In this document: positions 1-64,000 of the stretch, piece by piece | How the letters are laid out: each line of letters begins with the position of its first letter | Numbering within the stretch: the stretch's first letter is position 1 | NCBI GenBank assembly: GCA_038244715.1 | Contig: JBBRTE010000016.1 | Coordinates: forward strand, 13,212 to 77,211 | Direction of reading: 5' to 3' | Source: Thermoanaerobaculia bacterium | Lineage (GTDB): Bacteria; Acidobacteriota; Thermoanaerobaculia; Gp7-AA8 | DNA: 64,000 nucleotides | Notes under the pieces: model-generated | Seen by the model: only the letters and a program-made list of their open reading frames with translations | Told to the model about the DNA's origin: nothing | The model's database searches: none | Translations under genes and position numbers: made by a program

Positions 1-1651
1 CAGTGATCGTGATCGGCGCCGAGGTCGCTGCCGCGGCGAGCAAACCGATGTTGCATGTGACCGGACCCGTACCGGCGCATCCCGTCTGCGACACGAATGT
101 GGCGCCGGACGGGATTGCGTCCGTGACGATGACGTTATTGACGGTCGCTCCCGTGAAGTTCGTAACCTTGAGTGTGTACGTGACCGTGTCGCCGAGCTTG
201 ATGACATCGGTGGAGGCGGTCTTCGTGATGCCAACAGAGACTTCCTTGAGTGGGACGGCAACCATTGCCCATCTCTGTGCGCCCGCCACCGGCGTCCACG
301 ACATCGTGGTGTTCGGGTAGCCGCGGGATCCGCTGCCTGCGCCGGAGAAGTTCGTGATCGGGGCGGCGGCGTTGGTTACGATCGCATAGCGACTGTCCTG
401 CCGGGCACCTGCGGTCAGCGCCGTGTTGGTGTTGTAACCGATGACGTCCACGACATAGTCGGAGGCCAGGTTCGTAACGGCGACCGACGGCGTTGCCGAG
501 TTCGCACTGTTCGTGACGACGGCTCCGGTAGATACGTTCTGATCCACACCGCTGAACGTTTGCGCACCGGCCACGACGTTCACATTCGCGCCTGCGTTAC
601 TCACCGAGACTGTGATTTGATGGATACCGGCCGCCGGCGCCGCGAGTCCCCACAATTCAGTCCTCACTGCCGTTCCGCTGTCGATGCTGCCCAGCAACGT
701 CATCAGAACATTCGGACCGCCGCCTTCGGTGCCGTACCGGACGCTGTTGACGACCGAAGCACCGGCGCTTTTGTCGATCGACACACCGACGACGAGGTAA
801 CGGTTCGCTGCACTCGTCGTGTTGTGATTCCAGGAGCCGACAACGGGGTTTCCCGCGGATGCGAACGTAGCGCTGCTGGCGGCGTCGAACAGAATCTGCG
901 GCGTCGCTGATACGAGCGGCACAGCGACAGCTGCCCACGCCTGCGCCCCACCACCGGCGGTCCAGGTCATCGTCGTGTTCGCAAAACCGGTCTTGCTGCT
1001 TCCGGCACCCGAGGCAGCCGGGGCGGCGCTTTGAACGTTGAAGCCGGCCTGGTTCGCACCAGGCGCCAACGCGACATTCGCGTTGTAGGCAACGGCATCC
1101 ACAACGTAGTCGAAGGCTGAGTTCGCCAAAACGACCGTAGGCGTCAACGACGTAGCGGTCGCCGCCACTGCGGTTCCAGTGGCGGCAGTCTGAAGGACGT
1201 TCGTGAAGGATCGCGCACCCGCAATGACCGACGTGTTCACGAGCCCGGCATTGGCAACGGTGACCGTGATGAGGTGCGTTCCCGCCGCTGGATTGGCGAG
1301 GCCCCAGATCTCCGCCCGCTCGATCGTTCCGTTGGTCGCCGATCCCAGGAGCGCCATCGCCTGATTGGGTCCGCCCGCCTCGGTGCCATAGACAACACTG
1401 GTGACCGTTTGCGCGCCGCCGTTCTTGTCGATGGCAACGCTCACAGCCACGTAGGGCTTCTTGACGAGACTGACCGTGTGATTCCAGGAGGTCGTGATCG
1501 GATTCGCCGCGGAGGCCGTGGCCGTAGCAGCGTTCGACGCGGCGTCGAACACCACCTGCGCATGGGCACGGGACGACAACGTAAGAACGGCGACGAAGCA
1601 TACGATGGCTCGCACGCTCGTCCTTCTGACGGCGGTAGTAGTAGTCTTCAC
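1..1651 (-). CDS. secreted tandem-repeat protein with C-terminal DUF11/CARDB-like domain; GTG start at 1651, 3' end runs off window
   Basis: Manual minus-strand translation in frame 3k+2 gives a signal peptide VKTTTTAVRRTSVRAIVCFVAVLTLSSRAHA, then two ~230-aa internal repeats (QVVFDAASNA..SWNH..YGTEAGGPN..WGLANPAAGTHLITVTVANAG and QILFDAASSA..SWNH..YGTEGGGPN..WGLAAPAAGIHQITVSVSNAG), then VGITKTASTDVIKLGDTVTYTLKVTNFTGATVNNVIVTDAIP, which is typical of DUF11. AAGGGG sits 7 nt upstream of the GTG. Absent from the ORF track because there is no in-window stop; the listed 657..1733 ORF is an out-of-frame artefact of this gene. Confidence 0.6.
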   Translation of the reverse strand, partial: MKTTTTAVRRTSVRAIVCFVAVLTLSSRAHAQVVFDAASNAATATASAANPITTSWNHTVSLVKKPYVAVSVAIDKNGGAQTVTSVVYGTEAGGPNQAMALLGSATNGTIERAEIWGLANPAAGTHLITVTVANAGLVNTSVIAGARSFTNVLQTAATGTAVAATATSLTPTVVLANSAFDYVVDAVAYNANVALAPGANQAGFNVQSAAPAASGAGSSKTGFANTTMTWTAGGGAQAWAAVAVPLVSATPQILFDAASSATFASAGNPVVGSWNHNTTSAANRYLVVGVSIDKSAGASVVNSVRYGTEGGGPNVLMTLLGSIDSGTAVRTELWGLAAPAAGIHQITVSVSNAGANVNVVAGAQTFSGVDQNVSTGAVVTNSANSATPSVAVTNLASDYVVDVIGYNTNTALTAGARQDSRYAIVTNAAAPITNFSGAGSGSRGYPNTTMSWTPVAGAQRWAMVAVPLKEVSVGITKTASTDVIKLGDTVTYTLKVTNFTGATVNNVIVTDAIPSGATFVSQTGCAGTGPVTCNIGLLAAAATSAPITIT

Positions 1652-1810
1652 AATGTTTCCCCTTGCTGAAGCGACTCTCGGGCGTACAGATGTTATTAGT
1701 TGTGTTGTTCGAAACACGTGCGTGCCCGCGCAAAAATTTCGTCAGGGCCCCCCGAAACGCCGGGGATCGCAGCCCAGGACTGCCTTCTGTTGTCGTTTTT
1801 GGACCGATGG

Positions 1811-2227
1811 CTACCGAAGCATTCCCCGCAACCGCCGGACGAGCACGGCAGCGAGTCGGACGATTGTCGCTGATTTGAGGCCAGATTTACTAATATTTGT
1901 AGTATCGCCCGCCGAAAGTACGCGTCCCAGAATCTCGGACAGGCGGACCGGCGCATCGCAACGGAGAGCGTTGTCTCCCCGCGTGACGATCATCGATCCC
2001 GACCGGCGAACCAACCGGTGTGCGGTCAATCCCCGAGCCGCCTTCGTGAGAACGACGTCTCCGGGGCGCAGCGACGAAGGTTCACAAGGCTCGACCCGAA
2101 TGTAGTCGCCGTCGTGTATCGCCGGATGCATGCTGTCACCCGTGACACGAAAGCGCGCCGCCCGGCGTGAGGCCAGAAGATGCCGGAGTGTCGGCTCGAA
2201 CTCGCTCACGCGGCACTCCGAACGCAA
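1811..2227 (-). CDS. S24 (LexA/UmuD-type) peptidase domain protein, possible leader peptidase
   Basis: VTGDSMHPAIHDGDYIRV...PGDVVL.K....HRLV carries the Ser nucleophile motif GDSM and a downstream Lys of S24 Ser-Lys dyad peptidases. No DNA-binding domain. Overlaps the upstream kinase-like gene by 22 nt. Confidence 0.6.
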   Translation of the reverse strand: MRSECRVSEFEPTLRHLLASRRAARFRVTGDSMHPAIHDGDYIRVEPCEPSSLRPGDVVLTKAARGLTAHRLVRRSGSMIVTRGDNALRCDAPVRLSEILGRVLSAGDTTNISKSGLKSATIVRLAAVLVRRLRGMLR

Positions 2228-3087
2228 TCGATGACGCTGCGATCAGGGAGGAAGCGGAGCGCACGCACGGGGAGGTCCTGGACGATCCGATCCAGACACT
2301 CGAGCGTGAATGCAACGGCAATCGCGTCGTAAAACGGAGGAAAGGTGCAACCGAACAGAGCAGCAGCGGCGCGAGCGGGGGGCAACGTCACCAGTTCGGT
2401 CTGCGTGGCCTGAACGAGAAGATGAATTGCTCCGAGCGGCGCGGAGCGCGGCGAGGAAAGCTCCGCCTCGCCGTGCCAGGGAGTTCCGTACATCCGCCAC
2501 TCGCCCTCCACGAAACGGACGATGACGCGGTCGTCGCTCACGATCTCGTAGTCGCCATCGGCAAGCCAGACGCGCGCGGTGGTCGTCTTTCCTGCCCCGG
2601 ACTGGCCGACGAACAGCTGTCCGCGGCCATCGCGGTCGATGATCCCGCAGCCGTGCAACTCCACTCCCCGGCCGCGGCCGAGGAGATGGGCGACGACCAC
2701 TTCATCCAGCGGATAGTCGAGAGCGTGCATTTCGGGGTTCGCGTCGAATACCTCGCGCCTTACGAGAATCCGTCCCGTTCGGAGCTCGCGATCGAAGAAC
2801 GCCGCTTTGTAGGGCACGTCGCCGAAGAGGTCACTCCAGCAGTCGATGCGGAAGCCTCCGGCGTCGTCGTATGCGCGCCACACCGCGGCCGATTCGAAGA
2901 GCATCCGGCCCGTCGGTGGCAGCGGACCATTCATCGGCTCGACGGTGATGTTCAGGTCGGGTGCGGCCGAGAGCACCGCGAAGCGGCGGACGGTCTCCGA
3001 CAGGGGGCGGCGAAGGGACTCGTCTGTGTATCCGATCCCGATCGCGATCTCAGCGATGCGGATGAACTCGCGCGGGGACACGTTCAT
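2206..3087 (-). CDS. HPr kinase/phosphorylase C-terminal-like P-loop kinase (RiPP tailoring kinase-like)
   Basis: LHGCGIIDRDGRGQLFVGQSGAGKTTTARVWLADGDYEIVSDDRVIV matches the HprK C-terminal P-loop region (GxSGxGKS/T followed by DDR). The ATG lies 17 nt after the stop of the small peptide ORF. Confidence 0.7.
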   Translation of the reverse strand: MNVSPREFIRIAEIAIGIGYTDESLRRPLSETVRRFAVLSAAPDLNITVEPMNGPLPPTGRMLFESAAVWRAYDDAGGFRIDCWSDLFGDVPYKAAFFDRELRTGRILVRREVFDANPEMHALDYPLDEVVVAHLLGRGRGVELHGCGIIDRDGRGQLFVGQSGAGKTTTARVWLADGDYEIVSDDRVIVRFVEGEWRMYGTPWHGEAELSSPRSAPLGAIHLLVQATQTELVTLPPARAAAALFGCTFPPFYDAIAVAFTLECLDRIVQDLPVRALRFLPDRSVIDCVRSAA

Positions 3088-3103
3088 TCAGGAGAAGAAT
3101 GCC

Positions 3104-3274
3104 TCACGACCCTGGGACGCTGCAGCGGGAGCTGCCGCGACAACCGAGACTGGAGGGACCCGACGCTGCGTTCGTCTTGCAAAAGCCGAGGACTGCTTCA
3201 TCCGGGCGAAGCGGAAAGCGCTTCGCTTCCGGCTTCTCGTACTGCTTTCGGTTGCTGCTCTCCTGCTTCTCCAT
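3104..3274 (-). CDS. candidate RiPP precursor peptide, 56 aa (MEKQESSNRKQYEKPEAKRFPLRPDEAVLGFCKTNAASGPSSLGCRGSSRCSVPGS)
   Basis: ATG at 3274 is preceded by AAGGGGAG, overlapping the rSAM TAA stop. The leader-like N-terminus is hydrophilic and K/E-rich; the C-terminal region has 3 Cys and a terminal Ser. The ORF exactly fills the gap between the rSAM stop (3285) and the kinase start (3087). Confidence 0.45.
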   Translation of the reverse strand: MEKQESSNRKQYEKPEAKRFPLRPDEAVLGFCKTNAASGPSSLGCRGSSRCSVPGS

Positions 3275-3284
3275 CGTTCTCCCC

Positions 3285-4565
3285 TTACCGAGCGACCGCG
3301 CTCGAGACCGAACAACTCCCACAACCACCCGTCCCGCATCCAGTCGCAGCGGGGTGAGCGGGTTCGTACGGAATAGCCGCGATCCGTTCTGCCTCACCAG
3401 ACTTCAGCGCTTCGGCGGCAACGCGTACGAGTTCGTGTAGTGAACCACCGACGCAGTACTCGCACTCGCCATGAACGCGCACCGGAATGTCGAGCGTCTC
3501 CGCCCGCAGATGCGCGACCTGACAGAGAAAGTCGACTGGCGCCTCAGCGTCGCCGTTCTCCAGCTCCCCGTTCGCGGCGCACATGCCACACATCGACTTG
3601 AGTCCGCACTCGTTGCACTTCGTGGGCCGGGTGATCGCGCGCTTCCGCACGTTGAGCAGGTACTCCTCCCAGCCTTCGCGGAAGTTGCCATCGCGGACGT
3701 TGTATTTGTCGACGTGGGAAAGCACGCAGATGGAGAGGTCACCGTACGGATCGATCGCGAACGAGTTGATCCCGCCGCCGCACTCGTAGACCTGCCGCTC
3801 CTCACCCTCGGCCAGCGTTGGCGATCCATGATCGCGGGCGAGTCGGCGCCATTCGGAAACCCGCTCCAGATTGTCGAGGTCGAGCTCGACGATCTCGGAC
3901 GGACGCAACCGCACCGCCAGCGGACTGGCCGAACAATCGATGCGCGGGTTGATCATCGCGTCAAAGGTGAATTCGACGCCGCGATCGGCCGCCATCTGCC
4001 GCATCAGCGGAATCTCGTGCTTGTTGATCGAGAGCGCCACCGTCTTCAGCTTCAGCGGCAGATTGCGCTCGAGCAGCAGGTCGATGCCGCGCAGACAGCG
4101 GTCGTAGGAGCCCGGGATGCCCGTCAGCGCTTCGTACGTTTCCCTCGTCCCGCCATAGAGCGTGATCTCGATCGTGAACGGCCGCAGGTCGGCGAGGAAG
4201 TCGGCGATCTTCTCCGTGATCAACGTCCCGTTTGTAAAGAGTGTGATCAGGAAGCCCTTCTGCTTCGCGTAGGCATAGATGTCGAGGAAGTCACGGCGCG
4301 CGAAGATCTCGCCGCCGGAGAACAGCAGCCAGAGACATCCGAGATCCGCCAGCTCGTCCAGCAGCCGCTTGTGCTCGTCCAGAGTCAGCTCGCGCGCACG
4401 GGCCACGAAGTCGCTCATCGGCAGGTTGTTGTAGCAGTGCTTGCACTCCAGCGGGCAGCGGTTCGTCACTTCGATGGTGCCGTTGACCGGAATCCGCCGC
4501 GGCTCAGCCCGGCCGTGAACCAGGATGCTGAAGTCGGTATAACTTCCCGTTTCGATCGCGCTCAT
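3285..4565 (-). CDS. radical SAM / SPASM-domain peptide-modifying maturase
   Basis: CPLECKHCY (CxxxCxxC) near the N-terminus. SPASM-type auxiliary cluster cysteines at CGGGINSFAIDPYGDLSIC and CNECGLKSMCGMC. Extra Cys-rich tail CEYCVGG...GCGTGGCGSCS. Start overlaps the PqqD-like stop by 4 nt. Confidence 0.85.
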   Translation of the reverse strand: MSAIETGSYTDFSILVHGRAEPRRIPVNGTIEVTNRCPLECKHCYNNLPMSDFVARARELTLDEHKRLLDELADLGCLWLLFSGGEIFARRDFLDIYAYAKQKGFLITLFTNGTLITEKIADFLADLRPFTIEITLYGGTRETYEALTGIPGSYDRCLRGIDLLLERNLPLKLKTVALSINKHEIPLMRQMAADRGVEFTFDAMINPRIDCSASPLAVRLRPSEIVELDLDNLERVSEWRRLARDHGSPTLAEGEERQVYECGGGINSFAIDPYGDLSICVLSHVDKYNVRDGNFREGWEEYLLNVRKRAITRPTKCNECGLKSMCGMCAANGELENGDAEAPVDFLCQVAHLRAETLDIPVRVHGECEYCVGGSLHELVRVAAEALKSGEAERIAAIPYEPAHPAATGCGTGGCGSCSVSSAVAR

Positions 4566-4864
4566 TTGGTCTTCTCGACTCCGTGCTCAACCAGATCCGC
4601 CGACGTCAGCGAGGTGAGCAGCTCCTCGAGATCAGCCCTTGCGACGTCGGCTTGGACATCGTACTCGCTACAGATGACTGTGATGATGGAATCGACGTCC
4701 CGAACGCCGTCGAACAGCTGCCAGATCCTGGCCGCCACCGCGGTGAGCACGAACACGGAGTCGAGCTCCCCGACGTGATTCCGGATGGGCACGAGGATGC
4801 TCTCGCCCCCTACCTGCCGCAGAGCAAACTCCCCACGGTGCGCAAACACTCGGCTGTCCGTCAT
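4562..4864 (-). CDS. PqqD-like RiPP recognition element (RRE) protein
   Basis: 100 aa; ILVPIRNHVGELDSVFVLTAVAARIWQLFDG...SIITVICSEYDV..ADLEELLTSL has the typical PqqD family pattern. Translationally coupled to the rSAM gene. Confidence 0.75.
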   Translation of the reverse strand: MTDSRVFAHRGEFALRQVGGESILVPIRNHVGELDSVFVLTAVAARIWQLFDGVRDVDSIITVICSEYDVQADVARADLEELLTSLTSADLVEHGVEKTK

Positions 4865-4960
4865 TCAGTTGTTGGCTTGTGACCCAATCGTTATTGTCAC
4901 ACGCTCAGTGAGAAGCGGCAACCCTGCATCCCGCCTCGTCACTCGCATGATGCGTGTTAT

Positions 4961-6076
4961 TTGACCCGGCGTCTACAATCATTCCAGATGAGCTCGAATC
5001 CATTTCCCATCGCGCCGCCTCCCGCCGAGGGTGAGGAAGCCCTGCCGCCGATCCCGAAACCGCGTCCCTCGCTCGAGGAGATCGCGGCGTGGGCGATCTC
5101 CGCCGCCCTCCTTGTTTATGTGATGCTCTGGCACCTCGTGCCGGCCGTCGTCGCCGGGCTGGTCCTCTATCTTCTTCTCGACCGACTTTCGCGCTCGTTT
5201 TCAAAGCGGATGCCGGGCACAGCCGCCCGCCCGCTGGCGCTGATCCTCGTGACGCTCGTCGGCGGCGGCGTGATCTTCGGCGTGACCGCGCTCATGGTCT
5301 CGTTCCTTCGCCACCACGTCGACAACATCCCCGCCATCATGACGAAGATGGCCGACATCCTTCAGTCGACGCGCGCGTGGCTCGGCGGCTACGGTGAGGA
5401 CCTCATCCCCGAGGTCATGACGGATGCCGAGACGATCAAGGTCGCGCTGGCCGCGTGGCTGAAGGAACATGCCGAGGCGCTGAAGCTCGCCGGGAGTACC
5501 GTCAGCATCGGTCTCGTGCACGTCGTCATGGGCATGCTGTTAGCCGTCATGGTCTTCTTCCGCCACGTGACCCACCATCCGAACCGTGTGCCCGGCACGT
5601 TGAGCGAAGCGCTGGAGGCGAAGGTCGAACGCTTCACGCACTCCTTCGCGCAGATCGCCAGCGCGCAGGTGAAGATCTCGCTGCTGAACACGGCGCTGAC
5701 CGCGCTCTATCTCCTCGTCGCGCTTCCGCTCTTCGGACGCCACATCCCGTTCGCGACGACGATCGTCTTCGTGACGTTCGTCTGCGGCCTCATCCCGGTT
5801 CTCGGCAATCTCATTTCCAACACCGTCATCGTCATCCTCTCTCTCGGCATCTCCCCCGGCACGGCCATCGCGTCGCTGTTCTTTCTCGTGATCGTGCACA
5901 AGCTCGAGTACCTGACGAACTCGCGCATCGTCGGCGGCGAGACCGATTCGCAGGCATGGGAGATCCTGCTGGCAATCCTCATCGGCGAGACTGCGTTCGG
6001 CGTCAGCGGCGTGGTGATGGCACCGATCATCTACGCGTTCATCAAGCGCGAGTTGCGCGACCACGGCCTTGTTTAG
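4961..6076 (+). CDS. AI-2E family transporter (PerM/TqsA-like); start is TTG 4961 or more likely ATG 4988
   Basis: Multi-TM protein with the characteristic AI-2E C-terminal region (GLIPVLGNLISN..., GETAFGVSGVVMAPI). Divergent from the RiPP-like operon. Confidence 0.8.
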   Translation: MTRRLQSFQMSSNPFPIAPPPAEGEEALPPIPKPRPSLEEIAAWAISAALLVYVMLWHLVPAVVAGLVLYLLLDRLSRSFSKRMPGTAARPLALILVTLVGGGVIFGVTALMVSFLRHHVDNIPAIMTKMADILQSTRAWLGGYGEDLIPEVMTDAETIKVALAAWLKEHAEALKLAGSTVSIGLVHVVMGMLLAVMVFFRHVTHHPNRVPGTLSEALEAKVERFTHSFAQIASAQVKISLLNTALTALYLLVALPLFGRHIPFATTIVFVTFVCGLIPVLGNLISNTVIVILSLGISPGTAIASLFFLVIVHKLEYLTNSRIVGGETDSQAWEILLAILIGETAFGVSGVVMAPIIYAFIKRELRDHGLV

Positions 6077-6082
6077 CGGCGA

Positions 6083-6892
6083 TTAGCGAGCGCTCTCGCG
6101 AACGATCCGGAAGCCGATGCTGAAACCGCGCAGGCGCGGCTCGTGCGTGTAGCGCAACGCGCTCCGCGCACTGTCCGCACCGAAGTACCAGCTCCCGCCC
6201 CGGATCACCCGATACGGACTCCCACACGCCTGCCGAGGATCCGTGACTGTCCTCGCGGCGTACGGACAATACTCATCCGCGCACCACTCCCAGACGTTGC
6301 CGTGCATGTCGTACAACCCCCAGGCATTGGGAGGAAACGACGCCACCGGCGTCGTCGTCCCGCGAAACGCATCGCCCGCGGCTGCCTGTCCCGCAACCCG
6401 TGCGTCGAAGTTCGCATCCGCCGGCAATAGGTGATCCCCGCGGTCATACGCCGTCGCCGAACCCGCCCTGCACGCATACTCCCACTCCGCCTCGGTCGGC
6501 AGCCGGTAACGAGGACCGCGCGACGCATTCAGCCGCCGCAGAAACTCCTGCACCTCAAACCACGTGACACTCTCGACGGGCAGCCGCGGGCCAGGAAAAT
6601 GACTCGGACGATTCCCAATCACCCGTGCCCACTCTTCCTGCGTCACCTCGGTCGCCGACAGGTAAAACGGCCGCGTGAGAATGACGTGATGCCGCGTCTC
6701 ATCCGCCCGATGTCCCGCCTCCCCGCCCGGTGATCCCATCTCGAATGCGCCCGCCGGAATGAGCACCAGCCGCACGCCGCTGCGCGGCTCGACGATCGCT
6801 TTCTCCACCCTGCGGCACGACGCGATCAGCAGAAACGCGAACGCGATCACGCCGAACGATCGACCGGTCAACCGCGCCATACGCCCGATCAT
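6083..6892 (-). CDS. formylglycine-generating enzyme (FGE)/sulfatase-modifying factor domain protein, signal/lipoprotein N-terminus
   Basis: LPTEAEWEYACRAG, HGNVWEWC and RVIRGGSW are motifs of the FGE-sulfatase (SUMF1) domain. Confidence 0.8.
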   Translation of the reverse strand: MIGRMARLTGRSFGVIAFAFLLIASCRRVEKAIVEPRSGVRLVLIPAGAFEMGSPGGEAGHRADETRHHVILTRPFYLSATEVTQEEWARVIGNRPSHFPGPRLPVESVTWFEVQEFLRRLNASRGPRYRLPTEAEWEYACRAGSATAYDRGDHLLPADANFDARVAGQAAAGDAFRGTTTPVASFPPNAWGLYDMHGNVWEWCADEYCPYAARTVTDPRQACGSPYRVIRGGSWYFGADSARSALRYTHEPRLRGFSIGFRIVRESAR

Positions 6893-6986
6893 ACGTGTTG
6901 ACCTGCATCACAGCGGAGCACCCCTGGATGACATATCTTCCGCAGTGTTCTCTCCCACCCAACAATTCAACCGGAGGTTATTGAGC

Positions 6987-7850
6987 ATGTATCGATTTCG
7001 CTCGTCCCTTGCCCTCGTGATCCTGATGGCGTCCGTTCCGCTGCTGGCCGATGGCGGAAAGGCCGATGGTTCTCTCACCGCGAACGGGAAGAAATTCGCG
7101 CTCACCCATGCCTACGCACGGAGGCACAAGAGCCCGTTCGACAAGACCAAGACCGTGGTGGAAGTGATCATCATCGACAAGGAGATCTCGGCCGAGGCAC
7201 AGTCGGATGAGTTCGAGTTCATGCGGGCGCAGGACAAACAGGAGCTGAGCGGTTTCACCGCCACCATCGACGACGACAAGGCCATCATCAGCGCCACCGT
7301 CTTCAGCCCTGCGTTCAAGAAGATGCATCAGTTCTCCGCCGTCGGCATGCAGAAGCTCGACCTGAAATCGATCACCGCCGCACGCGTGGCCGGCTCGGTC
7401 TCCATGGCCAAGCCCGACGACTTCTTCGACGAGAAGTACCAGTACAACGCCACGTTCGACGTCCCCATCGCCAAGCCCACCGGACCACCCGCTCCGCCGG
7501 TGTTGAAGGGCACTCCCCTTCCGGCCGGCGGCGGCGAGCCGGGCAAGGCCTACATGGCCTATCTCAAGCTCATGGCCGGCGGCGACATGAAGAAATTCCT
7601 CAACGCGGTGACCGCGGAGCGCGCCAAAGAGGCGTCCTCCGATCCCGATTTCAAGAAACTCTTCCCCCTGATCCAGGCGATGCAGGCAAAGAACATCAAG
7701 GTTACGAGCGGCGCCGTCGATGGCAACGATGCCACCCTCCTCGCCACCGGTAAAGACGGCGACGACGTCTCCAACGGCAAGATCACGATGGCCAAAGAAA
7801 GCGGCCAGTGGAAAGTGGCAAAAGAGGAGTGGAAAACCCAACACGAGTAA
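6987..7850 (+). CDS. secreted hypothetical protein
   Basis: ATG 6987 with GGAGG 9 nt upstream. Signal peptide MYRFRSSLALVILMASVPLLA; lysine-rich soluble domain. The listed ORF start at 6759 overlaps the FGE gene and is unlikely. Confidence 0.6.
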   Translation: MYRFRSSLALVILMASVPLLADGGKADGSLTANGKKFALTHAYARRHKSPFDKTKTVVEVIIIDKEISAEAQSDEFEFMRAQDKQELSGFTATIDDDKAIISATVFSPAFKKMHQFSAVGMQKLDLKSITAARVAGSVSMAKPDDFFDEKYQYNATFDVPIAKPTGPPAPPVLKGTPLPAGGGEPGKAYMAYLKLMAGGDMKKFLNAVTAERAKEASSDPDFKKLFPLIQAMQAKNIKVTSGAVDGNDATLLATGKDGDDVSNGKITMAKESGQWKVAKEEWKTQHE

Positions 7851-7947
7851 CAGCAAGCGTGTGGCGCCGGCGGCCTCGCCGGCGTCTTAACATCCATTCA
7901 AACGGAGCAGTGACCGGCGCGCGGTCACTGCCTCCTGCCTGCGCTCA

Positions 7948-8532
7948 TCAACCCCGCGCCGTCTCGATCTTCGCAGCCAGCACGAAATCCGCGCGCGTCA
8001 GCCCGTCGACCTTGTGCGTCCATACGGTGATGCCCACCTTCCCCCACGCCAGCGCGATATCGGGGTGATGTCCTTCCCCCTCCGCGATCGCGCCGATACG
8101 ATTCGTGAACGCCAGCGCCTGCGCGAAATCGGGGAACGCGAACTCCTTCTGCAGATGATGCTCCTCCACGATCGTCCAGCCGCCACCGAGGAGCGCGCCG
8201 AGCCGGGTGAGCTCGTCGCCGTGGAGCGCAGGAACGCCGCCGCTACACGGGATGCACGTCTCGTTCGCCAGCGAGGTCTGCGTGTCGTCCTTGCGGATCC
8301 ACGCCGCCAGCTGGTCTGCCGTCACGCGATGCCGGAACGCCTCGGCGCCATCGATGTAGATGACCGGCACGTCGTCCGTGAACCGCGCACGGAGCAGCGG
8401 ATCGTCGTCGATGTCCACGAGCGTGATGGTGAGAGGGAGATGGTGGAGGACCACGGCCGCGCGCACAGCCGCCTCGGCGGCATCGCATAGCGTGCAGTCA
8501 CGCCGCGTGTAAAACGTCACTTCATGGCTCAT
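7948..8532 (-). CDS. glutaredoxin-like (CxxC) domain fused to pterin-4a-carbinolamine dehydratase (PCD/DCoH) domain
   Basis: N-terminus MSHEVTFYTRRDCTLCDAA... is glutaredoxin-like. C-terminus ...EGEGHHPDIALAWGKVGITVWTHKV is the PCD signature. Start chosen at the internal Met because the longer ORF overlaps the divergent SDR gene. Confidence 0.6.
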   Translation of the reverse strand: MSHEVTFYTRRDCTLCDAAEAAVRAAVVLHHLPLTITLVDIDDDPLLRARFTDDVPVIYIDGAEAFRHRVTADQLAAWIRKDDTQTSLANETCIPCSGGVPALHGDELTRLGALLGGGWTIVEEHHLQKEFAFPDFAQALAFTNRIGAIAEGEGHHPDIALAWGKVGITVWTHKVDGLTRADFVLAAKIETARG

Positions 8533-8562
8533 CGAATAGACTCCGTCGCCGAGGATACCTTG

Positions 8563-9336
8563 ATGGACGTGAATCCAAATACGACACTGGACCTTCGCGG
8601 AAAGATCGTGGTGATCACGGGCGGCTCGCGCGGGATCGGCGCCGAGACGGCGAAGCGGATGGCCGAGGCAGGGGCGCGGGTCGTGGTGAACTACCACGGG
8701 AGCGAGGAAGCGGCGCAGGCGGTGGTCAACGGCATCGGCGAGCGGGCCGTGGCGATCCGAGCGGATGTGGCTGATCCCGAGGGAGTGAAGAGGCTGATCG
8801 ACGAGGTGGTGAGGCGTTTCGAACGGATCGACGTGCTGGTCAACAACGCGGCGATGTTCGAATACAACCCGTTCGACGGCGACGACTACGCGGCCTGGCA
8901 GGCCGGGTGGAGACGAACGTTCGACCTGAACGTGTTCGCTGCGGCGAACGCGGCGTGGCTGGCGATGCAGTCGATGCGGCGAGCTGGCGGGGGCAGGATC
9001 ATCAACGTAGCGTCGCGCGCTGCCTGGCGCGGCGAGACGGAGTTTGCGGACTACGGAGCCTCAAAAGCAGCGCTGGTAAACCTGACGCGCTCGATCGCCC
9101 GCGCGTGCGCGAAAGACAACATCGTCGCGAGCTGCGTCGCCCCTGGGTTCATCGAAACGGAAATGGCGAAACCAGAGCTGGAAGCGCATCGCGAAGAGAT
9201 CCTCAATCAGATCCCGCTGCGAAGGGTGGGGAGCGTGGGGGATGTCGCTGCCGTAATCCTCTTCCTCGCGTCGCCAATGGCGGATTACCTGAACGGGGTC
9301 ACGATCGATATCAATGGAGGGTCGTGGTTCCAGTAA
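8563..9336 (+). CDS. SDR family oxidoreductase (3-oxoacyl-ACP reductase-like)
   Basis: GKIVVITGGSRGIGAE (TGxxxGxG), NNAA and Y..ASKAA catalytic motifs. Confidence 0.85.
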   Translation: MDVNPNTTLDLRGKIVVITGGSRGIGAETAKRMAEAGARVVVNYHGSEEAAQAVVNGIGERAVAIRADVADPEGVKRLIDEVVRRFERIDVLVNNAAMFEYNPFDGDDYAAWQAGWRRTFDLNVFAAANAAWLAMQSMRRAGGGRIINVASRAAWRGETEFADYGASKAALVNLTRSIARACAKDNIVASCVAPGFIETEMAKPELEAHREEILNQIPLRRVGSVGDVAAVILFLASPMADYLNGVTIDINGGSWFQ

Positions 9337-9631
9337 CAGGATCCTCATCGGAACGCCGATGGAGATTCGCGGGAATCGGCGCAATGATCATAGGCTTCAA
9401 AGCCTCATTGGCGTGTCTACATCGACCGAGGAAGCGACTCTCCGCTCCTTCTCTGCGCCATTGCTTCACATCCATCGAGATCGCCTGTTGTCTGTTTGAG
9501 TAAGCGAGTGCGCCCGCCGCCTGCTATCGGTTGCAGCGGACACGCTGCCGCAACCTGGCGCGTGGCTGTGCGATACTTCGGCGCGCGGGATGGTGTCGCT
9601 GAACCGAAGGGCGTCGCCGCACCCGATCATG

Positions 9632-10150
9632 ACCCTCGAACCCGCGCTACCTGAGCTTGGGGAGCCACCTGTCCTATCGCTCGGTGCCTTCCGGCTCCGA
9701 CCGCTCCCGCCTGACGATGCTATCCAGTGGCCGGCGTATCTCTCCGATCCTCGCGTTACGCTTCACACCAGCTGGGGTTCGACGGATCTCGCCACTATCG
9801 ATACCCTTGTAAAACGTCTTCTCGCTGACTACGCCACCAAAGCCATCATGGCGATGGGCCATCGCGCGAGACGTGGACGATTGCCTTGTGGGTGTCTGCG
9901 GCTTCTCCACGTGGTCAACGGTCCATCGCGCGGCCGAGCTCGTCTACGATCTCTCGCGCGAGTGCCATTGCACTTAGTTCTTGAATTCGCGCTGGCTAAC
10001 TATGCGATGGTCCTGACGGGCCGGCTCCGAAGGGGACCGACCGCATCCGGGTCACATGGCCGGCGTCGACCAGGGCCGTCTCGAACTCAAGGGAGGAGGC
10101 AATGCGTAGAAGGCGGCATCCGCGCCGATGGACCAGGTAACGCGCTACGA
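9632..10150 (+). pseudogene. GNAT family N-acetyltransferase (RimJ/RimL-like), disrupted by at least two frameshifts
   Basis: Frame 1 gives FRLRPLPPDDAIQWPAYLSDPRVT... Continuation of GNAT motifs is only found in other frames: RWAIARDVDDCLVGVCGFSTWSTVHRAAELVYDLSRE, then PLHLVLEFALANYAM, then GRLELKGG. Confidence 0.4.
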
Positions 10151-10319
10151 GAATAGCCTGCGTACAGCAACGTCGTGAAGGGCGTGCGCAACGCGGAAAG
10201 CCGAGGGATTCCGAAAGGCGACCGGGGGCCGGAGCTCTACTGGAAAGAAGGGCGCGCCCATGTCTTACTGCGTGACTTTATGGCTGCTGCCATCGCCTTC
10301 CGGAACGCAGAGACGCACA

Positions 10320-11888
10320 TCAAAACCCCATATCCCGATGCTCGCCGAAGGTTTTCTTCAGCGTAGCCACGATCTCTCCAACCGTGCACTGCTGGCGCAC
10401 GCACTCCACGATGAACGGCATCAGGTTGCGCCCATCCCCGGCTGCGGCGTTCAGCGCCGCCCGCGCCGATTCCACGTCGCCCGTCCTGCCCGCGCGAAAC
10501 GCGTTGAGCCGCGCGACCTGATCGCGCTCGACGCGTTCGTCGATCTCCATGATCGGCAGCGTGGCCGAACCGTCGTCGACGAACTCGTTCACGCCCACGA
10601 CGATGGCCCGCTTCTCTTCGAGCGCGCGTTGCGCCTGATACGCCGACTCCCCGATCTCGTGCTGGATGAATCCCGACTCGATGGCGGCGCGCGCCCCGCC
10701 CATGGCGTCGATGCGCTCGATCAGCGCGCGCGCCTCGCGGGCGATGTCGAGCGTGCGCGCTTCGATCTCGTACGAACCTGCCAGCGGATCGGCGAAGTGC
10801 GTGACGCCGGTCTCGTGCGCGAGCACCTGCTGCGTCCGCAATGCGATCTTCGCCGACTCCTCCGTCGGAAGCGCCAGCGCCTCATCGCGCGAGTTCGTGT
10901 GCAGCGACTGGCAGCCGCCCAGAACCGCGGCCATGGCCTGGTAGGCCACGCGCACGACGTTGTTCTCCGGCTGTTGTGCCGTCAGGGTGGATCCGGCTGT
11001 CTGCGCGTGGAAACGGAGAGCCAGCGACTTCGGATCCTTCGGCGCATAGCGTTCGCGCATCAGCTGCGCCCACAGTTTGCGTGCCGCCCGGAACTTGGCT
11101 ACCTCTTCCAGAAAATCGTTGTGGGCATTGAAGAAAAAGGAGATCCGCGGAGCAAAGGAATCGATGCTCAGACCGCGGTCGACGGCCGCCTGGACATACT
11201 GCAGGCCGTTCGCCAGCGTGAACGCGACTTCCTGCACGGCGGTCGATCCCGCCTCGCGGATGTGGTAGCCGGAGACGGAGATCGTGTTCCAGCGCGGGAC
11301 TTCCTTCGCGCAGAACTCGAAGATATCCGTCACGATGCGCAGCGAGGGCGCCGGGGGGAAGATGTAGGTTCCTCGCGCCGAATATTCCTTGAGAATGTCG
11401 TTCTGAATCGTGCCGGAGAGCGCCGACCAGGCGATCCCCCGCCGCTCCGCCACCACCAGCAGCAGGGCCAGGAGAATGGAGGCGGGCGCGTTGATCGTCA
11501 TCGAGATCGACACGCGGTCGAGCGGGATGCTGTCGAACAGAAGCTCCACGTCGTCGATCGAGTCGATGGCCACGCCGACGTTCCCGACTTCCCCCCGGGC
11601 GCGTGGGTCGTCCGAGTCCATCCCGATCTGCGTAGGGAGATCGAATGCCACTGAGAGCCCGGTCGTTCCGCGCTCCAGCAGATAGCGATAACGCTTGTTT
11701 GACTCCGCGGCGGTCGAAAACCCGGCGTACTGCCGCATCGTCCACAACTTCCCCCGGTACATCGATGCCTGCGGCCCGCGGGTGTACGGAAACCGGCCCG
11801 GCTCTCCCAAGTCGGCATCGGGATTGAAGTCACGTTCTGAGAGATCGTTCGCGTCGAAAAACAACTTCTCGTCGGCCATCGGAGCCAT
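10320..11888 (-). CDS. methylmalonyl-CoA mutase family, catalytic (substrate-binding) subunit without fused B12-binding domain
   Basis: 522 aa; FPYTRG, RQYAGF and [12 protein letters not shown] are typical of MCM/ICM large subunits. Ends before the C-terminal cobalamin-binding domain. Confidence 0.85.
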
Positions 11889-11950
11889 GATAGCGGGCGC
11901 ACTTCGGGCCGCTCGGTATAATTCACTCCCTTTTTGCTCACCCCTCGATC

Positions 11951-13111
11951 ATGAGTGTCAGCGGCAACCTCAAAACAATGCTTCCGGGCGATCTGCTCCA
12001 ATGGCTGAGCCTCGGCCAGAAGAGCGGCACGCTCGTGGTCCGGAACAAGGCCGTCGAGAAAAAGATCTTTTTCGGTAACGGGCGCGTGATCTCCTCCGCC
12101 TCGAACGATCCTCGCGAGTATCTCGGCCAGTTCCTCATGAGCCACGGCTACATCACCGAACCGGAACTGGTGAAGGCGATGGAGGTCCAGTCGCAGTCGC
12201 GCATCCTCCTCGGAAAAATCCTCGTCGTCATCGGCGTGATTTCGGAGGAGGACCTGCAACGTCTCATGCGCCTCAAGGCCGAGGAGGCGATCTACGACAT
12301 CTTTCTCTGGAACGAGGGGGAGTTCGAGTTCCTCGATGAAGTTCCGGACATGGAGATGATCCCGCTCAAGGTCGACGTCACCGGTCTGATCATGGAAGGC
12401 ACGCGGCGTGTCGATGAGTGGAACCGGATCAACACGCTCATCACGCACGAGGCCCTCGTCCCGACGCTCCTCAAAGAGGTCCCCGAGGAGGCGCTGGAGG
12501 ATGACGCGGAGCGGACGGTGGTCAATGCCATCGACGGCCGGCGATCGCTCGCGGAGCTCGTGCTGGAAAGCCGGTCCTCATCGTTCAACGTCGCCTCGAC
12601 GGTCTATCACCTGACGCGCGAGGGCTATCTCTCACTCGCCGATCCGACAATCGTCCCGCTGGTTCCCCCGGATGACGCCTCTCCCGCGATCGACGCGCCC
12701 CTGCCCTCCTTCGACGAATTCTCCGAAGACGACGAGATCATGTCGATGATCACCCGCGCGCAGCAGGCCATGCGCGCCCGCGACTACGAGAAAGCACAGA
12801 GGCTGCTCAAAGCCGCGGAAAACCTCGATCCCACGCATTCACGCGTGCGCAACGCCATCAAAGGTGCCGAATCGGCGATCCTCTCCGACCTGCGCAGCCA
12901 GGGGCTGCACGACCTCAAGGTCCCTCGTGTCGCCAAAGCGCTGGAAGAGATCACCCAGATGAACTTCACGCCGAATGAAGGCTTCATCCTCTCCCGCATC
13001 AACGGCCAATGGGACCTCGGCTCGCTGATCAAGATCTCCCCGATCCGCGAACCCGATGCGATGCTCATCTTCTACAAACTCTGGAAAGACGGCATCATCT
13101 CGCTCGACTAA
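11951..13111 (+). CDS. DUF4388 domain protein
   Basis: N-terminal GNLKTMLPGDLLQWLSLGQKSGTLVV resembles the DUF4388 signature. Acidic, disordered central region. Confidence 0.55.
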   Translation: MSVSGNLKTMLPGDLLQWLSLGQKSGTLVVRNKAVEKKIFFGNGRVISSASNDPREYLGQFLMSHGYITEPELVKAMEVQSQSRILLGKILVVIGVISEEDLQRLMRLKAEEAIYDIFLWNEGEFEFLDEVPDMEMIPLKVDVTGLIMEGTRRVDEWNRINTLITHEALVPTLLKEVPEEALEDDAERTVVNAIDGRRSLAELVLESRSSSFNVASTVYHLTREGYLSLADPTIVPLVPPDDASPAIDAPLPSFDEFSEDDEIMSMITRAQQAMRARDYEKAQRLLKAAENLDPTHSRVRNAIKGAESAILSDLRSQGLHDLKVPRVAKALEEITQMNFTPNEGFILSRINGQWDLGSLIKISPIREPDAMLIFYKLWKDGIISLD

Positions 13112-13197
13112 AAGAGAGACCTGCGCCCCGATTTCGCGCGAGGCGCTTTGGACTGCGGTGGCGTCAGCCACCGCTTTGGGCGGGGCGCAGATTCAGG

Positions 13198-14295
13198 CTA
13201 CTTCCCGCTCCATGCGTCGATCATCGTCATGAACTCGCCGAACAGGTGAAACGAGTCGTGCGGACCGGGCGCCGCCTCGGGATGGTACTGAACCGCCAGG
13301 ACCGGCTCGCGGCGATGGCGGAACCCTTCCAGCGTCTGATCGTTGAGGTTGATGTGGGTCGGCTCGACGTCATTCTCGTTCAGCGAGTCGGGATCGACCG
13401 AGAAGCCGTGGTTCTGCGCGGTGATCTCCACACGGCCGTTGCGCAAGTCCTTGACTGGATGATTTCCGCCGCGGTGTCCGAACTTTAGTTTGTAGGTGCG
13501 CCCGCCGAGAGCGAGACCGAGGAGCTGGTGGCCGAGGCAGATCCCGAAGATGGGGAGTTTGCCGATGAGATGGCGGATGTTCTCCTGCGCATACGTCACC
13601 GGCTCGGGATCGCCGGGTCCATTGGAGAGCATCAGGCCGTCGAAGTGCTGCGCCAGGATCTCGTCGGCGTGGGTCGTGGCGGGATAGACCGTCACGTCGC
13701 AACCGGCGCGTGAGAGGTGGCGGAGGATGTCGCGTTTGACGCCGAAGTCGTAGAGCGCGATGCGTTTCGTAGGATTGGCAGGCGGCTCGTTGAAGTGGTA
13801 CGGACGGAGCGCCGTCACGCGCTGCACGAGGTCGAGGCCGCTCATGGACGGCGCCTGGCGAATCTCTTCGACCACGCTGGCGACGGAGCGTTCGTTCTCG
13901 CCCGTGATCATGCCGCGCATCGCCCCTTCGTTGCGGATCCTGCGGGTCAGCGCGCGCGTGTCGATGCCCTGAATCGCGCTGATGCCGGTGCGCGCGAAGT
14001 AGTCCGGAAGCGACTCCTCTGAATGCGCGTTGGAGGGCTCGGCGATGGCGTCGCGCACGACGAAGCCGGCCACCTGCGGGTGCTCGTGCTGCGCGACGTC
14101 CGTCTCGATGCCGTAGTTTCCGATGTGCGGATACGTCATCACGACGATCTGGAATCGATACGAGGGGTCCGTGGCGATCTCCTGGTATCCAGCCATCGAC
14201 GTGTTGAACACGACTTCGCCGATCGTGTTGGCGGTGGCGCCAAACGACGCCCCTTCGTACACAGTTCCATCTTCGAGAATCAAGCGGGCAGGCAT
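13198..14295 (-). CDS. carA: carbamoyl-phosphate synthase small subunit
   Basis: MPARLILEDGTVYEG start. Glutamine amidotransferase triad region GICLGHQLL ... HPE. Start set at the internal Met; the longer ORF reads into the upstream repeat element. Confidence 0.9.
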   Translation of the reverse strand: MPARLILEDGTVYEGASFGATANTIGEVVFNTSMAGYQEIATDPSYRFQIVVMTYPHIGNYGIETDVAQHEHPQVAGFVVRDAIAEPSNAHSEESLPDYFARTGISAIQGIDTRALTRRIRNEGAMRGMITGENERSVASVVEEIRQAPSMSGLDLVQRVTALRPYHFNEPPANPTKRIALYDFGVKRDILRHLSRAGCDVTVYPATTHADEILAQHFDGLMLSNGPGDPEPVTYAQENIRHLIGKLPIFGICLGHQLLGLALGGRTYKLKFGHRGGNHPVKDLRNGRVEITAQNHGFSVDPDSLNENDVEPTHINLNDQTLEGFRHRREPVLAVQYHPEAAPGPHDSFHLFGEFMTMIDAWSGK

Positions 14296-14342
14296 CGGGG
14301 GCGGATTATACGCAGGGCGGGGGCGGGTATCGCTGACTGCGA

Positions 14343-14402
14343 GCCCCTCATCCGGCCGTCGGCCACCTTCTCCCCGCTGCCGCGGGGCGAAGGACCTCAC
14401 GA
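14343..14402. repeat. dispersed ~60-bp hairpin repeat, copy A
   Basis: GCCCCTCATCCGGCCGTCGGCCACCTTCTCCCCGCTGCCGCGGGGCGAAGGACCTCACG. Contains GGCCG-T-CGGCC and CCTTCTCCCC/GGGG(C/A)GAAGG stems. Near-identical copies at 14526-14585 (inverted) and 36502-36560. Confidence 0.7.
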
Positions 14403-14525
14403 TTTCGTTTCGCCATTACTGAAGAAAAGAGTCTACCGATCGTCTCAAAGCTGTTTCAACGCCTCGTCTTAGGACGTGGCGGCGATCAGATGAGAGACAT
14501 TTCGTGCAAATCCCGAACTCCGAAT

Positions 14526-14585
14526 CGCGAGGTCCTTCGCCCCGCAACGCGGGGAGAAGGTGGCCGAAGGCCGGATGAGGGGCTG
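14526..14585. repeat. dispersed ~60-bp hairpin repeat, copy B (inverted relative to copy A, ~120 bp away)
   Basis: The reverse complement matches copy A over ~60 nt with about 5 mismatches. Confidence 0.7.
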
Positions 14586-14649
14586 ACGCTGTTGCGGGAC
14601 TGGCACCAAACGCCTGCCATCGCTAGCGACTGCGAGGCTGCGCGATGCC

Positions 14650-15873
14650 CTATTCGTGCCGCAGTGCATCCACCGGATTCAACCTTGCCGCCCGCAGGGA
14701 CGGCAGAATCGTCGCCCCAAACGACACGAACAGCGAGAACGACGCGATGATCGCAAGATCGCTCGCCCTCGTCACGAACGGAATCGACGACACGAAGTAC
14801 ACCTGCGCGATCTCCGGCGGGAAGGAGACCAGGTGATAGCGGGTGATCAGCCAGCAGATCACGACGCCCAGGAACATCCCCGTGACGGTTCCCAGAACCC
14901 CGACCATCGTTCCGTACCAGATGAAGACGCGGCGCACCGTCCGCGACTCCGCACCCATCGACGCGAGGATGCCGATCTCCTTCCGCTTCTCGTGCACCGT
15001 CATGATCAGCGTCGAGACGATGTTGAACGTCGAGACGAACACGATCAGTCCGATGACGATGAACAGCACCAGTTGCTGGATCTTCAGCATGGAGAAGAGT
15101 TGGCGGTTCATGTCGCGCCAGTCGCTGATCGCGTACTGGTGCCCGGTGCGCACGTCGATTTCGCGGGAGACTGCATCGAGATCGGCTCCCGGAACGAGCT
15201 TCACCTCCAGAAGGTTGGCCGACGCCGGGGCCTGCAGGAGCTGCTGCGCCTCATTCAGATCGATGAAGAGCCAGCGCGCATCGAACTCATAGAACCCGGT
15301 GTCGAAGACGTTCGTCACGACAAACGACTCCGTCCGCGGCAGGAAACTTCCACCATCTTCCACAGGTACGGTGACGCTGATCGAGTGCCCGGCGGACACC
15401 CCGAGCTTCGTGGCCAGATAGCGGCCGATGGCGACGCCGCGTTCCCCTTGCGCCGTGTCGAAGGCCCCACGCTGCCCGACGATCTTCGCCAGCATCGGCG
15501 AGTGCTTCGCCCGTGCCGGCTCGATGCCCTTGAGCATCGCCTCGGTTCCCGTCGCGCTGCGCTCCGTCGTCACCAGCGCGTTCTTGAAGAGCACCGGAGC
15601 CGCCTCGGCGACCCCTGGAGTGCCGCGAATCCTGGCGATCAGATGTCCGGCGTCTTCGATCGGTCCGCCCACCGAGTAGACGAAGATCTCCGCGTTGCCG
15701 CCCAGCAGCTTCTTCTGCAGGTCGCCGCGATAGCCGGTCATGAGGGCCATCGAGATCACCAGGGCCATGACTCCGATGACGAGGCCGAGGACGGAGACGA
15801 AACCGACGGCGGAGACGAGCCGGTCGGTCGGCCGTCGCAGGTAGCGCCATGCGATCTCGCGAGGAAGATTCAT
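14650..15873 (-). CDS. ABC transporter permease, LolC/LolE (FtsX) family
   Basis: MNLPREIAWRYLRRP N-terminus, large periplasmic loop, C-terminal FtsX-type 3-TM bundle ending LNPVDALRHE. Confidence 0.8.
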   Translation of the reverse strand: MNLPREIAWRYLRRPTDRLVSAVGFVSVLGLVIGVMALVISMALMTGYRGDLQKKLLGGNAEIFVYSVGGPIEDAGHLIARIRGTPGVAEAAPVLFKNALVTTERSATGTEAMLKGIEPARAKHSPMLAKIVGQRGAFDTAQGERGVAIGRYLATKLGVSAGHSISVTVPVEDGGSFLPRTESFVVTNVFDTGFYEFDARWLFIDLNEAQQLLQAPASANLLEVKLVPGADLDAVSREIDVRTGHQYAISDWRDMNRQLFSMLKIQQLVLFIVIGLIVFVSTFNIVSTLIMTVHEKRKEIGILASMGAESRTVRRVFIWYGTMVGVLGTVTGMFLGVVICWLITRYHLVSFPPEIAQVYFVSSIPFVTRASDLAIIASFSLFVSFGATILPSLRAARLNPVDALRHE

Positions 15874-15940
15874 CGGCGCGTAGTGTACGAGCAGTCCATG
15901 GCCACGGGACCAAGCATCAAACTTGCTCTGTCTCCCATCC

Positions 15941-16609
15941 ATGAACCTCAAGGGAATGATCTTCGACGTCGACGGAACGCTCGTCAACTCCAACGAGGCG
16001 CACGTCCGTTGCTGGGTGGAGGCCTTTGCTCACTTCGGCAAGGCCCTCGATCCGGAGACGATCCGCCCTCACATGGGAAAAGGCGGCGACCTTCTCGTCC
16101 CGGACCTGGTGACTTCCCGGGAGATGCGGAGGTTCGGTGAGGAGCTGAAGACGTTCCGATCACTGCTCTTCAGGAAAAAGTACCTGACTGAGGTCAGGCC
16201 CTTCCCGCACGTCCGCGGGCTGTTCGAGACACTGTACGGACGCGGCATCAAGCTGGCGCTCGCTTCGTCTGCCGACGAAGAGGAGGTGAAGTACTATTCC
16301 GGCCTCCTTGGGGTGGACGACCTGCTGGCGGGATCGACGTCAAAACGTGACGCGGACTTCTCCAAGCCCTCCCCGGAGATTTTTCTGGCAGCCCTCGCCC
16401 GGATCGGCACGGAGACCCACGACACAATTACGGTCGGCGACACGCCCTACGACATCCTGGCTTCCCATCGCGCTGCAATGGCCATCGCGGCAGTGCGGTC
16501 CGGCGGTTTCGCGCAGGACGACCTGCAGAACGCAGAATTTCTCTTCGACGATGTCGAGGAACTGGTGAGAGAGATCGATCGAATCGATGACTACTTCAAC
16601 CATGAATGA
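15941..16609 (+). CDS. HAD family hydrolase (phosphatase-like)
   Basis: MIFDVDGTLV (DxDGT motif I), S/T motif II, and K...GDTPYD motifs. Confidence 0.75.
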   Translation: MNLKGMIFDVDGTLVNSNEAHVRCWVEAFAHFGKALDPETIRPHMGKGGDLLVPDLVTSREMRRFGEELKTFRSLLFRKKYLTEVRPFPHVRGLFETLYGRGIKLALASSADEEEVKYYSGLLGVDDLLAGSTSKRDADFSKPSPEIFLAALARIGTETHDTITVGDTPYDILASHRAAMAIAAVRSGGFAQDDLQNAEFLFDDVEELVREIDRIDDYFNHE

Positions 16610-17735
16610 GCCGGCGACGGCCGGCACCGCATCCTCCCTCCACAACCGCGCAATCATCGTCGACGGTCATTGTGATACGCCCTATCGCCTCATCCGGCGC
16701 AATCTGCATCTCGAAGAGCACGATCCAGAGGCGCAGGTCGATCTGAAGTCGCTGCGTGCGAGCGGCATCACGGCGTCGTTCTTCGCCTCGTACGTGCCGC
16801 CGTTCTACGCCGGGCGCGGAGCGGCGCAGTTCGCCTACCGCCTCATCGACCTGATTCACAGCGAAGCGCGCAGAAACCCCGACGTGCTGACGTTCTGCTC
16901 GGACTCTTCCGGCATCCGCAAAGCGAAGGCAGACGGCAAGACCGCCCTGATGATCGGCGTCGAAGGCGGCCACGCCATCGAAGACTCGCTCGACATCCTC
17001 CGCGACTTCTATTCGCGCGGCGTTCGCTACCTCACCCTCACGCACGTCAACACGAACAACTGGTGCGATTCTTCGGGAGATGCTCCACGGCACAACGGCC
17101 TGACCGACTTTGGGCGCGACGTCGTGCGCACGATGAATGACCTCGGCATGATCGTGGACATCTCCCACGTCTCCGATCCCGCCTACTACGCGGTGCTCGA
17201 GACGACCCGCCTGCCGGTCGTGGCCACACACTCGTCGTGCCGCGCGCTCTGCCGCCATCCTCGCAACATGACCGACGACATGCTGCGCGATCTGGCGAAG
17301 AACGGCGGCATCTGCATGATCAACTTCTTCTCGGCCTTCCTGAACGACCGCGTGGCCGAAGTGATCATGAACTCGCAGAAGCGGGCGCGCGGTGAAGCGG
17401 AGAGCGGACCGGAAGAGATGCCCGACGACGCCACCGACTGGGACCTCTATCTCCAGTGGTTCAACACCCTGGGCTGCCCGCAGGCGACGCTCGACGACGC
17501 CGCCGATCACATCTTCCACGCGGCCGAAGTCGCGGGCATCGATCATGTCGGGATCGGAAGCGACTTCGACGGCGTCCCCGCGCTGCCCGCCGGGCTGCAG
17601 ACGGCGACCGGGTTGCCGCTGCTCACGGCCCGCCTGCTCGAGCGCGGGATGTCCGAAACGGATGTGGAGAAAATCCTCGGCCGAAACTTCCTGCGCGTCT
17701 TCGAACAGATCGAAGCGGGACGGCGGGCAGGGTAA
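16587..17735 (+). CDS. membrane dipeptidase, peptidase family M19
   Basis: AIIVDGHCDTP, GVEGGHAIE and HVSD metal-ligand motifs of renal-dipeptidase family enzymes. Confidence 0.85.
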   Translation: MTTSTMNEPATAGTASSLHNRAIIVDGHCDTPYRLIRRNLHLEEHDPEAQVDLKSLRASGITASFFASYVPPFYAGRGAAQFAYRLIDLIHSEARRNPDVLTFCSDSSGIRKAKADGKTALMIGVEGGHAIEDSLDILRDFYSRGVRYLTLTHVNTNNWCDSSGDAPRHNGLTDFGRDVVRTMNDLGMIVDISHVSDPAYYAVLETTRLPVVATHSSCRALCRHPRNMTDDMLRDLAKNGGICMINFFSAFLNDRVAEVIMNSQKRARGEAESGPEEMPDDATDWDLYLQWFNTLGCPQATLDDAADHIFHAAEVAGIDHVGIGSDFDGVPALPAGLQTATGLPLLTARLLERGMSETDVEKILGRNFLRVFEQIEAGRRAG

Positions 17736-17745
17736 ACTCCGGGCC

Positions 17746-18147
17746 ATGGCAAACGACGTCCAACAACTGCGCGACCTGACGCGCGCGTATTGGGCCGGGA
17801 AACCGGTCGAGTGCCCCAAGCACAAGGGCGCGATCATGACGGGAAGCTTCGTGCGGACGACCTTCGCCGATCACATCTTCCTCACCTGCCCGCGCGGCGA
17901 GACGATCACAATCCCGCAACGGCCGAAGCAGATGGAGTTTCATCGCCAGCAGGTCGAAGGTTTCCTCGAGAACATCGAGCGCGGCGATGCCAACCTCTGC
18001 TATCGCTGCCAGTCGGAACTGGAGGTCGAATCCTTCTCCGATCCAGTCACCGGCCTCTCCGGCTACTCATTCACCTGCGTACGCTGCCTCTCGTACGGAA
18101 CGTGGAACGGGCAGACGACGGAACTGGCAGTCGTCGACAGCCGCTGA
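17746..18147 (+). CDS. hypothetical Cys-rich protein (two CxxC-type pairs, zinc-ribbon-like)
   Basis: ATG 17746 directly after the dipeptidase stop. Motifs CPKHKG, CPRGE, CYRCQ, CVRC. Confidence 0.45.
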   Translation: MANDVQQLRDLTRAYWAGKPVECPKHKGAIMTGSFVRTTFADHIFLTCPRGETITIPQRPKQMEFHRQQVEGFLENIERGDANLCYRCQSELEVESFSDPVTGLSGYSFTCVRCLSYGTWNGQTTELAVVDSR

Positions 18148-18175
18148 ACGCGGTCGACAACCCGCTGGCGGCCCA

Positions 18176-19531
18176 CTACCAGGTCGCGATCTCTCCCACG
18201 ATCGCGTCGATCGCACGCGACACCTGGGACGACTCCGCGGTGTGGTGGTTGACGATGATCGAGAAGTAGCGGTGCGTGCCGTCGGGTGACGAGAGCATGC
18301 CGCTCAGCGCACTGACGCCGTTGATCGTGCCGGTCTTGCCGCGCAGACGATCCGCGAAGGGCAGGAGGCGCCGGCGCAGCGTCCCCTCTTCGCCCGGACG
18401 CGCCATCATCATCGACCAGATCGCCCGGCGCGACGGATCGTTGGCCCAGCGAAGGATCGAGACCACTGCGTGCGGCGTGACGAGATCATCCGGAGAGAGG
18501 CCCGATCCATCCACGAATCGAAACTCGGAACCGGCGATGCCCGCTTCCGTCGTCAGAAAGTTGCGCTCGATGTCTTCGGACGCGTCGTACGAAGCGGGCT
18601 GCGTGCCGCCGGCGGAGAGACCCTTGAACAACATTTCCGCGTAGAGGTTCTGGCTCGGCTTCAGAACGACAGAGAGCAATTGCCAGAGCGCCGGCGATTC
18701 GATGACCGCGATCTTCTCGGTCCAGACGTGCGGCGCTGTGTTGACCACGCTCGTGCCGGTGACAGCGATTCCGGCGTGTCGTAGCGCGTCCGCCAGAGCC
18801 TGCGCTGCGTAGCGCGCAGGATCGGCGATTCCCGCCAATGTCTGGAAATGCTCGGGCATCCCGCCGGTGACCGAAAGCGCGTTGGAGGAATCCGACCGAA
18901 CGAACGACTCACCGTCGCCACAGCGGACCGATGCCGTCGCCACAACGAATGCAGGATCGGTTACCAGGACCGGCGTCGCGCAGTGATCTGCCACGATGCC
19001 GGCGACGTTCTCGTTGTACGCAAGCGCGTCGGTGGGCGTGGCGTAGTCGCTGCCGAGGTTGCCGACTTTCCAGGTGCCGGGGATGGTGGTGCGATCAAAG
19101 AGCGAGACGTCAGCGATCACATCGTGCACTGTCGTGATCCGACGAGACCTCAATGCCGCCACGAAGGGCGAGAACAACGCGTCGCGGTCGAAGGTCCAGC
19201 GCCCTCCGAGAGAGGGGTCGCCGCCGCCGCGGATGACGAGGTCCTCACCCTGGAGCCAGAGTTCGGTCGGGATCCGCCGGTCCAGACCTGCGCACGAGGC
19301 AATCGTCGCCGCCGCGAAGAGCTTCCGGTTCGAGGCGGGAGTCAGCAGTGTGCGTTCGTTGCGCGCGTAGACGGTCTTGCCTGCGTCGTCGACGATGTCG
19401 ATCCCCCAGATCGCACCGGCCAGCTCCGGCGTGGACGTGATCGCCGCGATGCGCTGCGCCAGATCCGGCTGGATCGGGGTCGTTGCGCAACCGGCCAGCG
19501 CGAATGCGGCCAGCAACAGTTCTCTACGCAA
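18176..19531 (-). CDS. dacB: D-alanyl-D-alanine carboxypeptidase/endopeptidase, PBP4 family (peptidase S13)
   Basis: Lipoprotein-like signal, SNRKL (SxxK-like) active-site region, and overall PBP4 architecture. Confidence 0.75.
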   Translation of the reverse strand: MRRELLLAAFALAGCATTPIQPDLAQRIAAITSTPELAGAIWGIDIVDDAGKTVYARNERTLLTPASNRKLFAAATIASCAGLDRRIPTELWLQGEDLVIRGGGDPSLGGRWTFDRDALFSPFVAALRSRRITTVHDVIADVSLFDRTTIPGTWKVGNLGSDYATPTDALAYNENVAGIVADHCATPVLVTDPAFVVATASVRCGDGESFVRSDSSNALSVTGGMPEHFQTLAGIADPARYAAQALADALRHAGIAVTGTSVVNTAPHVWTEKIAVIESPALWQLLSVVLKPSQNLYAEMLFKGLSAGGTQPASYDASEDIERNFLTTEAGIAGSEFRFVDGSGLSPDDLVTPHAVVSILRWANDPSRRAIWSMMMARPGEEGTLRRRLLPFADRLRGKTGTINGVSALSGMLSSPDGTHRYFSIIVNHHTAESSQVSRAIDAIVGEIATW

Positions 19532-20486
19532 AGGTCATCTCCTCACCTTCCGGCGATGCCTCGAGATTTTGATGCAGCGCCGCGAGCATCGGGTTGAAAT
19601 CGAGTGACGGGAAGCGCGAGTGGAGGCGGCGTGCCGCGGCGTGCCCTTTCAGACACGCGCCGTAATCACGGGCAAAGTCATAGACCGGCGGAGACTGCGA
19701 CGCGGCGTCCGCGTCTTCCGGCGAAACGGCCTCCACCGATGAGAGATGAGCCGAAACGCGCTCGATCACCGACTCCAGGCACGTCTGCTCCGCCGCATCG
19801 AAAAGAAACAGCGCATGCGCACTGTCGAGATCGCCGCCGTTCGCCGCGACGTTTGCCGCAAGGCGCCGGCAGAGCGACTCCGAATCGGCGACGTTCCGCG
19901 TTGGAGACTCCCCGTCATCGCGAACACCACCCAGCGCGACCATCTCCCAAACACCCACCCGGAGCATCGCGTATCTCCCCTGCCCGCCGAGCAGCGCGGC
20001 CAGGCGTAGCGCAGCATTGCCGACGATGAGCGCGTGGCCGAGGTCGTGGAACGCGTCGGTTGCGACCGTGAGGTAGTCGTGCTGGAAGTCGTCGTCCAGG
20101 AAGCGCTTGGCCAGCCACCGTTCGGCACGCAGGCGGTCGCGGGTGGCAATGGCCTCGCGCAACTCCTGAATGTCGCCGCGCTGACCGGGATCCGGTTCCG
20201 GCGGATCGAGAATCGGAGGCTCGCTCCACGGCTGACGGCTCGACGCCGCATAGAGCGCGCATTTCGTGACGGCAGCATCGAAGCGCGCGCCCAGCGCATC
20301 GCGAAGGTCCCACGTCGAGAGGCAGGCCAGCAGCGCGTGCTTCGAATGCTGTGAGGGCGCGAACGCCAGCACGGCGAAGCGCGTCACTGCCGTCCAGGTC
20401 TCTTCTGCACTGTGATCGGATCGGAACGCCGCCACCGCCGCCGGAATCGCGTTGAGATCGCGTTCGATGAGAGGCTCGAAGTTCAT
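19524..20486 (-). CDS. hypothetical protein
   Basis: 320-aa ORF with coding-like composition, overlapping the dacB start by 8 nt. No recognisable motif. Confidence 0.45.
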   Translation of the reverse strand: MNFEPLIERDLNAIPAAVAAFRSDHSAEETWTAVTRFAVLAFAPSQHSKHALLACLSTWDLRDALGARFDAAVTKCALYAASSRQPWSEPPILDPPEPDPGQRGDIQELREAIATRDRLRAERWLAKRFLDDDFQHDYLTVATDAFHDLGHALIVGNAALRLAALLGGQGRYAMLRVGVWEMVALGGVRDDGESPTRNVADSESLCRRLAANVAANGGDLDSAHALFLFDAAEQTCLESVIERVSAHLSSVEAVSPEDADAASQSPPVYDFARDYGACLKGHAAARRLHSRFPSLDFNPMLAALHQNLEASPEGEEMTFA

Positions 20487-20517
20487 CGCTGGAAGGACTT
20501 CGCCGCCGCGCTCCAGA

Positions 20518-20811
20518 TTACTTGTGTTTCTTCACGGGAGGCTTGGAGACCGGCGGAGTCGCTGCGGTCGCGGTCTTCGCCGCGGTTCCGTTCGTGAGTC
20601 CGCCACCCTCCGCCTCCGAGCGCCCATCTTCCACGTCGACGGTCTGCGTCACGGCATCTCCGCCGTTCACCGTAGGCTGGCCGGCGGCGGGAGCGATCGT
20701 CTGGGTGGTCGGTGCTGTCCCGGACGCGGACGACGACTTGCCTTTGCGGCAGGCCGTGGAAAGCACGATCGTCAGCGCGATCAGGAGCAGAAGCGTGACT
20801 TGTTTTTTCAC
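20518..20811 (-). CDS. small lipoprotein
   Basis: MKKQVTLLLLIALTIVLSTAC lipobox signal, followed by low-complexity Thr/Ala/Gly-rich mature region. Confidence 0.45.
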   Translation of the reverse strand: MKKQVTLLLLIALTIVLSTACRKGKSSSASGTAPTTQTIAPAAGQPTVNGGDAVTQTVDVEDGRSEAEGGGLTNGTAAKTATAATPPVSKPPVKKHK

Positions 20812-20895
20812 GAATACCTCATCGATTGGTGGTCAACGCCGGATTCCCGCCACCATGCAATTTCCCTGACAGGATTCGCTTACAATGCGCCCCCC

Positions 20896-22509
20896 ATGGA
20901 CGCGCGAAAGCGAATCGGTGTTTTCGGCTGGGGCGTCGTCGCGCCGAAGTCTCCCGACATCGAAACCTTTGAGCGCAATCTCGAGCGCCCCGACAGCTGG
21001 CTCTCCCCATTTCAAGGATTTGGTCCGTCAAATTTCCTGGTCGGTTACCCGGAGTTCGACTTCGAAACGTACCACGATTGGTTCGACCAGCGATTCCCGC
21101 CGGCGAAGTTCTCCCAGCTCAAAGACAAGATGGGACCGATGGTTCTGTCGTGCATTGGTGCCTTCATTCAGTCCCTCAAACAAAACCCCGGCATCGAGCA
21201 ATACCTCCACGCCCTCGGCACTCAGGCCCACGTATACATCGGCACCGGCCTTGGCGAGATCACCATCACCGCGGCAGAGACGCTCGCGTACGACCGCGCC
21301 TTCCGCAAGTGGAACGAGTTCTGGGCCGCGCCGGAGCGCTGTGCGCCGCTGCGCGCACACCGCGAGGGTTCTCCCGATTCGGATGCGCCTCCCGACCCGC
21401 AGCGGCTCACGATCGGCTCCGAGAATTGGATCGACGCGAAGCACGCCTGGGAGGCGTATTGGGCGGGCCGTAGCGATGATCTCGCCGTTTACCTCAAGGA
21501 AGCAGCGGAGATTCAGTCGGAGCCTGTGCCGCCCTCGTCCGGTTCGGCGAAGCTCAGCACGATCCGCCAGAAGCTGAGCAGGATTCGCGCGTTAAACAAG
21601 AAGTGGGGGTGTCCCGACGAGCCGTGGGCAGCCGTCTCGCCCAATCTCCTCTGGAACATCGCCAACATCGCCGCGTCACAGGTCTCGATGATCGGCCGCA
21701 TCGTCGGACCGGCCTTCGCACCCGTCGCGGCGTGTGCCTCTTTCGGAATCGCGCTGAAGATGGCGATCGACGCGATCCAGCTCGGCGAAGCGAAAGCCGT
21801 CGTCGTCGGCATGACCGATCCCCCACCGCACCCGATCGTCATCTCCGCGTTCTACAACGCGAACGTGCTCTCCGCGGACGCCGATGTCTCGCGTCCCCTG
21901 ACGGCGATGAAAGGAACGCACATCGCCGGCGGCTCCTGCGTCTGGATCGTCGGCGATGCCGAGGAGTTGATGGCGCGGGGATTTCGTCCCGTCGGGATGG
22001 AGATCGTCGGCGTCGGCACGTCCTCGGACGCGCATCACATCATCACGCCGTCGAAAGGCGGGCCGCAGCTGGCGATGAAACAGGCGATGGAGACCATGGA
22101 ATCCGCCGATGTCACGACGTGGGACATGCACGCCACCGCAACACCAGGCGACGCTACCGAGATCGCCAACTCGCTGGAGTTGCTCCATCCCGGCGTGCTC
22201 TTCACGGCGCGCAAGGGAACGTTCGGACACGGCATGTCCGTCGGCGGCGGCTGGGAGCTCACCGCTCAGCACCTCGGCATGGCCAAAGGCCGTCTCTATC
22301 CCGTTCCGCTGTCTGAAGGGGAGATGCACGAAGACGTGCGGCTCCAGGACGCGAAATTCGTCTCGAACCTCGGCTGCAGCATCACCGGCCGCGGCTACAG
22401 CGGCAAGCTGAGCATGGGCGTCGGCGGCATCAACTCCTGCGTGATCAGCAGGCCGTGGGACGACGCATTCGTCGATGAGCACATAGCGTCCCCGGCAGCG
22501 ACGGGTTGA
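20896..22509 (+). CDS. beta-ketoacyl synthase family protein (KAS I/II-like)
   Basis: Active-site Cys region AACASFGIA, and His regions HHIITPS / GHGMSVGGG typical of the KAS Cys-His-His triad. Confidence 0.8.
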   Translation: MDARKRIGVFGWGVVAPKSPDIETFERNLERPDSWLSPFQGFGPSNFLVGYPEFDFETYHDWFDQRFPPAKFSQLKDKMGPMVLSCIGAFIQSLKQNPGIEQYLHALGTQAHVYIGTGLGEITITAAETLAYDRAFRKWNEFWAAPERCAPLRAHREGSPDSDAPPDPQRLTIGSENWIDAKHAWEAYWAGRSDDLAVYLKEAAEIQSEPVPPSSGSAKLSTIRQKLSRIRALNKKWGCPDEPWAAVSPNLLWNIANIAASQVSMIGRIVGPAFAPVAACASFGIALKMAIDAIQLGEAKAVVVGMTDPPPHPIVISAFYNANVLSADADVSRPLTAMKGTHIAGGSCVWIVGDAEELMARGFRPVGMEIVGVGTSSDAHHIITPSKGGPQLAMKQAMETMESADVTTWDMHATATPGDATEIANSLELLHPGVLFTARKGTFGHGMSVGGGWELTAQHLGMAKGRLYPVPLSEGEMHEDVRLQDAKFVSNLGCSITGRGYSGKLSMGVGGINSCVISRPWDDAFVDEHIASPAATG

Positions 22510-22638
22510 CGCAAAGAGTTTCGACATTCCTTCCGCTCAAGCACCCGCCGGCGAGGCCGCCGGCGCCCCACTTGAGCTTGCGGGCCGCGCCCGAGGAAAA
22601 CCCGGAATGCCCCGCCCGGAAAACGCCTTATACAGCGA

Positions 22639-22656
22639 ACTGACCGAACGGTCAGT
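22639..22656. promoter_or_regulatory. perfect 18-bp palindrome ACTGACCGAACGGTCAGT, putative repressor operator upstream of efflux operon
   Basis: 8-bp perfect arms separated by AA, immediately after a TATACA -10-like hexamer and ~50 bp upstream of the tolC-like start. Confidence 0.35.
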
Positions 22657-22703
22657 CGGTGCTGGCGAAGCTATTGCAGCCCGAGGCCGAGGCATTTTTA
22701 CGC

Positions 22704-24023
22704 ATGCTGTCGAAACGACTTTCTCTCCTTCTCGTCGCGGCCACCCTGAGTGCCACCGCACACGCGGAACCGCTCAAGCTCTCTCTCACCGACGCCATCC
22801 GCATGGCCCTCGGCAACGGGACGCAGGCTGAGCTGGCGCGCTCCAATGAGCAGATGGCGCGCATCGCACGTTCCGAGGCGTTCAGCGCACTCCTGCCGCA
22901 GGCGGACGCGCGGCTGTTGCGCTACAACCAGTCGATCAACCTCGCCACGTTCGGCTTCTCGCTACCCGGTCAGCCGCCGGTCGTCGGTCCGTTCAACGTC
23001 ACCGACGCGCAGCTCGAAGCCGCCGTGCAGGTCTTCAACCTGGCGGCGCTGCGGCGTTACGAAGCGCTCAAGAGCAGCGTGAACGCCAGTCACTTCGAGA
23101 GCGAGCGGGCGGAGAACGATGTCGCCGCGGCGGTGGCACGCCTCTATCTCGTCACTCAGCGCGCGCAGACGCAGATCGCGTCGCGCGAGGCCGACGTCGC
23201 GCTCTTCACGCGCCTGCTCCAGACCACGCAGGATGAGCTCAAGGCCGGCACCGGCACGCGCCTCGACGTTGCACAATCCAGTGTGCAACTGGCGCGCGCC
23301 CGCCAGGCGCTGCTCGCCGCGCAGAACGACCGCCAGAACGCCTCGCTAGCCCTCCTGAACGCCATCGGTGCCGACCAGTCGAACGAGGTCATCATCACCG
23401 ACAACTCCCCCGTCCCCACCACCGTCCCCGAGGTTCCCGCCTCGCTGGTCAGTGCACGCGCGCAGCGTCCGGAGCTCAAGGAAGCGGAGTCGCAGGAGCT
23501 CGCCGCACGCCTCACGGTCGATGCGGCCAAAGCCCGCATGCTGCCCTCCGTGTCGTTCGACTTCGTCGGCGACGTGAGCGGCAACCGCACCACCGACATG
23601 CACTGGACGCGACGCATCGCCGCCAACCTCGGCGTCCCGATCTTTCACGCCGACATCAACGCCAACATCGCCCGGGCGAAGGTGCAGCTCCACGATGCCC
23701 AGACCCGCCGCGAGCAGATCGGGCGCGATGTCGAGCAGGACGTCCGCCGCTCGCTGATGACGCTGCAGAACGCGGAGTCGCGCGTCGGCGTCGCCACCGA
23801 GACCGTTCAGGTCGCCCAGGAGGCGCTGACGGTCGCGCGCGATCGACGGTCTGCAGGATACGGAACGCCGGTCGAAGTCGATCGCGCGCAGGACGTCTAT
23901 CGTCAGGCACACGAGGATCTCATCGCTGCCCAGGCCGACGCGTCTGCCGCGCAGTTCGAATACGAGCACGCCACCGGCGGCATCCGCCGCTACATGACAA
24001 TCACGGCCGGAGAACATCCGTGA
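22704..24023 (+). CDS. TolC family outer membrane efflux protein
   Basis: Signal peptide MLSKRLSLLLVAATLSATAHA, then two tandem TolC-type coiled-coil/beta-barrel repeats. Confidence 0.8.
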   Translation: MLSKRLSLLLVAATLSATAHAEPLKLSLTDAIRMALGNGTQAELARSNEQMARIARSEAFSALLPQADARLLRYNQSINLATFGFSLPGQPPVVGPFNVTDAQLEAAVQVFNLAALRRYEALKSSVNASHFESERAENDVAAAVARLYLVTQRAQTQIASREADVALFTRLLQTTQDELKAGTGTRLDVAQSSVQLARARQALLAAQNDRQNASLALLNAIGADQSNEVIITDNSPVPTTVPEVPASLVSARAQRPELKEAESQELAARLTVDAAKARMLPSVSFDFVGDVSGNRTTDMHWTRRIAANLGVPIFHADINANIARAKVQLHDAQTRREQIGRDVEQDVRRSLMTLQNAESRVGVATETVQVAQEALTVARDRRSAGYGTPVEVDRAQDVYRQAHEDLIAAQADASAAQFEYEHATGGIRRYMTITAGEHP

Positions 24024-25648
24024 GCTCTGCCGTAGCAACGATGGGCGCCGCCGGGACGTTCACGGCGCGTCCGGAACGGAAGCCGGTCAACAAGTGGCTG
24101 GTGACGGTCTCGATCACCTTCGGCACGCTGATGGGAGCGATCGACGCATCCATCGTCAACGTGGCCGTCCCTCACCTCACCGGCTCCCTCGGCGTCACGA
24201 TCGAGCAGATCACGTGGGTTACGACCGGCTTCGTGATCGCTACGGTCATGGTTATGCCGCTGACCGGATTCCTGGCGCGCCTCTTCGGACAGAAGCGTGT
24301 CTACATGGTCTGCCTGCTGCTCTTCATCGTCGGCTCCGCGCTCTGCGGCATGGCCCGCACGCTGCCGATGCTCGTCTTCTTCCGCATCCTTCAGGGTCTG
24401 GGTGCCGGGGCGTTGCAGCCGACCGAGCAGGCCATTCTCCGGCAGACGTTTCCGCCAAAAGAACAAGGGATGGCGATGGCGCTCTTCGGCATGGCTGTCG
24501 TCCTCGGACCGGCGTTCGGTCCGACGCTCGGCGGTTACATCGTCGACAACTACTCCTGGCCGTGGATCTTCTTCATCAACATTCCGGTCGGTATCGTCTC
24601 GCTCATCATGGTCTCTCGTTTCGTGCACGAGCCGGAGGAGGTCCGCGCCGCGATGCACACCATGGCAGAGCGCCAGAAGAAAAACATGGACTGGGGTGGT
24701 ATCGCCCTCCTCTTCCTCGGTCTCGGCACCATGCAATACGTGCTCGAGGAGGGCAACCGCAACGACTGGTTCCAGTCCGGCGAGATCAAGATCATCTCCC
24801 TCGTCGCACTGGTCTCACTGGTCGCGCTCGTGATCCGCGAGTTGAGCGCGCGGGTGCCCGCTGTCGATTTGTCGCTCTTCAAGGACGTGGTGTTCACGTC
24901 CGGCACGCTGATCGGCGCGGTGATGTTCGCGATGCTGATGGCCATCACGTTCCTCCTCCCGCTCTTCATGCAGATCCTCCTCGGCTTTACGGCCACGCAA
25001 TCGGGGATCGCGCTCATGCCTCGAAGTCTGACCATGCTGGTGGTGATGCCGATCATCGGCAGGATCTACAACAAGGTGTCGCCGCGGCTCGTCGTCGGCT
25101 TCGGGATCGTCCTGTTCGCGTACACGGCGTGGCAGATGGGTCACTACACGCTGGCGACGTCGCGTAACGACATCATCCAGGTCCTCATCATCCAGGGCAT
25201 CGCCTTCAGCTGTCTCTTCATCCCGCTGACGACGATGGCCTTGAGCACGATCCCGAGGCATCGCCTCTCCGACGCCACGGGACTCAACTCACTGTTGCGG
25301 CAGACGGGCGGATCGATGGGCCTGGCCGTCTTCGCGACGCTGCTCTCGCGTTACGCCACCCGCGCCCGGGCCGACATGCTTCCCCATTTCAGCATGGCCT
25401 CGCCGGCGATGGCGGCACGTGTGGCCGGCATTCAACGGATGATGCAGGCGCGCGGCATCGACGCCTTTGCAGCACGGCAGGCCACCATCACCATGATCGA
25501 CGGCCAGCTACGACGGCAGGCCATGATGATCTCGTTCGAAAAACTCTTTTACCTGTCAGGAATCCTCTTTCTCTGCGTCCTTCCGCTCGTCTTCTTCCTG
25601 AAGATGCCGAAGAACACCGAGAAGATTGACGTTCATGTGGAGATGTAA
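24020..25648 (+). CDS. MFS transporter, DHA2 (EmrB/QacA) family, 14-TM drug efflux
   Basis: GTG start overlapping the TolC stop. MFS motifs GxLaDrfGrkr-like (ARLFGQKRV) and a central loop typical of 14-TM DHA2. Confidence 0.9.
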   Translation: MSSAVATMGAAGTFTARPERKPVNKWLVTVSITFGTLMGAIDASIVNVAVPHLTGSLGVTIEQITWVTTGFVIATVMVMPLTGFLARLFGQKRVYMVCLLLFIVGSALCGMARTLPMLVFFRILQGLGAGALQPTEQAILRQTFPPKEQGMAMALFGMAVVLGPAFGPTLGGYIVDNYSWPWIFFINIPVGIVSLIMVSRFVHEPEEVRAAMHTMAERQKKNMDWGGIALLFLGLGTMQYVLEEGNRNDWFQSGEIKIISLVALVSLVALVIRELSARVPAVDLSLFKDVVFTSGTLIGAVMFAMLMAITFLLPLFMQILLGFTATQSGIALMPRSLTMLVVMPIIGRIYNKVSPRLVVGFGIVLFAYTAWQMGHYTLATSRNDIIQVLIIQGIAFSCLFIPLTTMALSTIPRHRLSDATGLNSLLRQTGGSMGLAVFATLLSRYATRARADMLPHFSMASPAMAARVAGIQRMMQARGIDAFAARQATITMIDGQLRRQAMMISFEKLFYLSGILFLCVLPLVFFLKMPKNTEKIDVHVEM

Positions 25649-26875
25649 ATGACGACGACGGAAACCACTGCGCCGGCAATGCCGGACATCGCCGAGCACG
25701 AGCCGGCCATCGGCGCCTCCAGGGCGAAACGAATCTATTTCATCATCGGAGCTGCCGTGCTCCTGCTGCTGATCGGTTACGCGATCTACGCCTTTGCAGC
25801 CGCGGGCAAGGAAGTGACCGATGACGCGCAGATCTCGGCGGACATCGTTCCGGTCGCAGCACGTGTCGCCGGCCAGGTCACGGCCGTCTACATCACGGAG
25901 AATCAGCCGGTGAAGGCCGGCCAGCCGGTCGCGGACCTCGATCCATCCGATGCCCAGGTCAAACTGGCCCAGGCCGAAGGCGATCTGCAGACGGCGGAAG
26001 CGCAGGCGGCGGATGCCAATGCGCGAACGGCCGTGACTTCGGCCACCGCGCGCGGTGCGCTCACCTCCGCGGAGGGCGCCTTGCAGAGCTCGAAGGAAAG
26101 CGTCGACAGCTCCGCGGCGTCGATCACCGAGGCGCGGGCGGCGGTCTCGCGGGCATCGGCGAATGCGCAGAAGGCACGCCTCGACTTTCAGCGTGCCGAG
26201 GAGCTCGGCGGCAAGGGCGACATCTCACGGGCGCAGGTCGACGCGGCCCGTGCCGCGCACGAATCCGCCGACGCCGATGTGGCGCAGGCGCAGGCGCGCC
26301 TGATCGTCAGCAAGAACGCGCGTCAGGCCGCGCAGGCCAATGTGCAGACTGCACAGGGACGTGTGCAACAGAGCGCGCCCGTGCAGGAGCAGATCAACGC
26401 CGCCCGGGCGCAGGCCCGCCTCGCTCATGCACGCGTGACGACCGCTCAGGCCGCGCTGCACGCCGCCCAGATCAATCTGTCGTACACGAAGATCATCGCG
26501 CCACGCGACGGCATCGCCTCCAAACTCGGAGTCCATCCCGGATCGTACGTTACGGCCGGCATGCCGATCTTCCAGCTCGTCCCGAAGACGACCTACATCC
26601 AGGCGAACTTCAAAGAGACGCAGATGACCGACGTGCACCCCGGCCAGCGCGCCACGATCCGCGTCGACGCCCTCGGCCGCAAAGACTTCGAAGGAAAAGT
26701 GGAGAGCCTGTCCGGTGGCACGGGCGCGTCGTTCTCGTTGCTGCCACCAGACAACGCGTCCGGCAATTTCGTCAAGGTCGTGCAGCGTGTCCCGGTCCGG
26801 ATTTCCTGGAGCGGTCCACCCGCCGACCAGGTCCCGGTCGGTTCATCGGCCGAGGTGACGGTCTACACGAAGTAG
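25649..26875 (+). CDS. HlyD/EmrA family membrane fusion protein
   Basis: Single N-terminal TM, long coiled-coil (Ala/Gln-rich), C-terminal beta domain. Immediately follows the MFS pump. Confidence 0.85.
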   Translation: MTTTETTAPAMPDIAEHEPAIGASRAKRIYFIIGAAVLLLLIGYAIYAFAAAGKEVTDDAQISADIVPVAARVAGQVTAVYITENQPVKAGQPVADLDPSDAQVKLAQAEGDLQTAEAQAADANARTAVTSATARGALTSAEGALQSSKESVDSSAASITEARAAVSRASANAQKARLDFQRAEELGGKGDISRAQVDAARAAHESADADVAQAQARLIVSKNARQAAQANVQTAQGRVQQSAPVQEQINAARAQARLAHARVTTAQAALHAAQINLSYTKIIAPRDGIASKLGVHPGSYVTAGMPIFQLVPKTTYIQANFKETQMTDVHPGQRATIRVDALGRKDFEGKVESLSGGTGASFSLLPPDNASGNFVKVVQRVPVRISWSGPPADQVPVGSSAEVTVYTK

Positions 26876-27034
26876 CGTAGCGCCAGCGGCCCGCTGGCTG
26901 GAGCGCTGCCGGCCCGGCGGCGCGAGGTTGATGAGCCGCTCCACCCCAGGTAGAGAATCCACCCTCGCGCCCGCTCCGTCCTACAATCTCCTCCTCGCCC
27001 CCCGACAATGGATTCGAAAAGAGGAGATAGAACG

Positions 27035-27637
27035 ATGCGCTACAGAATTCTCGCTGCCACGGTCCTGATCGCGTTCACCGCCACGCTCACATTCGCTGCC
27101 GACGATCCAAAGACGAAACCAACCGCCCAGGACCAGGCGATGATGGCCGCCTGGATGAAGGCCATGACTCCCGGCGAGCCGCACAAGAAACTCGCAGCGA
27201 TGGCCGGAACTTTCGACACCACGGTCAAGATGTGGATGAAACCCGGCGCCCCCCCGACGGAAGGGACCGGCGTCTCCACGAACTCCCTGGCACTGGACGG
27301 ACGCTGGCTCGAACAGCACTTCACCGGCACGTTCATGGGCATGCCGTTCACCGGCATTGGCTACACGGGCTACGACAACATCAAACAGAAATACGTCGGC
27401 ACCTGGATGGACAACATGACGACGGCGGTCATGAACACGACCGGCGCGGCCAGCGCCGACGGCAAGTCCTACACCTTCACGTCGACGATGGACGACCCCA
27501 TGACCGGCAAGTCCACCCCGGTGAAGGAAACGCTCACCGTCACCGACGCCGACCACCAGACCCTCGAGATGTGGGGCGCGGGACCGGATGGAAAGATGTT
27601 CAAGATGATGGAGATCGTGTACTCGCGGAAGAAGTAG
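27035..27637 (+). CDS. DUF1579 domain secreted protein
   Basis: AAGAGGAG RBS. Signal peptide MRYRILAATVLIAFTATLTFA. GTW..M..G..F.G pattern consistent with DUF1579. Confidence 0.55.
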   Translation: MRYRILAATVLIAFTATLTFAADDPKTKPTAQDQAMMAAWMKAMTPGEPHKKLAAMAGTFDTTVKMWMKPGAPPTEGTGVSTNSLALDGRWLEQHFTGTFMGMPFTGIGYTGYDNIKQKYVGTWMDNMTTAVMNTTGAASADGKSYTFTSTMDDPMTGKSTPVKETLTVTDADHQTLEMWGAGPDGKMFKMMEIVYSRKK

Positions 27638-27814
27638 CCTCTCGTTCGGCATCCGGGCGCTTCTGTCCCGCTCCCGTCTGCGCAGACCGGGGCGCCTGGA
27701 TGACGTCACTCCGCGACGGCCAGCTGCCGGTTCCCTGTCTCACTCGCCGCGAGGATCTCGTCCGCGGCGGAGGGTCCGATGCGGTCGTGGCCTTGCGCAG
27801 ATCGACCGTTCCAC

Positions 27815-28219
27815 TCACGGGTGCGCAGATCCCGCGCGGATGATTCCTCCTACGAGCGTTGTGGAACCACCCTTTTCGCTTCGCGTGAATCCCGCGTTGT
27901 ACTGATGGTCGCGCTCGAAGGTCCAGCTTCCGCCAAATCCGTCGGTCGTCGGGTCGGAGAGCGTTCCCTTCACGTCATAGGTGCCGGGTGCAATCGTTCG
28001 CGTCTGGCTCTTGCCGGGCATGATGGCAAACTGCACCATCACCGGTCCCTTCAGCTCCACGGACAGGCCGAACGATGTGTTGTTCTGCAGTGTCAACATC
28101 GTCCCTTCCGCGACCGTCCCCAACGCGTGGCCGCCGCTCTTCTGATACAGCCAATAGCCTCCGGCCAGCACCGCGGCGACGACGATCAACATCATCAGGA
28201 GCGATAGAAGCGATTTCAT
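27815..28219 (-). CDS. hypothetical exported/membrane-anchored protein
   Basis: N-terminal TM/signal MKSLLSLLMMLIVVAAVLAGG. Overlaps the next gene by 4 nt. Confidence 0.45.
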   Translation of the reverse strand: MKSLLSLLMMLIVVAAVLAGGYWLYQKSGGHALGTVAEGTMLTLQNNTSFGLSVELKGPVMVQFAIMPGKSQTRTIAPGTYDVKGTLSDPTTDGFGGSWTFERDHQYNAGFTRSEKGGSTTLVGGIIRAGSAHP

Positions 28220-29325
28220 GTGCGAGTGATCGCCTTCTGCGCGATCAGCAGACGGCCGACAGTTGTGGCGACCTCCGCGGCGTACCGTCGGGTATTCACG
28301 GGAGAATCACCGCGCCGATGGGCCAGCAGATAACCGAGTTGCCGCCGCGTGAGGAGATAGGCGAACACACCTCGGATCCGGCGCGCGACCATCCGCAGCT
28401 CGGCATATCCGAATCCTTTCCGCAGAGGTTGGCGCACATAGGCTACCGATCTTGAAAGTGGCAGTCGCTTGAGCTTCGAATTCGCGACGAAGAGAACGAA
28501 CCACTCCACGAACATTGTGACGAACGCCGCACCGACGAAGAGATACGGCGCCGCACGTCCGCTGCCATCGAGTCTCCAGATCCACGCCGTGAAACGGTCC
28601 ATGGACGAAGTCGAGTAATTCCAGAGGCCATGGTCGACGATCATCCAGAACGTCACGAAGAGCGCAGGCAAGGGAGCGATCACACGCAGCAGTTTCCAGC
28701 GGCTCATCCAGATCCACCAGCCGATGGCGAGGCAGATGAAGCCTGATGCCGCACCGTGACCGATGAAGTGGCCGCGCGCATCCGGTGTCAGCGGAATCCC
28801 GAGAACATGAATCCCGATCGCGTCGCCGTAGGACCGCGTACGCCAGAGCGAGTCTTCGACGAATCCGAAGCCGCTGCCGAGAGCGATACCGAGGACCATG
28901 AGGTCGCTTGCGCCACTCGACCAGCGTCCGCGCCATGGCAGCACCACCAGCAGGAGCAGAAGCGGCAGGATCTTTAGTGGCTCCTCCGTGAGCGGCGCGA
29001 CCACCGCTGCACGAAACGTCAGGGAAACCCCACGGAGAAGCACGACCTCGATCAGCCACTGCAGCGCGAGGATGCCGTAGGCGCAGAGCACGCCGGCGAG
29101 GAACGCATCGTAGATCGCCGCCCATCCCACTCCGCGAACCGCCCAGCTCACGAGCGCGACGCCGATGAGGAACGCGAGATGGTGCACATACGGACGGCCG
29201 TCCTTCGCCCCGAAGATGATCGCCAGTCCCGCGACGATCCGCACGAACAGAAAGACATCGCCGGCCGTTCGCCGCAATGATCCCGGCCGCGCCGGCAGCG
29301 TCTCAGGCGCCATTACGGTGGCCAT
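28216..29325 (-). CDS. PrsW-like intramembrane protease family protein
   Basis: Polytopic membrane protein with TEEPLK (EExxK), FGFVED and HFIGHG motifs resembling PrsW. Confidence 0.45.
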   Translation of the reverse strand: MATVMAPETLPARPGSLRRTAGDVFLFVRIVAGLAIIFGAKDGRPYVHHLAFLIGVALVSWAVRGVGWAAIYDAFLAGVLCAYGILALQWLIEVVLLRGVSLTFRAAVVAPLTEEPLKILPLLLLLVVLPWRGRWSSGASDLMVLGIALGSGFGFVEDSLWRTRSYGDAIGIHVLGIPLTPDARGHFIGHGAASGFICLAIGWWIWMSRWKLLRVIAPLPALFVTFWMIVDHGLWNYSTSSMDRFTAWIWRLDGSGRAAPYLFVGAAFVTMFVEWFVLFVANSKLKRLPLSRSVAYVRQPLRKGFGYAELRMVARRIRGVFAYLLTRRQLGYLLAHRRGDSPVNTRRYAAEVATTVGRLLIAQKAITRT

Positions 29326-29993
29326 GGCTTCACTGTCTGCGATCCATCGGGATGCGTAATCACAACCTGGCCCGGTTGATATTCGACGAAGTCGCCGGGG
29401 CCGGCGCCCACATCTCCTGCGGTGTCCGGACCCGAACCTCCCTGAGAGCCGCCACCGGAGGGATGCGTCCCGCCTGATGGCGAGGCTGGCGAGGATCCCC
29501 CACTGGAGGGTCCGGAACTCGAGGACCCGCCTCCGCTCCGATCGAGGCCGCCGCCTTCGCTGCCCATCCCCGGAATGGTCCCGACGTCCATCGGCATCTC
29601 TCCGTCGGGCGTGAAGATGTCGCGGGTCTCGCCGAGGCCACCATCGGTCTGCGGATCGATCACGCCGTCGGAGAGTCCCTTTCCGACAGTTCCGTTAATG
29701 TCTTTCAGGACGTCGTCCGTCCACTTCTCGAACTCCTTCCGCAGTTCGTCCGCCTGTTTCCTGGCCTCCTCGATCGTCGAGGGGACGATGTCGTCATATT
29801 TGTCTTTCGCCCACTTCGTCAGCTCCTGCTGCATCTCTTTCGCCGCCTGGCCGAAGGGATCGAACTTCTCCTTCTCCTTATTGAAAAGGTCTCGGAGACC
29901 GTTGTATGCGCCGGTGAGCAGGCTGCCAAGCGGTGGCCAGAGCGACGAGAAGTCGCCACTGAGAAAGGCCTCCAGTACGTGCAGCGGTAGCAT
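29313..29993 (-). CDS. hypothetical protein with charged helical N-terminus and Gly/Ser-rich disordered C-terminus
   Basis: ORF overlaps the PrsW-like gene by 13 nt. K/E-rich segment then GGGSSSSGPSSGGSSPASPSGG low complexity. Confidence 0.4.
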   Translation of the reverse strand: MLPLHVLEAFLSGDFSSLWPPLGSLLTGAYNGLRDLFNKEKEKFDPFGQAAKEMQQELTKWAKDKYDDIVPSTIEEARKQADELRKEFEKWTDDVLKDINGTVGKGLSDGVIDPQTDGGLGETRDIFTPDGEMPMDVGTIPGMGSEGGGLDRSGGGSSSSGPSSGGSSPASPSGGTHPSGGGSQGGSGPDTAGDVGAGPGDFVEYQPGQVVITHPDGSQTVKPWPP

Positions 29994-30097
29994 CGCCTCG
30001 GGCTCGTCGATCGAAAATTGGGGGGAGCACTATTCTTCGTCCAACGACCGCCGGAGTCAACTTCCGGACGAGAGTCGCACTGCTGCACCATTCCCAC

Positions 30098-30766
30098 CTA
30101 CGCCGACGCCTGTCCGGTGTCCTTCAGAATCGTCTGTCCTTTCACCAGCCAGGCGACGGCAAAGGCGACCACTGCCAGTGTCTCCGGCCAGAAGATCGGA
30201 AGACCGCTTTTCGTCAGCTGTGCGATCACGATCCCGACGCAGGCGATGGCCATGACCGCTCCGCACCCTTTGTAGATCCGGTTCCGCAGGATCTTGCGGT
30301 GACCCGGAATCTCGGGACCAAACGCGTCGAACCGGAAGTAGATCAGGTAGATGCAGATCGCAAAGAACGCCATCACGAAGTACATGTGGAAACCGAGCTG
30401 GCCGTGGATGATGTAGCACTTGTCGTTCTGATTCGGAAACCGCGCCAGAATCGATTTATCGAAGTTCGGATCCATGGGAAACAGACCGATTCCGATGCCG
30501 GCCAGTCCCGCGCCAACCGCCGCGATTCTGTCGCGTCGCGCCGGAGTGCGATAACAGGTGAGCAGAACACCGATGAGCACGAGCGTCGACACGAACACGT
30601 CGTGCATGCCGGTGTAGTAGTACGCGCTGATCGAGGCGCGACCCGAGATGTGCTCAATCTCGCGTGCGCCGATGCGTACGAGGAAGGGCATGATCAGTCC
30701 GATCCAGCCGATCATCTGCCGCAGGGTTAAATACGACACCACGAGTTCTTTGTCCGCTGGTTTCAT
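30098..30766 (-). CDS. hypothetical membrane protein
   Basis: Start at the internal Met MKPADKELVVSY; about 6 predicted TM helices. The N-terminal extension of the listed ORF is R/G-rich junk. Confidence 0.5.
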   Translation of the reverse strand: MKPADKELVVSYLTLRQMIGWIGLIMPFLVRIGAREIEHISGRASISAYYYTGMHDVFVSTLVLIGVLLTCYRTPARRDRIAAVGAGLAGIGIGLFPMDPNFDKSILARFPNQNDKCYIIHGQLGFHMYFVMAFFAICIYLIYFRFDAFGPEIPGHRKILRNRIYKGCGAVMAIACVGIVIAQLTKSGLPIFWPETLAVVAFAVAWLVKGQTILKDTGQASA

Positions 30767-30963
30767 CCTGCTGTCATCCTTTCCGAAGCGCACCCGTTCG
30801 CCCCCACACGCACACGACGATCCTCGGCACTCGCGACGCAAGCGGACGGTTCGTCGCCGAGGTGTGATGACAAAACGTGTTGGGGGCTCAAGGAAGGGAG
30901 GGTGCGCGGCACACGTCTTCCCTACCCATCCCAAGCACACGTTTCCGGTATTGTGCGATTGCG

Positions 30964-31605
30964 ATGGACGCGAGCGCCGACTCCCGCCGCCTCCCCACCT
31001 ACTTCCTCTGGTCATTCTGGATCGGCGTGGTGTTCTTTTCGATCTACCCGACGATGAACTGGGTTACCTCTCTGCGGGCGGCGCCCCTACATCTGTACGT
31101 CCCGCTCGAGCTGCGGATTCCGCTCCTGCCCTGGTTCATCTGGCCGTACCTATCCATGTACTTGCTGTTTGTGCTGCCCCCGTTTCTGATTCCGGCGGCG
31201 AACATGCCGGCGCTGGGGAAGCAACTCATCGCCGGGCCGGTGATCAGCGCGGTGATGTTTCTTATCCTCCCTGCGCAGCTCGGATTTGCGCGGGCGGTGC
31301 CGGTTCAGGAGCCTTACGCGTCCGTCTTCGCCGTCATGTTTCGTATTGATCGTCCGTACAATCTCGTTCCGTCGCTGCATGTGATCTTTTCGACGGCCAT
31401 CGCGATGGCGTGTGCCGATTTTGCGCGGCCGCTGGTGCGCATCGCGGTGCTGGTATGGCTCGTTTTCATCGTTTCGTCTACTGTTCTCGTTCATCAACAT
31501 CATCTGCTGGATGTGATCGCCGCGCTGGCGATCGTGGTTCTCCTGAGACGACGTTACGAGGTGCGCCCATGCGAAAGTGCCTACTCATCACCGGAATGCT
31601 GCTAG
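30964..31605 (+). CDS. PAP2 superfamily membrane phosphatase-like protein
   Basis: PSLHV (PSGH-like) and HQHHLLDV (SRxxxxxHxxxD-like) motifs in a polytopic membrane protein. Confidence 0.55.
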   Translation: MDASADSRRLPTYFLWSFWIGVVFFSIYPTMNWVTSLRAAPLHLYVPLELRIPLLPWFIWPYLSMYLLFVLPPFLIPAANMPALGKQLIAGPVISAVMFLILPAQLGFARAVPVQEPYASVFAVMFRIDRPYNLVPSLHVIFSTAIAMACADFARPLVRIAVLVWLVFIVSSTVLVHQHHLLDVIAALAIVVLLRRRYEVRPCESAYSSPECC

Positions 31606-32183
31606 CCCTCCCCCTCTTTGCCACGGATTCATCGGTTGGTGAATCCGATCATGAGATTCATCAGGAACTGCGCGGCGTGCTCACGACCGTGGAGCATGCC
31701 ATCAACACGGGAACGTTCGACGCGATGCTGCCTGTCATCAGCAGCGATATCCGGGCCACGACGATCACGCAGGAAATGATGTCGACGCGGCCCGAGGTGT
31801 CGGCGTACTTCAAGAAGTGGTTCGGGAAGGGCGGGTTTCTCAAGAAGCTCGACATGCACTTCAACGCGGACACGCTGACCGAGCTCTCACCGGACAAGAC
31901 CTGGGGCATCGTTCGCGGCTCGGGCATCGAGAACTACACGTTGTCGGATGGGCGCTTCTATCCGATGAAGACGCGCTGGACTGCGGTGCTGCGCAAGGAG
32001 GCGGACGGGCACTGGCGGCTCCGCGCGATCCACATCGGCACGAACTTCCTCGACAACCCGATCCTCGATGACGCGAAGCGCGCGGTCGTTCGTTATTCGA
32101 TCATTGGCGCATTGATCGGTCTGGCCGGCGGCCTCCCCCTAGGAATCTTCCTCGGCCGCAAACAGCGCGCGGCTCGCGGGTGA
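31569..32183 (+). CDS. secreted NTF2-like/DUF4440-like protein with C-terminal TM anchor
   Basis: Signal MRKCLLITGMLLALPLFA; ...GHWRLRAIHIGTNF; terminal hydrophobic IIGALIGLAGGLPLGIFLG. Confidence 0.45.
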   Translation: MRKCLLITGMLLALPLFATDSSVGESDHEIHQELRGVLTTVEHAINTGTFDAMLPVISSDIRATTITQEMMSTRPEVSAYFKKWFGKGGFLKKLDMHFNADTLTELSPDKTWGIVRGSGIENYTLSDGRFYPMKTRWTAVLRKEADGHWRLRAIHIGTNFLDNPILDDAKRAVVRYSIIGALIGLAGGLPLGIFLGRKQRAARG

Positions 32184-33065
32184 GCCCATCGGCGGCGCTG
32201 GCTGCACGCCATGCCGCCACAGGCTGACGTAGATCTGCCAGAACGACGGCTGCGCCGGATCGTCGTCGACGAGCTGCGGCAGCGCCGTCCACGGCGCGCC
32301 GGGATGGCTGTGATGCGCGAGGTGGTACTGATAGTTGAGCGTCAGCCAACGCACAGGCGCCGGAACGCGCAGGTTCCACGCACCGCGCTGCACGTCGCGC
32401 TCGCTCCAGGCGTGATCGACGTATTGCAGCGCCGACCAGTGCATCGCGAACAGCCAGTGCGCGAGGAGCCATCCCCGCCATTCCAGATGAAGGAGTCGCC
32501 AGAGCGCGACCTGGTAACCGAGCGCGCAGGCGACCTCGAGCCACACACGGAGCGGCGGGAGCTGCACGATGTCCTTGACGTGCTCGCCGAACCCGAGGCG
32601 GGGTGCGATGCGCTCGATGAACATTCGCGAGCGATAAAACGGCGTCGCGATGACGTAGAGCACGTTCGACAACACGACGCAGAACCAGTAGAGGCCGAAG
32701 AGATTGCCCACGTAAAGCATGACATTCCGCCTCAGCCTCGACTCGCCCGGCAGGTAGTAGTCGTAGAGATCCCGGTCCGTGCGGTTGCGCACGTGATGAC
32801 CGAGGTGCGCGGCGCGCTGCAAGGTGAAGGACGTGGGGAACATGCAGCTGGCGAGGAAACCGAAGAAATCGTTGCGACGACTCTTGGCCGACGCCACACC
32901 ATGCACTGCCTCGTGCATCAGCGCGAAGGGAACGTTGTTGATGAACGCGAACGCGATGCACGCCAGCAACACGACCCACCACACTCCGTGCGACGCGAGC
33001 CAGAGCGCCGCGGACGTAGCCAGCACGGCAGCTGCGAGAACGAGCCAGTTCAGGCGTTCTGGCAT
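32139..33065 (-). CDS. fatty acid desaturase family membrane protein
   Basis: Three His boxes HEAVHG, HLGHH and HLAHH. Start at internal Met MPERLNWLVLAAA. Confidence 0.8.
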   Translation of the reverse strand: MPERLNWLVLAAAVLATSAALWLASHGVWWVVLLACIAFAFINNVPFALMHEAVHGVASAKSRRNDFFGFLASCMFPTSFTLQRAAHLGHHVRNRTDRDLYDYYLPGESRLRRNVMLYVGNLFGLYWFCVVLSNVLYVIATPFYRSRMFIERIAPRLGFGEHVKDIVQLPPLRVWLEVACALGYQVALWRLLHLEWRGWLLAHWLFAMHWSALQYVDHAWSERDVQRGAWNLRVPAPVRWLTLNYQYHLAHHSHPGAPWTALPQLVDDDPAQPSFWQIYVSLWRHGVQPAPPMGSPASRALFAAEEDS

Positions 33066-33706
33066 TTCTTCAGCACCGGCCGCGTGCCCCAATGCCCGTG
33101 GCGGAGGATCGATTGGCCGATGTATCCGGCGGTCGGAACGATCAGTGAGAGCACGAGGATCATCGTAAAGGCGAGCGGAAACCAGCGTGCGTCGAGGATC
33201 TCCACCAGCGAGATGCCCGCGCCGTAGATCGCACCGAATCCTCCGAAGAACCACGGCGCGTAGTCGAGCGCGATATCGAGGTCTCGCCTACCGTCGGCCC
33301 ACGGCTGGTTATAGACGCGCAGGATTCCCGATTGCAGCGCCTTCACGTCATAGAGCAGGTTCACGAGGCCCAGGACGCAACAGAGAATGATGGCGTTGCG
33401 CGCTACGTCCCGGAGGTCGTGCGCCGGCTCGCCGTGCACGAGCCATCCCAGCATCGCCGTCGCGGAGCCAAAGACGAAGCCGTGATGCGGACGAAAGCGG
33501 CCGAGGCGCAGGCGGGTGTTGAGCTCCCAGACCTTGAGGACGTTCGTGCCGATACCCGGGATGATGTACGCCCAGAGAATCGGAATCAGCCACGCCACCG
33601 CGATCCGCTCGGGATGGTCCGCGTACTCGACGCGCCATAAGAGAAACGATAGCGGCGCGAGCGCGAGGGGCGCAGCGTACTGGTAGATCGATAGCGTCCG
33701 TTTCAT
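33050..33706 (-). CDS. hypothetical polytopic membrane protein
   Basis: Start at internal MKRTLSIYQYAAPLALAPLSF. ATGA overlap with the upstream rSAM. Confidence 0.5.
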   Translation of the reverse strand: MKRTLSIYQYAAPLALAPLSFLLWRVEYADHPERIAVAWLIPILWAYIIPGIGTNVLKVWELNTRLRLGRFRPHHGFVFGSATAMLGWLVHGEPAHDLRDVARNAIILCCVLGLVNLLYDVKALQSGILRVYNQPWADGRRDLDIALDYAPWFFGGFGAIYGAGISLVEILDARWFPLAFTMILVLSLIVPTAGYIGQSILRHGHWGTRPVLKKCQNA

Positions 33707-35034
33707 CGCAGTCCGAAGCGCATCCCGTGCTTCTTCGGGATCTCTTTCCTGAACAGTAGCGTGTACTTCCAGAACGCTCCCACCCGCGCGAGCGATCGCA
33801 GGTGCGTCTGGATATCTGCGAAGCGGTGGAAGAGCGACGGAATCGTGTTGAACCGTGTCCGCGCGGCGTGGCATGCGTCGGTCAGCTCCTGCGGCGTCAT
33901 CAACTTCGGCACGAACGCCGCGCCATTGAACCGGTACTGCGGATGCAGCCACCATTTCCCATCCCACAACAACCGTCCCTCGGCCTCCAGCTTGTTGTAG
34001 AGCGGAGTATTCGGATACGGCATCAGGATGTTGTACGCGGCCAGGGTGAAGCGGCTCTCCAGCGCGAAGTCGACGGTCGCTTCGATCGACTCCTTCGTGT
34101 CGTGGTCATAGCCGAGGGTGAAGGCCGCCCAGCTCTGCATGCCGTGCTCGCGGAGGATGCGCACTTCTTCCTTGTACTTCGTGAAGCGCGGCAGATTGGG
34201 TGCCTTCTTCGACTCGCGCAGGCTGTCGGCAGTGATCGTCTCGAAGCCGGTGACGTTGCCCCAGTTGCCGGCGCGCTCCAGGAGCTTCATGAGCGGCAGG
34301 TTCCGCGTGATGTCCAGGCTGGCCTGGCTGACCCAGTGCAGGTTCATCGGGATCAGTGCGTGGCAGAACTCAGCCAGCGCCTTCTGGTCGCTGGCGATGT
34401 TGTCGTCGATGAAAAAGATGAACTTGCGATCCTGCGCCTCGATCTCGCGGAGCACGTCGTCGATCGCGCGGTGATAGTGCTTTCTGTCGAAATACTGACT
34501 GACCGCGCAGAAGGTGCACGCGAAGCGACAGCCGCGCACGTACTGCATGAGCGTCAGCGGCAGGTAGCCCTTGCCTTTGAAGAGATCGCGGCGCGGGAGG
34601 ACGCGGCCGATCTGTCCGACGCCCGGCGGGCCAACGTAACGCGGCTTGAGCCGGTCGTACCGCGCATCGTCGACGACGTCGGCCCACACGGTCTCGGCAT
34701 CCCCGAGGAAGAGGCTGTCGGCGTGCTCCGCCGCTTCCTCAGGCAGCAGCGTGATGTGCATGCCGCCGAGGATGACGGGGACGCCGCGGAGGCGGTATTC
34801 GGCGGCGATCTCGTACGCACGGCGCGCGGTGTAGGTCTCGACGGTGATCGCTGCGAGGTCGGTCGGCTCGTCGAACGGGATCGACTCCATGCGATCGTCG
34901 TAGAGGACGCATTCGACGTCGGGGGGCGTGAGCCCGGCCAGCACCGCCAGCATCAGCGGCTCCATGCGCCCTTCGTCGACATAGAGACTGTGCTCCATAC
35001 GGCCGATGTTCGGCTTGATGAACGTAATCTTCAT
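33703..35034 (-). CDS. B12-binding domain radical SAM protein (class B rSAM, DUF4070-type C-terminus), paralog 1
   Basis: N-terminal B12-binding fold (VILGGMHITLLPEE), CRFACTFC radical SAM cluster, C-terminal LAAYNILMPYPNTPLY region. Confidence 0.85.
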   Translation of the reverse strand: MKITFIKPNIGRMEHSLYVDEGRMEPLMLAVLAGLTPPDVECVLYDDRMESIPFDEPTDLAAITVETYTARRAYEIAAEYRLRGVPVILGGMHITLLPEEAAEHADSLFLGDAETVWADVVDDARYDRLKPRYVGPPGVGQIGRVLPRRDLFKGKGYLPLTLMQYVRGCRFACTFCAVSQYFDRKHYHRAIDDVLREIEAQDRKFIFFIDDNIASDQKALAEFCHALIPMNLHWVSQASLDITRNLPLMKLLERAGNWGNVTGFETITADSLRESKKAPNLPRFTKYKEEVRILREHGMQSWAAFTLGYDHDTKESIEATVDFALESRFTLAAYNILMPYPNTPLYNKLEAEGRLLWDGKWWLHPQYRFNGAAFVPKLMTPQELTDACHAARTRFNTIPSLFHRFADIQTHLRSLARVGAFWKYTLLFRKEIPKKHGMRFGLR

Positions 35035-36332
35035 GCGCCGAGCCGCCGGTACTGTTTCTTGTAGATCTCGCGCCGGGAGATGACGTTGGCTACGGTGATC
35101 ATCCCGCGCCGGAACAACGAGAAATCCGTTTCCGCGCGCAACACACGATCGCTGATGGAGCGCCAGGTGTAGAAGCGGCGCTTCGCTTCGAATACGCCTT
35201 CGATCAACTCCTCGGGGCGCATGCCGCGCGGCTCGAAGATCGCATCTCCGTATCGGTATCCCGCGGTGAGCCACCACTCGGGCTTGAGTAGCCGCCCCTC
35301 CCGCATCAGGCGGTCGTACAGCGCCGAGCCGGGAGTGGGCGTGAGCGGATTGAAGTTGGCGAGCTCGAGACGGGACTCCAGCGCGAAATCGACGGTGCGG
35401 CTCATGCTGTCATTCGTGTCGGCGTCGTAGCCGAAGACGAACGTGCCGTAGATGCCGATGTTGCGTGCGTGCAGCGCGTGGACGACGCGCTCGTAGGAGC
35501 CGCTGACGCTGTTCCACGACTTGTTCATTTGCCGCAGACTGTCGAGGTTCAGTGACTCGAATCCGATGAGGACGAACTCGCACCCGGCGGCAGCCATCCG
35601 ATCGAGCAGCGACTCATCGCGCGCGACGTCGATGCTGATCTGACACGACCAGCGGCGTTTCATCGGCGTCAGCGCATCGAGGAGTGCCAGCAGTTCGGAT
35701 CGGCGTCCGAAGAGGTTGTCATCGACGAAGAAGATCAGTCGCCCCGAAGGCAGCGTCTCGATCTCCTCGATCAAGCCGTCGAGCGGCCGCACGCGCAAGT
35801 CCGTTCCGTAGAAACTGTGAATGGAGCAGAAGTCGCACGCGAAGCGGCAACCGCGCCCGTACTGCACCAGCTCGACCGGCGCGTAGTTCTTGCCACGATA
35901 GATCGAGCGGTCGAGCCTGTAGTCCGAGAGCGTTCGCTCATTGCCGCCGGAGTAGCGCGCATGGAGGTCACCGGCTGCGAAGTCCGCCAGAAGACGCTCC
36001 CACGACCCTTCCGCGTCGCCGATGACGACGGCATCCGCATGCAGCAGCGCTTCGTCTGGAAGGAAGGTCGGATGATAGCCACCCATGACGACCGGGACGC
36101 CGCGCGCGCGATAGGTGTCCGCGATCGCGTACGCACGATGGGCGGTGAAGGTCTCGACGCTGAGCGCGACGAGGTCGGCGCTCTCGTGCAACGGAACACG
36201 CTCCGCCTTCTCGTCGTAGAAGCGCACGTCCCATCCCGGCGCCCGCGCGGCGAGGATGCCCATCGCCAGCGGAGGCATCGCGTCCGACGAGCGATAGTCG
36301 CCGAGGTTCGGGCGGATGAGGGTGAGCCTCAC
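35031..36332 (-). CDS. B12-binding domain radical SAM protein, paralog 2
   Basis: VVMGGYHPTFLPDE, CRFACDFC, FNPLTPTPGSALY; ATGA coupling on both sides. Confidence 0.85.
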   Translation of the reverse strand: MRLTLIRPNLGDYRSSDAMPPLAMGILAARAPGWDVRFYDEKAERVPLHESADLVALSVETFTAHRAYAIADTYRARGVPVVMGGYHPTFLPDEALLHADAVVIGDAEGSWERLLADFAAGDLHARYSGGNERTLSDYRLDRSIYRGKNYAPVELVQYGRGCRFACDFCSIHSFYGTDLRVRPLDGLIEEIETLPSGRLIFFVDDNLFGRRSELLALLDALTPMKRRWSCQISIDVARDESLLDRMAAAGCEFVLIGFESLNLDSLRQMNKSWNSVSGSYERVVHALHARNIGIYGTFVFGYDADTNDSMSRTVDFALESRLELANFNPLTPTPGSALYDRLMREGRLLKPEWWLTAGYRYGDAIFEPRGMRPEELIEGVFEAKRRFYTWRSISDRVLRAETDFSLFRRGMITVANVISRREIYKKQYRRLGA

Positions 36333-37564
36333 AGCAGTGCCGCCTCCGGTTGCGCGGGAAGTTGCGAGATCTGTGGCGCGCCGGCCGCCTCGCCTCCGTT
36401 CTTTTCAACATTGCCGGCTCGGCAGTCCGCGGCTTCCGCGCCGAAAGCCCTCACCGGCGAGGCCGCCTGTCCTTCTCTCTCCACTTCGCCAGAATCTCCA
36501 CCGCGAGGTCCTTCTCCCCGCGCAGAGGGGAGAAGGTGGCCGACGGCCGGATGAGGGGCCGGGTCGGCTCCATTCAGCGGCGTGTCGTCGAAGGACACAG
36601 CGTAGATTCTTGCTGGATAGCTGACCGGTTTGAATCGCTCGAGCGCCTGCAGCAGCGGATGCCCCGCATGGAGTCCAATGCTGGCTGCCGGCGTCCGGCA
36701 ATGCGACAGCAAGTCCTGCATCAGCTCGTAGGCGCCTTCCCGTACCGATTCCGACATCGCCAGGAACGCGATGAACGTCTGGTCGAGCGCTCTTCCTTCG
36801 CGCGGCAACGGGATGCGACGCAGCGCGCGCGCATAGAGATTTCTGAACGGTAGAATAGTTCCGAGGGGACGCCGGTAACGCCGGGCCACGATCTGCTTGA
36901 ATGCGCGCTGGTCCCACAGCGCCGCCACGGCCCGCAACTCGCCCTCTCGCTCCGCCACGTAGAAGTCGAGGCGCCGAGCGAGAGCTGCGTCGAGGACTGG
37001 AGCGTATTGAAACCGCGCGGCCTGGCGATTGTGGAACGCCACGATCTCATCGGCATCCCCCTCTTCCGCGCGACGCCAGAGCCCGCGGTGTTTTCCCCGC
37101 GCGACCGCGAGTGCGAGCGTCCGGTACTCGCCCTGGAAGTGATACGGCGGAATCCCGGCGATACCGGACTCCAGCAGCCGTCGCGCAATGCGGTTCTCCG
37201 ATCCGACCACGGTGAACCAACACGGAACCTTTCTCGGCGCAAGCCGGGTGATGGATGCGTAGCCACCTCGCAGATGACGGATGCGCCGGCGGTGGGGAGG
37301 GTTCACGCGTAGGCCGCCGAGATACCCGAGCTCTTCGCGGCGTCCATTCAAATACGCCGGGATCATCGCCACCGTGTACATGCCCACGACGTCTCCGGCT
37401 TCTTCGGCGATGACGGCCCAGTCGCGACCGAAGAGATTCTCACCCGCGAAGAACGACGGCTCGCGCTCGATCGCCATCTCGACCCAGCCCGGCATTGCGT
37501 TGTCTCTCAGCATCGCCCGAATCTGCGCGTCATCCGCCTCGGTCGCGATCCGATACGTCGTCAT
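36329..37564 (-). CDS. tandem GNAT-fold acyltransferase-like protein; C-terminal ~80 aa is encoded by repeat copy C
   Basis: N-terminal RIATEADDAQIRAMLRDNAMPGWVEM... has a GNAT-like fold and there is a second similar half. The low-complexity tail GHLLPSARGEGPRGGDSGEVEREG... coincides with the dispersed repeat. Confidence 0.5.
   Translation of the reverse strand: MTTYRIATEADDAQIRAMLRDNAMPGWVEMAIEREPSFFAGENLFGRDWAVIAEEAGDVVGMYTVAMIPAYLNGRREELGYLGGLRVNPPHRRRIRHLRGGYASITRLAPRKVPCWFTVVGSENRIARRLLESGIAGIPPYHFQGEYRTLALAVARGKHRGLWRRAEEGDADEIVAFHNRQAARFQYAPVLDAALARRLDFYVAEREGELRAVAALWDQRAFKQIVARRYRRPLGTILPFRNLYARALRRIPLPREGRALDQTFIAFLAMSESVREGAYELMQDLLSHCRTPAASIGLHAGHPLLQALERFKPVSYPARIYAVSFDDTPLNGADPAPHPAVGHLLPSARGEGPRGGDSGEVEREGQAASPVRAFGAEAADCRAGNVEKNGGEAAGAPQISQLPAQPEAALL
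36502..36560. repeat. dispersed ~60-bp hairpin repeat, copy C (inside the 3' end of the GNAT-like ORF)
   Basis: Reverse complement GGCCCCTCATCCGGCCGTCGGCCACCTTCTCCCCTCTGCGCGGGGAGAAGGACCTCGCG. Perfect 10-bp stem CCTTCTCCCC/GGGGAGAAGG. Confidence 0.7.
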
Positions 37565-38907
37565 CGCACTTCCAGCAATTTGCCCTGCCAGGTCTCGTCG
37601 CCGAGGGGATGGCCATTCCGTTGCGAGATCTCGTTGCGGTGCATCGCGTTCACGATGAAAAAATTGCGGAGGACGAACGCGTCATGGAAATGGCGGGTGC
37701 TGCGCCGGGCGATGTTGGCCCAACCATAAAAACGACGGCGGGCGGAGACACAGCCGGCGGTCACATCCTCCGGCGTCATCCCCTTCGGGGCGAACGGCAC
37801 CGCGTTGTACCGATACTCCGGATCCAGCCACCATGCCTCGAAGCGCAGTCTCCCCTCGGCCTGCAGCCGTTTGTACAACGGCGTGCCCGGGAACGGAGTC
37901 AGGTGGTTGAACGCCGCGATGTACATCCCCTCCTCCGTTGCGAAGTCCACGGCCTGGTCGAACGACTGCAGCGTGTCGTGCTCGTAGCCGAAGATGAAGG
38001 TGCCGTAGACGAAGATGTGATTGCGGCGGAGATTGGCAAGAGCCTTTGTGAAGCCGCCCTTCATCGCGTTGAAGCGCTTGTTCATCAGCTTCAGGTTCTC
38101 CTCGTCGAGGCTCTCGAAGCCGATCAGAACGCCGCGGCAACCGGCTCGATACAACTCGGCGAGAAAGCCCTCGTCGTGGGCCGCGTCGATACTCATCTGC
38201 GTGATCCAGCGAATATTCAGCTTGCGCAGCTCTTCCAGAAGCGGCCGTCCCGATTGCAGTTCGCCGGCAAAGTTGTCGTCGACAAAGAAAAAGAGTTTCT
38301 TCTCGTCCTTGATCGATGTCAGCTCGCGGATGACGTCGTCGACCTCACGCCGCCGGTAGGTGCGCGAATAGAACGTCTGGATCGCGCAGAACTCGCATGG
38401 GAATCGGCACCCGCGACCCGTCTCGATGAGTCCGATGGGCAGGTAGCGCTTGTCGCGGAAGAGACGCCGGTCGACGCGAATCGTCGTCAGAGAGGGCTGA
38501 CCTCCCTGATAGCGGCGCTGCAGCGTTCCATGCTTCAAGTCGTCGATCACCCGCGCCCACACCCCCTCGGCCTCGCCGATGACGATTGCGTCTGCGAAGC
38601 GCGCGACTTCATCCGGCATCAGCGTGGCGTGGAAGCCGCCCATGATCACGGTGACGCCGCGCCGTCGGTACTCGCTGGCGATCTGGTAGGCGCGGGCCGC
38701 GGTGTAGGTCTCGATGGGGATGGCCACGGCATCCGTCGGCGCATCGAACCTGATCGGCTCCATCCGGTCGTCGTAGAACGCGACGTCGACATCCGCCGGC
38801 GTGAGACCGGCCAGGACGGCCACCGGCAACGATTCCATCTGCCAGGAGCGGACGTACTTCTCGCCTGCGCGGTGACCGACTGCCGGGTGGACGAACGTCA
38901 GCCGCAT
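37561..38907 (-). CDS. B12-binding domain radical SAM protein, paralog 3
   Basis: VIMGGFHATLMPDE, CRFPCEFC, FNHLTPFPGTPLY. Start at internal MRLTFVHPAVG. Confidence 0.85.
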   Translation of the reverse strand: MRLTFVHPAVGHRAGEKYVRSWQMESLPVAVLAGLTPADVDVAFYDDRMEPIRFDAPTDAVAIPIETYTAARAYQIASEYRRRGVTVIMGGFHATLMPDEVARFADAIVIGEAEGVWARVIDDLKHGTLQRRYQGGQPSLTTIRVDRRLFRDKRYLPIGLIETGRGCRFPCEFCAIQTFYSRTYRRREVDDVIRELTSIKDEKKLFFFVDDNFAGELQSGRPLLEELRKLNIRWITQMSIDAAHDEGFLAELYRAGCRGVLIGFESLDEENLKLMNKRFNAMKGGFTKALANLRRNHIFVYGTFIFGYEHDTLQSFDQAVDFATEEGMYIAAFNHLTPFPGTPLYKRLQAEGRLRFEAWWLDPEYRYNAVPFAPKGMTPEDVTAGCVSARRRFYGWANIARRSTRHFHDAFVLRNFFIVNAMHRNEISQRNGHPLGDETWQGKLLEVR

Positions 38908-40253
38908 ACGGTCTTGCTCATCACGGAGAGGTGCCAGTCGCAGTTGTAGAAGCGCTGCAGATGATGCGCGTAGAAGCGATAGCCGAGGTTCGCGGCGATC
39001 CCGAGAGGATCGAAGGCGCGAGCGCGCCACAGTCTCGAGGCGATGGACCGGTATCGATAGACCTTCTTCCACGCCACCTCGTGACCCGCCGAGAGTTGCT
39101 GCACGGTCATGTTGCGCGGCTGAAAGACAACATGTTGACCATCGTAGAGCTCCCAGTTGCGTGTGAGGATGCGGCCTTCACTCGCCAGCCGTTGGTGCAG
39201 CGGCGTTCCGGGAAAGGGCGTGAGGATCGCGAACCGCGGGAGGTCGATGGCGTTGTCGATCGCGAACGCCGCCGTGCTCTCGAAGACATCGAGGTGGTCG
39301 TGATCGAGGCCGAAGACGAAGCAGCCCTGGATGGCGATGCCGAGGTCGTGGAGATGGCGGATGAGCGAGGGATAGTCGACCGAACCGTTGAAGCGCTTAT
39401 TCGCATCACCGAGACTGCCGGGCGTAATGCTCTCGAGGCCGAGGAGGAGTCCGCGGCAACCGGAGCGGGCCATGAGCTCCATCAGATCGGGATCATGAGC
39501 GATGAGCACGGTCGACAGTCCGAACCAGCGCACCTTCAGCGGGATCATCGCGGTGAAAAGCTCGCGCGCGTAGGCCTTGTCCGCGACGAGATTCAGATCG
39601 ATGAAGAGGATGCGCTTCTGTCCGACGCGACGGATGTCTTCGACGACCCACGACACCGGCTTCTGAAACTGGCGACTTCCCCACGCGGTCGGCGCGATGC
39701 AGAACTCGCAGTCGTGACCGCAGGAGCGCGTGGCCTCAAAGACTGCCTGCGTCAGGAAACGCCTTCCGTCGAAGAGGTCGCGGCGCGCAAACGGCATGTC
39801 GCGCTCGAGCGAGAAATCGAGGGCCTGGCGGTACTCGGACTGGAGCTTTCTGTCGCGGAAGTCCAGCAGCAGTTTCGGCCAGGTATCTTCCGCGTATCCG
39901 ACCACGATCGCGTCGGCGTGACCGGCGGCTTCGTCGGGAACGAGCGTGACATGCGGTCCGCCCAGAACGACGGTCTTGCCCTCGGCGCGGAAACGTGCGG
40001 CCAGCGCGTACGCGCGTGGAGCCGTGCCGGTGATGACGGTCATCCCAACGAGATCGGCGTCGAGTTCGTCCGGAACGTCCTCGATGCCTTCGTCATAGAG
40101 CTTGATCGTCGCACCAAGGTCTGCCGGCACGAGTGCCGCGAGCGTGGTCAGCGTCAGCGGCTGATACCGAAGGGATTTGCGGAAGATTCCGTTGCGATGA
40201 CGGTAGAGGGGACCCTTGGGCGAGATCAGTGCGAGTTTCAAAGAGACCTCCAC
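38898..40253 (-). CDS. B12-binding domain radical SAM protein, paralog 4
   Basis: VVLGGPHVTLVPDE, CGHDCEFC, FAILTPFPGTPLH. Confidence 0.85.
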   Translation of the reverse strand: MEVSLKLALISPKGPLYRHRNGIFRKSLRYQPLTLTTLAALVPADLGATIKLYDEGIEDVPDELDADLVGMTVITGTAPRAYALAARFRAEGKTVVLGGPHVTLVPDEAAGHADAIVVGYAEDTWPKLLLDFRDRKLQSEYRQALDFSLERDMPFARRDLFDGRRFLTQAVFEATRSCGHDCEFCIAPTAWGSRQFQKPVSWVVEDIRRVGQKRILFIDLNLVADKAYARELFTAMIPLKVRWFGLSTVLIAHDPDLMELMARSGCRGLLLGLESITPGSLGDANKRFNGSVDYPSLIRHLHDLGIAIQGCFVFGLDHDHLDVFESTAAFAIDNAIDLPRFAILTPFPGTPLHQRLASEGRILTRNWELYDGQHVVFQPRNMTVQQLSAGHEVAWKKVYRYRSIASRLWRARAFDPLGIAANLGYRFYAHHLQRFYNCDWHLSVMSKTVCG

Positions 40254-41557
40254 GCGTGCAGAAGCACCGGTGGTTTGATGTCTCCGAGGCGCGCCCCACG
40301 CGCGAGCTCGGCGTCCAAAAAGCGTTCGTGCAAATCGTGCCGGGGGACCAGCCGACGCGGCCGGAGCTGACCAAGACCACGGGCGTACGCGTACTGAGGA
40401 TTGGCGCAGAGCCGCCTGTCGACGACGTCAACATCGACGTCCGAGTCCGACATCAACACGTATCCGCCCTCGTCCCGATCGGGGGAAAGGATGCGGAACC
40501 CGGGGACATCCTCGAGGCAGGCAGAGACAAACGTCTCCGTCAGTTTCTCTCCGACGAGGTCGGAGACCACACCGCTGCGGCCGATGAACTCGAGACCGTC
40601 CTCACAGCGCACGAGGTCCCCGGTGCGGTACCGGTACAAGCCACTAGCCGTGGTGACGATGACTTCGTAGGTTTCACCGCGAACCAACTCGTCCGAGAGG
40701 TAGAGCCGGCCATCGCGTTCGAACTCGAAGAACCCGTGCGACGTGAGTTGGGCTCGTCCCTTCGCATCGGGAACGGTCACCACGCACTCGGTCGAGATCA
40801 GTCCTTTCGGTTCCAGGTGCGCGTGAGGCAGGCGCTTCGCGAGCACGTCGAAAAAGGGGCGGGACGCACCACCGGCCCAGCAACTCACGACCTTGAGCCG
40901 CGGCCAGAGCCGGATCGGATCCGAGAGCCCGGGCTCGTCGAGCAAACGCAGGAGAAAGGTGGGACTCCAGACCGAGATCAGCTCGAGGTCGTCCGCTTCG
41001 GCGAGATGGCGAACGGTCGCGGACCGCCACTGGGCAACATCGGTGATCGCGGCCACGCTCAGGGGAACTGCGCTTCGTTGCATCACGACGGCTGCGGCCT
41101 CGGCGCTGAGGTACGCGCCATCGGGAAGGCCGAGCGGAATGCCGGCGACCGACTCGTGCGGGCGGGTGGCGGGGCTGATGGATAAATAGGCGCGGCCGGT
41201 GATCGCGTGGCGCCTCACGGTCTCGACAAGCCAGGGCAAAACGGCGCGCTGGAAATCGCGGAGGCCTTCCGCCGAGTACGGAATCAGTTTGGACGCCCTG
41301 GTGCTTCCGCTGGTCCGTTCCCAGGCGACGGGTCTCCCCGCGAAGAGGACGTCCGCTTCGCCGTCGATGATGCGATCGATCCACGGTTGCAGATCGTCGT
41401 ACGAGACCGGGGGAACGTTGACGCGGAAGTCGTGAAGGTTTCGCGGCGAACCCAACTGCCTCAGGTACTCACTATTTGCATTCGCCTCCAGCAGTGCCGG
41501 GAGCCAGTGCTCGGCCGAACGCGACGCGATCAGGCGGGCCCATGAGTCATCCGCCAT
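40238..41557 (-). CDS. GH3 family adenylate-forming amide synthetase-like protein
   Basis: SGSTRASKLIPYS (ATP/AMP motif SGTT-like), YRYRTGDLV, and overall GH3 auxin-responsive-promoter family layout. Confidence 0.7.
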   Translation of the reverse strand: MADDSWARLIASRSAEHWLPALLEANANSEYLRQLGSPRNLHDFRVNVPPVSYDDLQPWIDRIIDGEADVLFAGRPVAWERTSGSTRASKLIPYSAEGLRDFQRAVLPWLVETVRRHAITGRAYLSISPATRPHESVAGIPLGLPDGAYLSAEAAAVVMQRSAVPLSVAAITDVAQWRSATVRHLAEADDLELISVWSPTFLLRLLDEPGLSDPIRLWPRLKVVSCWAGGASRPFFDVLAKRLPHAHLEPKGLISTECVVTVPDAKGRAQLTSHGFFEFERDGRLYLSDELVRGETYEVIVTTASGLYRYRTGDLVRCEDGLEFIGRSGVVSDLVGEKLTETFVSACLEDVPGFRILSPDRDEGGYVLMSDSDVDVDVVDRRLCANPQYAYARGLGQLRPRRLVPRHDLHERFLDAELARGARLGDIKPPVLLHAWRSL

Positions 41558-42266
41558 TGGCGTGTTTCCCGAACAGCTTTAACGTCAGGCTCTTCATGTT
41601 GTGCGGTTCGAGCTCGCAAAGGCAGACCAGTTCGTGGCCGCGCCGAAAGCCGGGATTGCGGGAGAGGAAGAATCGTACGTCGTCCCTGTCGAGGTCCGCC
41701 GGCCTCGGCGACGCGATCTCGCTCTTGAGATGACCGCGGGAGCGGCGAAACTCGACCACGCCGGTGGCCGGGTTGTAGTCGTGGGGAAACATCTCCTTCG
41801 CCAGCACATCAGCGAGCGGCTTCAAATCGCTGCGGTCGACATTCCAGTGCGGATAGAACGATTTTCCGAACAACGGCAGATAGCGAAACGTCCGGTGCCC
41901 TTTGACCAGCAGAAGCCAGTAGATGAGAAGGTCTGGCCGCTCGCGCTTGAGCTCACCCATGCGCGTGATCCAGTCGAAGGCGAGCGCCTGCTGTCCCCAG
42001 TGTGCGCGGTCGACGATGGTATCGCCGGAGTAGACGATGCGGATCGTGCGCGACTGCCACTCGCGCTCGAAGAATCGCATCGTCGTGAAGCCGACCAGCC
42101 GGTCCGCCTCATGAACGAGGAGAACCTCATCCTTCTTCGCCAGATCAGAGAGGAATAACTCTTCGTCAGTCCCGTCGTAGTTGGCGAGGTAGAGGCCAGC
42201 CATCTCGCGTTTCAGCGCTTCGGTCAACGCTGATGCCGCGGCGAACGACGTCGTGTATGCAGTCAT
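41547..42266 (-). CDS. GNAT-fold N-acyl amino acid synthase / autoinducer-synthase-like protein (FeeM-like)
   Basis: 239 aa; ...LLVHEADRLVGFTTMRFFEREW...RIVYSGDTIVDRAHWGQ... resembles the LuxI-like/FeeM GNAT branch. First gene of the overlapping operon. Confidence 0.45.
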   Translation of the reverse strand: MTAYTTSFAAASALTEALKREMAGLYLANYDGTDEELFLSDLAKKDEVLLVHEADRLVGFTTMRFFEREWQSRTIRIVYSGDTIVDRAHWGQQALAFDWITRMGELKRERPDLLIYWLLLVKGHRTFRYLPLFGKSFYPHWNVDRSDLKPLADVLAKEMFPHDYNPATGVVEFRRSRGHLKSEIASPRPADLDRDDVRFFLSRNPGFRRGHELVCLCELEPHNMKSLTLKLFGKHANGG

Positions 42267-42336
42267 ACCTTCCGCTGGTGGCGAAGACTAAAAATACCAC
42301 GGCGTCGCGGTGTGGCGGAGGTCCTTCCGCAAAGCC

Positions 42337-43092
42337 TCAGCGGGGCGGTAGCTGGATGACGTTGAACGACGCTCCCTGCGGATCGGCCAGCACCGAGAAG
42401 CGTCCGGCGCCCGCGATGTCTCTCGGCTCCATATACACCTTGCCGCCGAGCGTGGCCGCTTTCTTCGCCGACGCGTCGCAATCACTGACGGCGAAGTACG
42501 GCCACCAGAGCGGCGGCATGCCCCCCATCTCCGGCCTGATCTGCATCATCCCGCCGATGGGCTGCGATCCGACGTAGATCTCGGTGTACTCGGGGCTTGG
42601 TTTCAGCGTCCAGCCGAAGAGCTTCGTGTAGAAATCCCGTGCTGCCTCGATGTCTTTTGTCAGCAGCTCATTCCAGCAGATCGTCCCCGTCTCGTCACGG
42701 ACGGTGGCACCGACGTGTGTCTTGGCCTGCCACAGACAGAAGACCGCGCCCTGCGGATCGGCGATCACCGCCATCCGTCCGAAGTCCATCACGTCGAACG
42801 GCGGCACGATCACGTGCGCACCGAGGTCCGTCGCTTTCTTCGCAGTCGCATCCGCGTCATCGACGTTCACGTACGTCGCCCAGTTCGGCGGTGCATCGGT
42901 GTTCGCGTAGATCGCCGCGGCATCCTTCCCGCTCTTCTGGAGCATCGTGTAGACGCTTCCGTCCGGCATCGGATTGTCCTTCACCGACAGCCCCATCAGC
43001 GATGAGTAGAACGTTTTCGCGGCGGCAGCATCGCTCGTTCCGAGCTCATTCCAGCAGAACATCCCCGGTTCGTATTTCTCGACTACAGGCAT
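42337..43092 (-). CDS. VOC (glyoxalase/bleomycin-resistance/dioxygenase) family protein, two tandem domains
   Basis: Duplicated ...CWNEL....AK.FY..LFGW.....P......Y.... pattern. Confidence 0.75.
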   Translation of the reverse strand: MPVVEKYEPGMFCWNELGTSDAAAAKTFYSSLMGLSVKDNPMPDGSVYTMLQKSGKDAAAIYANTDAPPNWATYVNVDDADATAKKATDLGAHVIVPPFDVMDFGRMAVIADPQGAVFCLWQAKTHVGATVRDETGTICWNELLTKDIEAARDFYTKLFGWTLKPSPEYTEIYVGSQPIGGMMQIRPEMGGMPPLWWPYFAVSDCDASAKKAATLGGKVYMEPRDIAGAGRFSVLADPQGASFNVIQLPPR

Positions 43093-43174
43093 GAGTTCTC
43101 CTCCAAAGCTTCGGATTCTACGCCTCTTGACTTAATTAGCCATTTTGCTAATTATACGGGTCGAGGAGAATCCC

Positions 43175-43501
43175 ATGGCTACTGGAAAACCAGTCAAGAC
43201 CCACGTGACGTATCGTCCGAAACCGGGCAGTGAAGCCGCCCTTTTTGCCCTCGTCCGCAAGCACTGGCCCGCCATCTCGGGAACGGGCCTCGTCACCAGC
43301 GAGCGCGCCGTCGTCTACCGGGCCATCAACAAGCGCAGCGGCCATGAGTACTTCATCGAGATCTTCAGCTGGCGCGACGAGGAAGCCTCGACGATCGCGC
43401 ACCAGACTCCCGAGGTGATGGCGGTCTGGGAGCCGATGGGTCCGCTCATCGAGTCGATGGAGATCGCTGCAATCGAGGGGGTCAGTGCCCAGGAAACTTA
43501 G
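43175..43501 (+). CDS. hypothetical small protein (ABM/Dabb-like fold?)
   Basis: GAGGAG RBS before ATG 43175. 108 aa, no strong motif. Confidence 0.4.
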   Translation: MATGKPVKTHVTYRPKPGSEAALFALVRKHWPAISGTGLVTSERAVVYRAINKRSGHEYFIEIFSWRDEEASTIAHQTPEVMAVWEPMGPLIESMEIAAIEGVSAQET

Positions 43502-43793
43502 TTCCGAAGCGCGCCTGGCGGCGCTGGAGGAGGTGTTCCGGGCACTGGCGCACCTCGCCCGCCGCCAGATTCTTCTGACGATGCACTTCCGCGGCGACCA
43601 GATGACGGCGGGTGAGATCGCGGGGCGCTTCGCTCACTCGTGGCCGACCACCACGCGCCATATCCGCGTCCTGGAACTGGCAGGCCTGATCACGCAGACG
43701 AGGAGCGGCCGGGAACGGATCTACCGTCTCGACCGCGACCGTCTGGCGATGGTCAATGAGTGGCTGGGGTGGTTTGAGAAGGCGCCGGAGTAG
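43485..43793 (+). CDS. ArsR/SmtB family transcriptional regulator
   Basis: Winged-helix HTH region QMTAGEIAGRFAHSWPTTTRHIRVLELAGLI. Confidence 0.8.
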   Translation: MPRKLSSEARLAALEEVFRALAHLARRQILLTMHFRGDQMTAGEIAGRFAHSWPTTTRHIRVLELAGLITQTRSGRERIYRLDRDRLAMVNEWLGWFEKAPE

Positions 43794-45528
43794 CGGCCAG
43801 CTTCAGGCCGGTCGCCTGTTCGATCTCGGTCGGATCGTCGAGCAGAATCCAGGTCAGGATCGCCACCGGTAGCGACCCGTTGGCGATGAGATCGTCATGG
43901 AACTGGCCGAGCCGGAACGAGGATCCCTTCGCATCGCGGTAGCGGCCGAGAAGCCGCATGATCTGCCACTTGCCGGTGATGTAGCTGATTTTCTGCGTCG
44001 GTGAGGACGCAGCTCCGGCCGCCTCCCCTTCCGCCGCTTCCTTGTCGAGGCCACCGCCGTCCATGAAGTATTCGACCGCGCGCTCGAACGGCCAGCGACC
44101 CGTGTGCAAGTTGACGTCGACGCCGATCCGCGCGGCGCGGTATCGCGAGAGGCGCAATACCTGCGCGGCGCCAGCCGACTCCGGCGGATACATCCCCTCG
44201 CGCACCAGCATCTCCTCCGTGTACAACGCCCATCCCTCGACGAACACGTTCTCGCCGTGATGCCGGCGGATCTCGTTCTTCAGGTGATTGGCGATCGACA
44301 GCTGGAGGAAATGTCCCGGAATCCCTTCGTGGCCGAGAATGGGACGGGGGTCTTCGATCGCGGCGCGGATGTAGAAGTTGTGACTCTGCGGGTTGTACGT
44401 CGGGATGAAGTAGAAGCCGCCGTCGTCCGCGTCGTAGATGCCGGGCGGATTCATGAATCCCCCCGGACTGGTCGGCTTGAATGCCTCGGGAAGCTGGCGG
44501 ATCTGAAACGAGCCGAGGTACGGCGGGAGCGTGACGAGATTCCTGGCCTTGAGAAAGTCGATCATCTCCTGCTCACGGCCTTCGTACGCGGCGAGGAACG
44601 CCTGCTGATCGGCAGGGATGTTCTTGACGCGCGCCGGATTGGGATCCGCGAGCGAGGGATCGATGAGCATCGCCTCGAGCGCGCGATAGCGGCCCAGCTC
44701 GACCTCGCCGAGGTGAGCGACGTCGCGCGAATCCATAGGCAGGAGGAGGATGTGCCGAAGCATGTAGTTGTAGTTCGCTTCGCCCATCGGTTTCCATGGG
44801 GTCATCTGCGGGAGGCGTTTCTCGAGCCAGTCCGCGAACCCGTGGATGGAGGCGACCGCTTCCTCCCGCGCTGCGTCGAGGGATGTTCGCTCCTCGGCCG
44901 AGAGATCGCCGGCGATCGTCATGAGGCTCGAGGAAAAGAGCGGATCGATGGAGCGCGCCGAGTCGATGGCCAGCTGGGCGTAGAGGCGGACCGGATTCTT
45001 CAGATTGCGCTGACCCTGTTCCATCATGGCCGGCATCGCCTTGAGGCGCGCCGTCGCGGCGAGCGCGCGCGTACGCGCCGGTGCGTAGTCTTTCTTCAGG
45101 AGCGAAAAGATCGCGTTGCTGGCCTCCCCAACATAGACCTGCGGATCGGTTTCCTCCGGCTTCTGAACGCGTTCCGGGAAGTCGTCGCGCTCGAGCTGCG
45201 AGCGGAAGAGGAGCCAGTCGATGATGTCGTCCTTCGCCCATCCGCTGACGTTCGCGGCACGCATGCGATCGAGCAGGCTGCGGACGTGAGCGGCATTCCG
45301 CGCGATGGCCGCAGGCGAGAAATCGTCGAGCTTGTCATCGGCCGCGTGAAAACCCTGATCGCTGGCGGTAACTGGATAGACCTGTTTCTGCCATTCGTAG
45401 TAATCGTGCGCGATCGTACGCACCTCGGCAGGAGTCAACGGTGCCTCCTTCGCAACGGGCTTTTTCGGAGCGCCGAATCCAGAGACGGCGACGAGCAGGA
45501 TGAAGGCGACGGCAGCGGTGCGTTTCAT
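43753..45528 (-). CDS. DUF885 family exported protein (putative metallopeptidase-like, HExxxH)
   Basis: Signal peptide MKRTAAVAFILLVAVSGFGA; ILGHEGIPGHFLQ motif; ~590 aa, typical for DUF885. Confidence 0.7.
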   Translation of the reverse strand: MKRTAAVAFILLVAVSGFGAPKKPVAKEAPLTPAEVRTIAHDYYEWQKQVYPVTASDQGFHAADDKLDDFSPAAIARNAAHVRSLLDRMRAANVSGWAKDDIIDWLLFRSQLERDDFPERVQKPEETDPQVYVGEASNAIFSLLKKDYAPARTRALAATARLKAMPAMMEQGQRNLKNPVRLYAQLAIDSARSIDPLFSSSLMTIAGDLSAEERTSLDAAREEAVASIHGFADWLEKRLPQMTPWKPMGEANYNYMLRHILLLPMDSRDVAHLGEVELGRYRALEAMLIDPSLADPNPARVKNIPADQQAFLAAYEGREQEMIDFLKARNLVTLPPYLGSFQIRQLPEAFKPTSPGGFMNPPGIYDADDGGFYFIPTYNPQSHNFYIRAAIEDPRPILGHEGIPGHFLQLSIANHLKNEIRRHHGENVFVEGWALYTEEMLVREGMYPPESAGAAQVLRLSRYRAARIGVDVNLHTGRWPFERAVEYFMDGGGLDKEAAEGEAAGAASSPTQKISYITGKWQIMRLLGRYRDAKGSSFRLGQFHDDLIANGSLPVAILTWILLDDPTEIEQATGLKLAATPAPSQTTPATH

Positions 45529-45665
45529 GCGCGGGAGTGTAACGCGGCTCGTGCACCCGCTTTGCAGCGGATCACCGGCATGACCGACAAGGAAGAGCCG
45601 CAGAGCTACGGAAGCCAGGACGAGGGCGTGGCCGGCAAGACCGCCTGACGGGAAGAAGTAGCCGA

Positions 45666-46061
45666 TCAGCGCTCTCCGGCGGTCCACTTCTCGGACACCG
45701 CGCGGCCTTTGGCGAGATCATCGACGACCAGGATCAGCTGATGATCGTGATCGGAGTAGAGCACCTCGATATTGACGCCGGCGTCCGCCATCTTCCGCGC
45801 GAGCTTCCCCAGCTGTCCGGGCTCGTCCTGGTTGAGCCGTTGCACGACGACGTCATTCACCGACGCGACCTCGATGCCTGCCGCGGTGAGCGCCGCCCGT
45901 GCCGCCTCCCCGTCGTGCACGAGGAAGTGCGCGATCCCGCGGCCTTCGACCACCCACGCGCCGCCGCCCTCGACGCTGACGCCAGCCCGGCCGAGCACCT
46001 CGCCCATCCCGGCGAGTGCGCCGGGGCGATCTGCGAGCGTGATCGCCAGATCCTTCATCAT
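45666..46061 (-). CDS. ACT domain protein
   Basis: Two short ACT-like beta-alpha-beta-beta-alpha-beta units (MMKDLAITLADRPGALAGMGEVL..., RLNQDEPGQLGKLARKMADAGVNIEVLY). Confidence 0.55.
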   Translation of the reverse strand: MMKDLAITLADRPGALAGMGEVLGRAGVSVEGGGAWVVEGRGIAHFLVHDGEAARAALTAAGIEVASVNDVVVQRLNQDEPGQLGKLARKMADAGVNIEVLYSDHDHQLILVVDDLAKGRAVSEKWTAGER

Positions 46062-47278
46062 TCGTAGCGCAGTGCTTCGATCGGATCGAGTTTCGAGGCC
46101 TTCGCCGCCGGATAGATTCCGAAGATGATGCCGAGCACCGCGCAGAACGTGAAGGCAAGCACGATGGCCCACAGCGGCGTGTGAACCGGAGGAAGCTCGA
46201 TCCAACGTTTCAGCACCAGCCTCACCAGCGCCGCAGCTCCGTAGCCTCCGGCGATACCGATGCATCCCCCCAGACCGGACAGCGTGACCGCCTCGATAAG
46301 GAACTGGATCATGACGTCGTAGCGCCGCGCACCGATGGCTTTGCGGATCCCGATCTCGCGCGTCCGCTCCGTTACCGAGACCAGCATGATGTTCATGATG
46401 CCGATCCCGCCGACGAGGAGCGCAATCCCGACGACGGCCCCCATGATGCCGGTGGTGGTGTTGAGGATCGTGGAGATCGTCTTCATCAGTTCTTCCTGCG
46501 ACGTGATCTGGAAGTCGTCCGGCTGCCCTTTCTTCAGATGATGCCGGGTGCGCAGGATCTCGCGGACCTGCTCCTTCGCGAGGTCGATGTCATCACGCGT
46601 GCGAACCTGCAATGCGATCGGAATGTGCTGCATTCGATCGGGCCCGTAGAGCATCTGCGCCGTCGCGAATGGGATGTAGACCACGTCGTCGGGATCGCCG
46701 CCGACCGAAGAACCGCGCTTCTCCATGACGCCGACGACGGTGAAGTTGTTGTCGTCGAGCCGGATGTCCTTGCCGACCGCGTCGATCAGTCCCAGCTGGC
46801 GTGCGGCCTCGCTGCCGAGAACCGCGACGCGCTTCTTGGCCTCCTCGTCGAGGGTGCCGAAGAAGCGCCCGTGGTCGACGAACTGCTTGGCGACATCGGG
46901 ATAGCTCTGGTTGACCCCATAGAGCGTGGCATCGTGGCGCGTGTCTCCGTTTTTCAGCGAGACGTTCGAGATGAAGAGAGGCGTGAAATCGCGGATCGCC
47001 GTCGCCCGCTGCCGCACGGCCACCGCGTCGTCATACGTCAGCGACGGCACCGGGAGGAACGGGTTTCCACGGGCCGCCGAGAAATCGGGAACGACCCGGA
47101 CGAACGTCGCTCCCACATTCTCGAGCTGACTGGAGATCTGGTACTGCATCCCCTGCACGAGGGAGACGACGGCGATGACCGCGGCCACTCCGATCATCAC
47201 GCCGAGCGTGGTGAGGATCGAGCGCATCTTGTTGGCGCCGATGGCACGGAGAGCGATCTTTACGTTTTCGAAAAACAT
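46058..47278 (-). CDS. ABC transporter permease, MacB/FtsX family
   Basis: N-terminal TM, large periplasmic domain, C-terminal FtsX 3-TM region ending KLDPIEALRYE. Confidence 0.85.
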   Translation of the reverse strand: MFFENVKIALRAIGANKMRSILTTLGVMIGVAAVIAVVSLVQGMQYQISSQLENVGATFVRVVPDFSAARGNPFLPVPSLTYDDAVAVRQRATAIRDFTPLFISNVSLKNGDTRHDATLYGVNQSYPDVAKQFVDHGRFFGTLDEEAKKRVAVLGSEAARQLGLIDAVGKDIRLDDNNFTVVGVMEKRGSSVGGDPDDVVYIPFATAQMLYGPDRMQHIPIALQVRTRDDIDLAKEQVREILRTRHHLKKGQPDDFQITSQEELMKTISTILNTTTGIMGAVVGIALLVGGIGIMNIMLVSVTERTREIGIRKAIGARRYDVMIQFLIEAVTLSGLGGCIGIAGGYGAAALVRLVLKRWIELPPVHTPLWAIVLAFTFCAVLGIIFGIYPAAKASKLDPIEALRYE

Positions 47279-47332
47279 CGGCGTCGAGTCTACGTGATAC
47301 GGCGGCGGGCAGGAACGGTTTCGGACTCGCCC

Positions 47333-49729
47333 TTAGACGAAGCCAACGCGGCGCATCAGCTCGAGGAAGCGCGGATCGTTGCGGTACGCGTCGAATTTCG
47401 GCTCGGTCTTGAGCGCAACCAGGAACCCGGAACGGTCTGAAAAGGCCCTGTCGAGTGAGGCAAACATCGCATCGCGGTCGTCGAGACCGAGGTGAACGAT
47501 CGCCAGGAGGAAGGGATCGACGTACGCGTGCTTCGAGAGCTCCTGTAACCGGACGATGATCGCCTCGGCCGCCTTCCGATCCCCCTGTTTGGCATAGTCC
47601 CATCCGAGTTCCGAGAGCAACAGCGCAGACTCCGCGCCTTCCACTCGCGGAGCCTTCCCGATTGCGGAGATCGCTTCGGCATACTGTTTCTTCTGCCCGT
47701 AGGCGCGTCCAAGTCCCCAGAACGCAACCGGGTTTCGGGGCTCGATCTCGATGGCGTCCGCAGATTCGCGCACGGCGGCGTCGTAGCGGCGTGCGTAGTA
47801 GGAATTGCAGGCCAGTTCGGTGTGCAGCGCTGGAGAGAGAGGATCAGAAACGAGTGCCCGCCGGATCTCGCGCTCGGCGTCACTGCTCCTTCCGGTGCTT
47901 TCGAGAAGATGCGACGTGCAGGAGAACGTCTCGATCGCGGCAGGCTTGAGTCCGGCCCCTGACGTCATCTCACGCTGCGCGGCCGCCCAGTCCCAGTCGT
48001 AGATGAGATTCACGAGCCCGAGGTCGATATGGGCATCGGGAAGTGCCGGATCGAGCTGAAGGGCGGTCATGGCGAACGTCTTCGCCAGTGGCATGGTCTC
48101 CTTCGGCGCTTCGAAATAGAGACCCAGCTCGAGATAGGCCTGGGAGAGATCGGCGTACGCAACCGCGTACCGTGGATCGAGGGCCACCGCCTTCCGGTAG
48201 CACTCGATGGCCTGGTGCAACGCATCGGGATAGCCGCGGGCGGCCAGGAATCGTCCCTTCAGGCGAAGACGATAGGCCTCGGGACTCGCGGTCTGCGGCT
48301 TCAGCAACTGCTGCTGATCGCGAGGACTGAGGCGGATGCGGAGATTTTCGACGACGTCCTGACTGATATTCGACTGCATGCTGACGAGCTCGGACGCCGC
48401 CTGTTCGTAGCGGCGCGCGAAGATCACGGTCCCGTCGTCGCCGTCGATCAGCTCAACATTCGTCACGTACCGGTTGCCGGCCTGCACGACCGCGCCCGTG
48501 AGCACGGCTCCGACGCCGAGTTTCCTGGCCACGCTCTGCACGTCGAACGGCTTCCCTTTGAACTGGAAGACCGAGTTGCGCGACATCACCTTCAGATTCG
48601 GAATCGCGGAGAGCCCGCTGATGAGGTTGTCTACGAGGCCGTCGGAGAGGTAGTCGTTTTCTCCATCTCCGCTGTGATTGGAGAACGGCAACACCGCCAG
48701 GGTCCGAATCGTTTTCGACGTGGACGGCGCCTGGGAGCGATGGATCGTAAGGTACGCGGCCGCCCCGCCGAGCAGCACCAGCAGGACCGCGCCGGCCAAC
48801 ATCCATTGCCTGCCGCCACGACGGATCCCGGCGGGAGCCATCGTCACCGTCGCCCCCGAAGAGACGGACGGTGGCGAGAGTCCCGTAGCGAGCGATCGCC
48901 GAACGTCTTCAAGATCGACCCTCAGCTCGCGGGCGTACTGGTACCTGCGATCACGATCCTTCTCCAGGCACTTCCGCGCGATGCGATCGAGCTCGACGGG
49001 CGCTTCGTGGTTGTATCGGGCAATGCCCTCCGGTGGCGCATGGACGATGTTGTCCAGCAGTGCCGTGGCCGTCGAACCGGAGAACGGCCTGCGTGCGGTC
49101 AGCATCTCGTAGAGGACGACGCCGAAGGAGAAGATGTCGCTGCGGGTATCGACGTCCTTTCCGAGAGCCTGCTCCGGACTCATATACGGCAGCGTTCCCA
49201 GGACGGTGCCCGTTCGGGTCTGCGGCTCCGTGGCGTGGTCCGGGTCGATGGAGGGCGGCGCCGCGATCTTGGCCAGACCGAAGTCGAGGATCTTCACGTG
49301 TCCGCGGGCGTCGAGCATGATGTTCGACGGCTTGATGTCGCGATGCACGATGCCCTTTTCGTGCGCGGCGCTCAGGGCGTCCGCGATCTCGACGCCGATT
49401 CCGACGATCGCGGCCAGGTCGAGGGTTCCCTTCGCGATCTCGTCCGAGAGCGTGCGTCCCTCCACGTACTCCATCACGATGAAGCTGGTGTCGCCGTCCG
49501 TCCCCAATTCGTAGATGTGGCCGACGTGCGGATTGCTCAGCGATGCTGCGGCGCGTGCTTCCTGACGGAAACGGCGCATCCTCTGCTCGTCACCTGCGAG
49601 CGCGGGAGGCAGGATCTTGATCGCGACCCTGCGGCCGAGGTGCGTGTCTTCAGCTAGGTAGACCTCACCCATTCCGCCGGAGCCAAGCAGATGCAGCAGC
49701 CGGTAGTGAGAGATGGCCTGTTCAGTCAT
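47333..49729 (-). CDS. serine/threonine protein kinase with transmembrane segment and C-terminal TPR repeats
   Basis: GSGGMGEVY glycine loop, [13 protein letters not shown] catalytic loop, DFG, then TM helix and TPR-like repeats. Confidence 0.85.
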
Positions 49730-49863
49730 GAATCAAGTGAGACTGACCATACGCCGGAGGCGCGGAGCAGGCAAGATGCGGTCATCGACCCGGAGTCGGT
49801 TGGACTCGCCAGTCCGACGATCTCACGACCTGGAGGCCGGACGGAGAGTCCGGCCTCGGTCCT

Positions 49864-50565
49864 TCAGGCTGCCGGGCGTGCCGCATCGACGATGCGTCCG
49901 TCACGGATGTGGATCGCGCGCTGCGCTTCCCGGGCGACGTCATCCTCATGCGTGACCATGATGATCGAGTTGCCGCGCGACGACAGCTCCCGGAAGAGGT
50001 CGAGAATCTCACGGCCGGTCTGCGAGTCGAGGTTTCCCGTCGGCTCGTCGGCGAGGAGCAGCGACGGCTTGTTGACGAGGGCCCGGGCGATGGCCACGCG
50101 CTGACGCTGACCACCGGAGAGCTCGTTCGGCTGGTGATTCATCCGATCGCCCAGTCCGACTGCCGTCAGCGCTTCCTCGGCCATGATCCGCCGCTCGGCG
50201 CGATTGATCTTGGCGTAGACCAGTGGCAGCTCGACGTTCTGCAGAGCGGTCGTACGGGAGAGCAGGTTGAACGTCTGGAACACGAATCCGATCTTCTTGT
50301 TGCGCACCGCGGCCAGCTCGTCGTCGTTCATCGATTCGACCGGTACGCCGTCGAGGATGTACTGCCCCGCCGTGGGGCGATCGAGGCAGCCGATGATGTT
50401 CATCAGCGTCGACTTGCCGGAGCCGGATGGTCCCATGATGGCGACGTATTCGCCGTTTTCGATCACGAGGTCCACGCCGCGGAGCGCGAAGATGTCCTGC
50501 GGTCCGAGTTGATAGGTGCGCGTCAGACCGCGCATTTCGATCAGGTGTTTGCCGTTCTCACTCAC
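49864..50565 (-). CDS. ABC transporter ATP-binding protein (MacB/LolD-type)
   Basis: Walker [10 protein letters not shown], signature LSGGQRQR, Walker B LLLADEPT. Confidence 0.9.
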
Positions 50566-51806
50566 TTTGAGGCCGTCCCGTTTTGAGGAGTAGTTGACTC
50601 TTCTTTCGTCACTTCTACGGAATCACCGTCTTTCAGTTTCTTCAGCGTGCGGAATGGTCCGGTGACGATCTGATCCTTCGCCGTCAGCCCCGAGGTAATC
50701 ACGACATGCGTGGTGTTGCTGACGCCGGTCGTGACCCGGGTCAGTTTTGCTTTGCCTTCCGCCACGACGAAAACGTACTTCAGCTTCGGTGCCTTCTCGT
50801 CCTCGTCTTCGGTGCCTGTCTTCGACTTCGCCAGCGACGGCGGGACGCGCTCGACGACGCTCTGAATCGGCACCGAGATGGCGCTCCCGGCGCTGGTTGT
50901 GACGATCGAGACCTGAGCGCTCATGCCAGGACGGAGGCGATCGTCGGGATTGTCGATCTGGACCTTGACCTTGAAGTAGCGCATGCCAGCCCCGGCGCCC
51001 TGTTTGAGGGCAGCGGAACTGCCGATTTCCGCGACATGTCCGGAGTACTCCTTCTCCGGGATGGCGTCGACGTGAACCTTCGCCGGCTCGTTCAACCGGA
51101 TCCCGGTGATCTCGGTCTCGCCGACATCCGCCTCGACGAGGATCTCGGAAAGGTCGGCGATGACGGCGATGACGGATCCGGGATTGTTCATCGTTCCGGT
51201 GATGACCACTTCGCCTTCATGGGCGTTGAGCTGCACCGCCTTGCCGGTGATGGGCGAAAGGATGGTCGTGTGATCCAGATCCGTCTGCGCCTGCTGCAAC
51301 AGCGCCTCGGCCTGATTTACACCCTGCCTCGAGGAGTCGTAACCGGCGACGGCATTGTCGTGACTCTGCCGGGCCTGGTCGAAAAGCTCCTGCGCCTGAA
51401 TGCCCTGCTTCTGCATGTTCTGCGCACGTTTGTACGCGGTCTCGGTCGTGGCCATAGCGGTCTTTGCGCGCACCACTTCGATCCGGCTGTTGGAGACCGC
51501 TGCCACCGCGCGGGCATGCGCAGCCTGATAGGCCGTCTTCTCCAGATCGACCAGTCGCTGTCCCTTGCGGACACTGTCTCCTTCGAGGAAGTAGATCTTC
51601 TCGATCTTCCCGACGATGTGCGCGCTGATGTTGACTTTGACCCTGGGATTGATCTCGCCGGGAGCGGTGACGATGGCCTGGATGTTCCGGGCCGTCGCCG
51701 GCTCGATGTAGACCTTCTCCCCTTTCGAGCCTCCGCCACGAACGCTGGCGAAGATGATCGCGCCGACGAGAACCAGCGCGCCGATGATGATCAGAGTGCG
51801 CTTCAT
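50562..51806 (-). CDS. efflux transporter periplasmic adaptor (MacA/HlyD family)
   Basis: N-terminal TM anchor, coiled-coil, lipoyl/beta-barrel domains. ATGA coupling to the ATPase. Confidence 0.85.
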
Positions 51807-52570
51807 TTATTGGCACGCAGCGACTGCAGAGCTGGTCCGATCAGCTTCAGGCACGTCGCGAGGAGCCAGAGACCGATGATGATCATCGCCGACTTCGCCT
51901 TCGACAGTCGCGAAACATACGCGAATCCGATGATGAGAAGTGCGAGGTACCAGATCGTGAAGAGATCGAGCGATGAGAGGAGCGCGAACGCCATCGGATT
52001 CGTTTTGTAATCCACGAGGAAGCCGGGGTTCGAACGGACGATGGTAGCCAGCGCCTGGGCGGGAACCATTCCGCCGCGCGCCACGATGATGATGACGGTC
52101 ACGATGCTCTTGATGATGCTCGGCATCGATGCATAACAGGTCACCGCGAACGCCTGCTTGAAGTCTCCCTCGCCACCGAAGAGGCGAAAAACCACGAGCA
52201 GGATGCCCGCGATGATCAGCAGAAAGATCGTGCCGATGACCGGTGAGATGTACGAGAAGACCTTGCCGAAGGTGTTCGTCATTTTCACCGCTTTGTCGAT
52301 CTGCTCCGCCGAGACGTTCTTGTTCTGCTCCATCGCTTCGCGCGTCGCGGAACCGAAGTCGACATGCTGGGCGATGACGAACCCGGCGCCGAGCGAGGTG
52401 ATCAGGATGAGAACGAGCGGCAGCACCCAGTCCGGCCTCCGGGCGATCGATGCAAAGGTCTGATTCGGCGAGAAGAGAACGCCGATCACCCGCTGCAGCG
52501 AATTGGGCGGCGGACCGGCGTCGATCACCGGTGGGGGCGTACCACGTGCGTCATCCTGACCTGTCGTCAT
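51803..52570 (-). CDS. Yip1 domain membrane protein
   Basis: 5-TM small membrane protein between the TolC-like and adaptor genes. Confidence 0.5.
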   Translation of the reverse strand: MTTGQDDARGTPPPVIDAGPPPNSLQRVIGVLFSPNQTFASIARRPDWVLPLVLILITSLGAGFVIAQHVDFGSATREAMEQNKNVSAEQIDKAVKMTNTFGKVFSYISPVIGTIFLLIIAGILLVVFRLFGGEGDFKQAFAVTCYASMPSIIKSIVTVIIIVARGGMVPAQALATIVRSNPGFLVDYKTNPMAFALLSSLDLFTIWYLALLIIGFAYVSRLSKAKSAMIIIGLWLLATCLKLIGPALQSLRANK

Positions 52571-52573
52571 GGC

Positions 52574-54316
52574 TCATTTCTCCTCAGGCGTGTTGTCGTG
52601 GGATGAAAAGTTGAGCCAATTGTAGCGGTTGAAGTTCGAGAAAATCGAAGGTTCCTGAACGGGCGGTTCATCGACCGAGATGTTGCGCGTGTCGAGAAGG
52701 TCGCCGACGGCGTGGTGATAGGCCGCGATCGCCTTGTTGTACCCGACCAGGGCCTGCAGTTCGCGGGCACGGGCATCCGAAAGCTGCTGCTGGACCTGCA
52801 GCACCTGGAAGTTGGTCGTCATGCCGTTCTCGTAGCGCTTCCGCTCGGCGTTGACGTTCTCTTCCGCGGCTTCGCGCGCCGTCCGGGTGGCAGCGATGTC
52901 CTTGGCCGACGTGTCGATGGCGCGCGCGGCCGTGCGCACGTCCACCGAGATGTTCTGGCGCGTCTGCGCCTCGATGCTCTGGGAGGCCTGCAGGTCGAGG
53001 CGCGCCCGGTTCTTCTCCGCGCGTGCGGCATAGTTGAAGATCGGCACGCCGATCGTTACGCCCACGTTCCAACCGGGGAAGTCGTTGCGGAAAACCTGCT
53101 GCACGGCGGAGTTGAAATTGGTCGAGGCGAGACCCGAAGCGGGATTGATGACGGTGCCCGCGGCGCCGGCAACGTTGTATCCAAGGTTCAGGTCGAACTG
53201 CGGCAGGACCTGATTGCGGGCGTAGTTGTAGGTGACGCGGCGAGTGGCCGTTGAAAGCGCGTTTTCCTTGATCTCGGGCCGGAGCTCATACGCGCGGGCC
53301 ACCGACTCCTCGACGTTGACATTCATCGGCGCATAGCCGATCGAATCGGTCGGGATGATGGGACGGTCCCAATCTTCCGGCGCCACGTTCAGCAGCGCGC
53401 GCAAACGATCCTCGGCAGCGCGGACACTGGCCACTGCGTTGATGAGGTTCTCTTCGCTCGTCGCGATCTGCACGCGCGGCTGGAGGATGTCCAGCGGCGC
53501 GGAGGCGCCCACGTCGATGCGGATCTGGGTGATGCGCGACTGGTCGCGGGAGAGGAAGAGTGCTTCCTTCACGACGTCGATGAAGCGTCGTGTGTAGATG
53601 AGATCGTAGTAGGCCTGCTCGACCGCCGACGTGCTGTCGAGGAGCAGTCCGCGGAAAGCCTCGCGGCCGATACCGAGGTTGTTGCGTGCGATGGTGATCC
53701 CGCGCCGTGTGACGTCGACGCCGAAGTTGCGGGCCAGCGGCTGCGTGAACCCGAGACCGAGACCGGTCGAGAAACCCGGGCTGATCGTCGTGCCGGCGCC
53801 GCTCCGGGTGAAGCGCTGATTGTTGGTCGAGATCGAGAAGAGGCCACCGGTCGGGATTGTGTCGCGGAGAAAGGCGTTTGCGTTCGTGGTCCCGCCTCCG
53901 CTGGCATCAAATGCGGAGAGCGCCGGACTCTGGTTGCTCGTACGGCTGAGCGTCGCGCCAGCCAGCGGATCGAAGATGCCGTAAGCGCCCATCACCTGCT
54001 CGCCCGACATCTGCAGGTCGTAGCGCTGAATCTGCAGGCCGATGTTCTTCTGCAGCATGGTGTGGATGGCGTCGTCGAGCGACAGACGCATGGCCCGCGG
54101 ATTGTTCGCGTCCTTGTCCGTATCCGCCGTCACGGAAACCGTCAGGGTACGGTCGGTGTTGGAAGTGTCGACGTTCTCCTGCGCCGGATCCGTGGTCACG
54201 GTGGCCGGCTGCGGCGCGGAAGTCTTCGTCGTAGTCTTTTTCGTCGTCTGCGCCGAAAGCGACACGGCGCTCGTCACGCAGGCAATGATCAGCAACCGTC
54301 GAACAGCGGTATTCAT
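52574..54316 (-). CDS. TolC family outer membrane protein
   Basis: Signal peptide MNTAVRRLLIIACVTSAVSLSA. Duplicated TolC repeats, terminal coiled-coil regions. Confidence 0.8.
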   Translation of the reverse strand: MNTAVRRLLIIACVTSAVSLSAQTTKKTTTKTSAPQPATVTTDPAQENVDTSNTDRTLTVSVTADTDKDANNPRAMRLSLDDAIHTMLQKNIGLQIQRYDLQMSGEQVMGAYGIFDPLAGATLSRTSNQSPALSAFDASGGGTTNANAFLRDTIPTGGLFSISTNNQRFTRSGAGTTISPGFSTGLGLGFTQPLARNFGVDVTRRGITIARNNLGIGREAFRGLLLDSTSAVEQAYYDLIYTRRFIDVVKEALFLSRDQSRITQIRIDVGASAPLDILQPRVQIATSEENLINAVASVRAAEDRLRALLNVAPEDWDRPIIPTDSIGYAPMNVNVEESVARAYELRPEIKENALSTATRRVTYNYARNQVLPQFDLNLGYNVAGAAGTVINPASGLASTNFNSAVQQVFRNDFPGWNVGVTIGVPIFNYAARAEKNRARLDLQASQSIEAQTRQNISVDVRTAARAIDTSAKDIAATRTAREAAEENVNAERKRYENGMTTNFQVLQVQQQLSDARARELQALVGYNKAIAAYHHAVGDLLDTRNISVDEPPVQEPSIFSNFNRYNWLNFSSHDNTPEEK

Positions 54317-54466
54317 GTAAACCCTCCTGGACACGCCTCTTCTACGCAACACCATCTTGATTGTTTCGGGCGCGCGTCACTCCACAGCGACGCCCGAAAG
54401 GACGCGATTTGGCGCGCATTGTAGTCTGCACACCCTACGTTTGACGCCGGGAAACGTCGAATGTCG

Positions 54467-55516
54467 CTACGACGGCGTCGCCGATGGCACCGGCGCCCCG
54501 GCGAAGTGACACGCGGCGAACTGACCCGGCTTGTGCTCGATGAGCGGAGGGACGACCTCCCCGCAGATCGGGAACTGCGCGATCGGACAACGCGTATGGA
54601 ACACGCAGCCACTCGGAGGATTGAGCGGCGTGGGGATATCACCGTGAAGAATGATCCGGCTCTTGTGCCTGGTGGGATCCGGAATCGGGACGGCCGAGAG
54701 CAGCGCTTTCGTGTACGGATGCAACGGGTCGGCGTAGAGCTCGCGGCGCCCCGCCAGCTCCATGATCTTGCCGAGGTACATCACGGCCACACGGGTTGAG
54801 ATGTGCTCGACGACCGACAGATCGTGCGCGATGAAGAGATACGTCAGCCCAAGTTGTTCCTGGAGATCCTGCAGCAGATTGACGACCTGCGCCTGCACGG
54901 AGACGTCGAGCGCGGAGACCGGCTCGTCCAGCACGAGGAACTTCGGATTCGTCGCCAGGGCGCGCGCCACCCCGATGCGCTGCCGCTGCCCGCCGGAGAA
55001 CTCGTGCGGATAGCGCTTGCGATAGTCGGGGCTCAGCCCGACCGTCTCGAGCAACTGCGCGACGCGTGCGTCGCGATCGCTCGATGACAGCCGAGCATGA
55101 ATGATCAGCGGCTCCGCGATGATCGTGCCCACCGTCATCCGCGGGTTGAGCGACGCATAGGGGTCCTGAAAGACGATCTGCATGTGCCGCCGCATCCGGC
55201 GCATGTCGCCGGAGTCGAGTGTGAGGACGTCGTCGCCTTCAAAGACGACACTTCCGGACGTGGGCTCGATCAACCGGAGGATGCAGCGTCCGACCGTGGT
55301 CTTGCCGGAACCCGACTCGCCGACGAGACCGAGCGTCTCTCCGCGGCCGATGTCGAAACTGACGCCGTCGACCGCCTTGACCTGTGCCACAACGCGCGCG
55401 AGCACGCCGCGCTTGACCGGAAAATGCTTGGTGAGGTCGCGAACCTCCAGGAGCGGCTCGCCTGTTCCCAGCGGGAGCGCGGGCGGCTGCAGAGTCGCGA
55501 CGGGATCGATGGTCAC
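54467..55516 (-). CDS. oligopeptide/dipeptide ABC transporter ATP-binding protein (OppF/DppF-like), GTG start
   Basis: Walker [18 protein letters not shown], and C-terminal CxxC region [13 protein letters not shown] characteristic of Opp/Dpp ATPases. Confidence 0.85.
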
Positions 55517-55540
55517 GACCGGGCTTCTCCGTTTGAAACC

Positions 55541-55652
55541 GAATGTTGAATGTTCAAGCTTAAATGTTCAATGTTGAATGAGGTGTGCTTCACGACCAGA
55601 TCTCGTACCCATTCAGCATCCAACATCCAACATTGAACATTCAACATTTTCA
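55541..55652. repeat. AT-rich heptad-repeat palindrome (ATGTTGA/ATGTTCA units in inverted arms) between oppD-like and oppF-like genes
   Basis: Left arm GAATGTTGAATGTTCAAGCTTAAATGTTCAATGTTGAATGAGG; right arm CATTCAGCATCCAACATCCAACATTGAACATTCAACATTTTCA; ~30-bp spacer. Locally about 35% GC in a high-GC genome. Confidence 0.7.
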
Positions 55653-56683
55653 ATTCTCTCCAACCCGCTCCGGATCGGCCTGATCTCCGTGCAGATAGCA
55701 CCGCGCGTCGTGGCCCGGCGCGACGATCATCCGGGCCGGCTCGTTGCCGAGGCAGATGTCCATGACGTCGGGGCAGCGGGGGTTGAACTTGCAGCCGCGC
55801 GGCAGGTTCGTGATCGGCGGCACCATTCCCTTGATCGTCGGCAGACGGTGCGGCGCGGAAGGATCGCCACCGCGAACGCTCGGCAGCGACTTGAGCAGAC
55901 CGCGCGTATAGGGATGAGCGGGATTGGCGAACAGGTCGCGCACCGGCGCCTCCTCGACGACGCGGCCCGTGTACATCACCACCACGCGCTCGCAGAACTC
56001 TGCGACGACGCCGAGATCGTGCGTGATGAGCAGGATCGCCAGGCCCAGCCGCTGCTGGAGTGATGCGAGCAACTCCATGATCTGGGCCTGGATGGTCACG
56101 TCGAGCGCCGTGGTCGGCTCGTCGGCGATCAGTAGTTCCGGATCGCACGACAGCGCCATGGCGATCATCACGCGTTGTCGCATGCCGCCCGAAAGCTGGT
56201 GCGGATAGTCGTCGAGGCGCTTGATCGGATCGGGGATCGAGACCAGTTCCAGCATCTCCCCCGCCCGCTTCCACGCCTCCTTCTTCGACACCTTGTTGTG
56301 AATGCGCACGGCCTCGGCCACCTGCGCGCCGATCTTGAAGACGGGATTCAGCGACGTCATCGGCTCCTGGAAGACCATGGCGATGTCGTTGCCACGTACG
56401 GTGCGCATCTCGCGCTCGGAGAGGTCGGCAAGGTTCCGTCCCTTGAAACTGACGACGCCGGAGGTGATGCGACCCGGCGGGGCGACCAGACGCATGATCG
56501 ACATCGCCGTCACACTTTTGCCGCAGCCCGACTCCCCGACCAGCGCCAGCGCTTCCCCTTTGCGGACGTTGAAGGAGACATTGTCGACCGCGTGGACGAG
56601 TCCGTTGGCGGACGGGAATGAGGTGCGGAGGTTCTTCACCTCGAGGATGGCCTCGCGCGGGTCGACCTCGACATCGGCCACGC
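55650..56683 (-). CDS. oligopeptide/dipeptide ABC transporter ATP-binding protein (OppD/DppD-like), GTG start at 56683
   Basis: Walker [19 protein letters not shown]-terminal [17 protein letters not shown] sits 5 nt before the GTG. The longer listed ORF N-terminus is R-rich and lacks an RBS. Confidence 0.8.
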
Positions 56684-56785
56684 GCGCTCCGGGGCTTCCG
56701 AGAGGCTGACCCGTCTGGCCGTTGGCGATCGTCGGATGCTCAGTCACGCGAGTTGGAATCGTAGCAAGAATGGTGTCAGCACGCG

Positions 56786-58450
56786 CTATCGCCGTCGGAA
56801 TCGGAGCAGCGTCGCCCGCGCCTCTGGAACACCAAGCGCGAGGGCCGCACCGAAGTAAGCGACTCCGAATGCGCCGGCTGCGAGCAGGGCTTCGACGATG
56901 TGGCTTAACGGGAGGTGCGGCGTGACAAGAGGCGCCACGTAGTGATCGCACGCGATTCCGGCAACCGCGGCAAGCAGACCCGCGCCCCAGAGCCGCATCA
57001 GGAACGATGGCGCCAGTTTGACGAAGCCGACGCGACGCGCTAACGCACGCCGCAGCATCGCGAACTCAATCCAACCCGCCATCCCCGCCGAGGCGGTGAG
57101 ACCGATCACACCCAGCAGCGAGGTGCCTTCGGGAAGTTGCGGCAGCGGCATGTGAAGAAAGAGGATCAGGTCAATGATGTAGGGACGCAGCGGAAAGGCG
57201 AAGAGGAGTCCGAGCACGGCCGTCAGACTTACGCGCAGGATCGCAAAGCGAAGGGGTGTCTTCGGATCGCGCAGCGCGTAAAACACAGAGGAGTACAGCC
57301 GCCCAAGAGTGACGGCGAGCATGCCGAACGTCGAACCGACGAGGATGTACCAGACATAGAGCGAGTCATCGCTGCGGAACTGGCCCGTCTGATAAAGAGC
57401 GGCAACGAGCACGCGGCCGATGAAGATGAAGGCCATCACCGTCGGCACAACGAAGAAAGCGATCTGGCGCAAACCACGATCGAGCCGCTTGCGCAACGCC
57501 GTATTGATCTCTTCCTCGGTCCCTACCGCACCGGACATCTGCGGCAACTCGGCTGCTGCCACTGACATCCCGAACAGACTGATCGGCAGGAAGTAGATCG
57601 TCTGGGCATACGACAGAGCCGCCACCGCTGCCGTGCCGAGATAACTGGCGATGACCTGGTCGATATAGCCGCTGAGCTGGACGACCCCGCGCCCGATCAC
57701 CACCGGACCGAAGCTGCGAATGACTTCGCGCACGGGCTCGAGCGCGACCTGCAACGAGAGTCGAATCCGTGGCGCGTACTTGAGAACGAACGGGACCTGA
57801 ACTCCGAACTGAAGAGCGGAGCCAACGACCGTTCCCCAGGAAAGAGCGATCGCCAGTCCGCTCTGGGACGAACGACCGCCGAAGAAAACCAGCGAGGCGA
57901 TCATCGCCGCATTCCAGAACACCGGCGCGACGTAGGACAGGAAGAACTTGTGATGGCTGTTCAGGACACCGAGACACCACGCTGACAGGACGAGAAGCCC
58001 GGTGGACGGAAAAAGGATCTGGACAATTCGGATCGTCAGCAAACGAACTTCGCCGTGAAAGCCCGGCGCGATCAGATCGATGATCCACGGAGTGAGGATC
58101 ACGCAGACGACCACGATGAGGCCCACGACGACCGCTAGAAGCGACAGGATCACGCCGGCGAGGCGGCCGGCCAACTCGTCGTCGTCCTTCGCGATCAACT
58201 TGGCGTAGACCGGAATAAACGACGCTGAGAGGACGCCTTCCCCGAAAAGATTCTGCAGAAAGTTCGGGATTTTCAGTCCGGCCTTGTATGCGCCCGCGGC
58301 CGCCGAGTTGCCTAGATAGTGGGCAAAGACACGTTCCCGAACGAGACCGGCCACCCGGCTGAGCAGAATGCCGGAGGCGACAAGAACCGCGAACCCCGCG
58401 GCGCGCGGTTTCGCTTTGATGGGAACTTCCGGTTGAGGATCGGTATTCAT
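56786..58450 (-). CDS. murJ: lipid II flippase MurJ (MviN)
   Basis: 14-TM MOP-family protein with typical N-terminus [19 protein letters not shown] and 554 aa length. Confidence 0.85.
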
Positions 58451-58518
58451 CGCTGATGAGGCGCGCGAAGCCTATTGCGGAATTCGCGCCTGAACCGCGC
58501 GGTACCATACCGCGACCC

Positions 58519-59682
58519 ATGCAGGATCATCACCCGATCCGGATCGCAGGCGCCGGCCCCTCCGGCCTCACCGCAGCAATCATCCTCGCCCGCGCTGGCA
58601 GGTTCGTCGAGGTCCATGAGGCCAAGCGCGACGTGGGGACGCGCTTCATCGGCGACCTGCAGATCATCGAGGGAGCATCCGAGAGTGAGCCGGTGCCCGC
58701 GTTTCTCGACCGCCTCGGCATCGAGCGCAATTTCTATTTTCGTCCCGCGACGTCCGCCACCTTCTACGACCATCGGCAGAACGCCCGCGTGATCCGCAGC
58801 GATCAACCGTACGGATACTTCATCCACCGCGGTGCGGAAGAGGGAACGCTCGACCGCGGACTGCTCGCGCAGGCGCAGCAGGCCGGGGCGAAGATCGTGT
58901 TCAACAGCCGGCTGGCGATCGATCAGGCCGACATCGTCGCCACCGGGCCGGCATCTCCGGATGGACTCGCGAAAGAGATCACGTGGAAGGTGGCCAACGC
59001 GGAAAACAAATCTCAGGAGCTCGTCGACGTCTACTTCAACCACAAGCTCGCTCCGGGCGGCTACTCCTATCTGTTCATCCTCGACGGCGTGGCCACCTTC
59101 GGCTGCGCGATCGTGGCCGACTTCAAGCAGATCGACTCCTACTTCGATCACTCGCTCGCCGCTGCCCGAAAACTCCATGGCTTCGACGTACCGTCCGACG
59201 CGCGGACCGGCTACTCGTACATGAACTTTCATCTGAAGCGCGCGGCGACTGCGAACGGGTCGCGGTTCGTCGGCGAGGCCGCCGGATTTCAGGACTACCT
59301 CTTCGGACTCGGCATCCGCTACGCGATCACGAGCGGTTCGCTGGCCGCGCAGAGCATCCTCGAGAATCGCGATTACGACGAGCTGTGGAAGCAGGATCTG
59401 CGGGGAAAGCAGGAGACGAGCCTCGTCAACCGGTTTCTGTACGAAGCCGGCGGAAACTTCGGGCTGTCGATGTTCGTGCGGCAGGCCGGCCGGGCGAAGG
59501 ATTTTCATCGCTACCTGAGCGGATGGCATCGCCATACCTGGTGGAAGTCGATGCTCGCGCCGCTCGTGCGCCGCTTCTGGAAGCATGACGGCCGTTGCCT
59601 TCACAAGCCCGGCCCGCATTGGTGCCGTTCGCGCGATACCGAGATGAAGGTTCCGGCCCTTGGACCCGTCGAGTTGAAATGA
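58519..59682 (+). CDS. FAD-dependent oxidoreductase, geranylgeranyl reductase family-like
   Basis: IRIAGAGPSGLTAAIILARAG Rossmann motif; VGEAAGFQDYLFGLGIRYAITSG resembles the GGR GDAAG motif region. Confidence 0.65.
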   Translation: MQDHHPIRIAGAGPSGLTAAIILARAGRFVEVHEAKRDVGTRFIGDLQIIEGASESEPVPAFLDRLGIERNFYFRPATSATFYDHRQNARVIRSDQPYGYFIHRGAEEGTLDRGLLAQAQQAGAKIVFNSRLAIDQADIVATGPASPDGLAKEITWKVANAENKSQELVDVYFNHKLAPGGYSYLFILDGVATFGCAIVADFKQIDSYFDHSLAAARKLHGFDVPSDARTGYSYMNFHLKRAATANGSRFVGEAAGFQDYLFGLGIRYAITSGSLAAQSILENRDYDELWKQDLRGKQETSLVNRFLYEAGGNFGLSMFVRQAGRAKDFHRYLSGWHRHTWWKSMLAPLVRRFWKHDGRCLHKPGPHWCRSRDTEMKVPALGPVELK

Positions 59683-60566
59683 CCAGCGACATTCTTCCGC
59701 CTCCCCTGTCTCCCTCGGTGGATGAGGCGTACGCGTTCTGCCGCGCGATCGCTCACAAGTACGGTTCCAATTTTTCGGTCGGCTTCCGCTTCCTCCCTCC
59801 GGTGAAACGGCGGGCTGTCTATGCGGCGTATGCCTGGTGCCGCTGGGCTGATGACATCGCCGACGAACCGAGCGAATCGCCCCAATCCGTTCTCGAGCGG
59901 TTGAAGGGGTGGCAGGACGAGCTCGACGCCACGTACACGGGGACGCCATCCCACCCGATCACCATCGCGCTCGCCGACGCGTTGCAGCACTTCGCCATTC
60001 CGAAGAGCGCGTTCGTTGCCCTGGTCGACGGCTGCCGGCAGGACATGGTGAAGACGCGTTACGAGACCTTCGACGAGCTGCTCCAGTATTGCGAGCTGGT
60101 GGCGTCGTCCATCTCCGACATCTCGCTCGCGATCTACGGCTACCGCACGCCGGCTGCGATCGACCACGGCCGCAAGCTGGCCACCGCGCTGCAACTCACG
60201 AACGTCACGCGCGATGTTGCCGATGACCTCGATCGTGACCGAGTCTATCTGCCGCAGGAGGAATTGCGGCGCTTCGGGGTCACCGAGCCCGATCTGTTCG
60301 CGAGGCGCGACACCGACGCCATGCGCCGGTTGATCGAGTACCAGATCGACCGCGCCGCCGGATATTTTCGTCTGGCCGAGCCGCTCATCCACGAACTGTC
60401 GTTCGATGCACGCTTTCCGACCCTGCTGATGGGCGGGGTCTACGCCACCGTCCTGGAGAAGCTCCGCCGCGATCCGCTGGTCGTTCTCCGGAAGCGGCTG
60501 TCTCTCACGCGTGTTCAGAAGCTCACGGTCATCGCACGGCGGCTCGTCCGTCCTCACTTCGCGTGA
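59679..60566 (+). CDS. squalene/phytoene synthase family protein (CrtB/HpnD-like)
   Basis: YAWCRWADDIAD (first Asp-rich motif) and NVTRDVADDLDRDRVYLP (second Asp-rich motif). ATGA overlap with the upstream reductase. Confidence 0.8.
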   Translation: MTSDILPPPLSPSVDEAYAFCRAIAHKYGSNFSVGFRFLPPVKRRAVYAAYAWCRWADDIADEPSESPQSVLERLKGWQDELDATYTGTPSHPITIALADALQHFAIPKSAFVALVDGCRQDMVKTRYETFDELLQYCELVASSISDISLAIYGYRTPAAIDHGRKLATALQLTNVTRDVADDLDRDRVYLPQEELRRFGVTEPDLFARRDTDAMRRLIEYQIDRAAGYFRLAEPLIHELSFDARFPTLLMGGVYATVLEKLRRDPLVVLRKRLSLTRVQKLTVIARRLVRPHFA

Positions 60567-60601
60567 AACGTGCGACGATCAGGCTTCGTCGTAGAAACGG
60601 T

Positions 60602-61375
60602 ATGTCGCGCGCGTTCACACTGGTTCTCCTGCTCGTCAGCGCGGTTGGAGCCTTCGCCTCCGACGCGCCGCCACCGAGCGTGAGCGTTCTGATTCCCGTC
60701 GTCGGAAGTGTCGTGGGAATCAACAATGTCCACTGGAAGACCGACGTCGATCTCTTCAACGACGGGCGGTCCGAGGCCAACGTCATGCTGTCGCTGCCGA
60801 CGGCTCCGGATCAGCCGTTCATCTTCGTGACCATTCCTCCAGGTTCCGCGCAGCACTTCAGCGACATCGTCGCGCAGACGTTCGGCATGGACACGCTCTC
60901 ACCCCTCAGGATCACAACGGTCGACAGCAAGCGTTCGGTGAGGGTGGCGGCGACCGTCTACTGCATCCATGACGGAGAGATCTCCCGGCCGGAAACGATC
61001 GCGATCACCTACGGCGCCACCTACTTTCCGTTGCGCAGCCTGAACGGGCTCTCCTTCAGCGATGCCTTCCGCACGAACGTCGGCCTGGCCAATCTGGGAG
61101 ACCACGAGGCCGCCTTCACGCTGGCGCTGCAGCGCGTACCAGGTCGGAATGTCGCCGTCACGCGTTACGCGGTTTCGCCGAACACCCTCGTCCATACGTC
61201 CGTGCAATCGCTGTTTCCGATGATCACCAAGGGCGATGACTTCATCGTTCTCGTCGAGACGAGCGCGCCTGACACCTATGTCTATGCGTCCGTGATCGAC
61301 AACGAGACGAATCAGACTCACTTCATCCAGCCGTCGTTCACCGCTCCGCTGGCTCAGGAAGCGCTGAACCACTGA
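60602..61375 (+). CDS. secreted hypothetical protein
   Basis: Signal peptide MSRAFTLVLLLVSAVGAFA; beta-rich composition. Confidence 0.5.
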   Translation: MSRAFTLVLLLVSAVGAFASDAPPPSVSVLIPVVGSVVGINNVHWKTDVDLFNDGRSEANVMLSLPTAPDQPFIFVTIPPGSAQHFSDIVAQTFGMDTLSPLRITTVDSKRSVRVAATVYCIHDGEISRPETIAITYGATYFPLRSLNGLSFSDAFRTNVGLANLGDHEAAFTLALQRVPGRNVAVTRYAVSPNTLVHTSVQSLFPMITKGDDFIVLVETSAPDTYVYASVIDNETNQTHFIQPSFTAPLAQEALNH

Positions 61376-61396
61376 CTCGCGGTATTCTTCGCCGTC

Positions 61397-61561
61397 ATGG
61401 ACGAGCCGGACTACCTCATCTGTCTCGATTGTGAGACGCCGACCTATCAGTTCGAGTTTGCCAACGGCAAGCTGGCCACGGTCATCTGCAACACGTGCGG
61501 GAACGATTCGATCTCTGAGTTCATGACCGAGGCCGAGTTGGAAGAACAGTCCGGCGGATGA
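61397..61561 (+). CDS. small zinc-ribbon protein (54 aa; CxxC...CxxC)
   Basis: MDEPDYLICLDCETP...VICNTCGNDS. Stop overlaps the udk ATG (ATGA). Below the ORF-track length cutoff. Confidence 0.4.
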   Translation: MDEPDYLICLDCETPTYQFEFANGKLATVICNTCGNDSISEFMTEAELEEQSGG

Positions 61562-62178
61562 AGACTCCTGTGATCATCGGCATCGCCGGCGGCACCGGCT
61601 CGGGCAAGACCACCGTAGCCCGTGCCATCTACGACCGCGTGGGCAAGGATCGGATCGAGTGGATCTCGCACGACTCTTATTACCGCAACTTCGACTTGTT
61701 CTCGCCGGAGGAGCGCCACCAGATCAACTTCGATCATCCCGACTCGCTGGAAACGGAGTTGCTCGTGCGGCATCTCGACGTCCTTGCCAAGGGTTCCTCG
61801 GTCGACGTGCCCGTCTACGAATTCGCCACGCACTCACGTAACCCGGAGAAGACGCAGCGAGTCGAGCCGCGCAAGGTGATCATCGTCGAAGGAATCCTCG
61901 TGCTGGCGGAACCGGAACTGCGGAAGAGGATCGACATCAAGCTCTTCGTGGATACGCCGCCCGACATCCGCTTCCTCCGACGACTGACCCGCGATATCGA
62001 ATCACGGGGACGAAGTCTCAAGTCCGTGATTGACCAGTACCTGACGACCGTGCGGCCGATGCATGAGGAATTCGTGGAGCCGTCGAAGCGGCATGCCGAC
62101 CTGATCATTCCCGAGGGCGGAGAGAATCAGGTGGCACTGGACGCGATCATCTCGAGGGTGGAGCACCTGCTCGCCTAG
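61558..62178 (+). CDS. udk: uridine kinase
   Basis: P-loop IIGIAGGTGSGKTT, DSYY, and a highly conserved Udk layout. Confidence 0.9.
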   Translation: MKTPVIIGIAGGTGSGKTTVARAIYDRVGKDRIEWISHDSYYRNFDLFSPEERHQINFDHPDSLETELLVRHLDVLAKGSSVDVPVYEFATHSRNPEKTQRVEPRKVIIVEGILVLAEPELRKRIDIKLFVDTPPDIRFLRRLTRDIESRGRSLKSVIDQYLTTVRPMHEEFVEPSKRHADLIIPEGGENQVALDAIISRVEHLLA

Positions 62179-62292
62179 TTATTTGAGTTTGGATCACGCG
62201 CAACCAGCGACCACTCAGCAGGTTACAAAATTCACCGCGGAGCGGAATGGACGACGGCGTTCCTACCGTTTCGATGTGCTGCCGTAGCGGCG

Positions 62293-62321
62293 TTGACCGT
62301 CGTTCCGGCGCTCCATAGAAT
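62293..62321 (+). promoter_or_regulatory. sigma70-type promoter for rpsU (TTGACC - 17 nt - TAGAAT)
   Basis: -35 TTGACC at 62293-62298 and -10 TAGAAT at 62316-62321 with a 17-nt spacer, about 40 nt upstream of rpsU. Confidence 0.5.
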
Positions 62322-62363
62322 CACAACCCACAGTTACTGCTACACAGAAGGGGGGGATTGGGA

Positions 62364-62570
62364 TTGCCTCTGGTGCACGTCAAAGAGGACGAGAGCTTTG
62401 AGAACGCGCTTCGCCGTTTTAAACGGAAATGCGAAAAGTCGGGGATCCTCTCCGAGTTGAAAAAGCGGCAGCATTACGAAAAGCCCAGCATGAAGCGTAA
62501 GAGAAAAGCGATCGCGGCGCGGAAGAAAGTGTTGCGGAAACTCGCCGAAGAACGTCGTACAGGTTACTGA
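62364..62570 (+). CDS. rpsU: 30S ribosomal protein S21
   Basis: [48 protein letters not shown]... is alignable to bacterial S21 (MPVIKVRENEPF...RRFKRSCEKAG...). TTG start with AAGGGGGGG RBS. Confidence 0.85.
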
Positions 62571-62593
62571 GTCGCACGCAGTGCTGCTCACAA

Positions 62594-62628
62594 GGGGACC
62601 CGCGGAAACGCGGGTCCTTTTTGTTTTT
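62594..62628 (+). terminator. intrinsic terminator after rpsU
   Basis: GGACCCGCG-GAAA-CGCGGGTCC stem-loop followed by TTTTTGTTTTT. Confidence 0.75.
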
Positions 62629-62680
62629 GTCGAAACGTCAGAACGGAATAGCGTGCCCGGCTGTCACGTCTAGCAAACGA

Positions 62681-64000
62681 GTGAATCCCCTCCCTCTCCA
62701 GCAACTCGAGCTCGACCGCGTCCTCACGCTCATCGCGATGGAGGCAAAGAGCTCCCTCGGCAGGGCGAACGTCGAACGGCGCCGCCCGTTCCGTACCCTC
62801 AGAGAATGCGAGGCGGCGCAGGCCGATCTCGCAGAGATGGTCCGTTTCTTCCTCACCGAGGGGCTGTTGCCGCTGGCCGGCCTTGCCGACGTCGCGCCGC
62901 TGCTCGATCGCGATTCGATCCTCGACCTCGACCTCGACGAATCGTGGATCGTGCTGCGCAGCGTGCGCGCGACGCAGGCCATCCGCGAGACGTTCCTGCG
63001 CACCGACACGTTTCCCCGCCTCGCCAGGCATGCGGAAGGCATCCCCGACCTGAGCGCGCTGATCGCGAAACTCAACAAGTACTTCACGCGCGACGGAAAG
63101 CTGCGCGAAGAGGCATCCGCCGAGCTCCGAGCCATCCGTCTGCGGATGCAGGGGAAACGCGCCGCCATTCAGCGCGTCCTCGTCGACATCATGAACAAGA
63201 GCGCGGACGCGATCCAGGAGCCGCTCATCGTGATGCGCGGCGACCGTTACTGCGTCCCCGTCCGTGCCGATCACCGCAACGCCGTTACGGGAATTCTCCA
63301 CGAACGCTCGGGATCCGGGGCGTCGTTCTTCATCGAACCGATGCAGGCCATCGAGCTGAACAACGACCTCGCCGATCTGCTGATTCAGGAGCGGGAGGAG
63401 ATCGCGCGCATCCTGCGTTTCATCTCGGCTGCGATCGCCGACGAGGCGGAGCCGATCCGCGATGCGACGCGTGTCGGAGGCGAGTTTGACGCACTGCAGG
63501 CCTGTGCTCAGTTCCATCAGCTCGTCGGTGCTTCGCGGCCCACGTTCAGCGACGATCACTCCCTGGAGATGATCGAAGGGCGCCATCCCCTCCTCGACGA
63601 GCGACTCGCTTCGGCGCGGGCGGAAGCCTTCGGCGAAGAACCATCGGATCGCAAGGTCATCCCTATCTCGGTCAAGCTCGATCGGTCGAGTACCGCACTG
63701 GTCATCAGCGGGCCCAATGCCGGTGGCAAGACGGTCGCGCTGAAGACCACGGGGCTCCTCGTGGCCATGGCCATGAGCGGGCTCCCCGTCGCCGCCGCGG
63801 ACGGCACCGTGATCCCGGTCGTCGACGACTTTCACGTGCTCATCGGCGACGACCAGAGCGTGCTGGAACATCTATCGACGTTCTCCGCCTATCTGGTCCG
63901 GCTACGTCGCGTCCTCGAGCGCGCCACGGACCGGTCCCTGGTTCTCCTCGACGAGCTCGGATCGGGCACGGACCCTGAGGAGGGCTCGGCGATCGCGACG
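62681..64000 (+). CDS. mutS2: endonuclease MutS2 (partial, continues past window end), GTG start
   Basis: VNPLPLQQLELDRVLTLIAMEA... N-terminus and ISGPNAGGKTVALKTTGLLVAMAMSG Walker A of the MutS domain V. No stop in window, so absent from the ORF track. Confidence 0.85.
   Translation, partial: MNPLPLQQLELDRVLTLIAMEAKSSLGRANVERRRPFRTLRECEAAQADLAEMVRFFLTEGLLPLAGLADVAPLLDRDSILDLDLDESWIVLRSVRATQAIRETFLRTDTFPRLARHAEGIPDLSALIAKLNKYFTRDGKLREEASAELRAIRLRMQGKRAAIQRVLVDIMNKSADAIQEPLIVMRGDRYCVPVRADHRNAVTGILHERSGSGASFFIEPMQAIELNNDLADLLIQEREEIARILRFISAAIADEAEPIRDATRVGGEFDALQACAQFHQLVGASRPTFSDDHSLEMIEGRHPLLDERLASARAEAFGEEPSDRKVIPISVKLDRSSTALVISGPNAGGKTVALKTTGLLVAMAMSGLPVAAADGTVIPVVDDFHVLIGDDQSVLEHLSTFSAYLVRLRRVLERATDRSLVLLDELGSGTDPEEGSAIAT

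Follow-up and report, generated by a model that had tools for sequence, protein, structure and literature searches.

Do five adjacent genes in a Thermoanaerobaculia genome make up a pathway for a modified peptide, and if so, of what kind? The locus lies in a stretch of 64,000 nucleotides (in what follows, the window), where the minus strand carries, in this order, genes for a PqqD protein, a radical SAM (rSAM) enzyme, a protein of 56 residues, a kinase-like protein and a peptidase. A preliminary description, made from the window itself, had read them as a peptide-maturation operon of no described class. ORF calls and translation recovered all five of the co-directional reading frames it listed (Table 1), including a 4-nt overlap in which the ATG of the rSAM gene lies over the PqqD stop codon (ATGA). 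The arrangement is far from chance: about 80 genomes keep the gene order, even where the kinase-like protein has fallen to 40% identity, and tblastn found the five-gene order intact in essentially all of 80 related loci with enough sequence, a range that runs from Thermoanaerobaculia to Acidobacteriota of Acidiferrales type and takes in a few other MAGs. This comparison of neighbourhoods bears out the proposed co-conservation, with the kinase gene retained and the peptidase missing in one sufficiently covered locus. Every related locus whose sequence reaches the position of the small ORF has it, so that clusters lacking it, which had been named beforehand as evidence against the reading, were not found, nor was anything else that the preliminary description had listed against itself. 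The cassette, defined by its gene content, order and conservation and by the folds and catalytic motifs described below, is real and very widespread in soil Acidobacteriota. Its most likely function is the modification of a small three-Cys peptide by the rSAM enzyme, the kinase-like enzyme and a signal-peptidase-like protease.

Table 1. Features of the cassette and its immediate neighbours, in window coordinates
Feature	Position	Strand	Length	Remarks
Giant secreted repeat protein, 5' part	1..1651	-		runs off the window; GTG at 1651, GGGGAA upstream
Soluble SEC11/SipW-like (S26B-type) Ser-His-Asp peptidase domain (predicted)	1811..2227	-		TTG start
ScmC-family P-loop kinase-like protein, PEPCK/HprK fold	2206..3087	-	293 aa
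Precursor peptide gene	3104..3274	-	56 aa	MEKQESSNRKQYEKPEAKRFPLRPDEAVLGFCKTNAASGPSSLGCRGSSRCSVPGS
Radical SAM/SPASM enzyme	3285..4565	-	426 aa	PF04055; extra conserved Cys
Discrete PqqD-family RiPP recognition element (RRE)	4562..4864	-	100 aa	Pfam PF05402
AI-2E family transporter	4961..6076	+		PF01594, E 2e-20; divergently transcribed

The small ORF is a real gene. It starts 10 nt past the rSAM stop, and the strong ribosome-binding site claimed for it is indeed there (GGGGAG, 5 nt 5' of the ATG). All of its 78 distinct orthologues occupy the equivalent position in the cassette, and its metagenomic relatives form at least 5,425 clusters at 90% identity, every one of them annotated as hypothetical and none with a Pfam domain. 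Within the leader block, differences at codon positions 1, 2 and 3 number 4021, 3617 and 12087, and this third-position excess indicates that the ORF is under purifying selection. The orthologues follow the pattern Y-x-x-P-x-[VILMA], L-R-P-E-E-A-V-L-G-x-C-K, G-P and C-x5-C-x3-G-S at the C-terminus, with Y12, P15, L22, E26, A27, C32, K33, G39, C45, C51 and S56 invariant; in the leader motif (Y12-x-x-P15-x-[VILMA]) the final residue of the window copy is Ala. Among the 78 orthologues, 48 have their Cys spaced at 12, 5 and 5-to-end, and the residues between the core Cys vary freely. The C-terminal Ser on which the preliminary description had remarked is invariant in all 78 genomic orthologues, a terminal GS ends each of 120 metagenomic cluster representatives among those listed, and this Ser is the sole invariant hydroxyl residue of the precursor, which fits the lasso-peptide precedent of C-terminal Ser phosphorylation (PMC6993621, PMC12639078). 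The gene occurs in a single copy, and its conservation across classes is very strong. Such conservation is unusually high for an antibiotic-type RiPP and counts against a RiPP pathway.

The proteins encoded upstream are of the kinds that recognise and modify peptides. The PqqD protein exceeds the gathering score of its Pfam family, as had been expected of it (E 1.1e-14, 54.9 bits, cut-off 23.4); in NCBIfam it comes closest to the PqqD chaperones of lasso and GeoRSP systems, without reaching the cut-off of any. In 75 of 85 loci its gene immediately precedes the rSAM gene, the exceptions being mostly truncated by contig ends. The rSAM enzyme matches PF04055 (E 1e-21), and the ten Cys that mark an rSAM/SPASM maturase, namely CxxxCxxC (C37/41/44) and seven of SPASM type (C262, C280, C317, C320, C326, C329 and C348), are invariant across 71 orthologues. 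The same alignment shows a further invariant CxxC (C368/371) and a tail Cx4Cx2C (C410/415/418) conserved at 87-97%. The claim of SPASM-type clusters thus stands on its Cys motifs, although the Pfam SPASM model itself scores 13.8 bits against a cut-off of 21.5. No NCBIfam family reaches its cut-off for this enzyme, the best being AhbD (123 bits, cut-off 500) and MftC (99 bits, cut-off 265). Top PDB sequence matches are PqqE and SkfB, and Foldseek comparison of an AF2 model (pLDDT 75.6) returned PqqE, MoaA, SkfB, SuiB, anSME and CteB, so that in the predicted structure its neighbours are peptide maturases, SPASM and twitch enzymes.

What can be said of the kinase-like protein, whose ORF follows the peptide stop after a spacer of 16 nt? 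It had been called HprK-like. The PEPCK/HprK fold and the lasso-kinase motif support this, but the family is Pfam ScmC (PF27840) and not HprK proper: PF27840 has a precomputed match in the identical protein of one related locus (L005) and in 119 of 120 homologues among those listed. HPr kinase/phosphorylase proper was rejected (TIGR00679, 17.6 bits against a cut-off of 240), and the PDB profile match to HprK/P covers 55 residues only (E 0.006). The features of the HprK/PEPCK superfamily are all present (fold, P-loop GxxGxGK[ST] and acidic DD pair), and the residues H145...G161-x2-G164-x-G166-K167-T168...D185-D186 are invariant or nearly so in the orthologue alignment, at a spacing nearly equal to that of lasso kinases, where the DD pair is required for activity (PMC6993621, PMC10368454). 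Kinases of this superfamily phosphorylate the C-terminal Ser on the precursors of paeninodin and pseudomycoidin (PMC12639078, PMC6993621). The target of BsfK is Ser3, hence HprK-like RiPP kinases are not always directed at a C-terminal Ser (PMC10368454).

The peptidase required a larger correction. It passes the Pfam S24 threshold (35.2 bits, cut-off 23.3), and S24-like HMM matches occur in 82 of 85 loci, but the LexA/UmuD-type Ser-Lys dyad proposed for it does not hold: there is no conserved Lys (K62 of the window copy varies), and the invariant residues are the Ser of G-x-S-M-x-P, the His of H-R, the Asp of G-D and a second Asp six residues on. Human SEC11C and SEC11A are its top PDB matches (E 7e-8 to 2e-7), and the Ser (SM-x-P), His (HR) and Asp (GD) motifs of the family line up with theirs. 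Judged by its sequence, the protein is a SEC11/SipW-like S26B peptidase of Ser-His-Asp type. Its best NCBIfam model is TIGR02228, archaeal-type signal peptidase I (43.2 bits, cut-off 51.85). It shares with the S26B signal peptidases the motifs named above, followed by the second invariant Asp, and differs from them in having no membrane anchor, in scoring below the TIGR02228 cut-off and in being fused or coupled to the kinase or to a giant protein. No hydrophobic N-terminal or transmembrane segment was found in its translation, which makes a cytoplasmic location plausible. There is also a weak match to the model of the NiSOD maturation protease (TIGR02754), which is soluble and S26-like, takes off an N-terminal propeptide and so offers a precedent for such an enzyme. 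As the start of the gene, a GTG at 2209 that overlaps the kinase stop as GTGA is more likely than the TTG. The protein may simply be a leader peptidase, but this is only one of the two readings under consideration. In a 2023 review of the leader proteases of RiPP pathways, the terms S24, S26 and signal peptidase do not occur (PMC10885120).

The other reading comes from what lies downstream. The operon extends past 1811, where the preliminary description had ended it, into a conserved partner that it missed, and the cassette is usually found in the company of this gene for a giant cell-surface protease. The part within the window comprises a signal peptide, two units of about 230 aa and the first DUF11/CLIPPER domain (PF01345 DUF11, E 3.9e-12), and the orthologues carry a C-terminal Peptidase_C25 domain. 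Of the 56 loci for which 7.5 kb or more of downstream sequence is available, 39 encode a C25 domain there, in the orientation of the cassette, and in two others the giant gene extends past the flank. In about 30 genomes an S24-like domain, a signal/TM segment, repeats and C25 are fused in frame, and because of these fusions the peptidase may serve the giant protein rather than the peptide.

To which known systems is the cassette related? The nearest catalogued one is SynChlorMet (ScmC TIGR04249, ScmD TIGR04248, ScmE TIGR04250, ScmF TIGR04251), with which it has in common an HprK-like P-loop protein (ScmC), a PqqD-family protein and an rSAM/SPASM enzyme. This trio being catalogued, the set is not wholly of no described class; the claim retains its force in that the proteins fail all SynChlorMet equivalog cut-offs. 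ScmC is the best NCBIfam match of the kinase-like protein (32.2 bits against 125, E 6.8e-8, residues 138-247), the PqqD protein scores 20.6 bits with ScmD (cut-off 100), and the rSAM enzyme 83.9 with ScmE and 50.8 with ScmF (cut-off 400 each); equivalog membership was rejected, all four models being missed by a wide margin. SynChlorMet also has two rSAM genes where the present cassette has one, and lacks the defined three-Cys precursor, S26B-like peptidase and C25 giant protein. A literature search for a published function of SynChlorMet found none, nor was a paper describing the present cassette found.

The phosphorylated lasso pathways (PadeK of paeninodin; PsmK/PsmN of pseudomycoidin; Bradymonas BsfK/BsfB1/BsfN) share with the cassette a PqqD-type RRE, a YxxPxL-type leader, a precursor-acting HprK-superfamily kinase (H-G-G-GKS-DD) and a C-terminal Ser, and the leader motif, discrete PqqD RRE and terminal Ser that mark this subclass are all found here. 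The differences lie in the core, which has three Cys and an rSAM/SPASM enzyme, and in the extra N-terminal beta domain of the ScmC-family kinase. The Asn-synthetase-like cyclase and the B2 transglutaminase-type protease are missing, and membership was rejected; as had been noted for the window, neither domain is encoded in the five ORFs or their neighbours, there or in three related loci (L001, L003 and L079). Sactipeptide and ranthipeptide pathways (AlbA, SkfB, CteB, PapB) resemble the cassette in three respects: the maturase is an rSAM/SPASM enzyme carrying auxiliary clusters, recognition depends on an RRE, and the gene beside that of the enzyme encodes a core that contains Cys. SkfB and CteB are structural neighbours. 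In the maturases of these pathways the RRE is an N-terminal fusion, whereas here it is a separate protein, and the cassette has in addition the extra CxxC and Cys tail, the kinase, the S26B peptidase and the C25 partner; the rSAM enzyme falls far below the cut-offs of the AlbA, PapB and StsB models. Across the profile search, all five proteins miss the trusted cut-off of every NCBIfam model, and the chemistry is therefore not transferable by orthology.

We hold with moderate confidence that the cassette is an RRE-guided rSAM/SPASM RiPP-type maturation operon of a so far uncharacterised family, acting along the following route. The earlier reading thus stands as to the RiPP-type pathway, the RRE, the rSAM/SPASM enzyme and the Cys-containing precursor, and gives way as to the type of peptidase, the end of the operon and its uncatalogued status. 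In the route that we infer, from crosslinks and phosphorylation through cleavage site and export to the link with the C25 protein, the discrete PqqD protein would bind the lasso-like Y-x-x-P-x-[VILMA] motif of the leader (in lasso leaders, YxxPxL lies at -17 to -12; PMC10368454) and hand the precursor to the rSAM/SPASM enzyme, which would modify the core of about 26 residues around its three invariant Cys, most likely by thioether-type crosslinks. The ScmC-type P-loop kinase would spend ATP on the RRE-bound precursor, its target most likely being the invariant C-terminal Ser, as for PadeK and PsmK in lasso peptides; the RRE protein BsfB1 speeds up phosphorylation by its kinase (PMC10368454). 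The soluble SEC11-like Ser-His-Asp peptidase would then take off the leader by a cytoplasmic cut, placed within the invariant EEAVLG block or immediately beyond it, and the mature product may act with, or be handled by, the co-transcribed C25-ending giant surface protein.

That last step can be turned around. The whole cassette could be an accessory module for the giant surface protein, whose N-terminus the SEC11-like domain trims in the manner of SipW, with the modified peptide not a free product but a partner of C25, be it substrate, covalent tag, inhibitor, pro-factor or anchor. On this account one would expect a C25-ending giant gene immediately after the cassette and in its orientation, as in 39-41 of 56 informative loci, from several distant lineages; one would also expect the constancy of the C25 end where the body changes (LamG in L079, DUF11 repeats in L047), the approximately 30 in-frame fusions and the position of signal peptidases as the nearest relatives of the peptidase. 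However, at least 15 loci, which form a subclade within Thermoanaerobaculia, have the full set of five genes, the peptidase included, with no C25 protein within 8 kb. The peptidase moreover has no N-terminal TM segment, is elsewhere joined to the cytoplasmic kinase (P0361, P0371 and P0457) and, where fused to the giant protein, precedes a positive-inside signal segment, so that its expected location is the cytoplasmic side, where a signal peptidase would be misplaced. We regard the accessory-module account as unlikely, if deserving of attention.

Less probable still are two accounts that alter the product or the chemistry. The peptide might, like the PQQ and mycofactocin precursors, give rise to a conserved redox cofactor or a small molecule that binds metal, and not to a secreted bioactive peptide: PqqE is the nearest solved structure to the rSAM enzyme, and the mycofactocin maturase model covers that enzyme from end to end (99 bits); a single-copy gene, very strongly conserved across classes, encodes the precursor, whose three invariant Cys could ligate a metal, and in Thermoanaerobaculia the cassette has redox genes of housekeeping type around it (Glrx/pterin-4a, AhpC, a short-chain dehydrogenase). 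Yet the scores reject membership of either pathway (PqqE 88.5 against 381 bits, MftC 99.3 against 265), and the precursor motif is unrelated to PqqA or MftA, with neither a PqqA-like E-x3-Y nor an MftA-like C-terminal VY. Outside Thermoanaerobaculia there is no conserved cofactor-dependent dehydrogenase, the residues between the core Cys vary freely, and known cofactor pathways have no kinase, peptidase and giant surface protease. It is similarly improbable that the ScmC-like protein is no peptide kinase, acting instead as an ATP-dependent scaffold or activating enzyme (for example, Ser phosphorylation leading to dehydroalanine and Cys addition) or on a non-peptide substrate, as PEPCK does. 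Its H...G-x2-G-x-GK[ST]...DD motif and spacing are those of proven lasso-pathway peptide kinases (PMC10368454), a lyase gene is absent, and it is tightly coupled to a PqqD RRE and to a precursor with the terminal Ser as only invariant hydroxyl.

Some lineages may extend the route that we favour. NTP_transf_5-type nucleotidyltransferases are frequent in phosphorylated lasso pathways (PMC6993621, PMC10368454, PMC12639078), and an NTP_transf_5 gene, absent from the window, lies near the cassette in 23 loci overall, Thermoanaerobaculia among them; in L068 and L079 it is the immediate neighbour of the kinase or the PqqD gene, and in L072 it follows the kinase gene at a distance of about 5.5 kb. Where it is adjacent, the phosphate might be decorated further, as by PsmN. 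It counts against the route that the L068 lineage does without a PqqD or peptidase gene nearby, and that the window contains neither a dedicated exporter nor an NTP_transf_5 gene. In 33 loci, all in Thermoanaerobaculia, an AI-2E transporter gene lies no more than about 3 kb from the cassette, on either side of it; it is a weak candidate for an exporter, and its proximity may be plain synteny.

All five minus-strand ORFs of the preliminary description were found where it had placed them (see table), and third-position GC tracks the five reading frames. The ATG of the radical SAM (rSAM) gene overlaps the PqqD stop as ATGA, and the S24-like ORF more plausibly begins at its GTG, which overlaps the kinase-like stop as GTGA, than at the TTG upstream. 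The proposed domain assignments fared unevenly against Pfam: PqqD, Radical_SAM and Peptidase_S24 scored above threshold, but the SPASM and Hpr_kinase_C matches were weak. None of the five cassette proteins reached an NCBIfam trusted cut-off. The window contains no second copy of any cassette component, no tRNA and no Rfam family; within its intergenic regions no match to a sigma-70-like promoter was obtained, and terminator-like sites occur there at chance level.

Genes of the cassette and the giant gene downstream of it
Feature	Coordinates	Strand	Remarks
PqqD	4562-4864	minus	Pfam E 1e-14
Radical SAM enzyme	3285-4565	minus	Pfam Radical_SAM E 1e-21
Small ORF, 56 aa	3104-3274	minus	GGGGAG box ahead; 10 nt past rSAM stop
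P-loop kinase-like protein, 293 aa	2206-3087	minus	16-nt gap after small ORF
S24-like ORF	ends 1811; start TTG 2227 or GTG 2209	minus	Peptidase_S24 35 bits
Giant secreted protein, 5' part	1-1651, beyond window start	minus	signal peptide, repeats, DUF11/CLIPPER domain

Both the rSAM enzyme and the kinase-like protein have numerous homologues; where an organism name is attached, it is that of a Thermoanaerobaculia or other Acidobacteriota MAG. When the kinase-like profile was scanned against one genome per species, at least 560 encoding genomes were recovered; the best 80 loci, which were retained, derive from Thermoanaerobaculia, Acidiferrales/'Acidoferrum' and single MAGs labelled Cybelea, Betaproteobacteria and Syntrophaceae. 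As judged by tblastn and HMM searches, the order PqqD, rSAM, small ORF, kinase-like, S24-like is present wherever the contig is long enough, and is maintained to kinase-like protein identities as low as 40%. A cluster lacking the small ORF, or one with its kinase or peptidase gene out of synteny, would have counted against a common operon; with the five-gene order kept across the related loci, neither is seen among them. The kinase-like superfamily comprises 12,556, 6,691 and 1,193 clusters (50% identity) at E <= 1e-3, 1e-10 and 1e-30, respectively. Sources are mostly soil Acidobacteriota, a dominant yet poorly understood phylum in which the cassette is abundant, and in the source databases consulted no cassette protein has a functional name.

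The small ORF is genuine and encodes a precursor. A single pattern, k-x-Y-E-k-P-x-[VILMA]-x-[RQ]-x-x-L-R-P-E-E-A-V-L-G-x-C-K-x5-G-P-x4-C-x5-C-x3-G-S-stop, is common to 78 distinct orthologues, none of which varies at the three Cys, K33, G39 or the terminal Ser; the last Cys always stands five residues before the end. Nucleotide differences in the leader block fall mainly at the third codon position (12087, versus 4021 and 3617 at the other two). A profile search retrieved 5,425 clusters at 90% identity, the named ones being 'hypothetical' and 0 carrying a Pfam domain; among the best 120 of the 5,425, 120/120 end in GS and fit the pattern. A longer, 97-aa GTG-start version of the ORF (3104-3397) was rejected, because the ATG at 3274, where conservation begins, has its own ribosome-binding site and orthologues are mostly 54-63 aa. 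The Y-x-x-P-x-[VILMA] element of the precursor is the lasso-leader motif YxxPxL, which occupies positions -17 to -12 of lasso leaders and is recognised there by B1 proteins of PqqD type (PMC10368454). Applying the lasso spacing to the precursor would put the leader-core boundary near residues 28-31, within or immediately following the invariant EEAVLG block. So regular a precursor should make heterologous reconstitution straightforward.

In 71 orthologues of the rSAM enzyme, CxxxCxxC, seven SPASM-type Cys and a further CxxC (C368/C371) are invariant, and a Cx4Cx2C in the tail is 87-97% conserved. The sequence and fold neighbours of the enzyme are PqqE, SkfB, SuiB, anSME, CteB and MoaA, which places it among the peptide-modifying SPASM/twitch enzymes, a placement that does not fix its chemistry. 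PqqE, MftC, AlbA and PapB themselves were each ruled out as its identity on score cut-offs. The tail (window 3285-3350, GCGTGGCGSCSVSS) is similar in composition to the Gly/Ser/Cys-rich peptide core (3104-3170, GCRGSSRCSVPGS) and could supply additional Fe-S ligands or imitate the substrate; pLDDT is < 50 across tail residues 403-426 of the AF2 model, which is hence uninformative on an extra cluster site. For an rSAM/SPASM clade with extra Fe-S ligands, the cassette gives a well-defined, testable substrate.

Among orthologues of the kinase-like protein, H145, G161, G166, K167, D185 and D186 are invariant and G164 is nearly so, while position 168 (T168) is occupied by Thr or Ser across the 13 aligned sequences. 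This motif reproduces, at nearly equal spacing, that of proven lasso-peptide kinases: BsfK has H148-G163-G166-G168-K169-S170-D186-D187, and the DD pair is needed for the activity of PsmK (PMC10368454, PMC6993621). The identical protein in L005, the related locus with the same sequence as the window, and its homologues have a precomputed match to Pfam ScmC (PF27840), a family for whose function the cassette offers a first handle. HprK/P proper was ruled out on score cut-off. Natural fusions of kinase and peptidase exist in other genomes (P0361, 395 aa; P0371, 463 aa; P0457, 847 aa), and the last of these is so long that it may extend into the giant protein.

The peptidase had been described as a LexA/UmuD-type Ser-Lys enzyme, a classification that does not hold. 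No conserved Lys is found across the orthologues aligned; the invariant residues are instead G-x-S-M-x-P, H-R, and the Asp of G-D with a second Asp six residues on. Among solved structures its closest relatives are human SEC11C and SEC11A, with which the Ser, His and Asp motifs align. Since both the invariant residues and the nearest structures are those of SEC11, the protein is an S26B-type Ser-His-Asp domain and not of LexA/UmuD type; it is without the N-terminal anchor typical of true signal peptidases. Archaeal SPase I was ruled out as its family on score cut-off. The words S24, S26 and signal peptidase are absent from a 2023 review of RiPP leader proteases, and the peptidase is a candidate new type of leader peptidase – if true, RiPP biosynthesis would have its first one of S26B type.

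The best-supported reading of the cassette is an RRE-guided RiPP-type pathway (RRE, RiPP recognition element), all of whose chemical steps we infer. In such a pathway, PqqD would bind the YxxPx[VILMA] leader, the rSAM/SPASM enzyme would modify the three-Cys core, and the ScmC-type kinase would phosphorylate the precursor, most probably on the terminal Ser, the only invariant hydroxyl residue; the soluble SEC11-like peptidase would then remove the leader. The nearest catalogued system is SynChlorMet (the ScmC/ScmD/ScmE/ScmF cassette), but all four equivalog cut-offs were missed by a wide margin. Phosphorylated lasso pathways have in common with the cassette an RRE, the leader motif, the kinase motif, a terminal Ser and often a nucleotidyltransferase, whereas it has neither the lasso cyclase nor the B2 protease by which those pathways are defined. 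That the ScmC-like protein, with its lasso-kinase motif, is something other than a peptide kinase strikes us as very improbable. Sactipeptide and ranthipeptide systems employ the same type of rSAM enzyme. The idea that the peptide is a cofactor precursor seems to us very doubtful. A full-text literature search found no paper describing the cassette. Returning to the RiPP-type pathway, its rSAM/RRE basis is of a known kind; the accessory set is unusual and absent from the papers found, and the distribution of the cassette is very large and unannotated.

A further question is the relationship of this pathway to the giant secreted protein encoded downstream. Because the gene runs off the window start, the C25 end of its product is taken solely from orthologues, which are 1,500-3,400 aa long and have Peptidase_C25 at the end. 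A C25-ending giant gene lies downstream on the same strand in 39/56 loci with enough flank, and 2 more run past the flank; in L079, another related locus, the body differs (LamG/DUF2341) and the C25 end is the same. In approximately 30 Acidiferrales-type genomes an S26B-like domain is fused in frame to the giant protein; the peptidase comes first, then a positively charged signal/TM segment, the repeats and C25. Both the fusions and the conservation of a C25 neighbour suggest that the cassette is functionally tied to the giant surface protein – an unexpected genetic association of a RiPP-type pathway with a giant surface protease. One Thermoanaerobaculia subclade is without the giant gene and retains all five cassette genes, and, on balance, that the cassette simply serves the giant surface protein appears unlikely. 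A broader proposal, which we put forward only tentatively, is a phylum-wide Acidobacteriota RiPP, rSAM-crosslinked, phosphorylated on the C-terminal Ser by the ScmC-type kinase (in some lineages further decorated) and released by a cytoplasmic SEC11-type peptidase, as obligate partner of a giant isopeptide-stabilised surface stalk bearing C25; isopeptide bonds have been predicted in CLIPPER domains (PMC12617251). The C25 of that stalk could be gingipain/PorU-like, and the peptide its substrate, a covalently attached tag or a regulator. If true, RiPP chemistry would be linked to biogenesis or control of a cell-surface protease.

In the window, the giant protein starts with the signal peptide VKTTTTAVRRTSVRAIVCFVAVLTLSSRAHA, and two homologous units of ~230 aa (QVVFDAASNA..., PQILFDAASSA...) stand ahead of the first DUF11/CLIPPER domain. 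Between the peptidase stop and the giant gene is a 160-nt gap (1652-1810) with a weak terminator-like hairpin (1755-1742, minus strand) and a T run behind it, a kind of site that is as frequent in this region as expected by chance. In L003 (8679-10739, minus strand) and 20 other Thermoanaerobaculia loci without the C25 giant, a convergent gene for a 686-aa NosD-like beta-helix protein lies directly downstream, followed in this subclade by an AI-2E transporter.

A nucleotidyltransferase gene (NTP_transf_5) is found near the cassette in 23 loci in all. It lies directly after the kinase gene in L068, ~5.5 kb downstream of it in L072 and 3-8 kb upstream of it in many Thermoanaerobaculia; in L079 it directly precedes PqqD, with an ABC exporter and peptidase gene just upstream, and it is also near the cassette in L077. 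The putative NTP transferase PsmN, encoded with an HprK-type kinase, is needed for the hexose on the C-terminal Ser phosphate of pseudomycoidin (PMC6993621). A search across the 64-kb window found no NTP_transf_5 gene. In the sister genomes L007, L013 and L016, the region upstream of the cassette has, beyond adh_short, an NTP_transf_5 and an AhpC gene; the syntenic site in the window (~9400-10300) has only an odd 188-aa ORF (9590-10156, plus strand), whose C-terminal half is of low complexity and rich in Arg/Gly and which may represent a remnant or frameshifted gene. L068 has a reduced cassette (6373-11005) of rSAM, peptide, kinase and NTP_transf_5, with PqqD and peptidase not nearby, and it stops at an opposite-strand gene whose translation reads as transposase-like.

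Other neighbours – AhpC, adh_short, Glrx/pterin-4a, a response regulator and the NosD-like beta-helix protein – show conservation confined to Thermoanaerobaculia and were therefore taken as synteny, not as parts of the cassette. An FGE-sulfatase (formylglycine-generating enzyme-like) gene at 6083-6892 (minus strand), between an AI-2E transporter and a 287-aa conserved unknown, looks like a local insertion; apart from L005, tblastn picked it up in just 3 of the fetched loci, including L009 and L014, ~3.8-7.6 kb upstream of the kinase gene. At 7948-8697 (minus strand), a glutaredoxin-like domain (DUF836) is fused to pterin-4a-carbinolamine dehydratase, and in L003 the pterin-4a domain occurs alone.

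Follow-up and report, generated by a model that had tools for sequence, protein, structure and literature searches.

Three GC-rich repeats of ~60 nt (14343-14402, 14526-14585 and 36502-36560) lie in the 64,000-nucleotide stretch of Thermoanaerobaculia (Acidobacteriota) DNA analysed here (hereafter the window), two of them as an inverted pair upstream of carA, and they raise the question of whether they are the ends of a MITE, members of a classical REP system or something else. BoxC/PIT/TM_ECO repeats have been on record since the 1990s. They occur in Proteobacteria, E. coli among them (Hoyne et al. 2000, cited by Holder et al. 2015, NAR 43:10126, PMC4666352), and we conclude that the window copies are probably a previously unlisted variant of these repeats, which when single-stranded would form a class II hairpin with an antiparallel tail in its major groove; the mechanism of spread is a proposal.

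Three copies of one repeat in the window

Searching with the 33-nt core and allowing up to three mismatches returned exactly three sites in the window (0, 1 and 0 mismatches) against a chance expectation of 0.00 from 100 shuffles, and the hairpin pattern CCTTCTCCCC-N3-12-GGGGMGAAGG is confined, within the window, to the same sites. With a covariance model, which scores copies B, A and C at 71, 67.8 and 67.6 bits, the next full-length match reaches 13 bits, so there is no further copy in the window. Pairwise identity is 97% over 36-38 nt for copy A against B or C, and 90% over 58 nt for B against C. The three positions named in the first-pass annotation are all confirmed, and its full 60-nt spans are 87-90% identical globally. 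Both of the stems that it proposed are present, the first as GGCC/GGCC with a 3-nt loop (GTC or TTC) rather than GGCCG/CGGCC, and the second with one conserved mismatch in copies A and B (GGGGCGAAGG). The string RGEGGRRPDEG can be read from all three copies as claimed, although for copy C translation from the opposite strand, within a genuine GNAT-like gene, is the more plausible.

The spurious peptides encoded by the repeat matched no Pfam family, an Rfam E-value scan of window positions 13000-16000 gave no match, and a literature search by sequence strings returned no relevant match. Private variants common to the window copies (the GTC loop and the ACCTCRCG extension) argue for amplification within the lineage.

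Table 1 Coordinates of the repeat copies, their blocks and neighbouring features in the window
Feature	Position	Strand	Remarks
Conserved ...cgTATAATccgccccg motif	14296..14320	-	abuts carA ATG upstream; TATAAT = 14310..14305
A/B doublet, tails outward	14325..14600	-	single-strand fold: hairpin, ~68-bp arms, -183.6 kcal/mol, z = -14.9
Copy A	14343..14402	-	G-rich, triplex-capable strand = minus; 67.8 bits
Copy A tail complement CCCCTCATCC	14344-14353	+ coordinates	
Copy A mini-hairpin GGCC-GTC-GGCC	14354-14364	+ coordinates	followed by A 14365
Copy A R-arm complement CCTTCTCCCCGC	14366-14377	+ coordinates	loop 14378-14381
Copy A Y-arm complement GCGGGGCGAAGG	14382-14393		one G.A mismatch, published 'mm' type
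Copy A half-centre ACCTCACG	14394-14401	+ coordinates	
Unique centre of A/B doublet	14402..14525	.	48% GC vs window 63%
Copy B	14526..14585	+	G-rich strand = plus; 71 bits
Copy B half-centre CGCGAGGT	14526-14533		
Copy B Y-arm CCTTCGCCCCGC	14534-14545		loop AAC 14546-14548
Copy B R-arm GCGGGGAGAAGG	14549-14560		followed by T 14561
Copy B mini-hairpin GGCC-GAA-GGCC	14562-14572		
Copy B third-strand tail GGATGAGGGG	14573-14582	+	
In-frame insertion, ~210 nt (70 codons)	36359..36568	-	near 3' end of GNAT-like ORF 36329-37564(-); contains copy C
Copy C	36502..36560	+	G-rich strand = plus; 67.6 bits
Copy C half-centre CGCGAGGT	36502-36509		
Copy C Y-arm CCTTCTCCCC	36510-36519		loop 36520-36526
Copy C R-arm GGGGAGAAGG	36527-36536		followed by T 36537
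Copy C mini-hairpin GGCC-GAC-GGCC	36538-36548		
Copy C tail GGATGAGGGG	36549-36558	+	10/10 triads canonical

The tail as a third block

Read along its G-rich strand, each copy is comprised of a pyrimidine arm (Y-arm, CCTTC(T/G)CCCC), a loop, a purine arm (R-arm, GGGGAGAAGG), a T with a mini-hairpin, and the tail GGATGAGGGG. The mini-hairpin of the window copies is GGCC-GAA/GAC-GGCC, and loops on the G-strand are of the form GNA or GNNA. The tail mirrors the R-arm and yields ten canonical purine-motif triads (G*G.C, A*A.T and T*A.T); in copies A and B the Hoogsteen side is canonical at 10/10 positions, accompanied by one G.A Watson-Crick mismatch. The segment GGGGAGAAGG-N12-GGATGAGGGG is mirror-symmetric save at one A/T position, as in mirror repeats of the H-DNA type. 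The invariant T of the G-strand tail fits the purine motif as a canonical T*A.T triad; on the other strand, the complement of this T would be mismatched in a pyrimidine motif.

All three window copies have the class II order of blocks (pyrimidine arm, purine arm, 3' purine/T reverse-Hoogsteen block), with canonical triads and at most one mismatch. The published class II TM_ECO pattern, CCCTCNCCC-N3-6-GGGNGAGGG-N3-GGGNGAGGG (PMC4666352), has 0 strict matches in the window, whose copies depart from it at one position per block and by their 12-nt second loop. All three blocks are shifted together at one level, from G*G.C to A*A.T, and we refer to such copies as T-type; C-type copies share their blocks exactly with E. 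coli TM_ECO type A mm, for which 4605/5426 E. coli genomes contain a 100% identical match. The published search tool, which admits loops of 1-6 nt, would miss the window variant because of the 12-nt second loop.

The end GCCCCTCATCC, seemingly unpaired, is no flank; it is a third block mirroring the big stem, which points to the BoxC/PIT/TM_ECO intrastrand-triplex family and not to classical REPs. The earlier reading had overlooked this defining feature. A conserved unpaired tag adjoining a hairpin is also what a classical REP or REPIN system would present, in which hairpin doublets are mobilised in trans by a single-copy RAYT (an HUH Y1 transposase) that recognises hairpin and tag. Tagged REPs, however, are single imperfect palindromes of 20-40 nt that end in a GTAG or CGTC tag (PMC3733652), and the window repeat, with two hairpins and the 10-nt tag CCCCTCATCC, has neither these tags nor the single 8-9-bp stem.

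Covariation of tail and stem

Our comparative set holds ~260 copies from at least seven phyla, in which all non-proteobacterial hosts are MAGs. Across these copies tail and stem co-vary in three ways, through substitutions, run lengths and indels. Both helices are paired in 96.4% of cells, compared with ~60% in slid controls, and double-sided changes number 55 cells against 12.6 in shuffles. The mirror/triplex test was performed without demanding a tail; a mirror score of at least 9 was reached by 182 of 732 purine-arm hairpins, against 39 for direct mapping and 2 for the upstream side. At the T/C position, stem and tail are both T in 193 cases, both C in 60 and discordant in 10. The C-run of the tail follows the length of the stem run (four with four in 132/172, five with five in 31/38, six with six in 10/12), and in variants with 1-nt and 2-nt deletions or with arms of 11-12 nt the tail mirrors the change in the stem. 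In 39 of 40 heterotypic doublets, each of the two tails agrees with its own stem. Since the copies are related by descent, the Fisher p-value for the covariation overstates their independence, a bias mitigated by this heterodimer control and by the indel variants.

The cross-phylum comparison shows a three-strand design that appears to be maintained by selection. The A/T position apart, the covariation is equally compatible with two other possibilities, a protein that recognises both blocks or a triplex of the pyrimidine motif on the C-rich strand. A conserved DNA-binding or topology protein for which the repeat is a recurrent binding site, comparable to gyrase, IHF and Pol I at E. coli BIMEs, would suit the extreme conservation of the specific blocks across phyla beside variable loops, as well as the occurrence of BIME-like arrays (L082 and L088). 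Proteins, however, read inverted or direct repeats and not mirror repeats, and indels and run-length changes are here compensated mirror-fashion; we regard a protein reading both purine blocks as quite unlikely. Mirror covariation may go further than an architectural match, and serve, as covariation does for RNA structures, as comparative evidence of selection in vivo on an intrastrand triple helix of DNA. This would imply that some widely conserved activity of the cell recognises or propagates hairpin-triplex DNA, and would make the T-type a pan-bacterial branch of BoxC-like replicators invisible to existing triplex finders, a reading that we offer tentatively and consider possible but somewhat doubtful.

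The doublet between lolE and carA

Copies A and B lie between the stop of the lolE-like gene (14650) and the start of carA (14295, MPARLILEDG) and form a homotypic (T/T) doublet. The inverted pair around lower-GC DNA that the first-pass annotation described is borne out, with a centre of ~118-123 bp at 48% GC. This centre is unique DNA and no part of a repeated unit; because the half-centres (ACCTCRCG / YGAGGT) abut in relatives as a short palindromic centre, the ~118-nt centre looks like an expansion or insertion. Nothing in the lolE-carA spacer apart from the cgTATAATccgccccg motif is conserved among relatives, and on the downstream side the repeat-insertion zone ends at this motif. The orthologous spacers are hypervariable, and none of the ~57 that could be delimited in relatives carries the element.

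Could the doublet act at the RNA level, as a cis element (3'-UTR or intercistronic stabiliser, terminator, attenuator or RNase III site) tuning its neighbours, lolE and carA among them? The hairpins are indeed highly stable (-183.6 kcal/mol for the doublet), copies are enriched after genes and between convergent and tandem genes, and the pair sits just upstream of the conserved carA TATAAT. However, a terminator/promoter scan found no terminator or U-tract and one weak promoter-like site in the centre, which holds a sigma70-like match (minus strand, 14459..14430) directed at carA; there is no Rfam match, both orientations are used (36:25), and the element is absent from ~57/~57 delimitable orthologous spacers. 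PIT/TM_ECO elements, moreover, had no promoter or terminator activity in published tests, and RNA does not form triplexes of the purine motif (PMC4666352). A simple hairpin also leaves the mirror covariation of tail and stem unexplained, and an RNA-level role is in our judgement improbable. The doublet places a strong structure between lolE and the carA promoter, whose effect on the neighbours is probably incidental.

Copy C within a GNAT-like gene

While copies A and B are intergenic, copy C is an exception that lies inside the 3' end of an ORF. The insertion that contains it is lacking in 13 relatives, and beyond it the ORF keeps its last 9 codons (PAQPEAALL) as well as the GTGA overlap of its stop with the start of the radical-SAM gene. 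The GNAT-like protein apparently tolerates these 70 additional residues, the effect of which is probably incidental. A possible degenerate partner of copy C, at ~36447-36482, was read by eye and is not detected by the covariance model.

Distribution and rival modes of spread

As first proposed, the repeat is a dispersed hairpin family, at a density of ~1 copy per 20 kb in relatives sampled without regard to the element, and its copies map mostly to intergenic positions, often as inverted doublets. To this extent the 'REP-doublet/BIME-like' reading also holds, though the family is that of BoxC/PIT/TM_ECO rather than of classical REPs. An identical 31-nt core occurs in at least seven phyla, and hosts include Acidobacteriota, Planctomycetota, Verrucomicrobiota, Chloroflexota and other phyla. 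Convergent spacers are enriched in copies and divergent ones depleted (chi-square p = 8e-4, with a crude ORF caller), and clearly intergenic copies favour convergent and tandem spacers on crude gene calls; most 'inside ORF' assignments are artefacts, because the crude caller over-extends N-termini. Orientation across loci has no strand bias (36:25, p = 0.2).

Published TM_ECO repeats are always intergenic, without strand bias and absent from transposons, phages and plasmids; reports of their family cover E. coli, Synechocystis and H. influenzae, TM_ECO having been counted in 262 proteobacterial genomes (PMC4666352). For the present repeat, viral contigs gave 2 matches in 2.9 M, the strict TM_ECO pattern also occurs in one viral contig, and plasmid matches are restricted to Rhizobiaceae replicons, mostly of megaplasmid or chromid size; we judged the repeat not to reside on transposons, phages or plasmids. 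Inverted TM_ECO doublets combine two different types, and a single mismatch is frequent in TM_ECO (PMC4666352). The doublets in the loci examined comprise 40 heterotypic (T/C) and 39 homotypic ones, and hairpin-linker T-type copies are paired with strict TM_ECO copies as doublets in 8 Planctomycetota loci.

That the A/B pair forms the terminal inverted repeats of a MITE of DDE-type insertion-sequence origin is suggested by the resemblance of the pair to ~60-bp ends around 123 bp and by the AAATC...AAATC that flanks one S. meliloti doublet. Eight other doublets are without a target-site duplication, so that none is consistent across doublets; the A/B centre is unique, solo copies and tails-inward doublets are both common, and no autonomous insertion sequence with these ends was found. 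The DNA bracketed by copies carries ordinary genes, and no transposase family is enriched nearby. The MITE reading is therefore not supported, and we consider it extremely unlikely. The idea that the copies are transposon ends was likewise rejected, as the regions that they bracket carry RNase III, acyl-CoA dehydrogenases, an amidohydrolase and similar genes. One bracketed region (L016) has a PDDEXK_2 (Rpn-like) gene. All-vs-all clustering of the ORFs near elements returned housekeeping families only and no enriched neighbour family.

Mobilisation by a RAYT fits several of the same observations, since inverted doublets are common, target-site duplications are absent and convergent and tandem spacers are preferred. 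In two S. meliloti strains, an IS110-family element is inserted in the repeat at CAC|CT|TCTCC, as IS621 and ISPpu9 are in REPs; in the loci examined from other phyla, no IS110 interruption of the repeat was found. However, tblastn with IS200 TnpA and RayT revealed no Y1/RAYT-like ORF in ~1.5 Mb of DNA carrying the element, the E. coli RayT, a validated probe, had 0 homologues on element-carrying Sinorhizobium, Shinella and Rhizobium replicons (PLSDB), and no cognate repeat-flanked RAYT gene was found in the loci examined or the rhizobial replicons. RAYT/REPIN pairs are lineage-specific, whereas the 31-nt core spans at least seven phyla, and the RAYT model does not predict mirror covariation of tag and stem. 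We therefore consider a classical REP/REPIN system unlikely and retain the BoxC/PIT/TM_ECO assignment.

Proposed mechanism and significance

The mechanism that we propose for this BoxC-like variant starts from the observed three-block architecture, cross-phylum covariation, doublets and insertion polymorphism, with no target-site duplication and no linked transposase. By analogy with the in vitro behaviour in published TM_ECO work, DNA made transiently single-stranded by replication, repair or transcription would fold into a very stable hairpin or triplex, in which the tail would lie antiparallel in the major groove of the hairpin stem (purine motif). The TM_ECO triplex was demonstrated by CD and NMR on a single strand; it was seen solely in isolated single strands, and neither in duplex DNA nor by in vivo DMS footprinting (PMC4666352). 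The folded element could stall polymerases and promote slippage, template switching or repair-associated rearrangement; rearrangement is reported to be more frequent around TM_ECO loci (PMC4666352). Such stalling and rearrangement might underlie the local hypervariability and, plausibly, copying to new sites without a dedicated transposase.

The assignment extends the BoxC-like family to Acidobacteriota, Planctomycetota, Verrucomicrobiota, Chloroflexota and other phyla, in which a common variant conceals its third strand behind a structured 12-nt loop, so that loop-limited searches overlook such copies. As tail and stem co-evolve in the way that a purine-motif triplex demands, cellular relevance becomes testable by comparative genomics and compensatory mutagenesis. 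In practice, the elements yield spurious ORFs (RGEGGRRPDEG and PLIRPSATFSP peptides), lengthen real ones (the carA N-terminus), can sit in frame within genes, can break assemblies, and can serve as landing pads for IS110-type (bridge-RNA) elements.

Comparison with known systems

Copy C, within an in-frame insertion tolerated by a protein-coding gene, recalls the Rickettsia palindromic elements (RPE), whose sequence and structure are unrelated; here there is a single genic case, at the extreme 3' end of its gene. REP, BIME and REPIN-RAYT systems of E. coli and Pseudomonas share with the repeat short GC-rich intergenic hairpins, inverted doublets, mosaic arrays, the lack of target-site duplications and targeting by IS110-family elements. 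In contrast to these lineage-specific systems, the window-type core spans phyla, and the repeat has two hairpins and a mirror-repeat tail, no GTAG/CGTC tag and no RAYT found. As in H-DNA, R-arm and tail together make up a purine mirror repeat that could form a *R.R.Y triplex, but the duplex half is here supplied by an intrastrand hairpin (an inverted repeat), so that the triplex would need one strand alone, and the 12-nt spacer is structured.

The closest likeness is to TM_ECO, with the same class II layout on one strand (Y-arm, loop, R-arm, loop, reverse-Hoogsteen tail) and identical C-type blocks (CCCTC(T/G)CCCC / GGGGAGAGGG / GGGTGAGGGG). Both have the frequent single G.A mismatch and unstable loci, and both are mostly intergenic, without strand bias, in inverted doublets and without linked mobile-element genes. 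Beyond the joint T-type shift of the three blocks, the window copies differ in their second loop, of 12 nt (T + GGCC-GNA-GGCC mini-hairpin) rather than 3 nt (TTA or CCG), and the first hairpin of window-type copies is often lengthened by GC pairs. Window-type hosts comprise Acidobacteriota and at least six other phyla, and one window copy lies inside a coding region.

Repeat copies in the window and their setting

With the 33-nt core and up to 3 mismatches, the window matches only at 14343(+), 14551(-) and 36527(-), where shuffled sequences give an expectation of 0.00; the three copies described by the first-pass annotation (A, B and C) are thereby confirmed, and the stem pattern CCTTCTCCCC-N-GGGGMGAAGG returns the same three sites and none besides. 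In a repeat search of the window, B and C are 90% identical over 58 nt, and A is 97% identical to each over 36-38 nt. A covariance model scores the copies at 71, 67.8 and 67.6 bits, and the next full-length match at 13 bits. A weak match, of 13 bits, lies in DNA encoding a radical-SAM N-terminus, whose likeness to the tail is probably coincidental.

Window features discussed in the text
Feature	Position	Strand	Setting
Copies A and B	14343-14402; 14526-14585	G-rich strand minus (A), plus (B)	354-bp spacer from the lolE-like permease stop (14650) to the true carA start (14295, MPARLILEDG); both genes on the minus strand
Copy C	36502-36560	G-rich strand plus	3' part of ORF 36329-37564(-), weak GNAT match; upstream of a B12-type radical-SAM gene
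In-frame insertion with copy C	36359-36568	minus	~210 nt, 70 codons; ORF 36329-37564
Longest carA ORF	13198-14400	minus	35 spurious N-terminal codons, reading through copy A
Sigma70-like match TTGAAA-18-TAGACT	14459-14430	minus	inside the unique A/B centre, directed to carA
13-bit model match	36257-36325		tail-like, LTLIRP (CACCCTCATCCGCCC), ~180 bp from copy C
Radical-SAM paralogues	33703-39072	minus	at least 3 in tandem; GNAT-like gene interleaved
AATGTTGAATGTTCA inverted-repeat element	55542-55648		39-nt arms, 82% complementary
GC-rich inverted match GTGTGGCGCCGGCGGCCTCGCCGGCG	7859-7884; 22546-22571		26 nt, 96%

The lolE-like protein of the window is at most 87% identical to Thermoanaerobaculia MAG proteins, which assigns the window to an unsampled member of this acidobacterial class. 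Automatic annotation would probably mis-call the carA start. The GNAT-like ORF of 13 relatives encodes 344-348 aa and ends in ...SFDGTAPPNGRPAQPEAALL, its stop overlapping the radical-SAM start; the window ORF encodes 411 aa, ends in ...SFDDTPLNG[70 aa]PAQPEAALL and retains both its last 9 codons and the GTGA overlap. This comparison places copy C within an in-frame insertion nine codons before the stop, absent from 13/13 relatives. Paralogy among the neighboring radical-SAM genes also accounts for several long 'direct repeats' of the window.

Two covarying helices and a mirrored tail

Read in the C-rich orientation, the element runs from a tail, CCCCTCA(T/C)CC, through a small hairpin (mostly GGCC-TTC-GGCC) and an A to a 10-12-bp hairpin with the base CC(T/C)TCTCCCC / GGGGAGA(A/G)GG and a variable top and loop. 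Across 56 diverse copies, selected by a script that demanded the hairpin, 96.4% of alignment cells in both helices are paired vs ~60% in slid controls, and 55 cells carry double-sided changes vs 12.6 in shuffles, with such changes at 4/4 pairs of the small helix. A regular expression free of the small-hairpin requirement recovered 22 distinct inter-block sequences, ~20 of them judged perfect hairpins. Read on the G-rich strand, 168 copies have GAA as the small loop, and most of the others have GNA or GNNA. The big stem carries one recurrent G.A mismatch (GGGG[C]GAAGG, C-rich strand) in 10/56 copies, A and B among them.

Two subtypes link tail to stem: T-type, with tail CCCTCATCC and stem CCTTCTCC / GGAGAAGG, and C-type, with tail CCCTCACCC and stem CCCTCTCC / GGAGAGGG. 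In the G-rich reading, the 3' tail (GGATGAGGGG or GGGTGAGGGG) mirrors the purine arm before it (GGGGAGAAGG or GGGGAGAGGG) throughout, except for one T facing an A. The arm leads from the loop down to the base, and the tail sets out from the base in the return direction; arm and tail are therefore antiparallel, with canonical purine-motif triads (G*G.C, A*A.T, T*A.T) at all levels.

We examined this symmetry in hairpins detected independently of any tail. Among 732 purine-arm hairpins, a score of at least 9 was reached by 182 under mirror mapping, 39 under direct mapping and 2 on the upstream side. Big hairpins with an upstream tail motif agreed in stem and tail type in 193 TT and 60 CC cases, with 10 discordant, and the C-run of the tail tracked the paired run of the stem (4->4 in 132/172, 5->5 in 31/38, 6->6 in 10/12). 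Rare length variants are likewise mirrored in the tail: deletions of 1 nt (CCTCTCCCC with CCACTCCCC) or 2 nt (CCCTCCCC with CCCACCCC), and arms of 11 or 12 nt. In inverted doublets that combine both types at one locus, the tail agrees with its own stem in 39/40, so the linkage is no artefact of genome or lineage. The small hairpin is a linker and not an obligatory component, since the linker measures 12 nt in 159 copies but 3 nt in 29.

Distribution across genomes

The exact 31-nt core CCCTCATCCGGCCNTCGGCCACCTTCTCCCC occurs in more than 119 stretches of a species-representative genome collection, a lower bound, the hosts including Thermoanaerobaculia, Planctomycetota (including Kuenenia), Alpha-, Beta- and Gammaproteobacteria, Chloroflexota, Verrucomicrobiota, Vampirovibrionales and Desulfobacterota; beyond the core, loops and flanks are lineage-specific. 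In an element-independent sample of 480 kb, obtained via lolE from 80 Thermoanaerobaculia genomes, the covariance model found 24 full-length copies in 12 loci, ~1 per 20 kb, resembling the window density of 3 per 64 kb. The core is present in 2 of 2.9 million viral contigs, and its plasmid occurrences are confined to Rhizobiaceae replicons (Sinorhizobium, Shinella, Rhizobium, Ciceribacter), mostly of megaplasmid or chromid size. Two Lysobacterales loci (L082 5700-6800, L088 800-1400) hold ~1-kb BIME-like arrays of several subtypes in alternating orientation, giving rise to long spurious ORFs in which GEKV.EGRMRG / PSPR.RGEG peptides abound.

Mobility and partners

The inverted A/B pair had been likened to a MITE or a REP doublet. 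The MITE reading is wrong: inspection of nine doublets together with their flanks gives no consistent target-site duplication. The REP-doublet reading is partly right. No Y1/RAYT-like ORF was present in the element-bearing DNA examined, and a RayT probe 100% identical to K-12 rayT found 0 homologues on any Sinorhizobium, Shinella or Rhizobium replicon, though these bear the element. No neighboring gene family is enriched beside copies, and copy pairs bracketing 2-3 kb enclose ordinary genes. In a single case, a betaproteobacterial contig (L016 304-1212), a PD-(D/E)XK 'Rpn/YhgA-like' putative transposase gene (PDDEXK_2, E = 4.5e-53) lies between copies. The element is shown to behave as a non-coding repeat with no transposase, subject to gain and loss at intergenic sites. 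Private variants of the window copies, namely a GTC loop found only in A and C among 149 copies and an ACCTCRCG extension, argue for amplification within the lineage.

On pSymB of S. meliloti, a doublet lies between convergent genes, and the same IS110-family element (DEDD_Tnp_IS110 and Transposase_20 domains, transposases 98.5% identical) interrupts copy 1 or copy 2 in strains 1021 (L202 ~1427) and RMO17 (L204 ~1530). Both insertions fall at the same element position, CAC|CT|TCTCC, with CT at each junction. This fits bridge-RNA-type site-specific targeting of the repeat and parallels IS621 and ISPpu9 in REPs.

The lolE-carA spacer

No element occurs at this site in any of ~57 relatives with delimitable lolE-carA synteny, whose spacers range from 19 to 2155 bp. 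The sole conserved part, ...cgTATAATccgccccg, ends every spacer only ~9 nt ahead of the carA ATG and may be the -10 box of a carA mRNA with no leader or a very short one. The spacer (window 14296-14649; loci L120-L199) is a hot spot, its variable part carrying different palindromic repeats by species, such as a solo hairpin in L123 and a doublet of the same family in L120. The L145 spacer carries the AATGTTGAATGTTCA repeat also present in the window, a second REP-like doublet family of the lineage.

Related genomes and soil metagenomes contain compact T/C doublets (~125 nt) with a short palindromic centre, GGACCTCACGTGAGATCC, one half of which is the ACCTCRCG that extends the window copies at their 3' side. 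The A/B pair therefore looks like a doublet with an expanded centre, containing ~118 nt of extra, unique DNA (48% GC). As a single strand, the pair is computed to fold into a hairpin with ~68-bp arms (-183.6 kcal/mol, z = -14.9).

Proposed mechanism

At the level of sequence, the three-block design is shown to have been kept through compensatory evolution across phyla, and the covariation is comparative evidence for selection on a triplex-compatible design. Published TM_ECO work and triplex chemistry suggest that the G-rich strand, once single-stranded, would fold into a hairpin plus purine-motif triplex. The DNA G strand is favored over RNA or the C strand by the canonical T*A.T level, the GNA loops and the finding that purine-motif triplexes do not form in RNA (PMC4666352). 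Such a structure could stall polymerases and lead to slippage, template switching or error-prone repair, in keeping with the hypervariability of the spacers and with deletion derivatives in L201, L212, L214 and L216. Any influence on lolE, carA and the GNAT-like gene is probably incidental; interest beyond the window lies in how broadly the element is distributed and in its three-way covariation.

Relation to BoxC/PIT/TM_ECO

The E. coli BoxC repeat, later found again as the 'potential intrastrand triplex (PIT) element', is the TM_ECO described by Holder et al. 2015 (PMC4666352). Its pattern, 5'-CCCTCNCCC-N3-6-GGGNGAGGG-N3-GGGNGAGGG-3', makes a purine-motif intrastrand triplex of class II. TM_ECO was counted at 3610 copies over 262 proteobacterial genomes, with 23 for MG1655; it is intergenic throughout, favors neither strand and is not on transposons, phages or plasmids. 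Its two types have either TTA or CCG as second loop, a single mismatch is frequent, and inverted doublets always pair one of each type (PMC4666352). CD and NMR demonstrated the triplex for the isolated strand (Tm 70-82 C), but it was not detected in duplex DNA or by in vivo DMS footprinting; promoter and terminator activity were reported absent in earlier work, and the surroundings of its loci show raised rearrangement (PMC4666352).

We rebuilt the E. coli type A 'mm' sequence from the published control oligo as CCCTCGCCCC-TTT-GGGGAGAGGG-TTA-GGGTGAGGGG, and all 3/3 blocks are identical to the C-type described here, G.A mismatch included. The rebuilt sequence occurs at 100% identity in 4605/5426 complete E. 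coli genomes, at 21527 chromosomal places vs 7 on plasmids, with no annotated feature beneath it among the matches listed. In 8 Planctomycetota loci, a strict TM_ECO copy forms a doublet with a hairpin-linker T-type copy, which ties the two forms together physically. The strict pattern itself has 0 matches in the window, and the published triplex finder, which permits loops of 1-6 nt, would leave the window form, with its 12-nt second loop, unlisted. The window element is a new variant within the known BoxC/PIT/TM_ECO kind, differing from TM_ECO in one triad level altered coordinately across all three blocks and in a second loop grown to a 12-nt structured linker.

Follow-up and report, generated by a model that had tools for sequence, protein, structure and literature searches.

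The window, a 64,000-nucleotide stretch of a Thermoanaerobaculia bacterium contig (JBBRTE010000016.1), contains an unbroken series of nine minus-strand open reading frames, G1 to G9, running from position 42266 down to 32139 (Table 1). From G1 to G9, successive genes overlap by 11, 4 (or 16), 10, 4, 4, 4, 4 and 16 nt, with starts picked via homolog alignments, and four junctions are ATGA, GTGA or TTGA start-stop overlaps. These data support a translationally coupled, tightly packed operon. An earlier note on this DNA had proposed translational coupling from the co-direction of the genes and overlaps of 4–16 nt, which the start/stop overlaps through the whole run bear out; it counted ten genes, whereas its own list adds up to nine. 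The likely start of G3 is TTG 40241, which lies in a TTGA overlap with GGAGG 7–11 nt upstream; its longest open reading frame begins at GTG 40253 and homolog alignments begin at residue 5. G6 starts in a GTGA overlap, with a GGAGG Shine-Dalgarno sequence within the tail of G5.

The hairpin upstream of G1 likely marks the 5' boundary of the operon, but it carries little weight because the total number of such sites is not above the shuffled expectation. The glyoxalase gene beyond it is not kept in related loci. Domain searches of the operon and its neighbours detected no fatty-acid-synthase, PKS, NRPS or ACP gene in the operon, so acyl chains would be supplied by primary metabolism.

Table 1. 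Features of the operon and of its convergent neighbours.
Feature	Position	Strand	Description	Matches and motifs
Hairpin	42296..42311	-	Terminator-like, with T-run, between the upstream glyoxalase gene and G1	
G1	41547..42266	-	GNAT-fold acyltransferase, 239 aa, no named family; first gene of the operon	
G2	40238..41557	-	GH3-type ATP-dependent acyl acid amido synthetase, compact, 439 aa	
G3	38898..40241	-	B12-binding radical SAM paralog 1	PF02310, PF04055, PF13282 above threshold; CGHDCEFC
G4	37561..38907	-	B12-binding radical SAM paralog 2	PF04055 6.7e-15; DUF4070 24 bits; CRFPCEFC
G5	36329..37564	-	N-myristoyltransferase-like tandem GNAT, 411 aa (homologs about 345 aa)	
G5 insertion	36374..36571	-	About 65 aa, low-complexity, predicted disordered; missing from homologs	
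G6	35031..36332	-	B12-binding radical SAM paralog 3	PF04055 and PF02310 above threshold; CRFACDFC
G7	33703..35034	-	B12-binding radical SAM paralog 4	PF04055 2.6e-10; CRFACTFC
G8	33050..33706	-	Polytopic membrane protein, 218 aa, orphan family	
G9	32139..33065	-	Membrane di-iron FA_desaturase-family enzyme	PF00487 2.4e-29; HEAVH, HLGHH, HLAHH
SnoaL/NTF2-like gene	31569..32183	+	Signal peptide and C-terminal membrane anchor	PF13474 22 bits
PAP2-like gene	~30964..31605	+	PAP2-superfamily membrane protein	PAP2, PAP2_3, PAP2_C, all below threshold

Acyltransferase, synthetase and membrane genes

G2 is recognised by the Pfam models PF03321 (GH3, 2.8e-33) and PF23571 (GH3_M, 1.3e-10), in agreement with its earlier description as a GH3 acyl-adenylating amide synthetase. 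It aligns with AtGH3.15 (E 4e-16), the TSGST..KLIP and GLYRYRTGD motifs lining up, and its nucleotide-binding motifs are intact. The GH3 C-terminal domain was not detected by Pfam, and G2 is about 85–100 aa shorter than OlsH and ~100 aa shorter than plant GH3s; on the OlsH model it scores 25 bits (cut-off 620). OlsH, the only characterised bacterial GH3, forms N-acyl-ornithine from free fatty acid and ATP (PMC12493201). The OlsH/OlsI ornithine-lipid pathway of Singulisphaera acidiphila resembles the present system in that a bacterial GH3-like ATP-dependent amide synthetase, with conserved nucleotide-binding motifs, lies in a lipid-type operon (PMC12493201). However, the operon described here lacks an OlsI-type alpha/beta-hydrolase and adds two GNAT-fold acyltransferases, a desaturase, PAP2-like and SnoaL-like proteins and four B12-binding radical SAM enzymes (rSAMs).

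G1 and G5 resemble their fold families in structure only (TM about 0.4–0.55, 9–16% identity). When the AF2 model of G5 was submitted to Foldseek, the best 50 PDB matches were all N-myristoyltransferases (NMTs; E about 4e-12, TM about 0.5), a fold that confirms the tandem-GNAT assignment made previously. NMTs are long-chain acyl-CoA:amine N-acyltransferases. Unlike these eukaryotic enzymes, to which it is only 9–12% identical, G5 is bacterial and operon-encoded; Pfam detects no NMT domain in it and gives a borderline PF13527 match (25.7 bits). Its insertion (residues 332–397) has a pLDDT below 50, and the shorter homologs share the same C-terminal QPEAALL. The N-acyl amino acid synthases FeeM/NAS, the AHL synthases LuxI/LasI and the eDNA fee cluster are counted among the closest known systems.

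G8 has no match in Pfam, NCBIfam or PDB, and a set of 1.84 billion proteins contains just 188 representatives of its family. It is present in nine-gene loci with four rSAMs and missing from a Citrobacter plasmid and from loci with 0–3 rSAMs. G9, whose His boxes were taken from the translation, is kept in most loci with or without rSAMs; it has no equivalog and only weak CrtR/CrtW matches, and its PF00487 score agrees with the three-His-box desaturase proposed before.

The SnoaL/NTF2-like gene is convergent with G9, overlapping it by 45 nt at the 3' ends, and lies beside the desaturase gene in 12 related loci (rSAM-less ones included) as well as on the Citrobacter plasmid. The PAP2-like gene adjoins the operon in 10 loci and on the plasmid, where PGAP names it 'phosphatase PAP2 family protein'. 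Its product retains the His/His/Asp motifs, NLVPSLH and HQHHxLD being invariant, but the first PAP2 motif is not conserved. The opposite-strand PAP2 and membrane proteins reported earlier at 30098–32183 are therefore found in part: these two genes are on the plus strand and conserved, whereas the minus-strand open reading frame at 30098–31015 is not conserved.

Radical SAM paralogs and distribution of the operon

Radical_SAM and B12-binding domains and an intact CxxxCxxC are present in all four paralogs, which are 34–44% identical to one another over their full length; the B12-binding domain is above the Pfam threshold only in G3 and G6 and below it in G4 and G7. The four are thus clear paralogs, as the earlier note had it, but the DUF4070 C-terminus that it gave to all of them (PF13282) is above threshold in G3 and G4 only, sub-threshold in G7 and absent from G6. 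The only universally conserved cysteines are those of CxxxCxxC, hence the proteins have no auxiliary-cluster motif. They share the N-terminal B12-binding Rossmann domain and the CxxxCxxC core with HpnP/HpnR, Gmm, GrsA/B, HpnJ, BchE, PhpK and TIGR04072, and further resemble known class B enzymes in the DUF4070-type C-terminus of two paralogs and the absence of auxiliary-cluster cysteines. They differ from these enzymes in forming a family of their own, made up of four ancient orthologous groups each kept across phyla. G7 is the most conserved gene of the operon (88–91% identity within Thermoanaerobaculia).

At least 10 further loci, belonging to three phyla or classes, carry the nine genes in the same order, which is far beyond chance. 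The order recurs in Thermoanaerobaculia, in Alpha- and Betaproteobacteria and, without G8, at positions 51417–63512 of a Citrobacter IncF plasmid. The G1–GH3–G5 trio is invariant across 30+ loci, with 0, 2, 3, 4 or 5 rSAM copies, and G3–G4–G5 form a conserved block. The trio occurs without any rSAM in Neisseria and Alysiella (Neisseriaceae), Burkholderia and Polaromonas (Burkholderiales) and Lysobacteraceae. A distant trio of Acinetobacter baumannii lies inside an operon for MFP-MFS-OMF efflux, a setting that fits a small amphiphilic molecule as the product. No publication on a GH3-GNAT-B12-rSAM cluster was found in the literature.

Possible products of the operon

Judging from gene content, we give slightly better than even odds (about 0.55) to the operon being a horizontally mobile biosynthetic cluster whose product is a tailored N-acyl amide amphiphile resembling a lipoamino acid or a lipo-amine. 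This is the most economical reading of a GH3, two GNAT-fold acyltransferases, four rSAMs and a desaturase, and it keeps the lipid/N-acyl-amide pathway of the earlier note. By family membership, G5 and G1 would acylate amines with acyl-CoA or acyl-ACP as donor, and the GH3 enzyme would adenylate a carboxylate and join it to an amine, creating a further amide bond. This carboxylate might be that of a free fatty acid, the kind of substrate that OlsH uses, or that of an N-acyl amino acid. The desaturase-family enzyme and the anchored SnoaL/NTF2-like protein may desaturate or oxygenate the acyl chain, and the PAP2-like His/His/Asp enzyme may take off or transfer a phosphate-containing group. GH3 enzymes conjugate aromatic acids too, and AurF-like and Rieske/VanA-like oxygenases are encoded at some related loci, which could indicate a non-lipid acid. 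An O2-dependent desaturase and O2-sensitive rSAMs coexist in the operon, and this was counted against the amide amphiphile.

The four rSAMs would perform specialised, non-redundant tailoring of unactivated C-H positions of the scaffold, most likely C-methylation, the alternatives being cyclisation, cross-linking and desaturation. That some or all of them cyclise, cross-link, ring-contract or desaturate an acyl or head-group moiety of the same scaffold is possible, if rather unlikely. GrsA/B, BchE, HpnJ and ladderane-cluster rSAMs are thought to do such non-methylating reactions; HpnJ or BchE gives the top NCBIfam score in three of the four paralogs, and the protein in the PDB that matches best by sequence is AprD4, a non-methylating dehydratase. 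The four to five distinct conserved orthologous groups also outnumber the enzymes of most known methylation pathways, in which one enzyme often acts iteratively (CysS, Gmm). However, the models of the methylating PhpK and HpnR, of the ladderane rSAM and of ApyD come nearly level; the best scores are 65–95 bits against cut-offs of 360–650, and all equivalog scores lie 5- to 10-fold under their cut-offs. Methylating and non-methylating families gave about equally poor scores, all below cut-offs. Furthermore, a cobalamin domain without auxiliary-cluster cysteines, as seen here, is, as far as is known, the architecture most often tied to methyl transfer.

We think it improbable that an existing envelope amine (aminophospholipid, lipid A sugar amine, polyamine or aminohopanoid) is N-acylated and then tailored, with no new molecule being made. 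In Foldseek, G1 best matches aminoglycoside 2'-N-acetyltransferases, whose substrates are sugar amines; the substrates of PAP2-like and membrane desaturase enzymes are membrane-resident; and some rSAM-less loci have weak SQS_PSY and sterol-monooxygenase-like (SdmA) neighbours. Nevertheless, the carboxylate and the amine that GH3 enzymes join must both be free, a requirement typical of de novo conjugation (PMC12493201), and both carriage on a plasmid into Citrobacter and placement in the A. baumannii efflux operon argue for a self-contained product.

Still less probable is the earlier suggestion that the four rSAMs iteratively C-methylate the acyl chains of the membrane-spanning lipids of Acidobacteria (brGDGT, iso-diabolic acid) and so install their still unassigned mid-chain methyl branches, even though the nearest relatives of the window are Thermoanaerobaculia (Acidobacteriota) MAGs and the class-B rSAM lipid methylases Gmm, HpnP and HpnR exist (PMC13459092). 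With the ladderane model 'lipid biosynthesis B12-binding/radical SAM' (TIGR04072), one paralog also reaches 85 bits, but all rSAM scores are far under every family cut-off. The full operon is found as well in Accumulibacter, Propionivibrio, Comamonadaceae, an alphaproteobacterium and the Citrobacter plasmid, and we know of no brGDGT producer among these hosts. Moreover, the GNAT-GH3-GNAT core exists without the rSAMs, and domain searches of the operon and its neighbours found no adjacent ether-lipid or tetraether-synthase gene. A lipidated, C-methylated RiPP formed by GNAT N-acylation and B12-rSAM C-methylation (cf. selidamide, goadvionin, polytheonamide) is the most doubtful proposal: the NMT-like fold works on peptide N-termini and the model of the RiPP rSAM ApyD scores 60–72 bits, but the 70-nt gap upstream of the operon contains the terminator-like hairpin only, nine overlapping genes leave no space for a precursor gene, no further conserved gene such as a precursor emerged when open reading frames of 90 aa or more from the different loci were clustered, and domain searches of the operon and its neighbours gave no protease or leader-recognition domain.

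On the amide-amphiphile reading, the rSAMs behave as an optional tailoring module on a GNAT-GH3-tandem GNAT core. The G3/G4 pair travels with G5, and G6 and G7 would be added later, plus G8 in the nine-gene loci. The existence of the trio without any rSAM suggests that these enzymes tailor the amide product and not a bulk membrane lipid.

Architecture of the operon and its flanks

The region 32139-42266 of the window is an unbroken series of minus-strand open reading frames with coding-type GC3. When gene starts were picked to agree with the points at which homolog alignments begin, the series resolved into nine genes, named G1 to G9 in the order of transcription, and not into the ten of the earlier note. 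Successive genes overlap by 11, 4, 10, 4, 4, 4, 4 and 16 nt from G1 to G9, with NTGA start/stop overlaps at four of these junctions. The 70-nt gap upstream of G1 contains a terminator-like hairpin and the glyoxalase gene beyond it is not conserved elsewhere, which together show that the operon boundaries had been correctly placed. The anatomy first described was thus largely right, apart from the gene number and an over-specific label for the first gene.

Genes of the operon and its conserved neighbours (positions in the window)
Gene	Position	Strand	Assignment	Remarks
G1	41547-42266	-	GNAT fold, no named family	
G2	40238-41557	-	GH3 amido synthetase	
G3	38898-40241	-	B12-radical SAM (rSAM)	TTG start with GGAGG Shine-Dalgarno; longest ORF starts at 40253
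G4	37561-38907	-	B12-rSAM	
G5	36329-37564	-	tandem GNAT	
G6	35031-36332	-	B12-rSAM	
G7	33703-35034	-	B12-rSAM	
G8	33050-33706	-	orphan membrane protein	
G9	32139-33065	-	desaturase family	
PAP2-like gene	~30964-31605	+		conserved neighbour
SnoaL/NTF2-like gene	~31569-32183	+		conserved neighbour; signal peptide, C-terminal anchor

The PAP2-like and SnoaL-like genes adjoin the cluster in rSAM-containing and rSAM-less loci alike. In the window, the SnoaL-like gene (+) shares a 45-nt convergent 3' overlap with G9 (-) at 32139-32183. In Polaromonas (locus L013), the desaturase gene is flanked and overlapped, on the same strand, by two SnoaL-like genes. The PAP2-like protein scored 17-21 bits against the Pfam PAP2 models, below their cut-offs of ~27, and its Citrobacter ortholog is named a PAP2 family phosphatase by PGAP. 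In 9 orthologs, the catalytic His (C2) and His/Asp (C3) motifs of PAP2 are kept without variation as PSLH and HQHHxLD, but conservation does not extend to the C1 motif, KxxxxxxRP.

Other flanking genes (glyoxalase, DUF885, MacB, kinase, PrsW and DUF998-like) were rejected as cluster members; the glyoxalase, DUF885, PrsW and DUF998-like genes lack conservation in related loci. Three of these genes lie upstream of the operon, at 43753-49729. The DUF885 gene, the one of the three for which related loci were searched, has no conserved counterpart there; the other two encode a MacB-type ABC permease and a TPR-repeat Ser/Thr kinase. On the other side, the 5' end of the PAP2-like gene is overlapped by a weak, divergently oriented DUF998-like ORF (30098-31015, minus strand), whose true start is probably internal.

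Assignment of the encoded proteins

The GH3 assignment of G2 made in the earlier note holds: the protein matches PF03321 at 115.9 bits (2.8e-33), well above the curated cut-off of 23.6. The central domain, GH3_M, matches at 41.7 bits (cut-off 23.6), and the ~115 residues that follow it gave no Pfam match to the mobile C-terminal domain, GH3_C. Plant GH3 structures match G2 at E values from 4e-16 to 1e-9. The nucleotide-binding motifs, the P-loop-like TSGST..KLIP (SSGT-type, ending in K-L-I-P) and YRxGD, are intact, with TSGSTRASKLIP and GLYRYRTGD aligning to AtGH3.15. Among characterised systems, the OlsH/OlsI ornithine-lipid pathway of Singulisphaera acidiphila comes closest; there the GH3 enzyme OlsH joins a fatty acid and ornithine to form N-acyl-ornithine (PMC12493201). 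This 2025 report gave the first assigned function for bacterial GH3 enzymes, and its authors state that the substrates of the many other bacterial GH3 homologs are unknown (PMC12493201). G2 is not an OlsH equivalog (25.4 bits against the NF052613 cut-off of 620), and no partner of the OlsI type, an alpha/beta-hydrolase O-acyltransferase, was found among the nine genes or their flanks.

G1 gave no Pfam match at E <= 0.01, PF13444 and PF00765 included. Its resemblance to FeeM and LuxI is at the level of the GNAT fold only; the FeeM/LuxI-like label first attached to it was too specific. For G5, a structure model (pLDDT 79) displays a tandem GNAT, as had been called from the sequence. In a Foldseek search with this model, the 50 best PDB matches were all N-myristoyltransferases (NMT; E ~4e-12, ~360-400 aligned columns), and the predicted structure consists of two fused GNAT domains in NMT topology. 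The likeness to NMT is one of fold only: G5 is not a member of the NMT sequence families, its matches to PF13527 and PF00583 are borderline, and a profile search of the PDB reached NMT at E ~1. Sequence searches of the PDB returned nothing for G1, G5, G8 or G9.

G5 of the window carries a ~65-aa Gly/Ala/Glu/Pro-rich insertion (36374-36571, residues ~332-397) that is predicted to be disordered. It is missing from all ~345-aa homologs, and the C-terminal QPEAALL is still common to both forms. The DNA encoding this invariant tail (36329-36352) also holds the GGAGG Shine-Dalgarno sequence and the GTGA overlap for G6; the protein tail may be kept because of a translational-coupling signal and not for a function of its own.

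G3, G4, G6 and G7 are paralogs, as proposed earlier, and share 34-44% pairwise identity over their full length. All four contain CxxxCxxC and score above threshold for PF04055; in 52 homologs, cysteine conservation is limited to the three of this radical-SAM motif. The accessory domains follow the original description in part. The B12-binding domain is assigned to all four: PF02310 passes its threshold with 45.4 bits in G3 and 40.3 bits in G6 and falls short of it in G4 (28.1) and G7 (21.1), which are full-length paralogs of the other two. DUF4070, which had been ascribed to all four, passes its threshold in G3 and G4 only. As a proxy for a phylogeny against HpnP/HpnR, TsrM and Fom3, we used the scores of NCBIfam models. 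The window enzymes fit none of the named class B families (HpnP/HpnR, TsrM, PhpK/Fom3-type, BchE, HpnJ and the ladderane family TIGR04072), their best scores being 65-95 bits against cut-offs of 360-650. Since the non-methylating HpnJ and BchE models score them as high as PhpK, HpnR and ApyD do, and all remain far below cut-off, the type of reaction is left undecided by these scores. Judged from their domain content, methylation is most likely, because a cobalamin domain is present and auxiliary-cluster cysteines are absent.

G9 matches PF00487 at 103.3 bits (2.4e-29) and its translation contains the three His boxes HEAVH, HLGHH and HLAHH, in agreement with the desaturase originally recognised. 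Within 32139-40241, an O2-dependent di-iron desaturase-family enzyme and four O2-labile rSAMs share one translationally coupled operon. G8 is without relatives in Pfam or the PDB. An exhaustive HMMER search placed it in a small orphan family of membrane proteins (188 representatives among 1.84 billion proteins), and Pfam scans of 33 family members gave scattered single-member matches well below significance.

Distribution and modularity of the cluster

A scan of one genome per species yielded 33 related loci, onto which the nine window proteins were mapped. The earlier note had made conservation of the operon a point on which its reading could fall; the gene order in fact recurs in several lineages. 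The full nine-gene order was found in five Thermoanaerobaculia MAGs, the nearest relatives (identity to the window 73-91% for the rSAMs, 56-63% for GH3 and 52-66% for G5), and also in one MAG each of Propionivibrio, Comamonadaceae, unclassified Pseudomonadota and Alphaproteobacteria. An Accumulibacter contig keeps the order until it ends after G6. Three proteobacterial four-rSAM loci have two additional genes between G8 and the desaturase, one for an AurF-like di-iron oxygenase and one for an unnamed protein of ~220 aa (L005, 9331-11146; L008, 12362-14138; L017, 18365-20348).

A plasmid search identified the cluster in the cultured isolate Citrobacter portucalensis 64A:C, on a mobilizable IncFIB/IncFII plasmid (NZ_CP134684.1, 51417-63512); the E. 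coli genomes and other plasmids searched do not carry it. This copy lacks G8 and has a fifth, divergent B12-rSAM, 43% identical to G3 and paired with the desaturase on the opposite strand; PGAP gives its genes generic names only. The cluster is mobile enough to have reached an enterobacterial IncF plasmid.

The number of rSAM genes varies. In the Opitutaceae and Erysipelotrichia loci, G3 and G4 are the only rSAMs and the order is G3-G4-G5-G1-GH3, and a Vicinamibacterales locus has three. G1, GH3 and G5 occur without any rSAM in Polaromonas, other Burkholderiales, Burkholderia arboris, Lysobacteraceae, Neisseria and Alysiella, in most cases together with desaturase, SnoaL-like and PAP2-like genes and in several with genes for a Rieske oxygenase and for a membrane protein of ~900 aa (RnfD-like/FG-GAP/ASPIC). 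In L013 (12475-15231), L030 (1107-3815) and L012 (12096-15158), the latter is a fusion of an RnfD/NqrB-like membrane domain, FG-GAP repeats and ASPIC/UnbV; these rSAM-less clusters also encode a Rieske/VanA-type oxygenase and, upstream of G1, an unnamed ~200-270-aa protein ("c13"). The RnfD-like/FG-GAP protein, the c13 protein, the Rieske/VanA-type oxygenase and the AurF-like protein have no homolog in the window.

A distant trio (24-26% identity) lies within an MFP-MFS-OMF efflux operon of A. baumannii. In strain X4-300 (L037, 5221-12900, on a 3.97-Mb record filed as a plasmid), HlyD-family, MFS and outer-membrane efflux genes lie between its members, an arrangement which suggests that the product of the Acinetobacter trio is exported. 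No literature on this trio was found.

A neighbour-joining tree of 52 rSAMs separated into four clean orthologous groups across phyla, and in a crude GH3 tree the rSAM-bearing loci do not form one clade. Across the loci compared, the trio G1-GH3-G5 is the invariant core. The rSAMs are an ancient, sub-functionalised and optional tailoring module; natural variants with 0, 2, 3, 4 or 5 rSAMs consequently exist for comparison.

A candidate N-acyl amide pathway

The cluster is a real biosynthetic operon, conserved, mobile and so far uncharacterised. The general N-acyl amide or lipid pathway first put forward for it is the best available reading, to which we assign a probability of roughly 0.55. Three amide-forming enzymes accompanied by membrane di-iron and PAP2-like enzymes, with no FAS, PKS, NRPS or ACP genes in the operon, argue for a small N-acyl amide amphiphile made from acyl chains of primary metabolism. 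In such a pathway, the NMT-like G5 and the GNAT protein G1 would acylate amines from acyl-CoA or acyl-ACP. The GH3 enzyme would activate a carboxylate by adenylation and join it to an amine, in the manner of OlsH with a fatty acid and ornithine (PMC12493201). The four rSAMs would functionalise unactivated carbons, and the membrane would be the site of action of the desaturase-family, SnoaL-like and PAP2-like proteins.

The more specific proposal of the earlier note, methylation of membrane-spanning lipids (brGDGTs), was itself speculative. It fits neither the distribution of the operon, which extends to Beta-, Alpha- and Gammaproteobacteria, a plasmid, Opitutaceae and Erysipelotrichia, nor the dependence of the rSAMs on an amide-forming core that is itself found without them. 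No ether or tetraether lipid genes were detected in the operon neighbourhood. The tetraether link is not supported and should be dropped, and on present evidence the operon does not help with the question of brGDGT methylation.

A broader version of the N-acyl amide reading is possible, and we advance it tentatively. The GNAT-GH3-tandem GNAT arrangement, which occurs in Acidobacteriota and as far afield as Neisseriaceae, Burkholderia and A. baumannii, could be a widespread, unrecognised cassette for a new class of bacterial N-acyl amide lipids or amphiphiles. In the version found in the window, four dedicated cobalamin rSAMs would install several methyls or rings on unactivated carbons. If true, the product would be an amide lipid without a described counterpart, heavily branched or cyclised. 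Searches of the literature (full text, GH3, radical SAM, B12, GNAT, desaturase, brGDGT, N-acyl amino acid, Acinetobacter) did not retrieve a description of the cluster, and neither a review on rSAMs in lipid biosynthesis nor a preprint on archaeal lipids mentions it.

In this operon, a divergent GH3 stands beside two acyltransferases and four or five cobalamin rSAMs in a setting both conserved and self-contained, which points to tailored amide lipids or signals of a family not yet described. A cobalamin pathway is known in some Citrobacter, and the plasmid copy makes the system experimentally tractable if the cultured isolate has one. Its characterisation would bring new substrates and reactions to the class B rSAM enzymes that modify lipids, which are still few in number. 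The system can be tested in a cultured Citrobacter strain and would widen bacterial GH3 biology as well as class B radical SAM chemistry.
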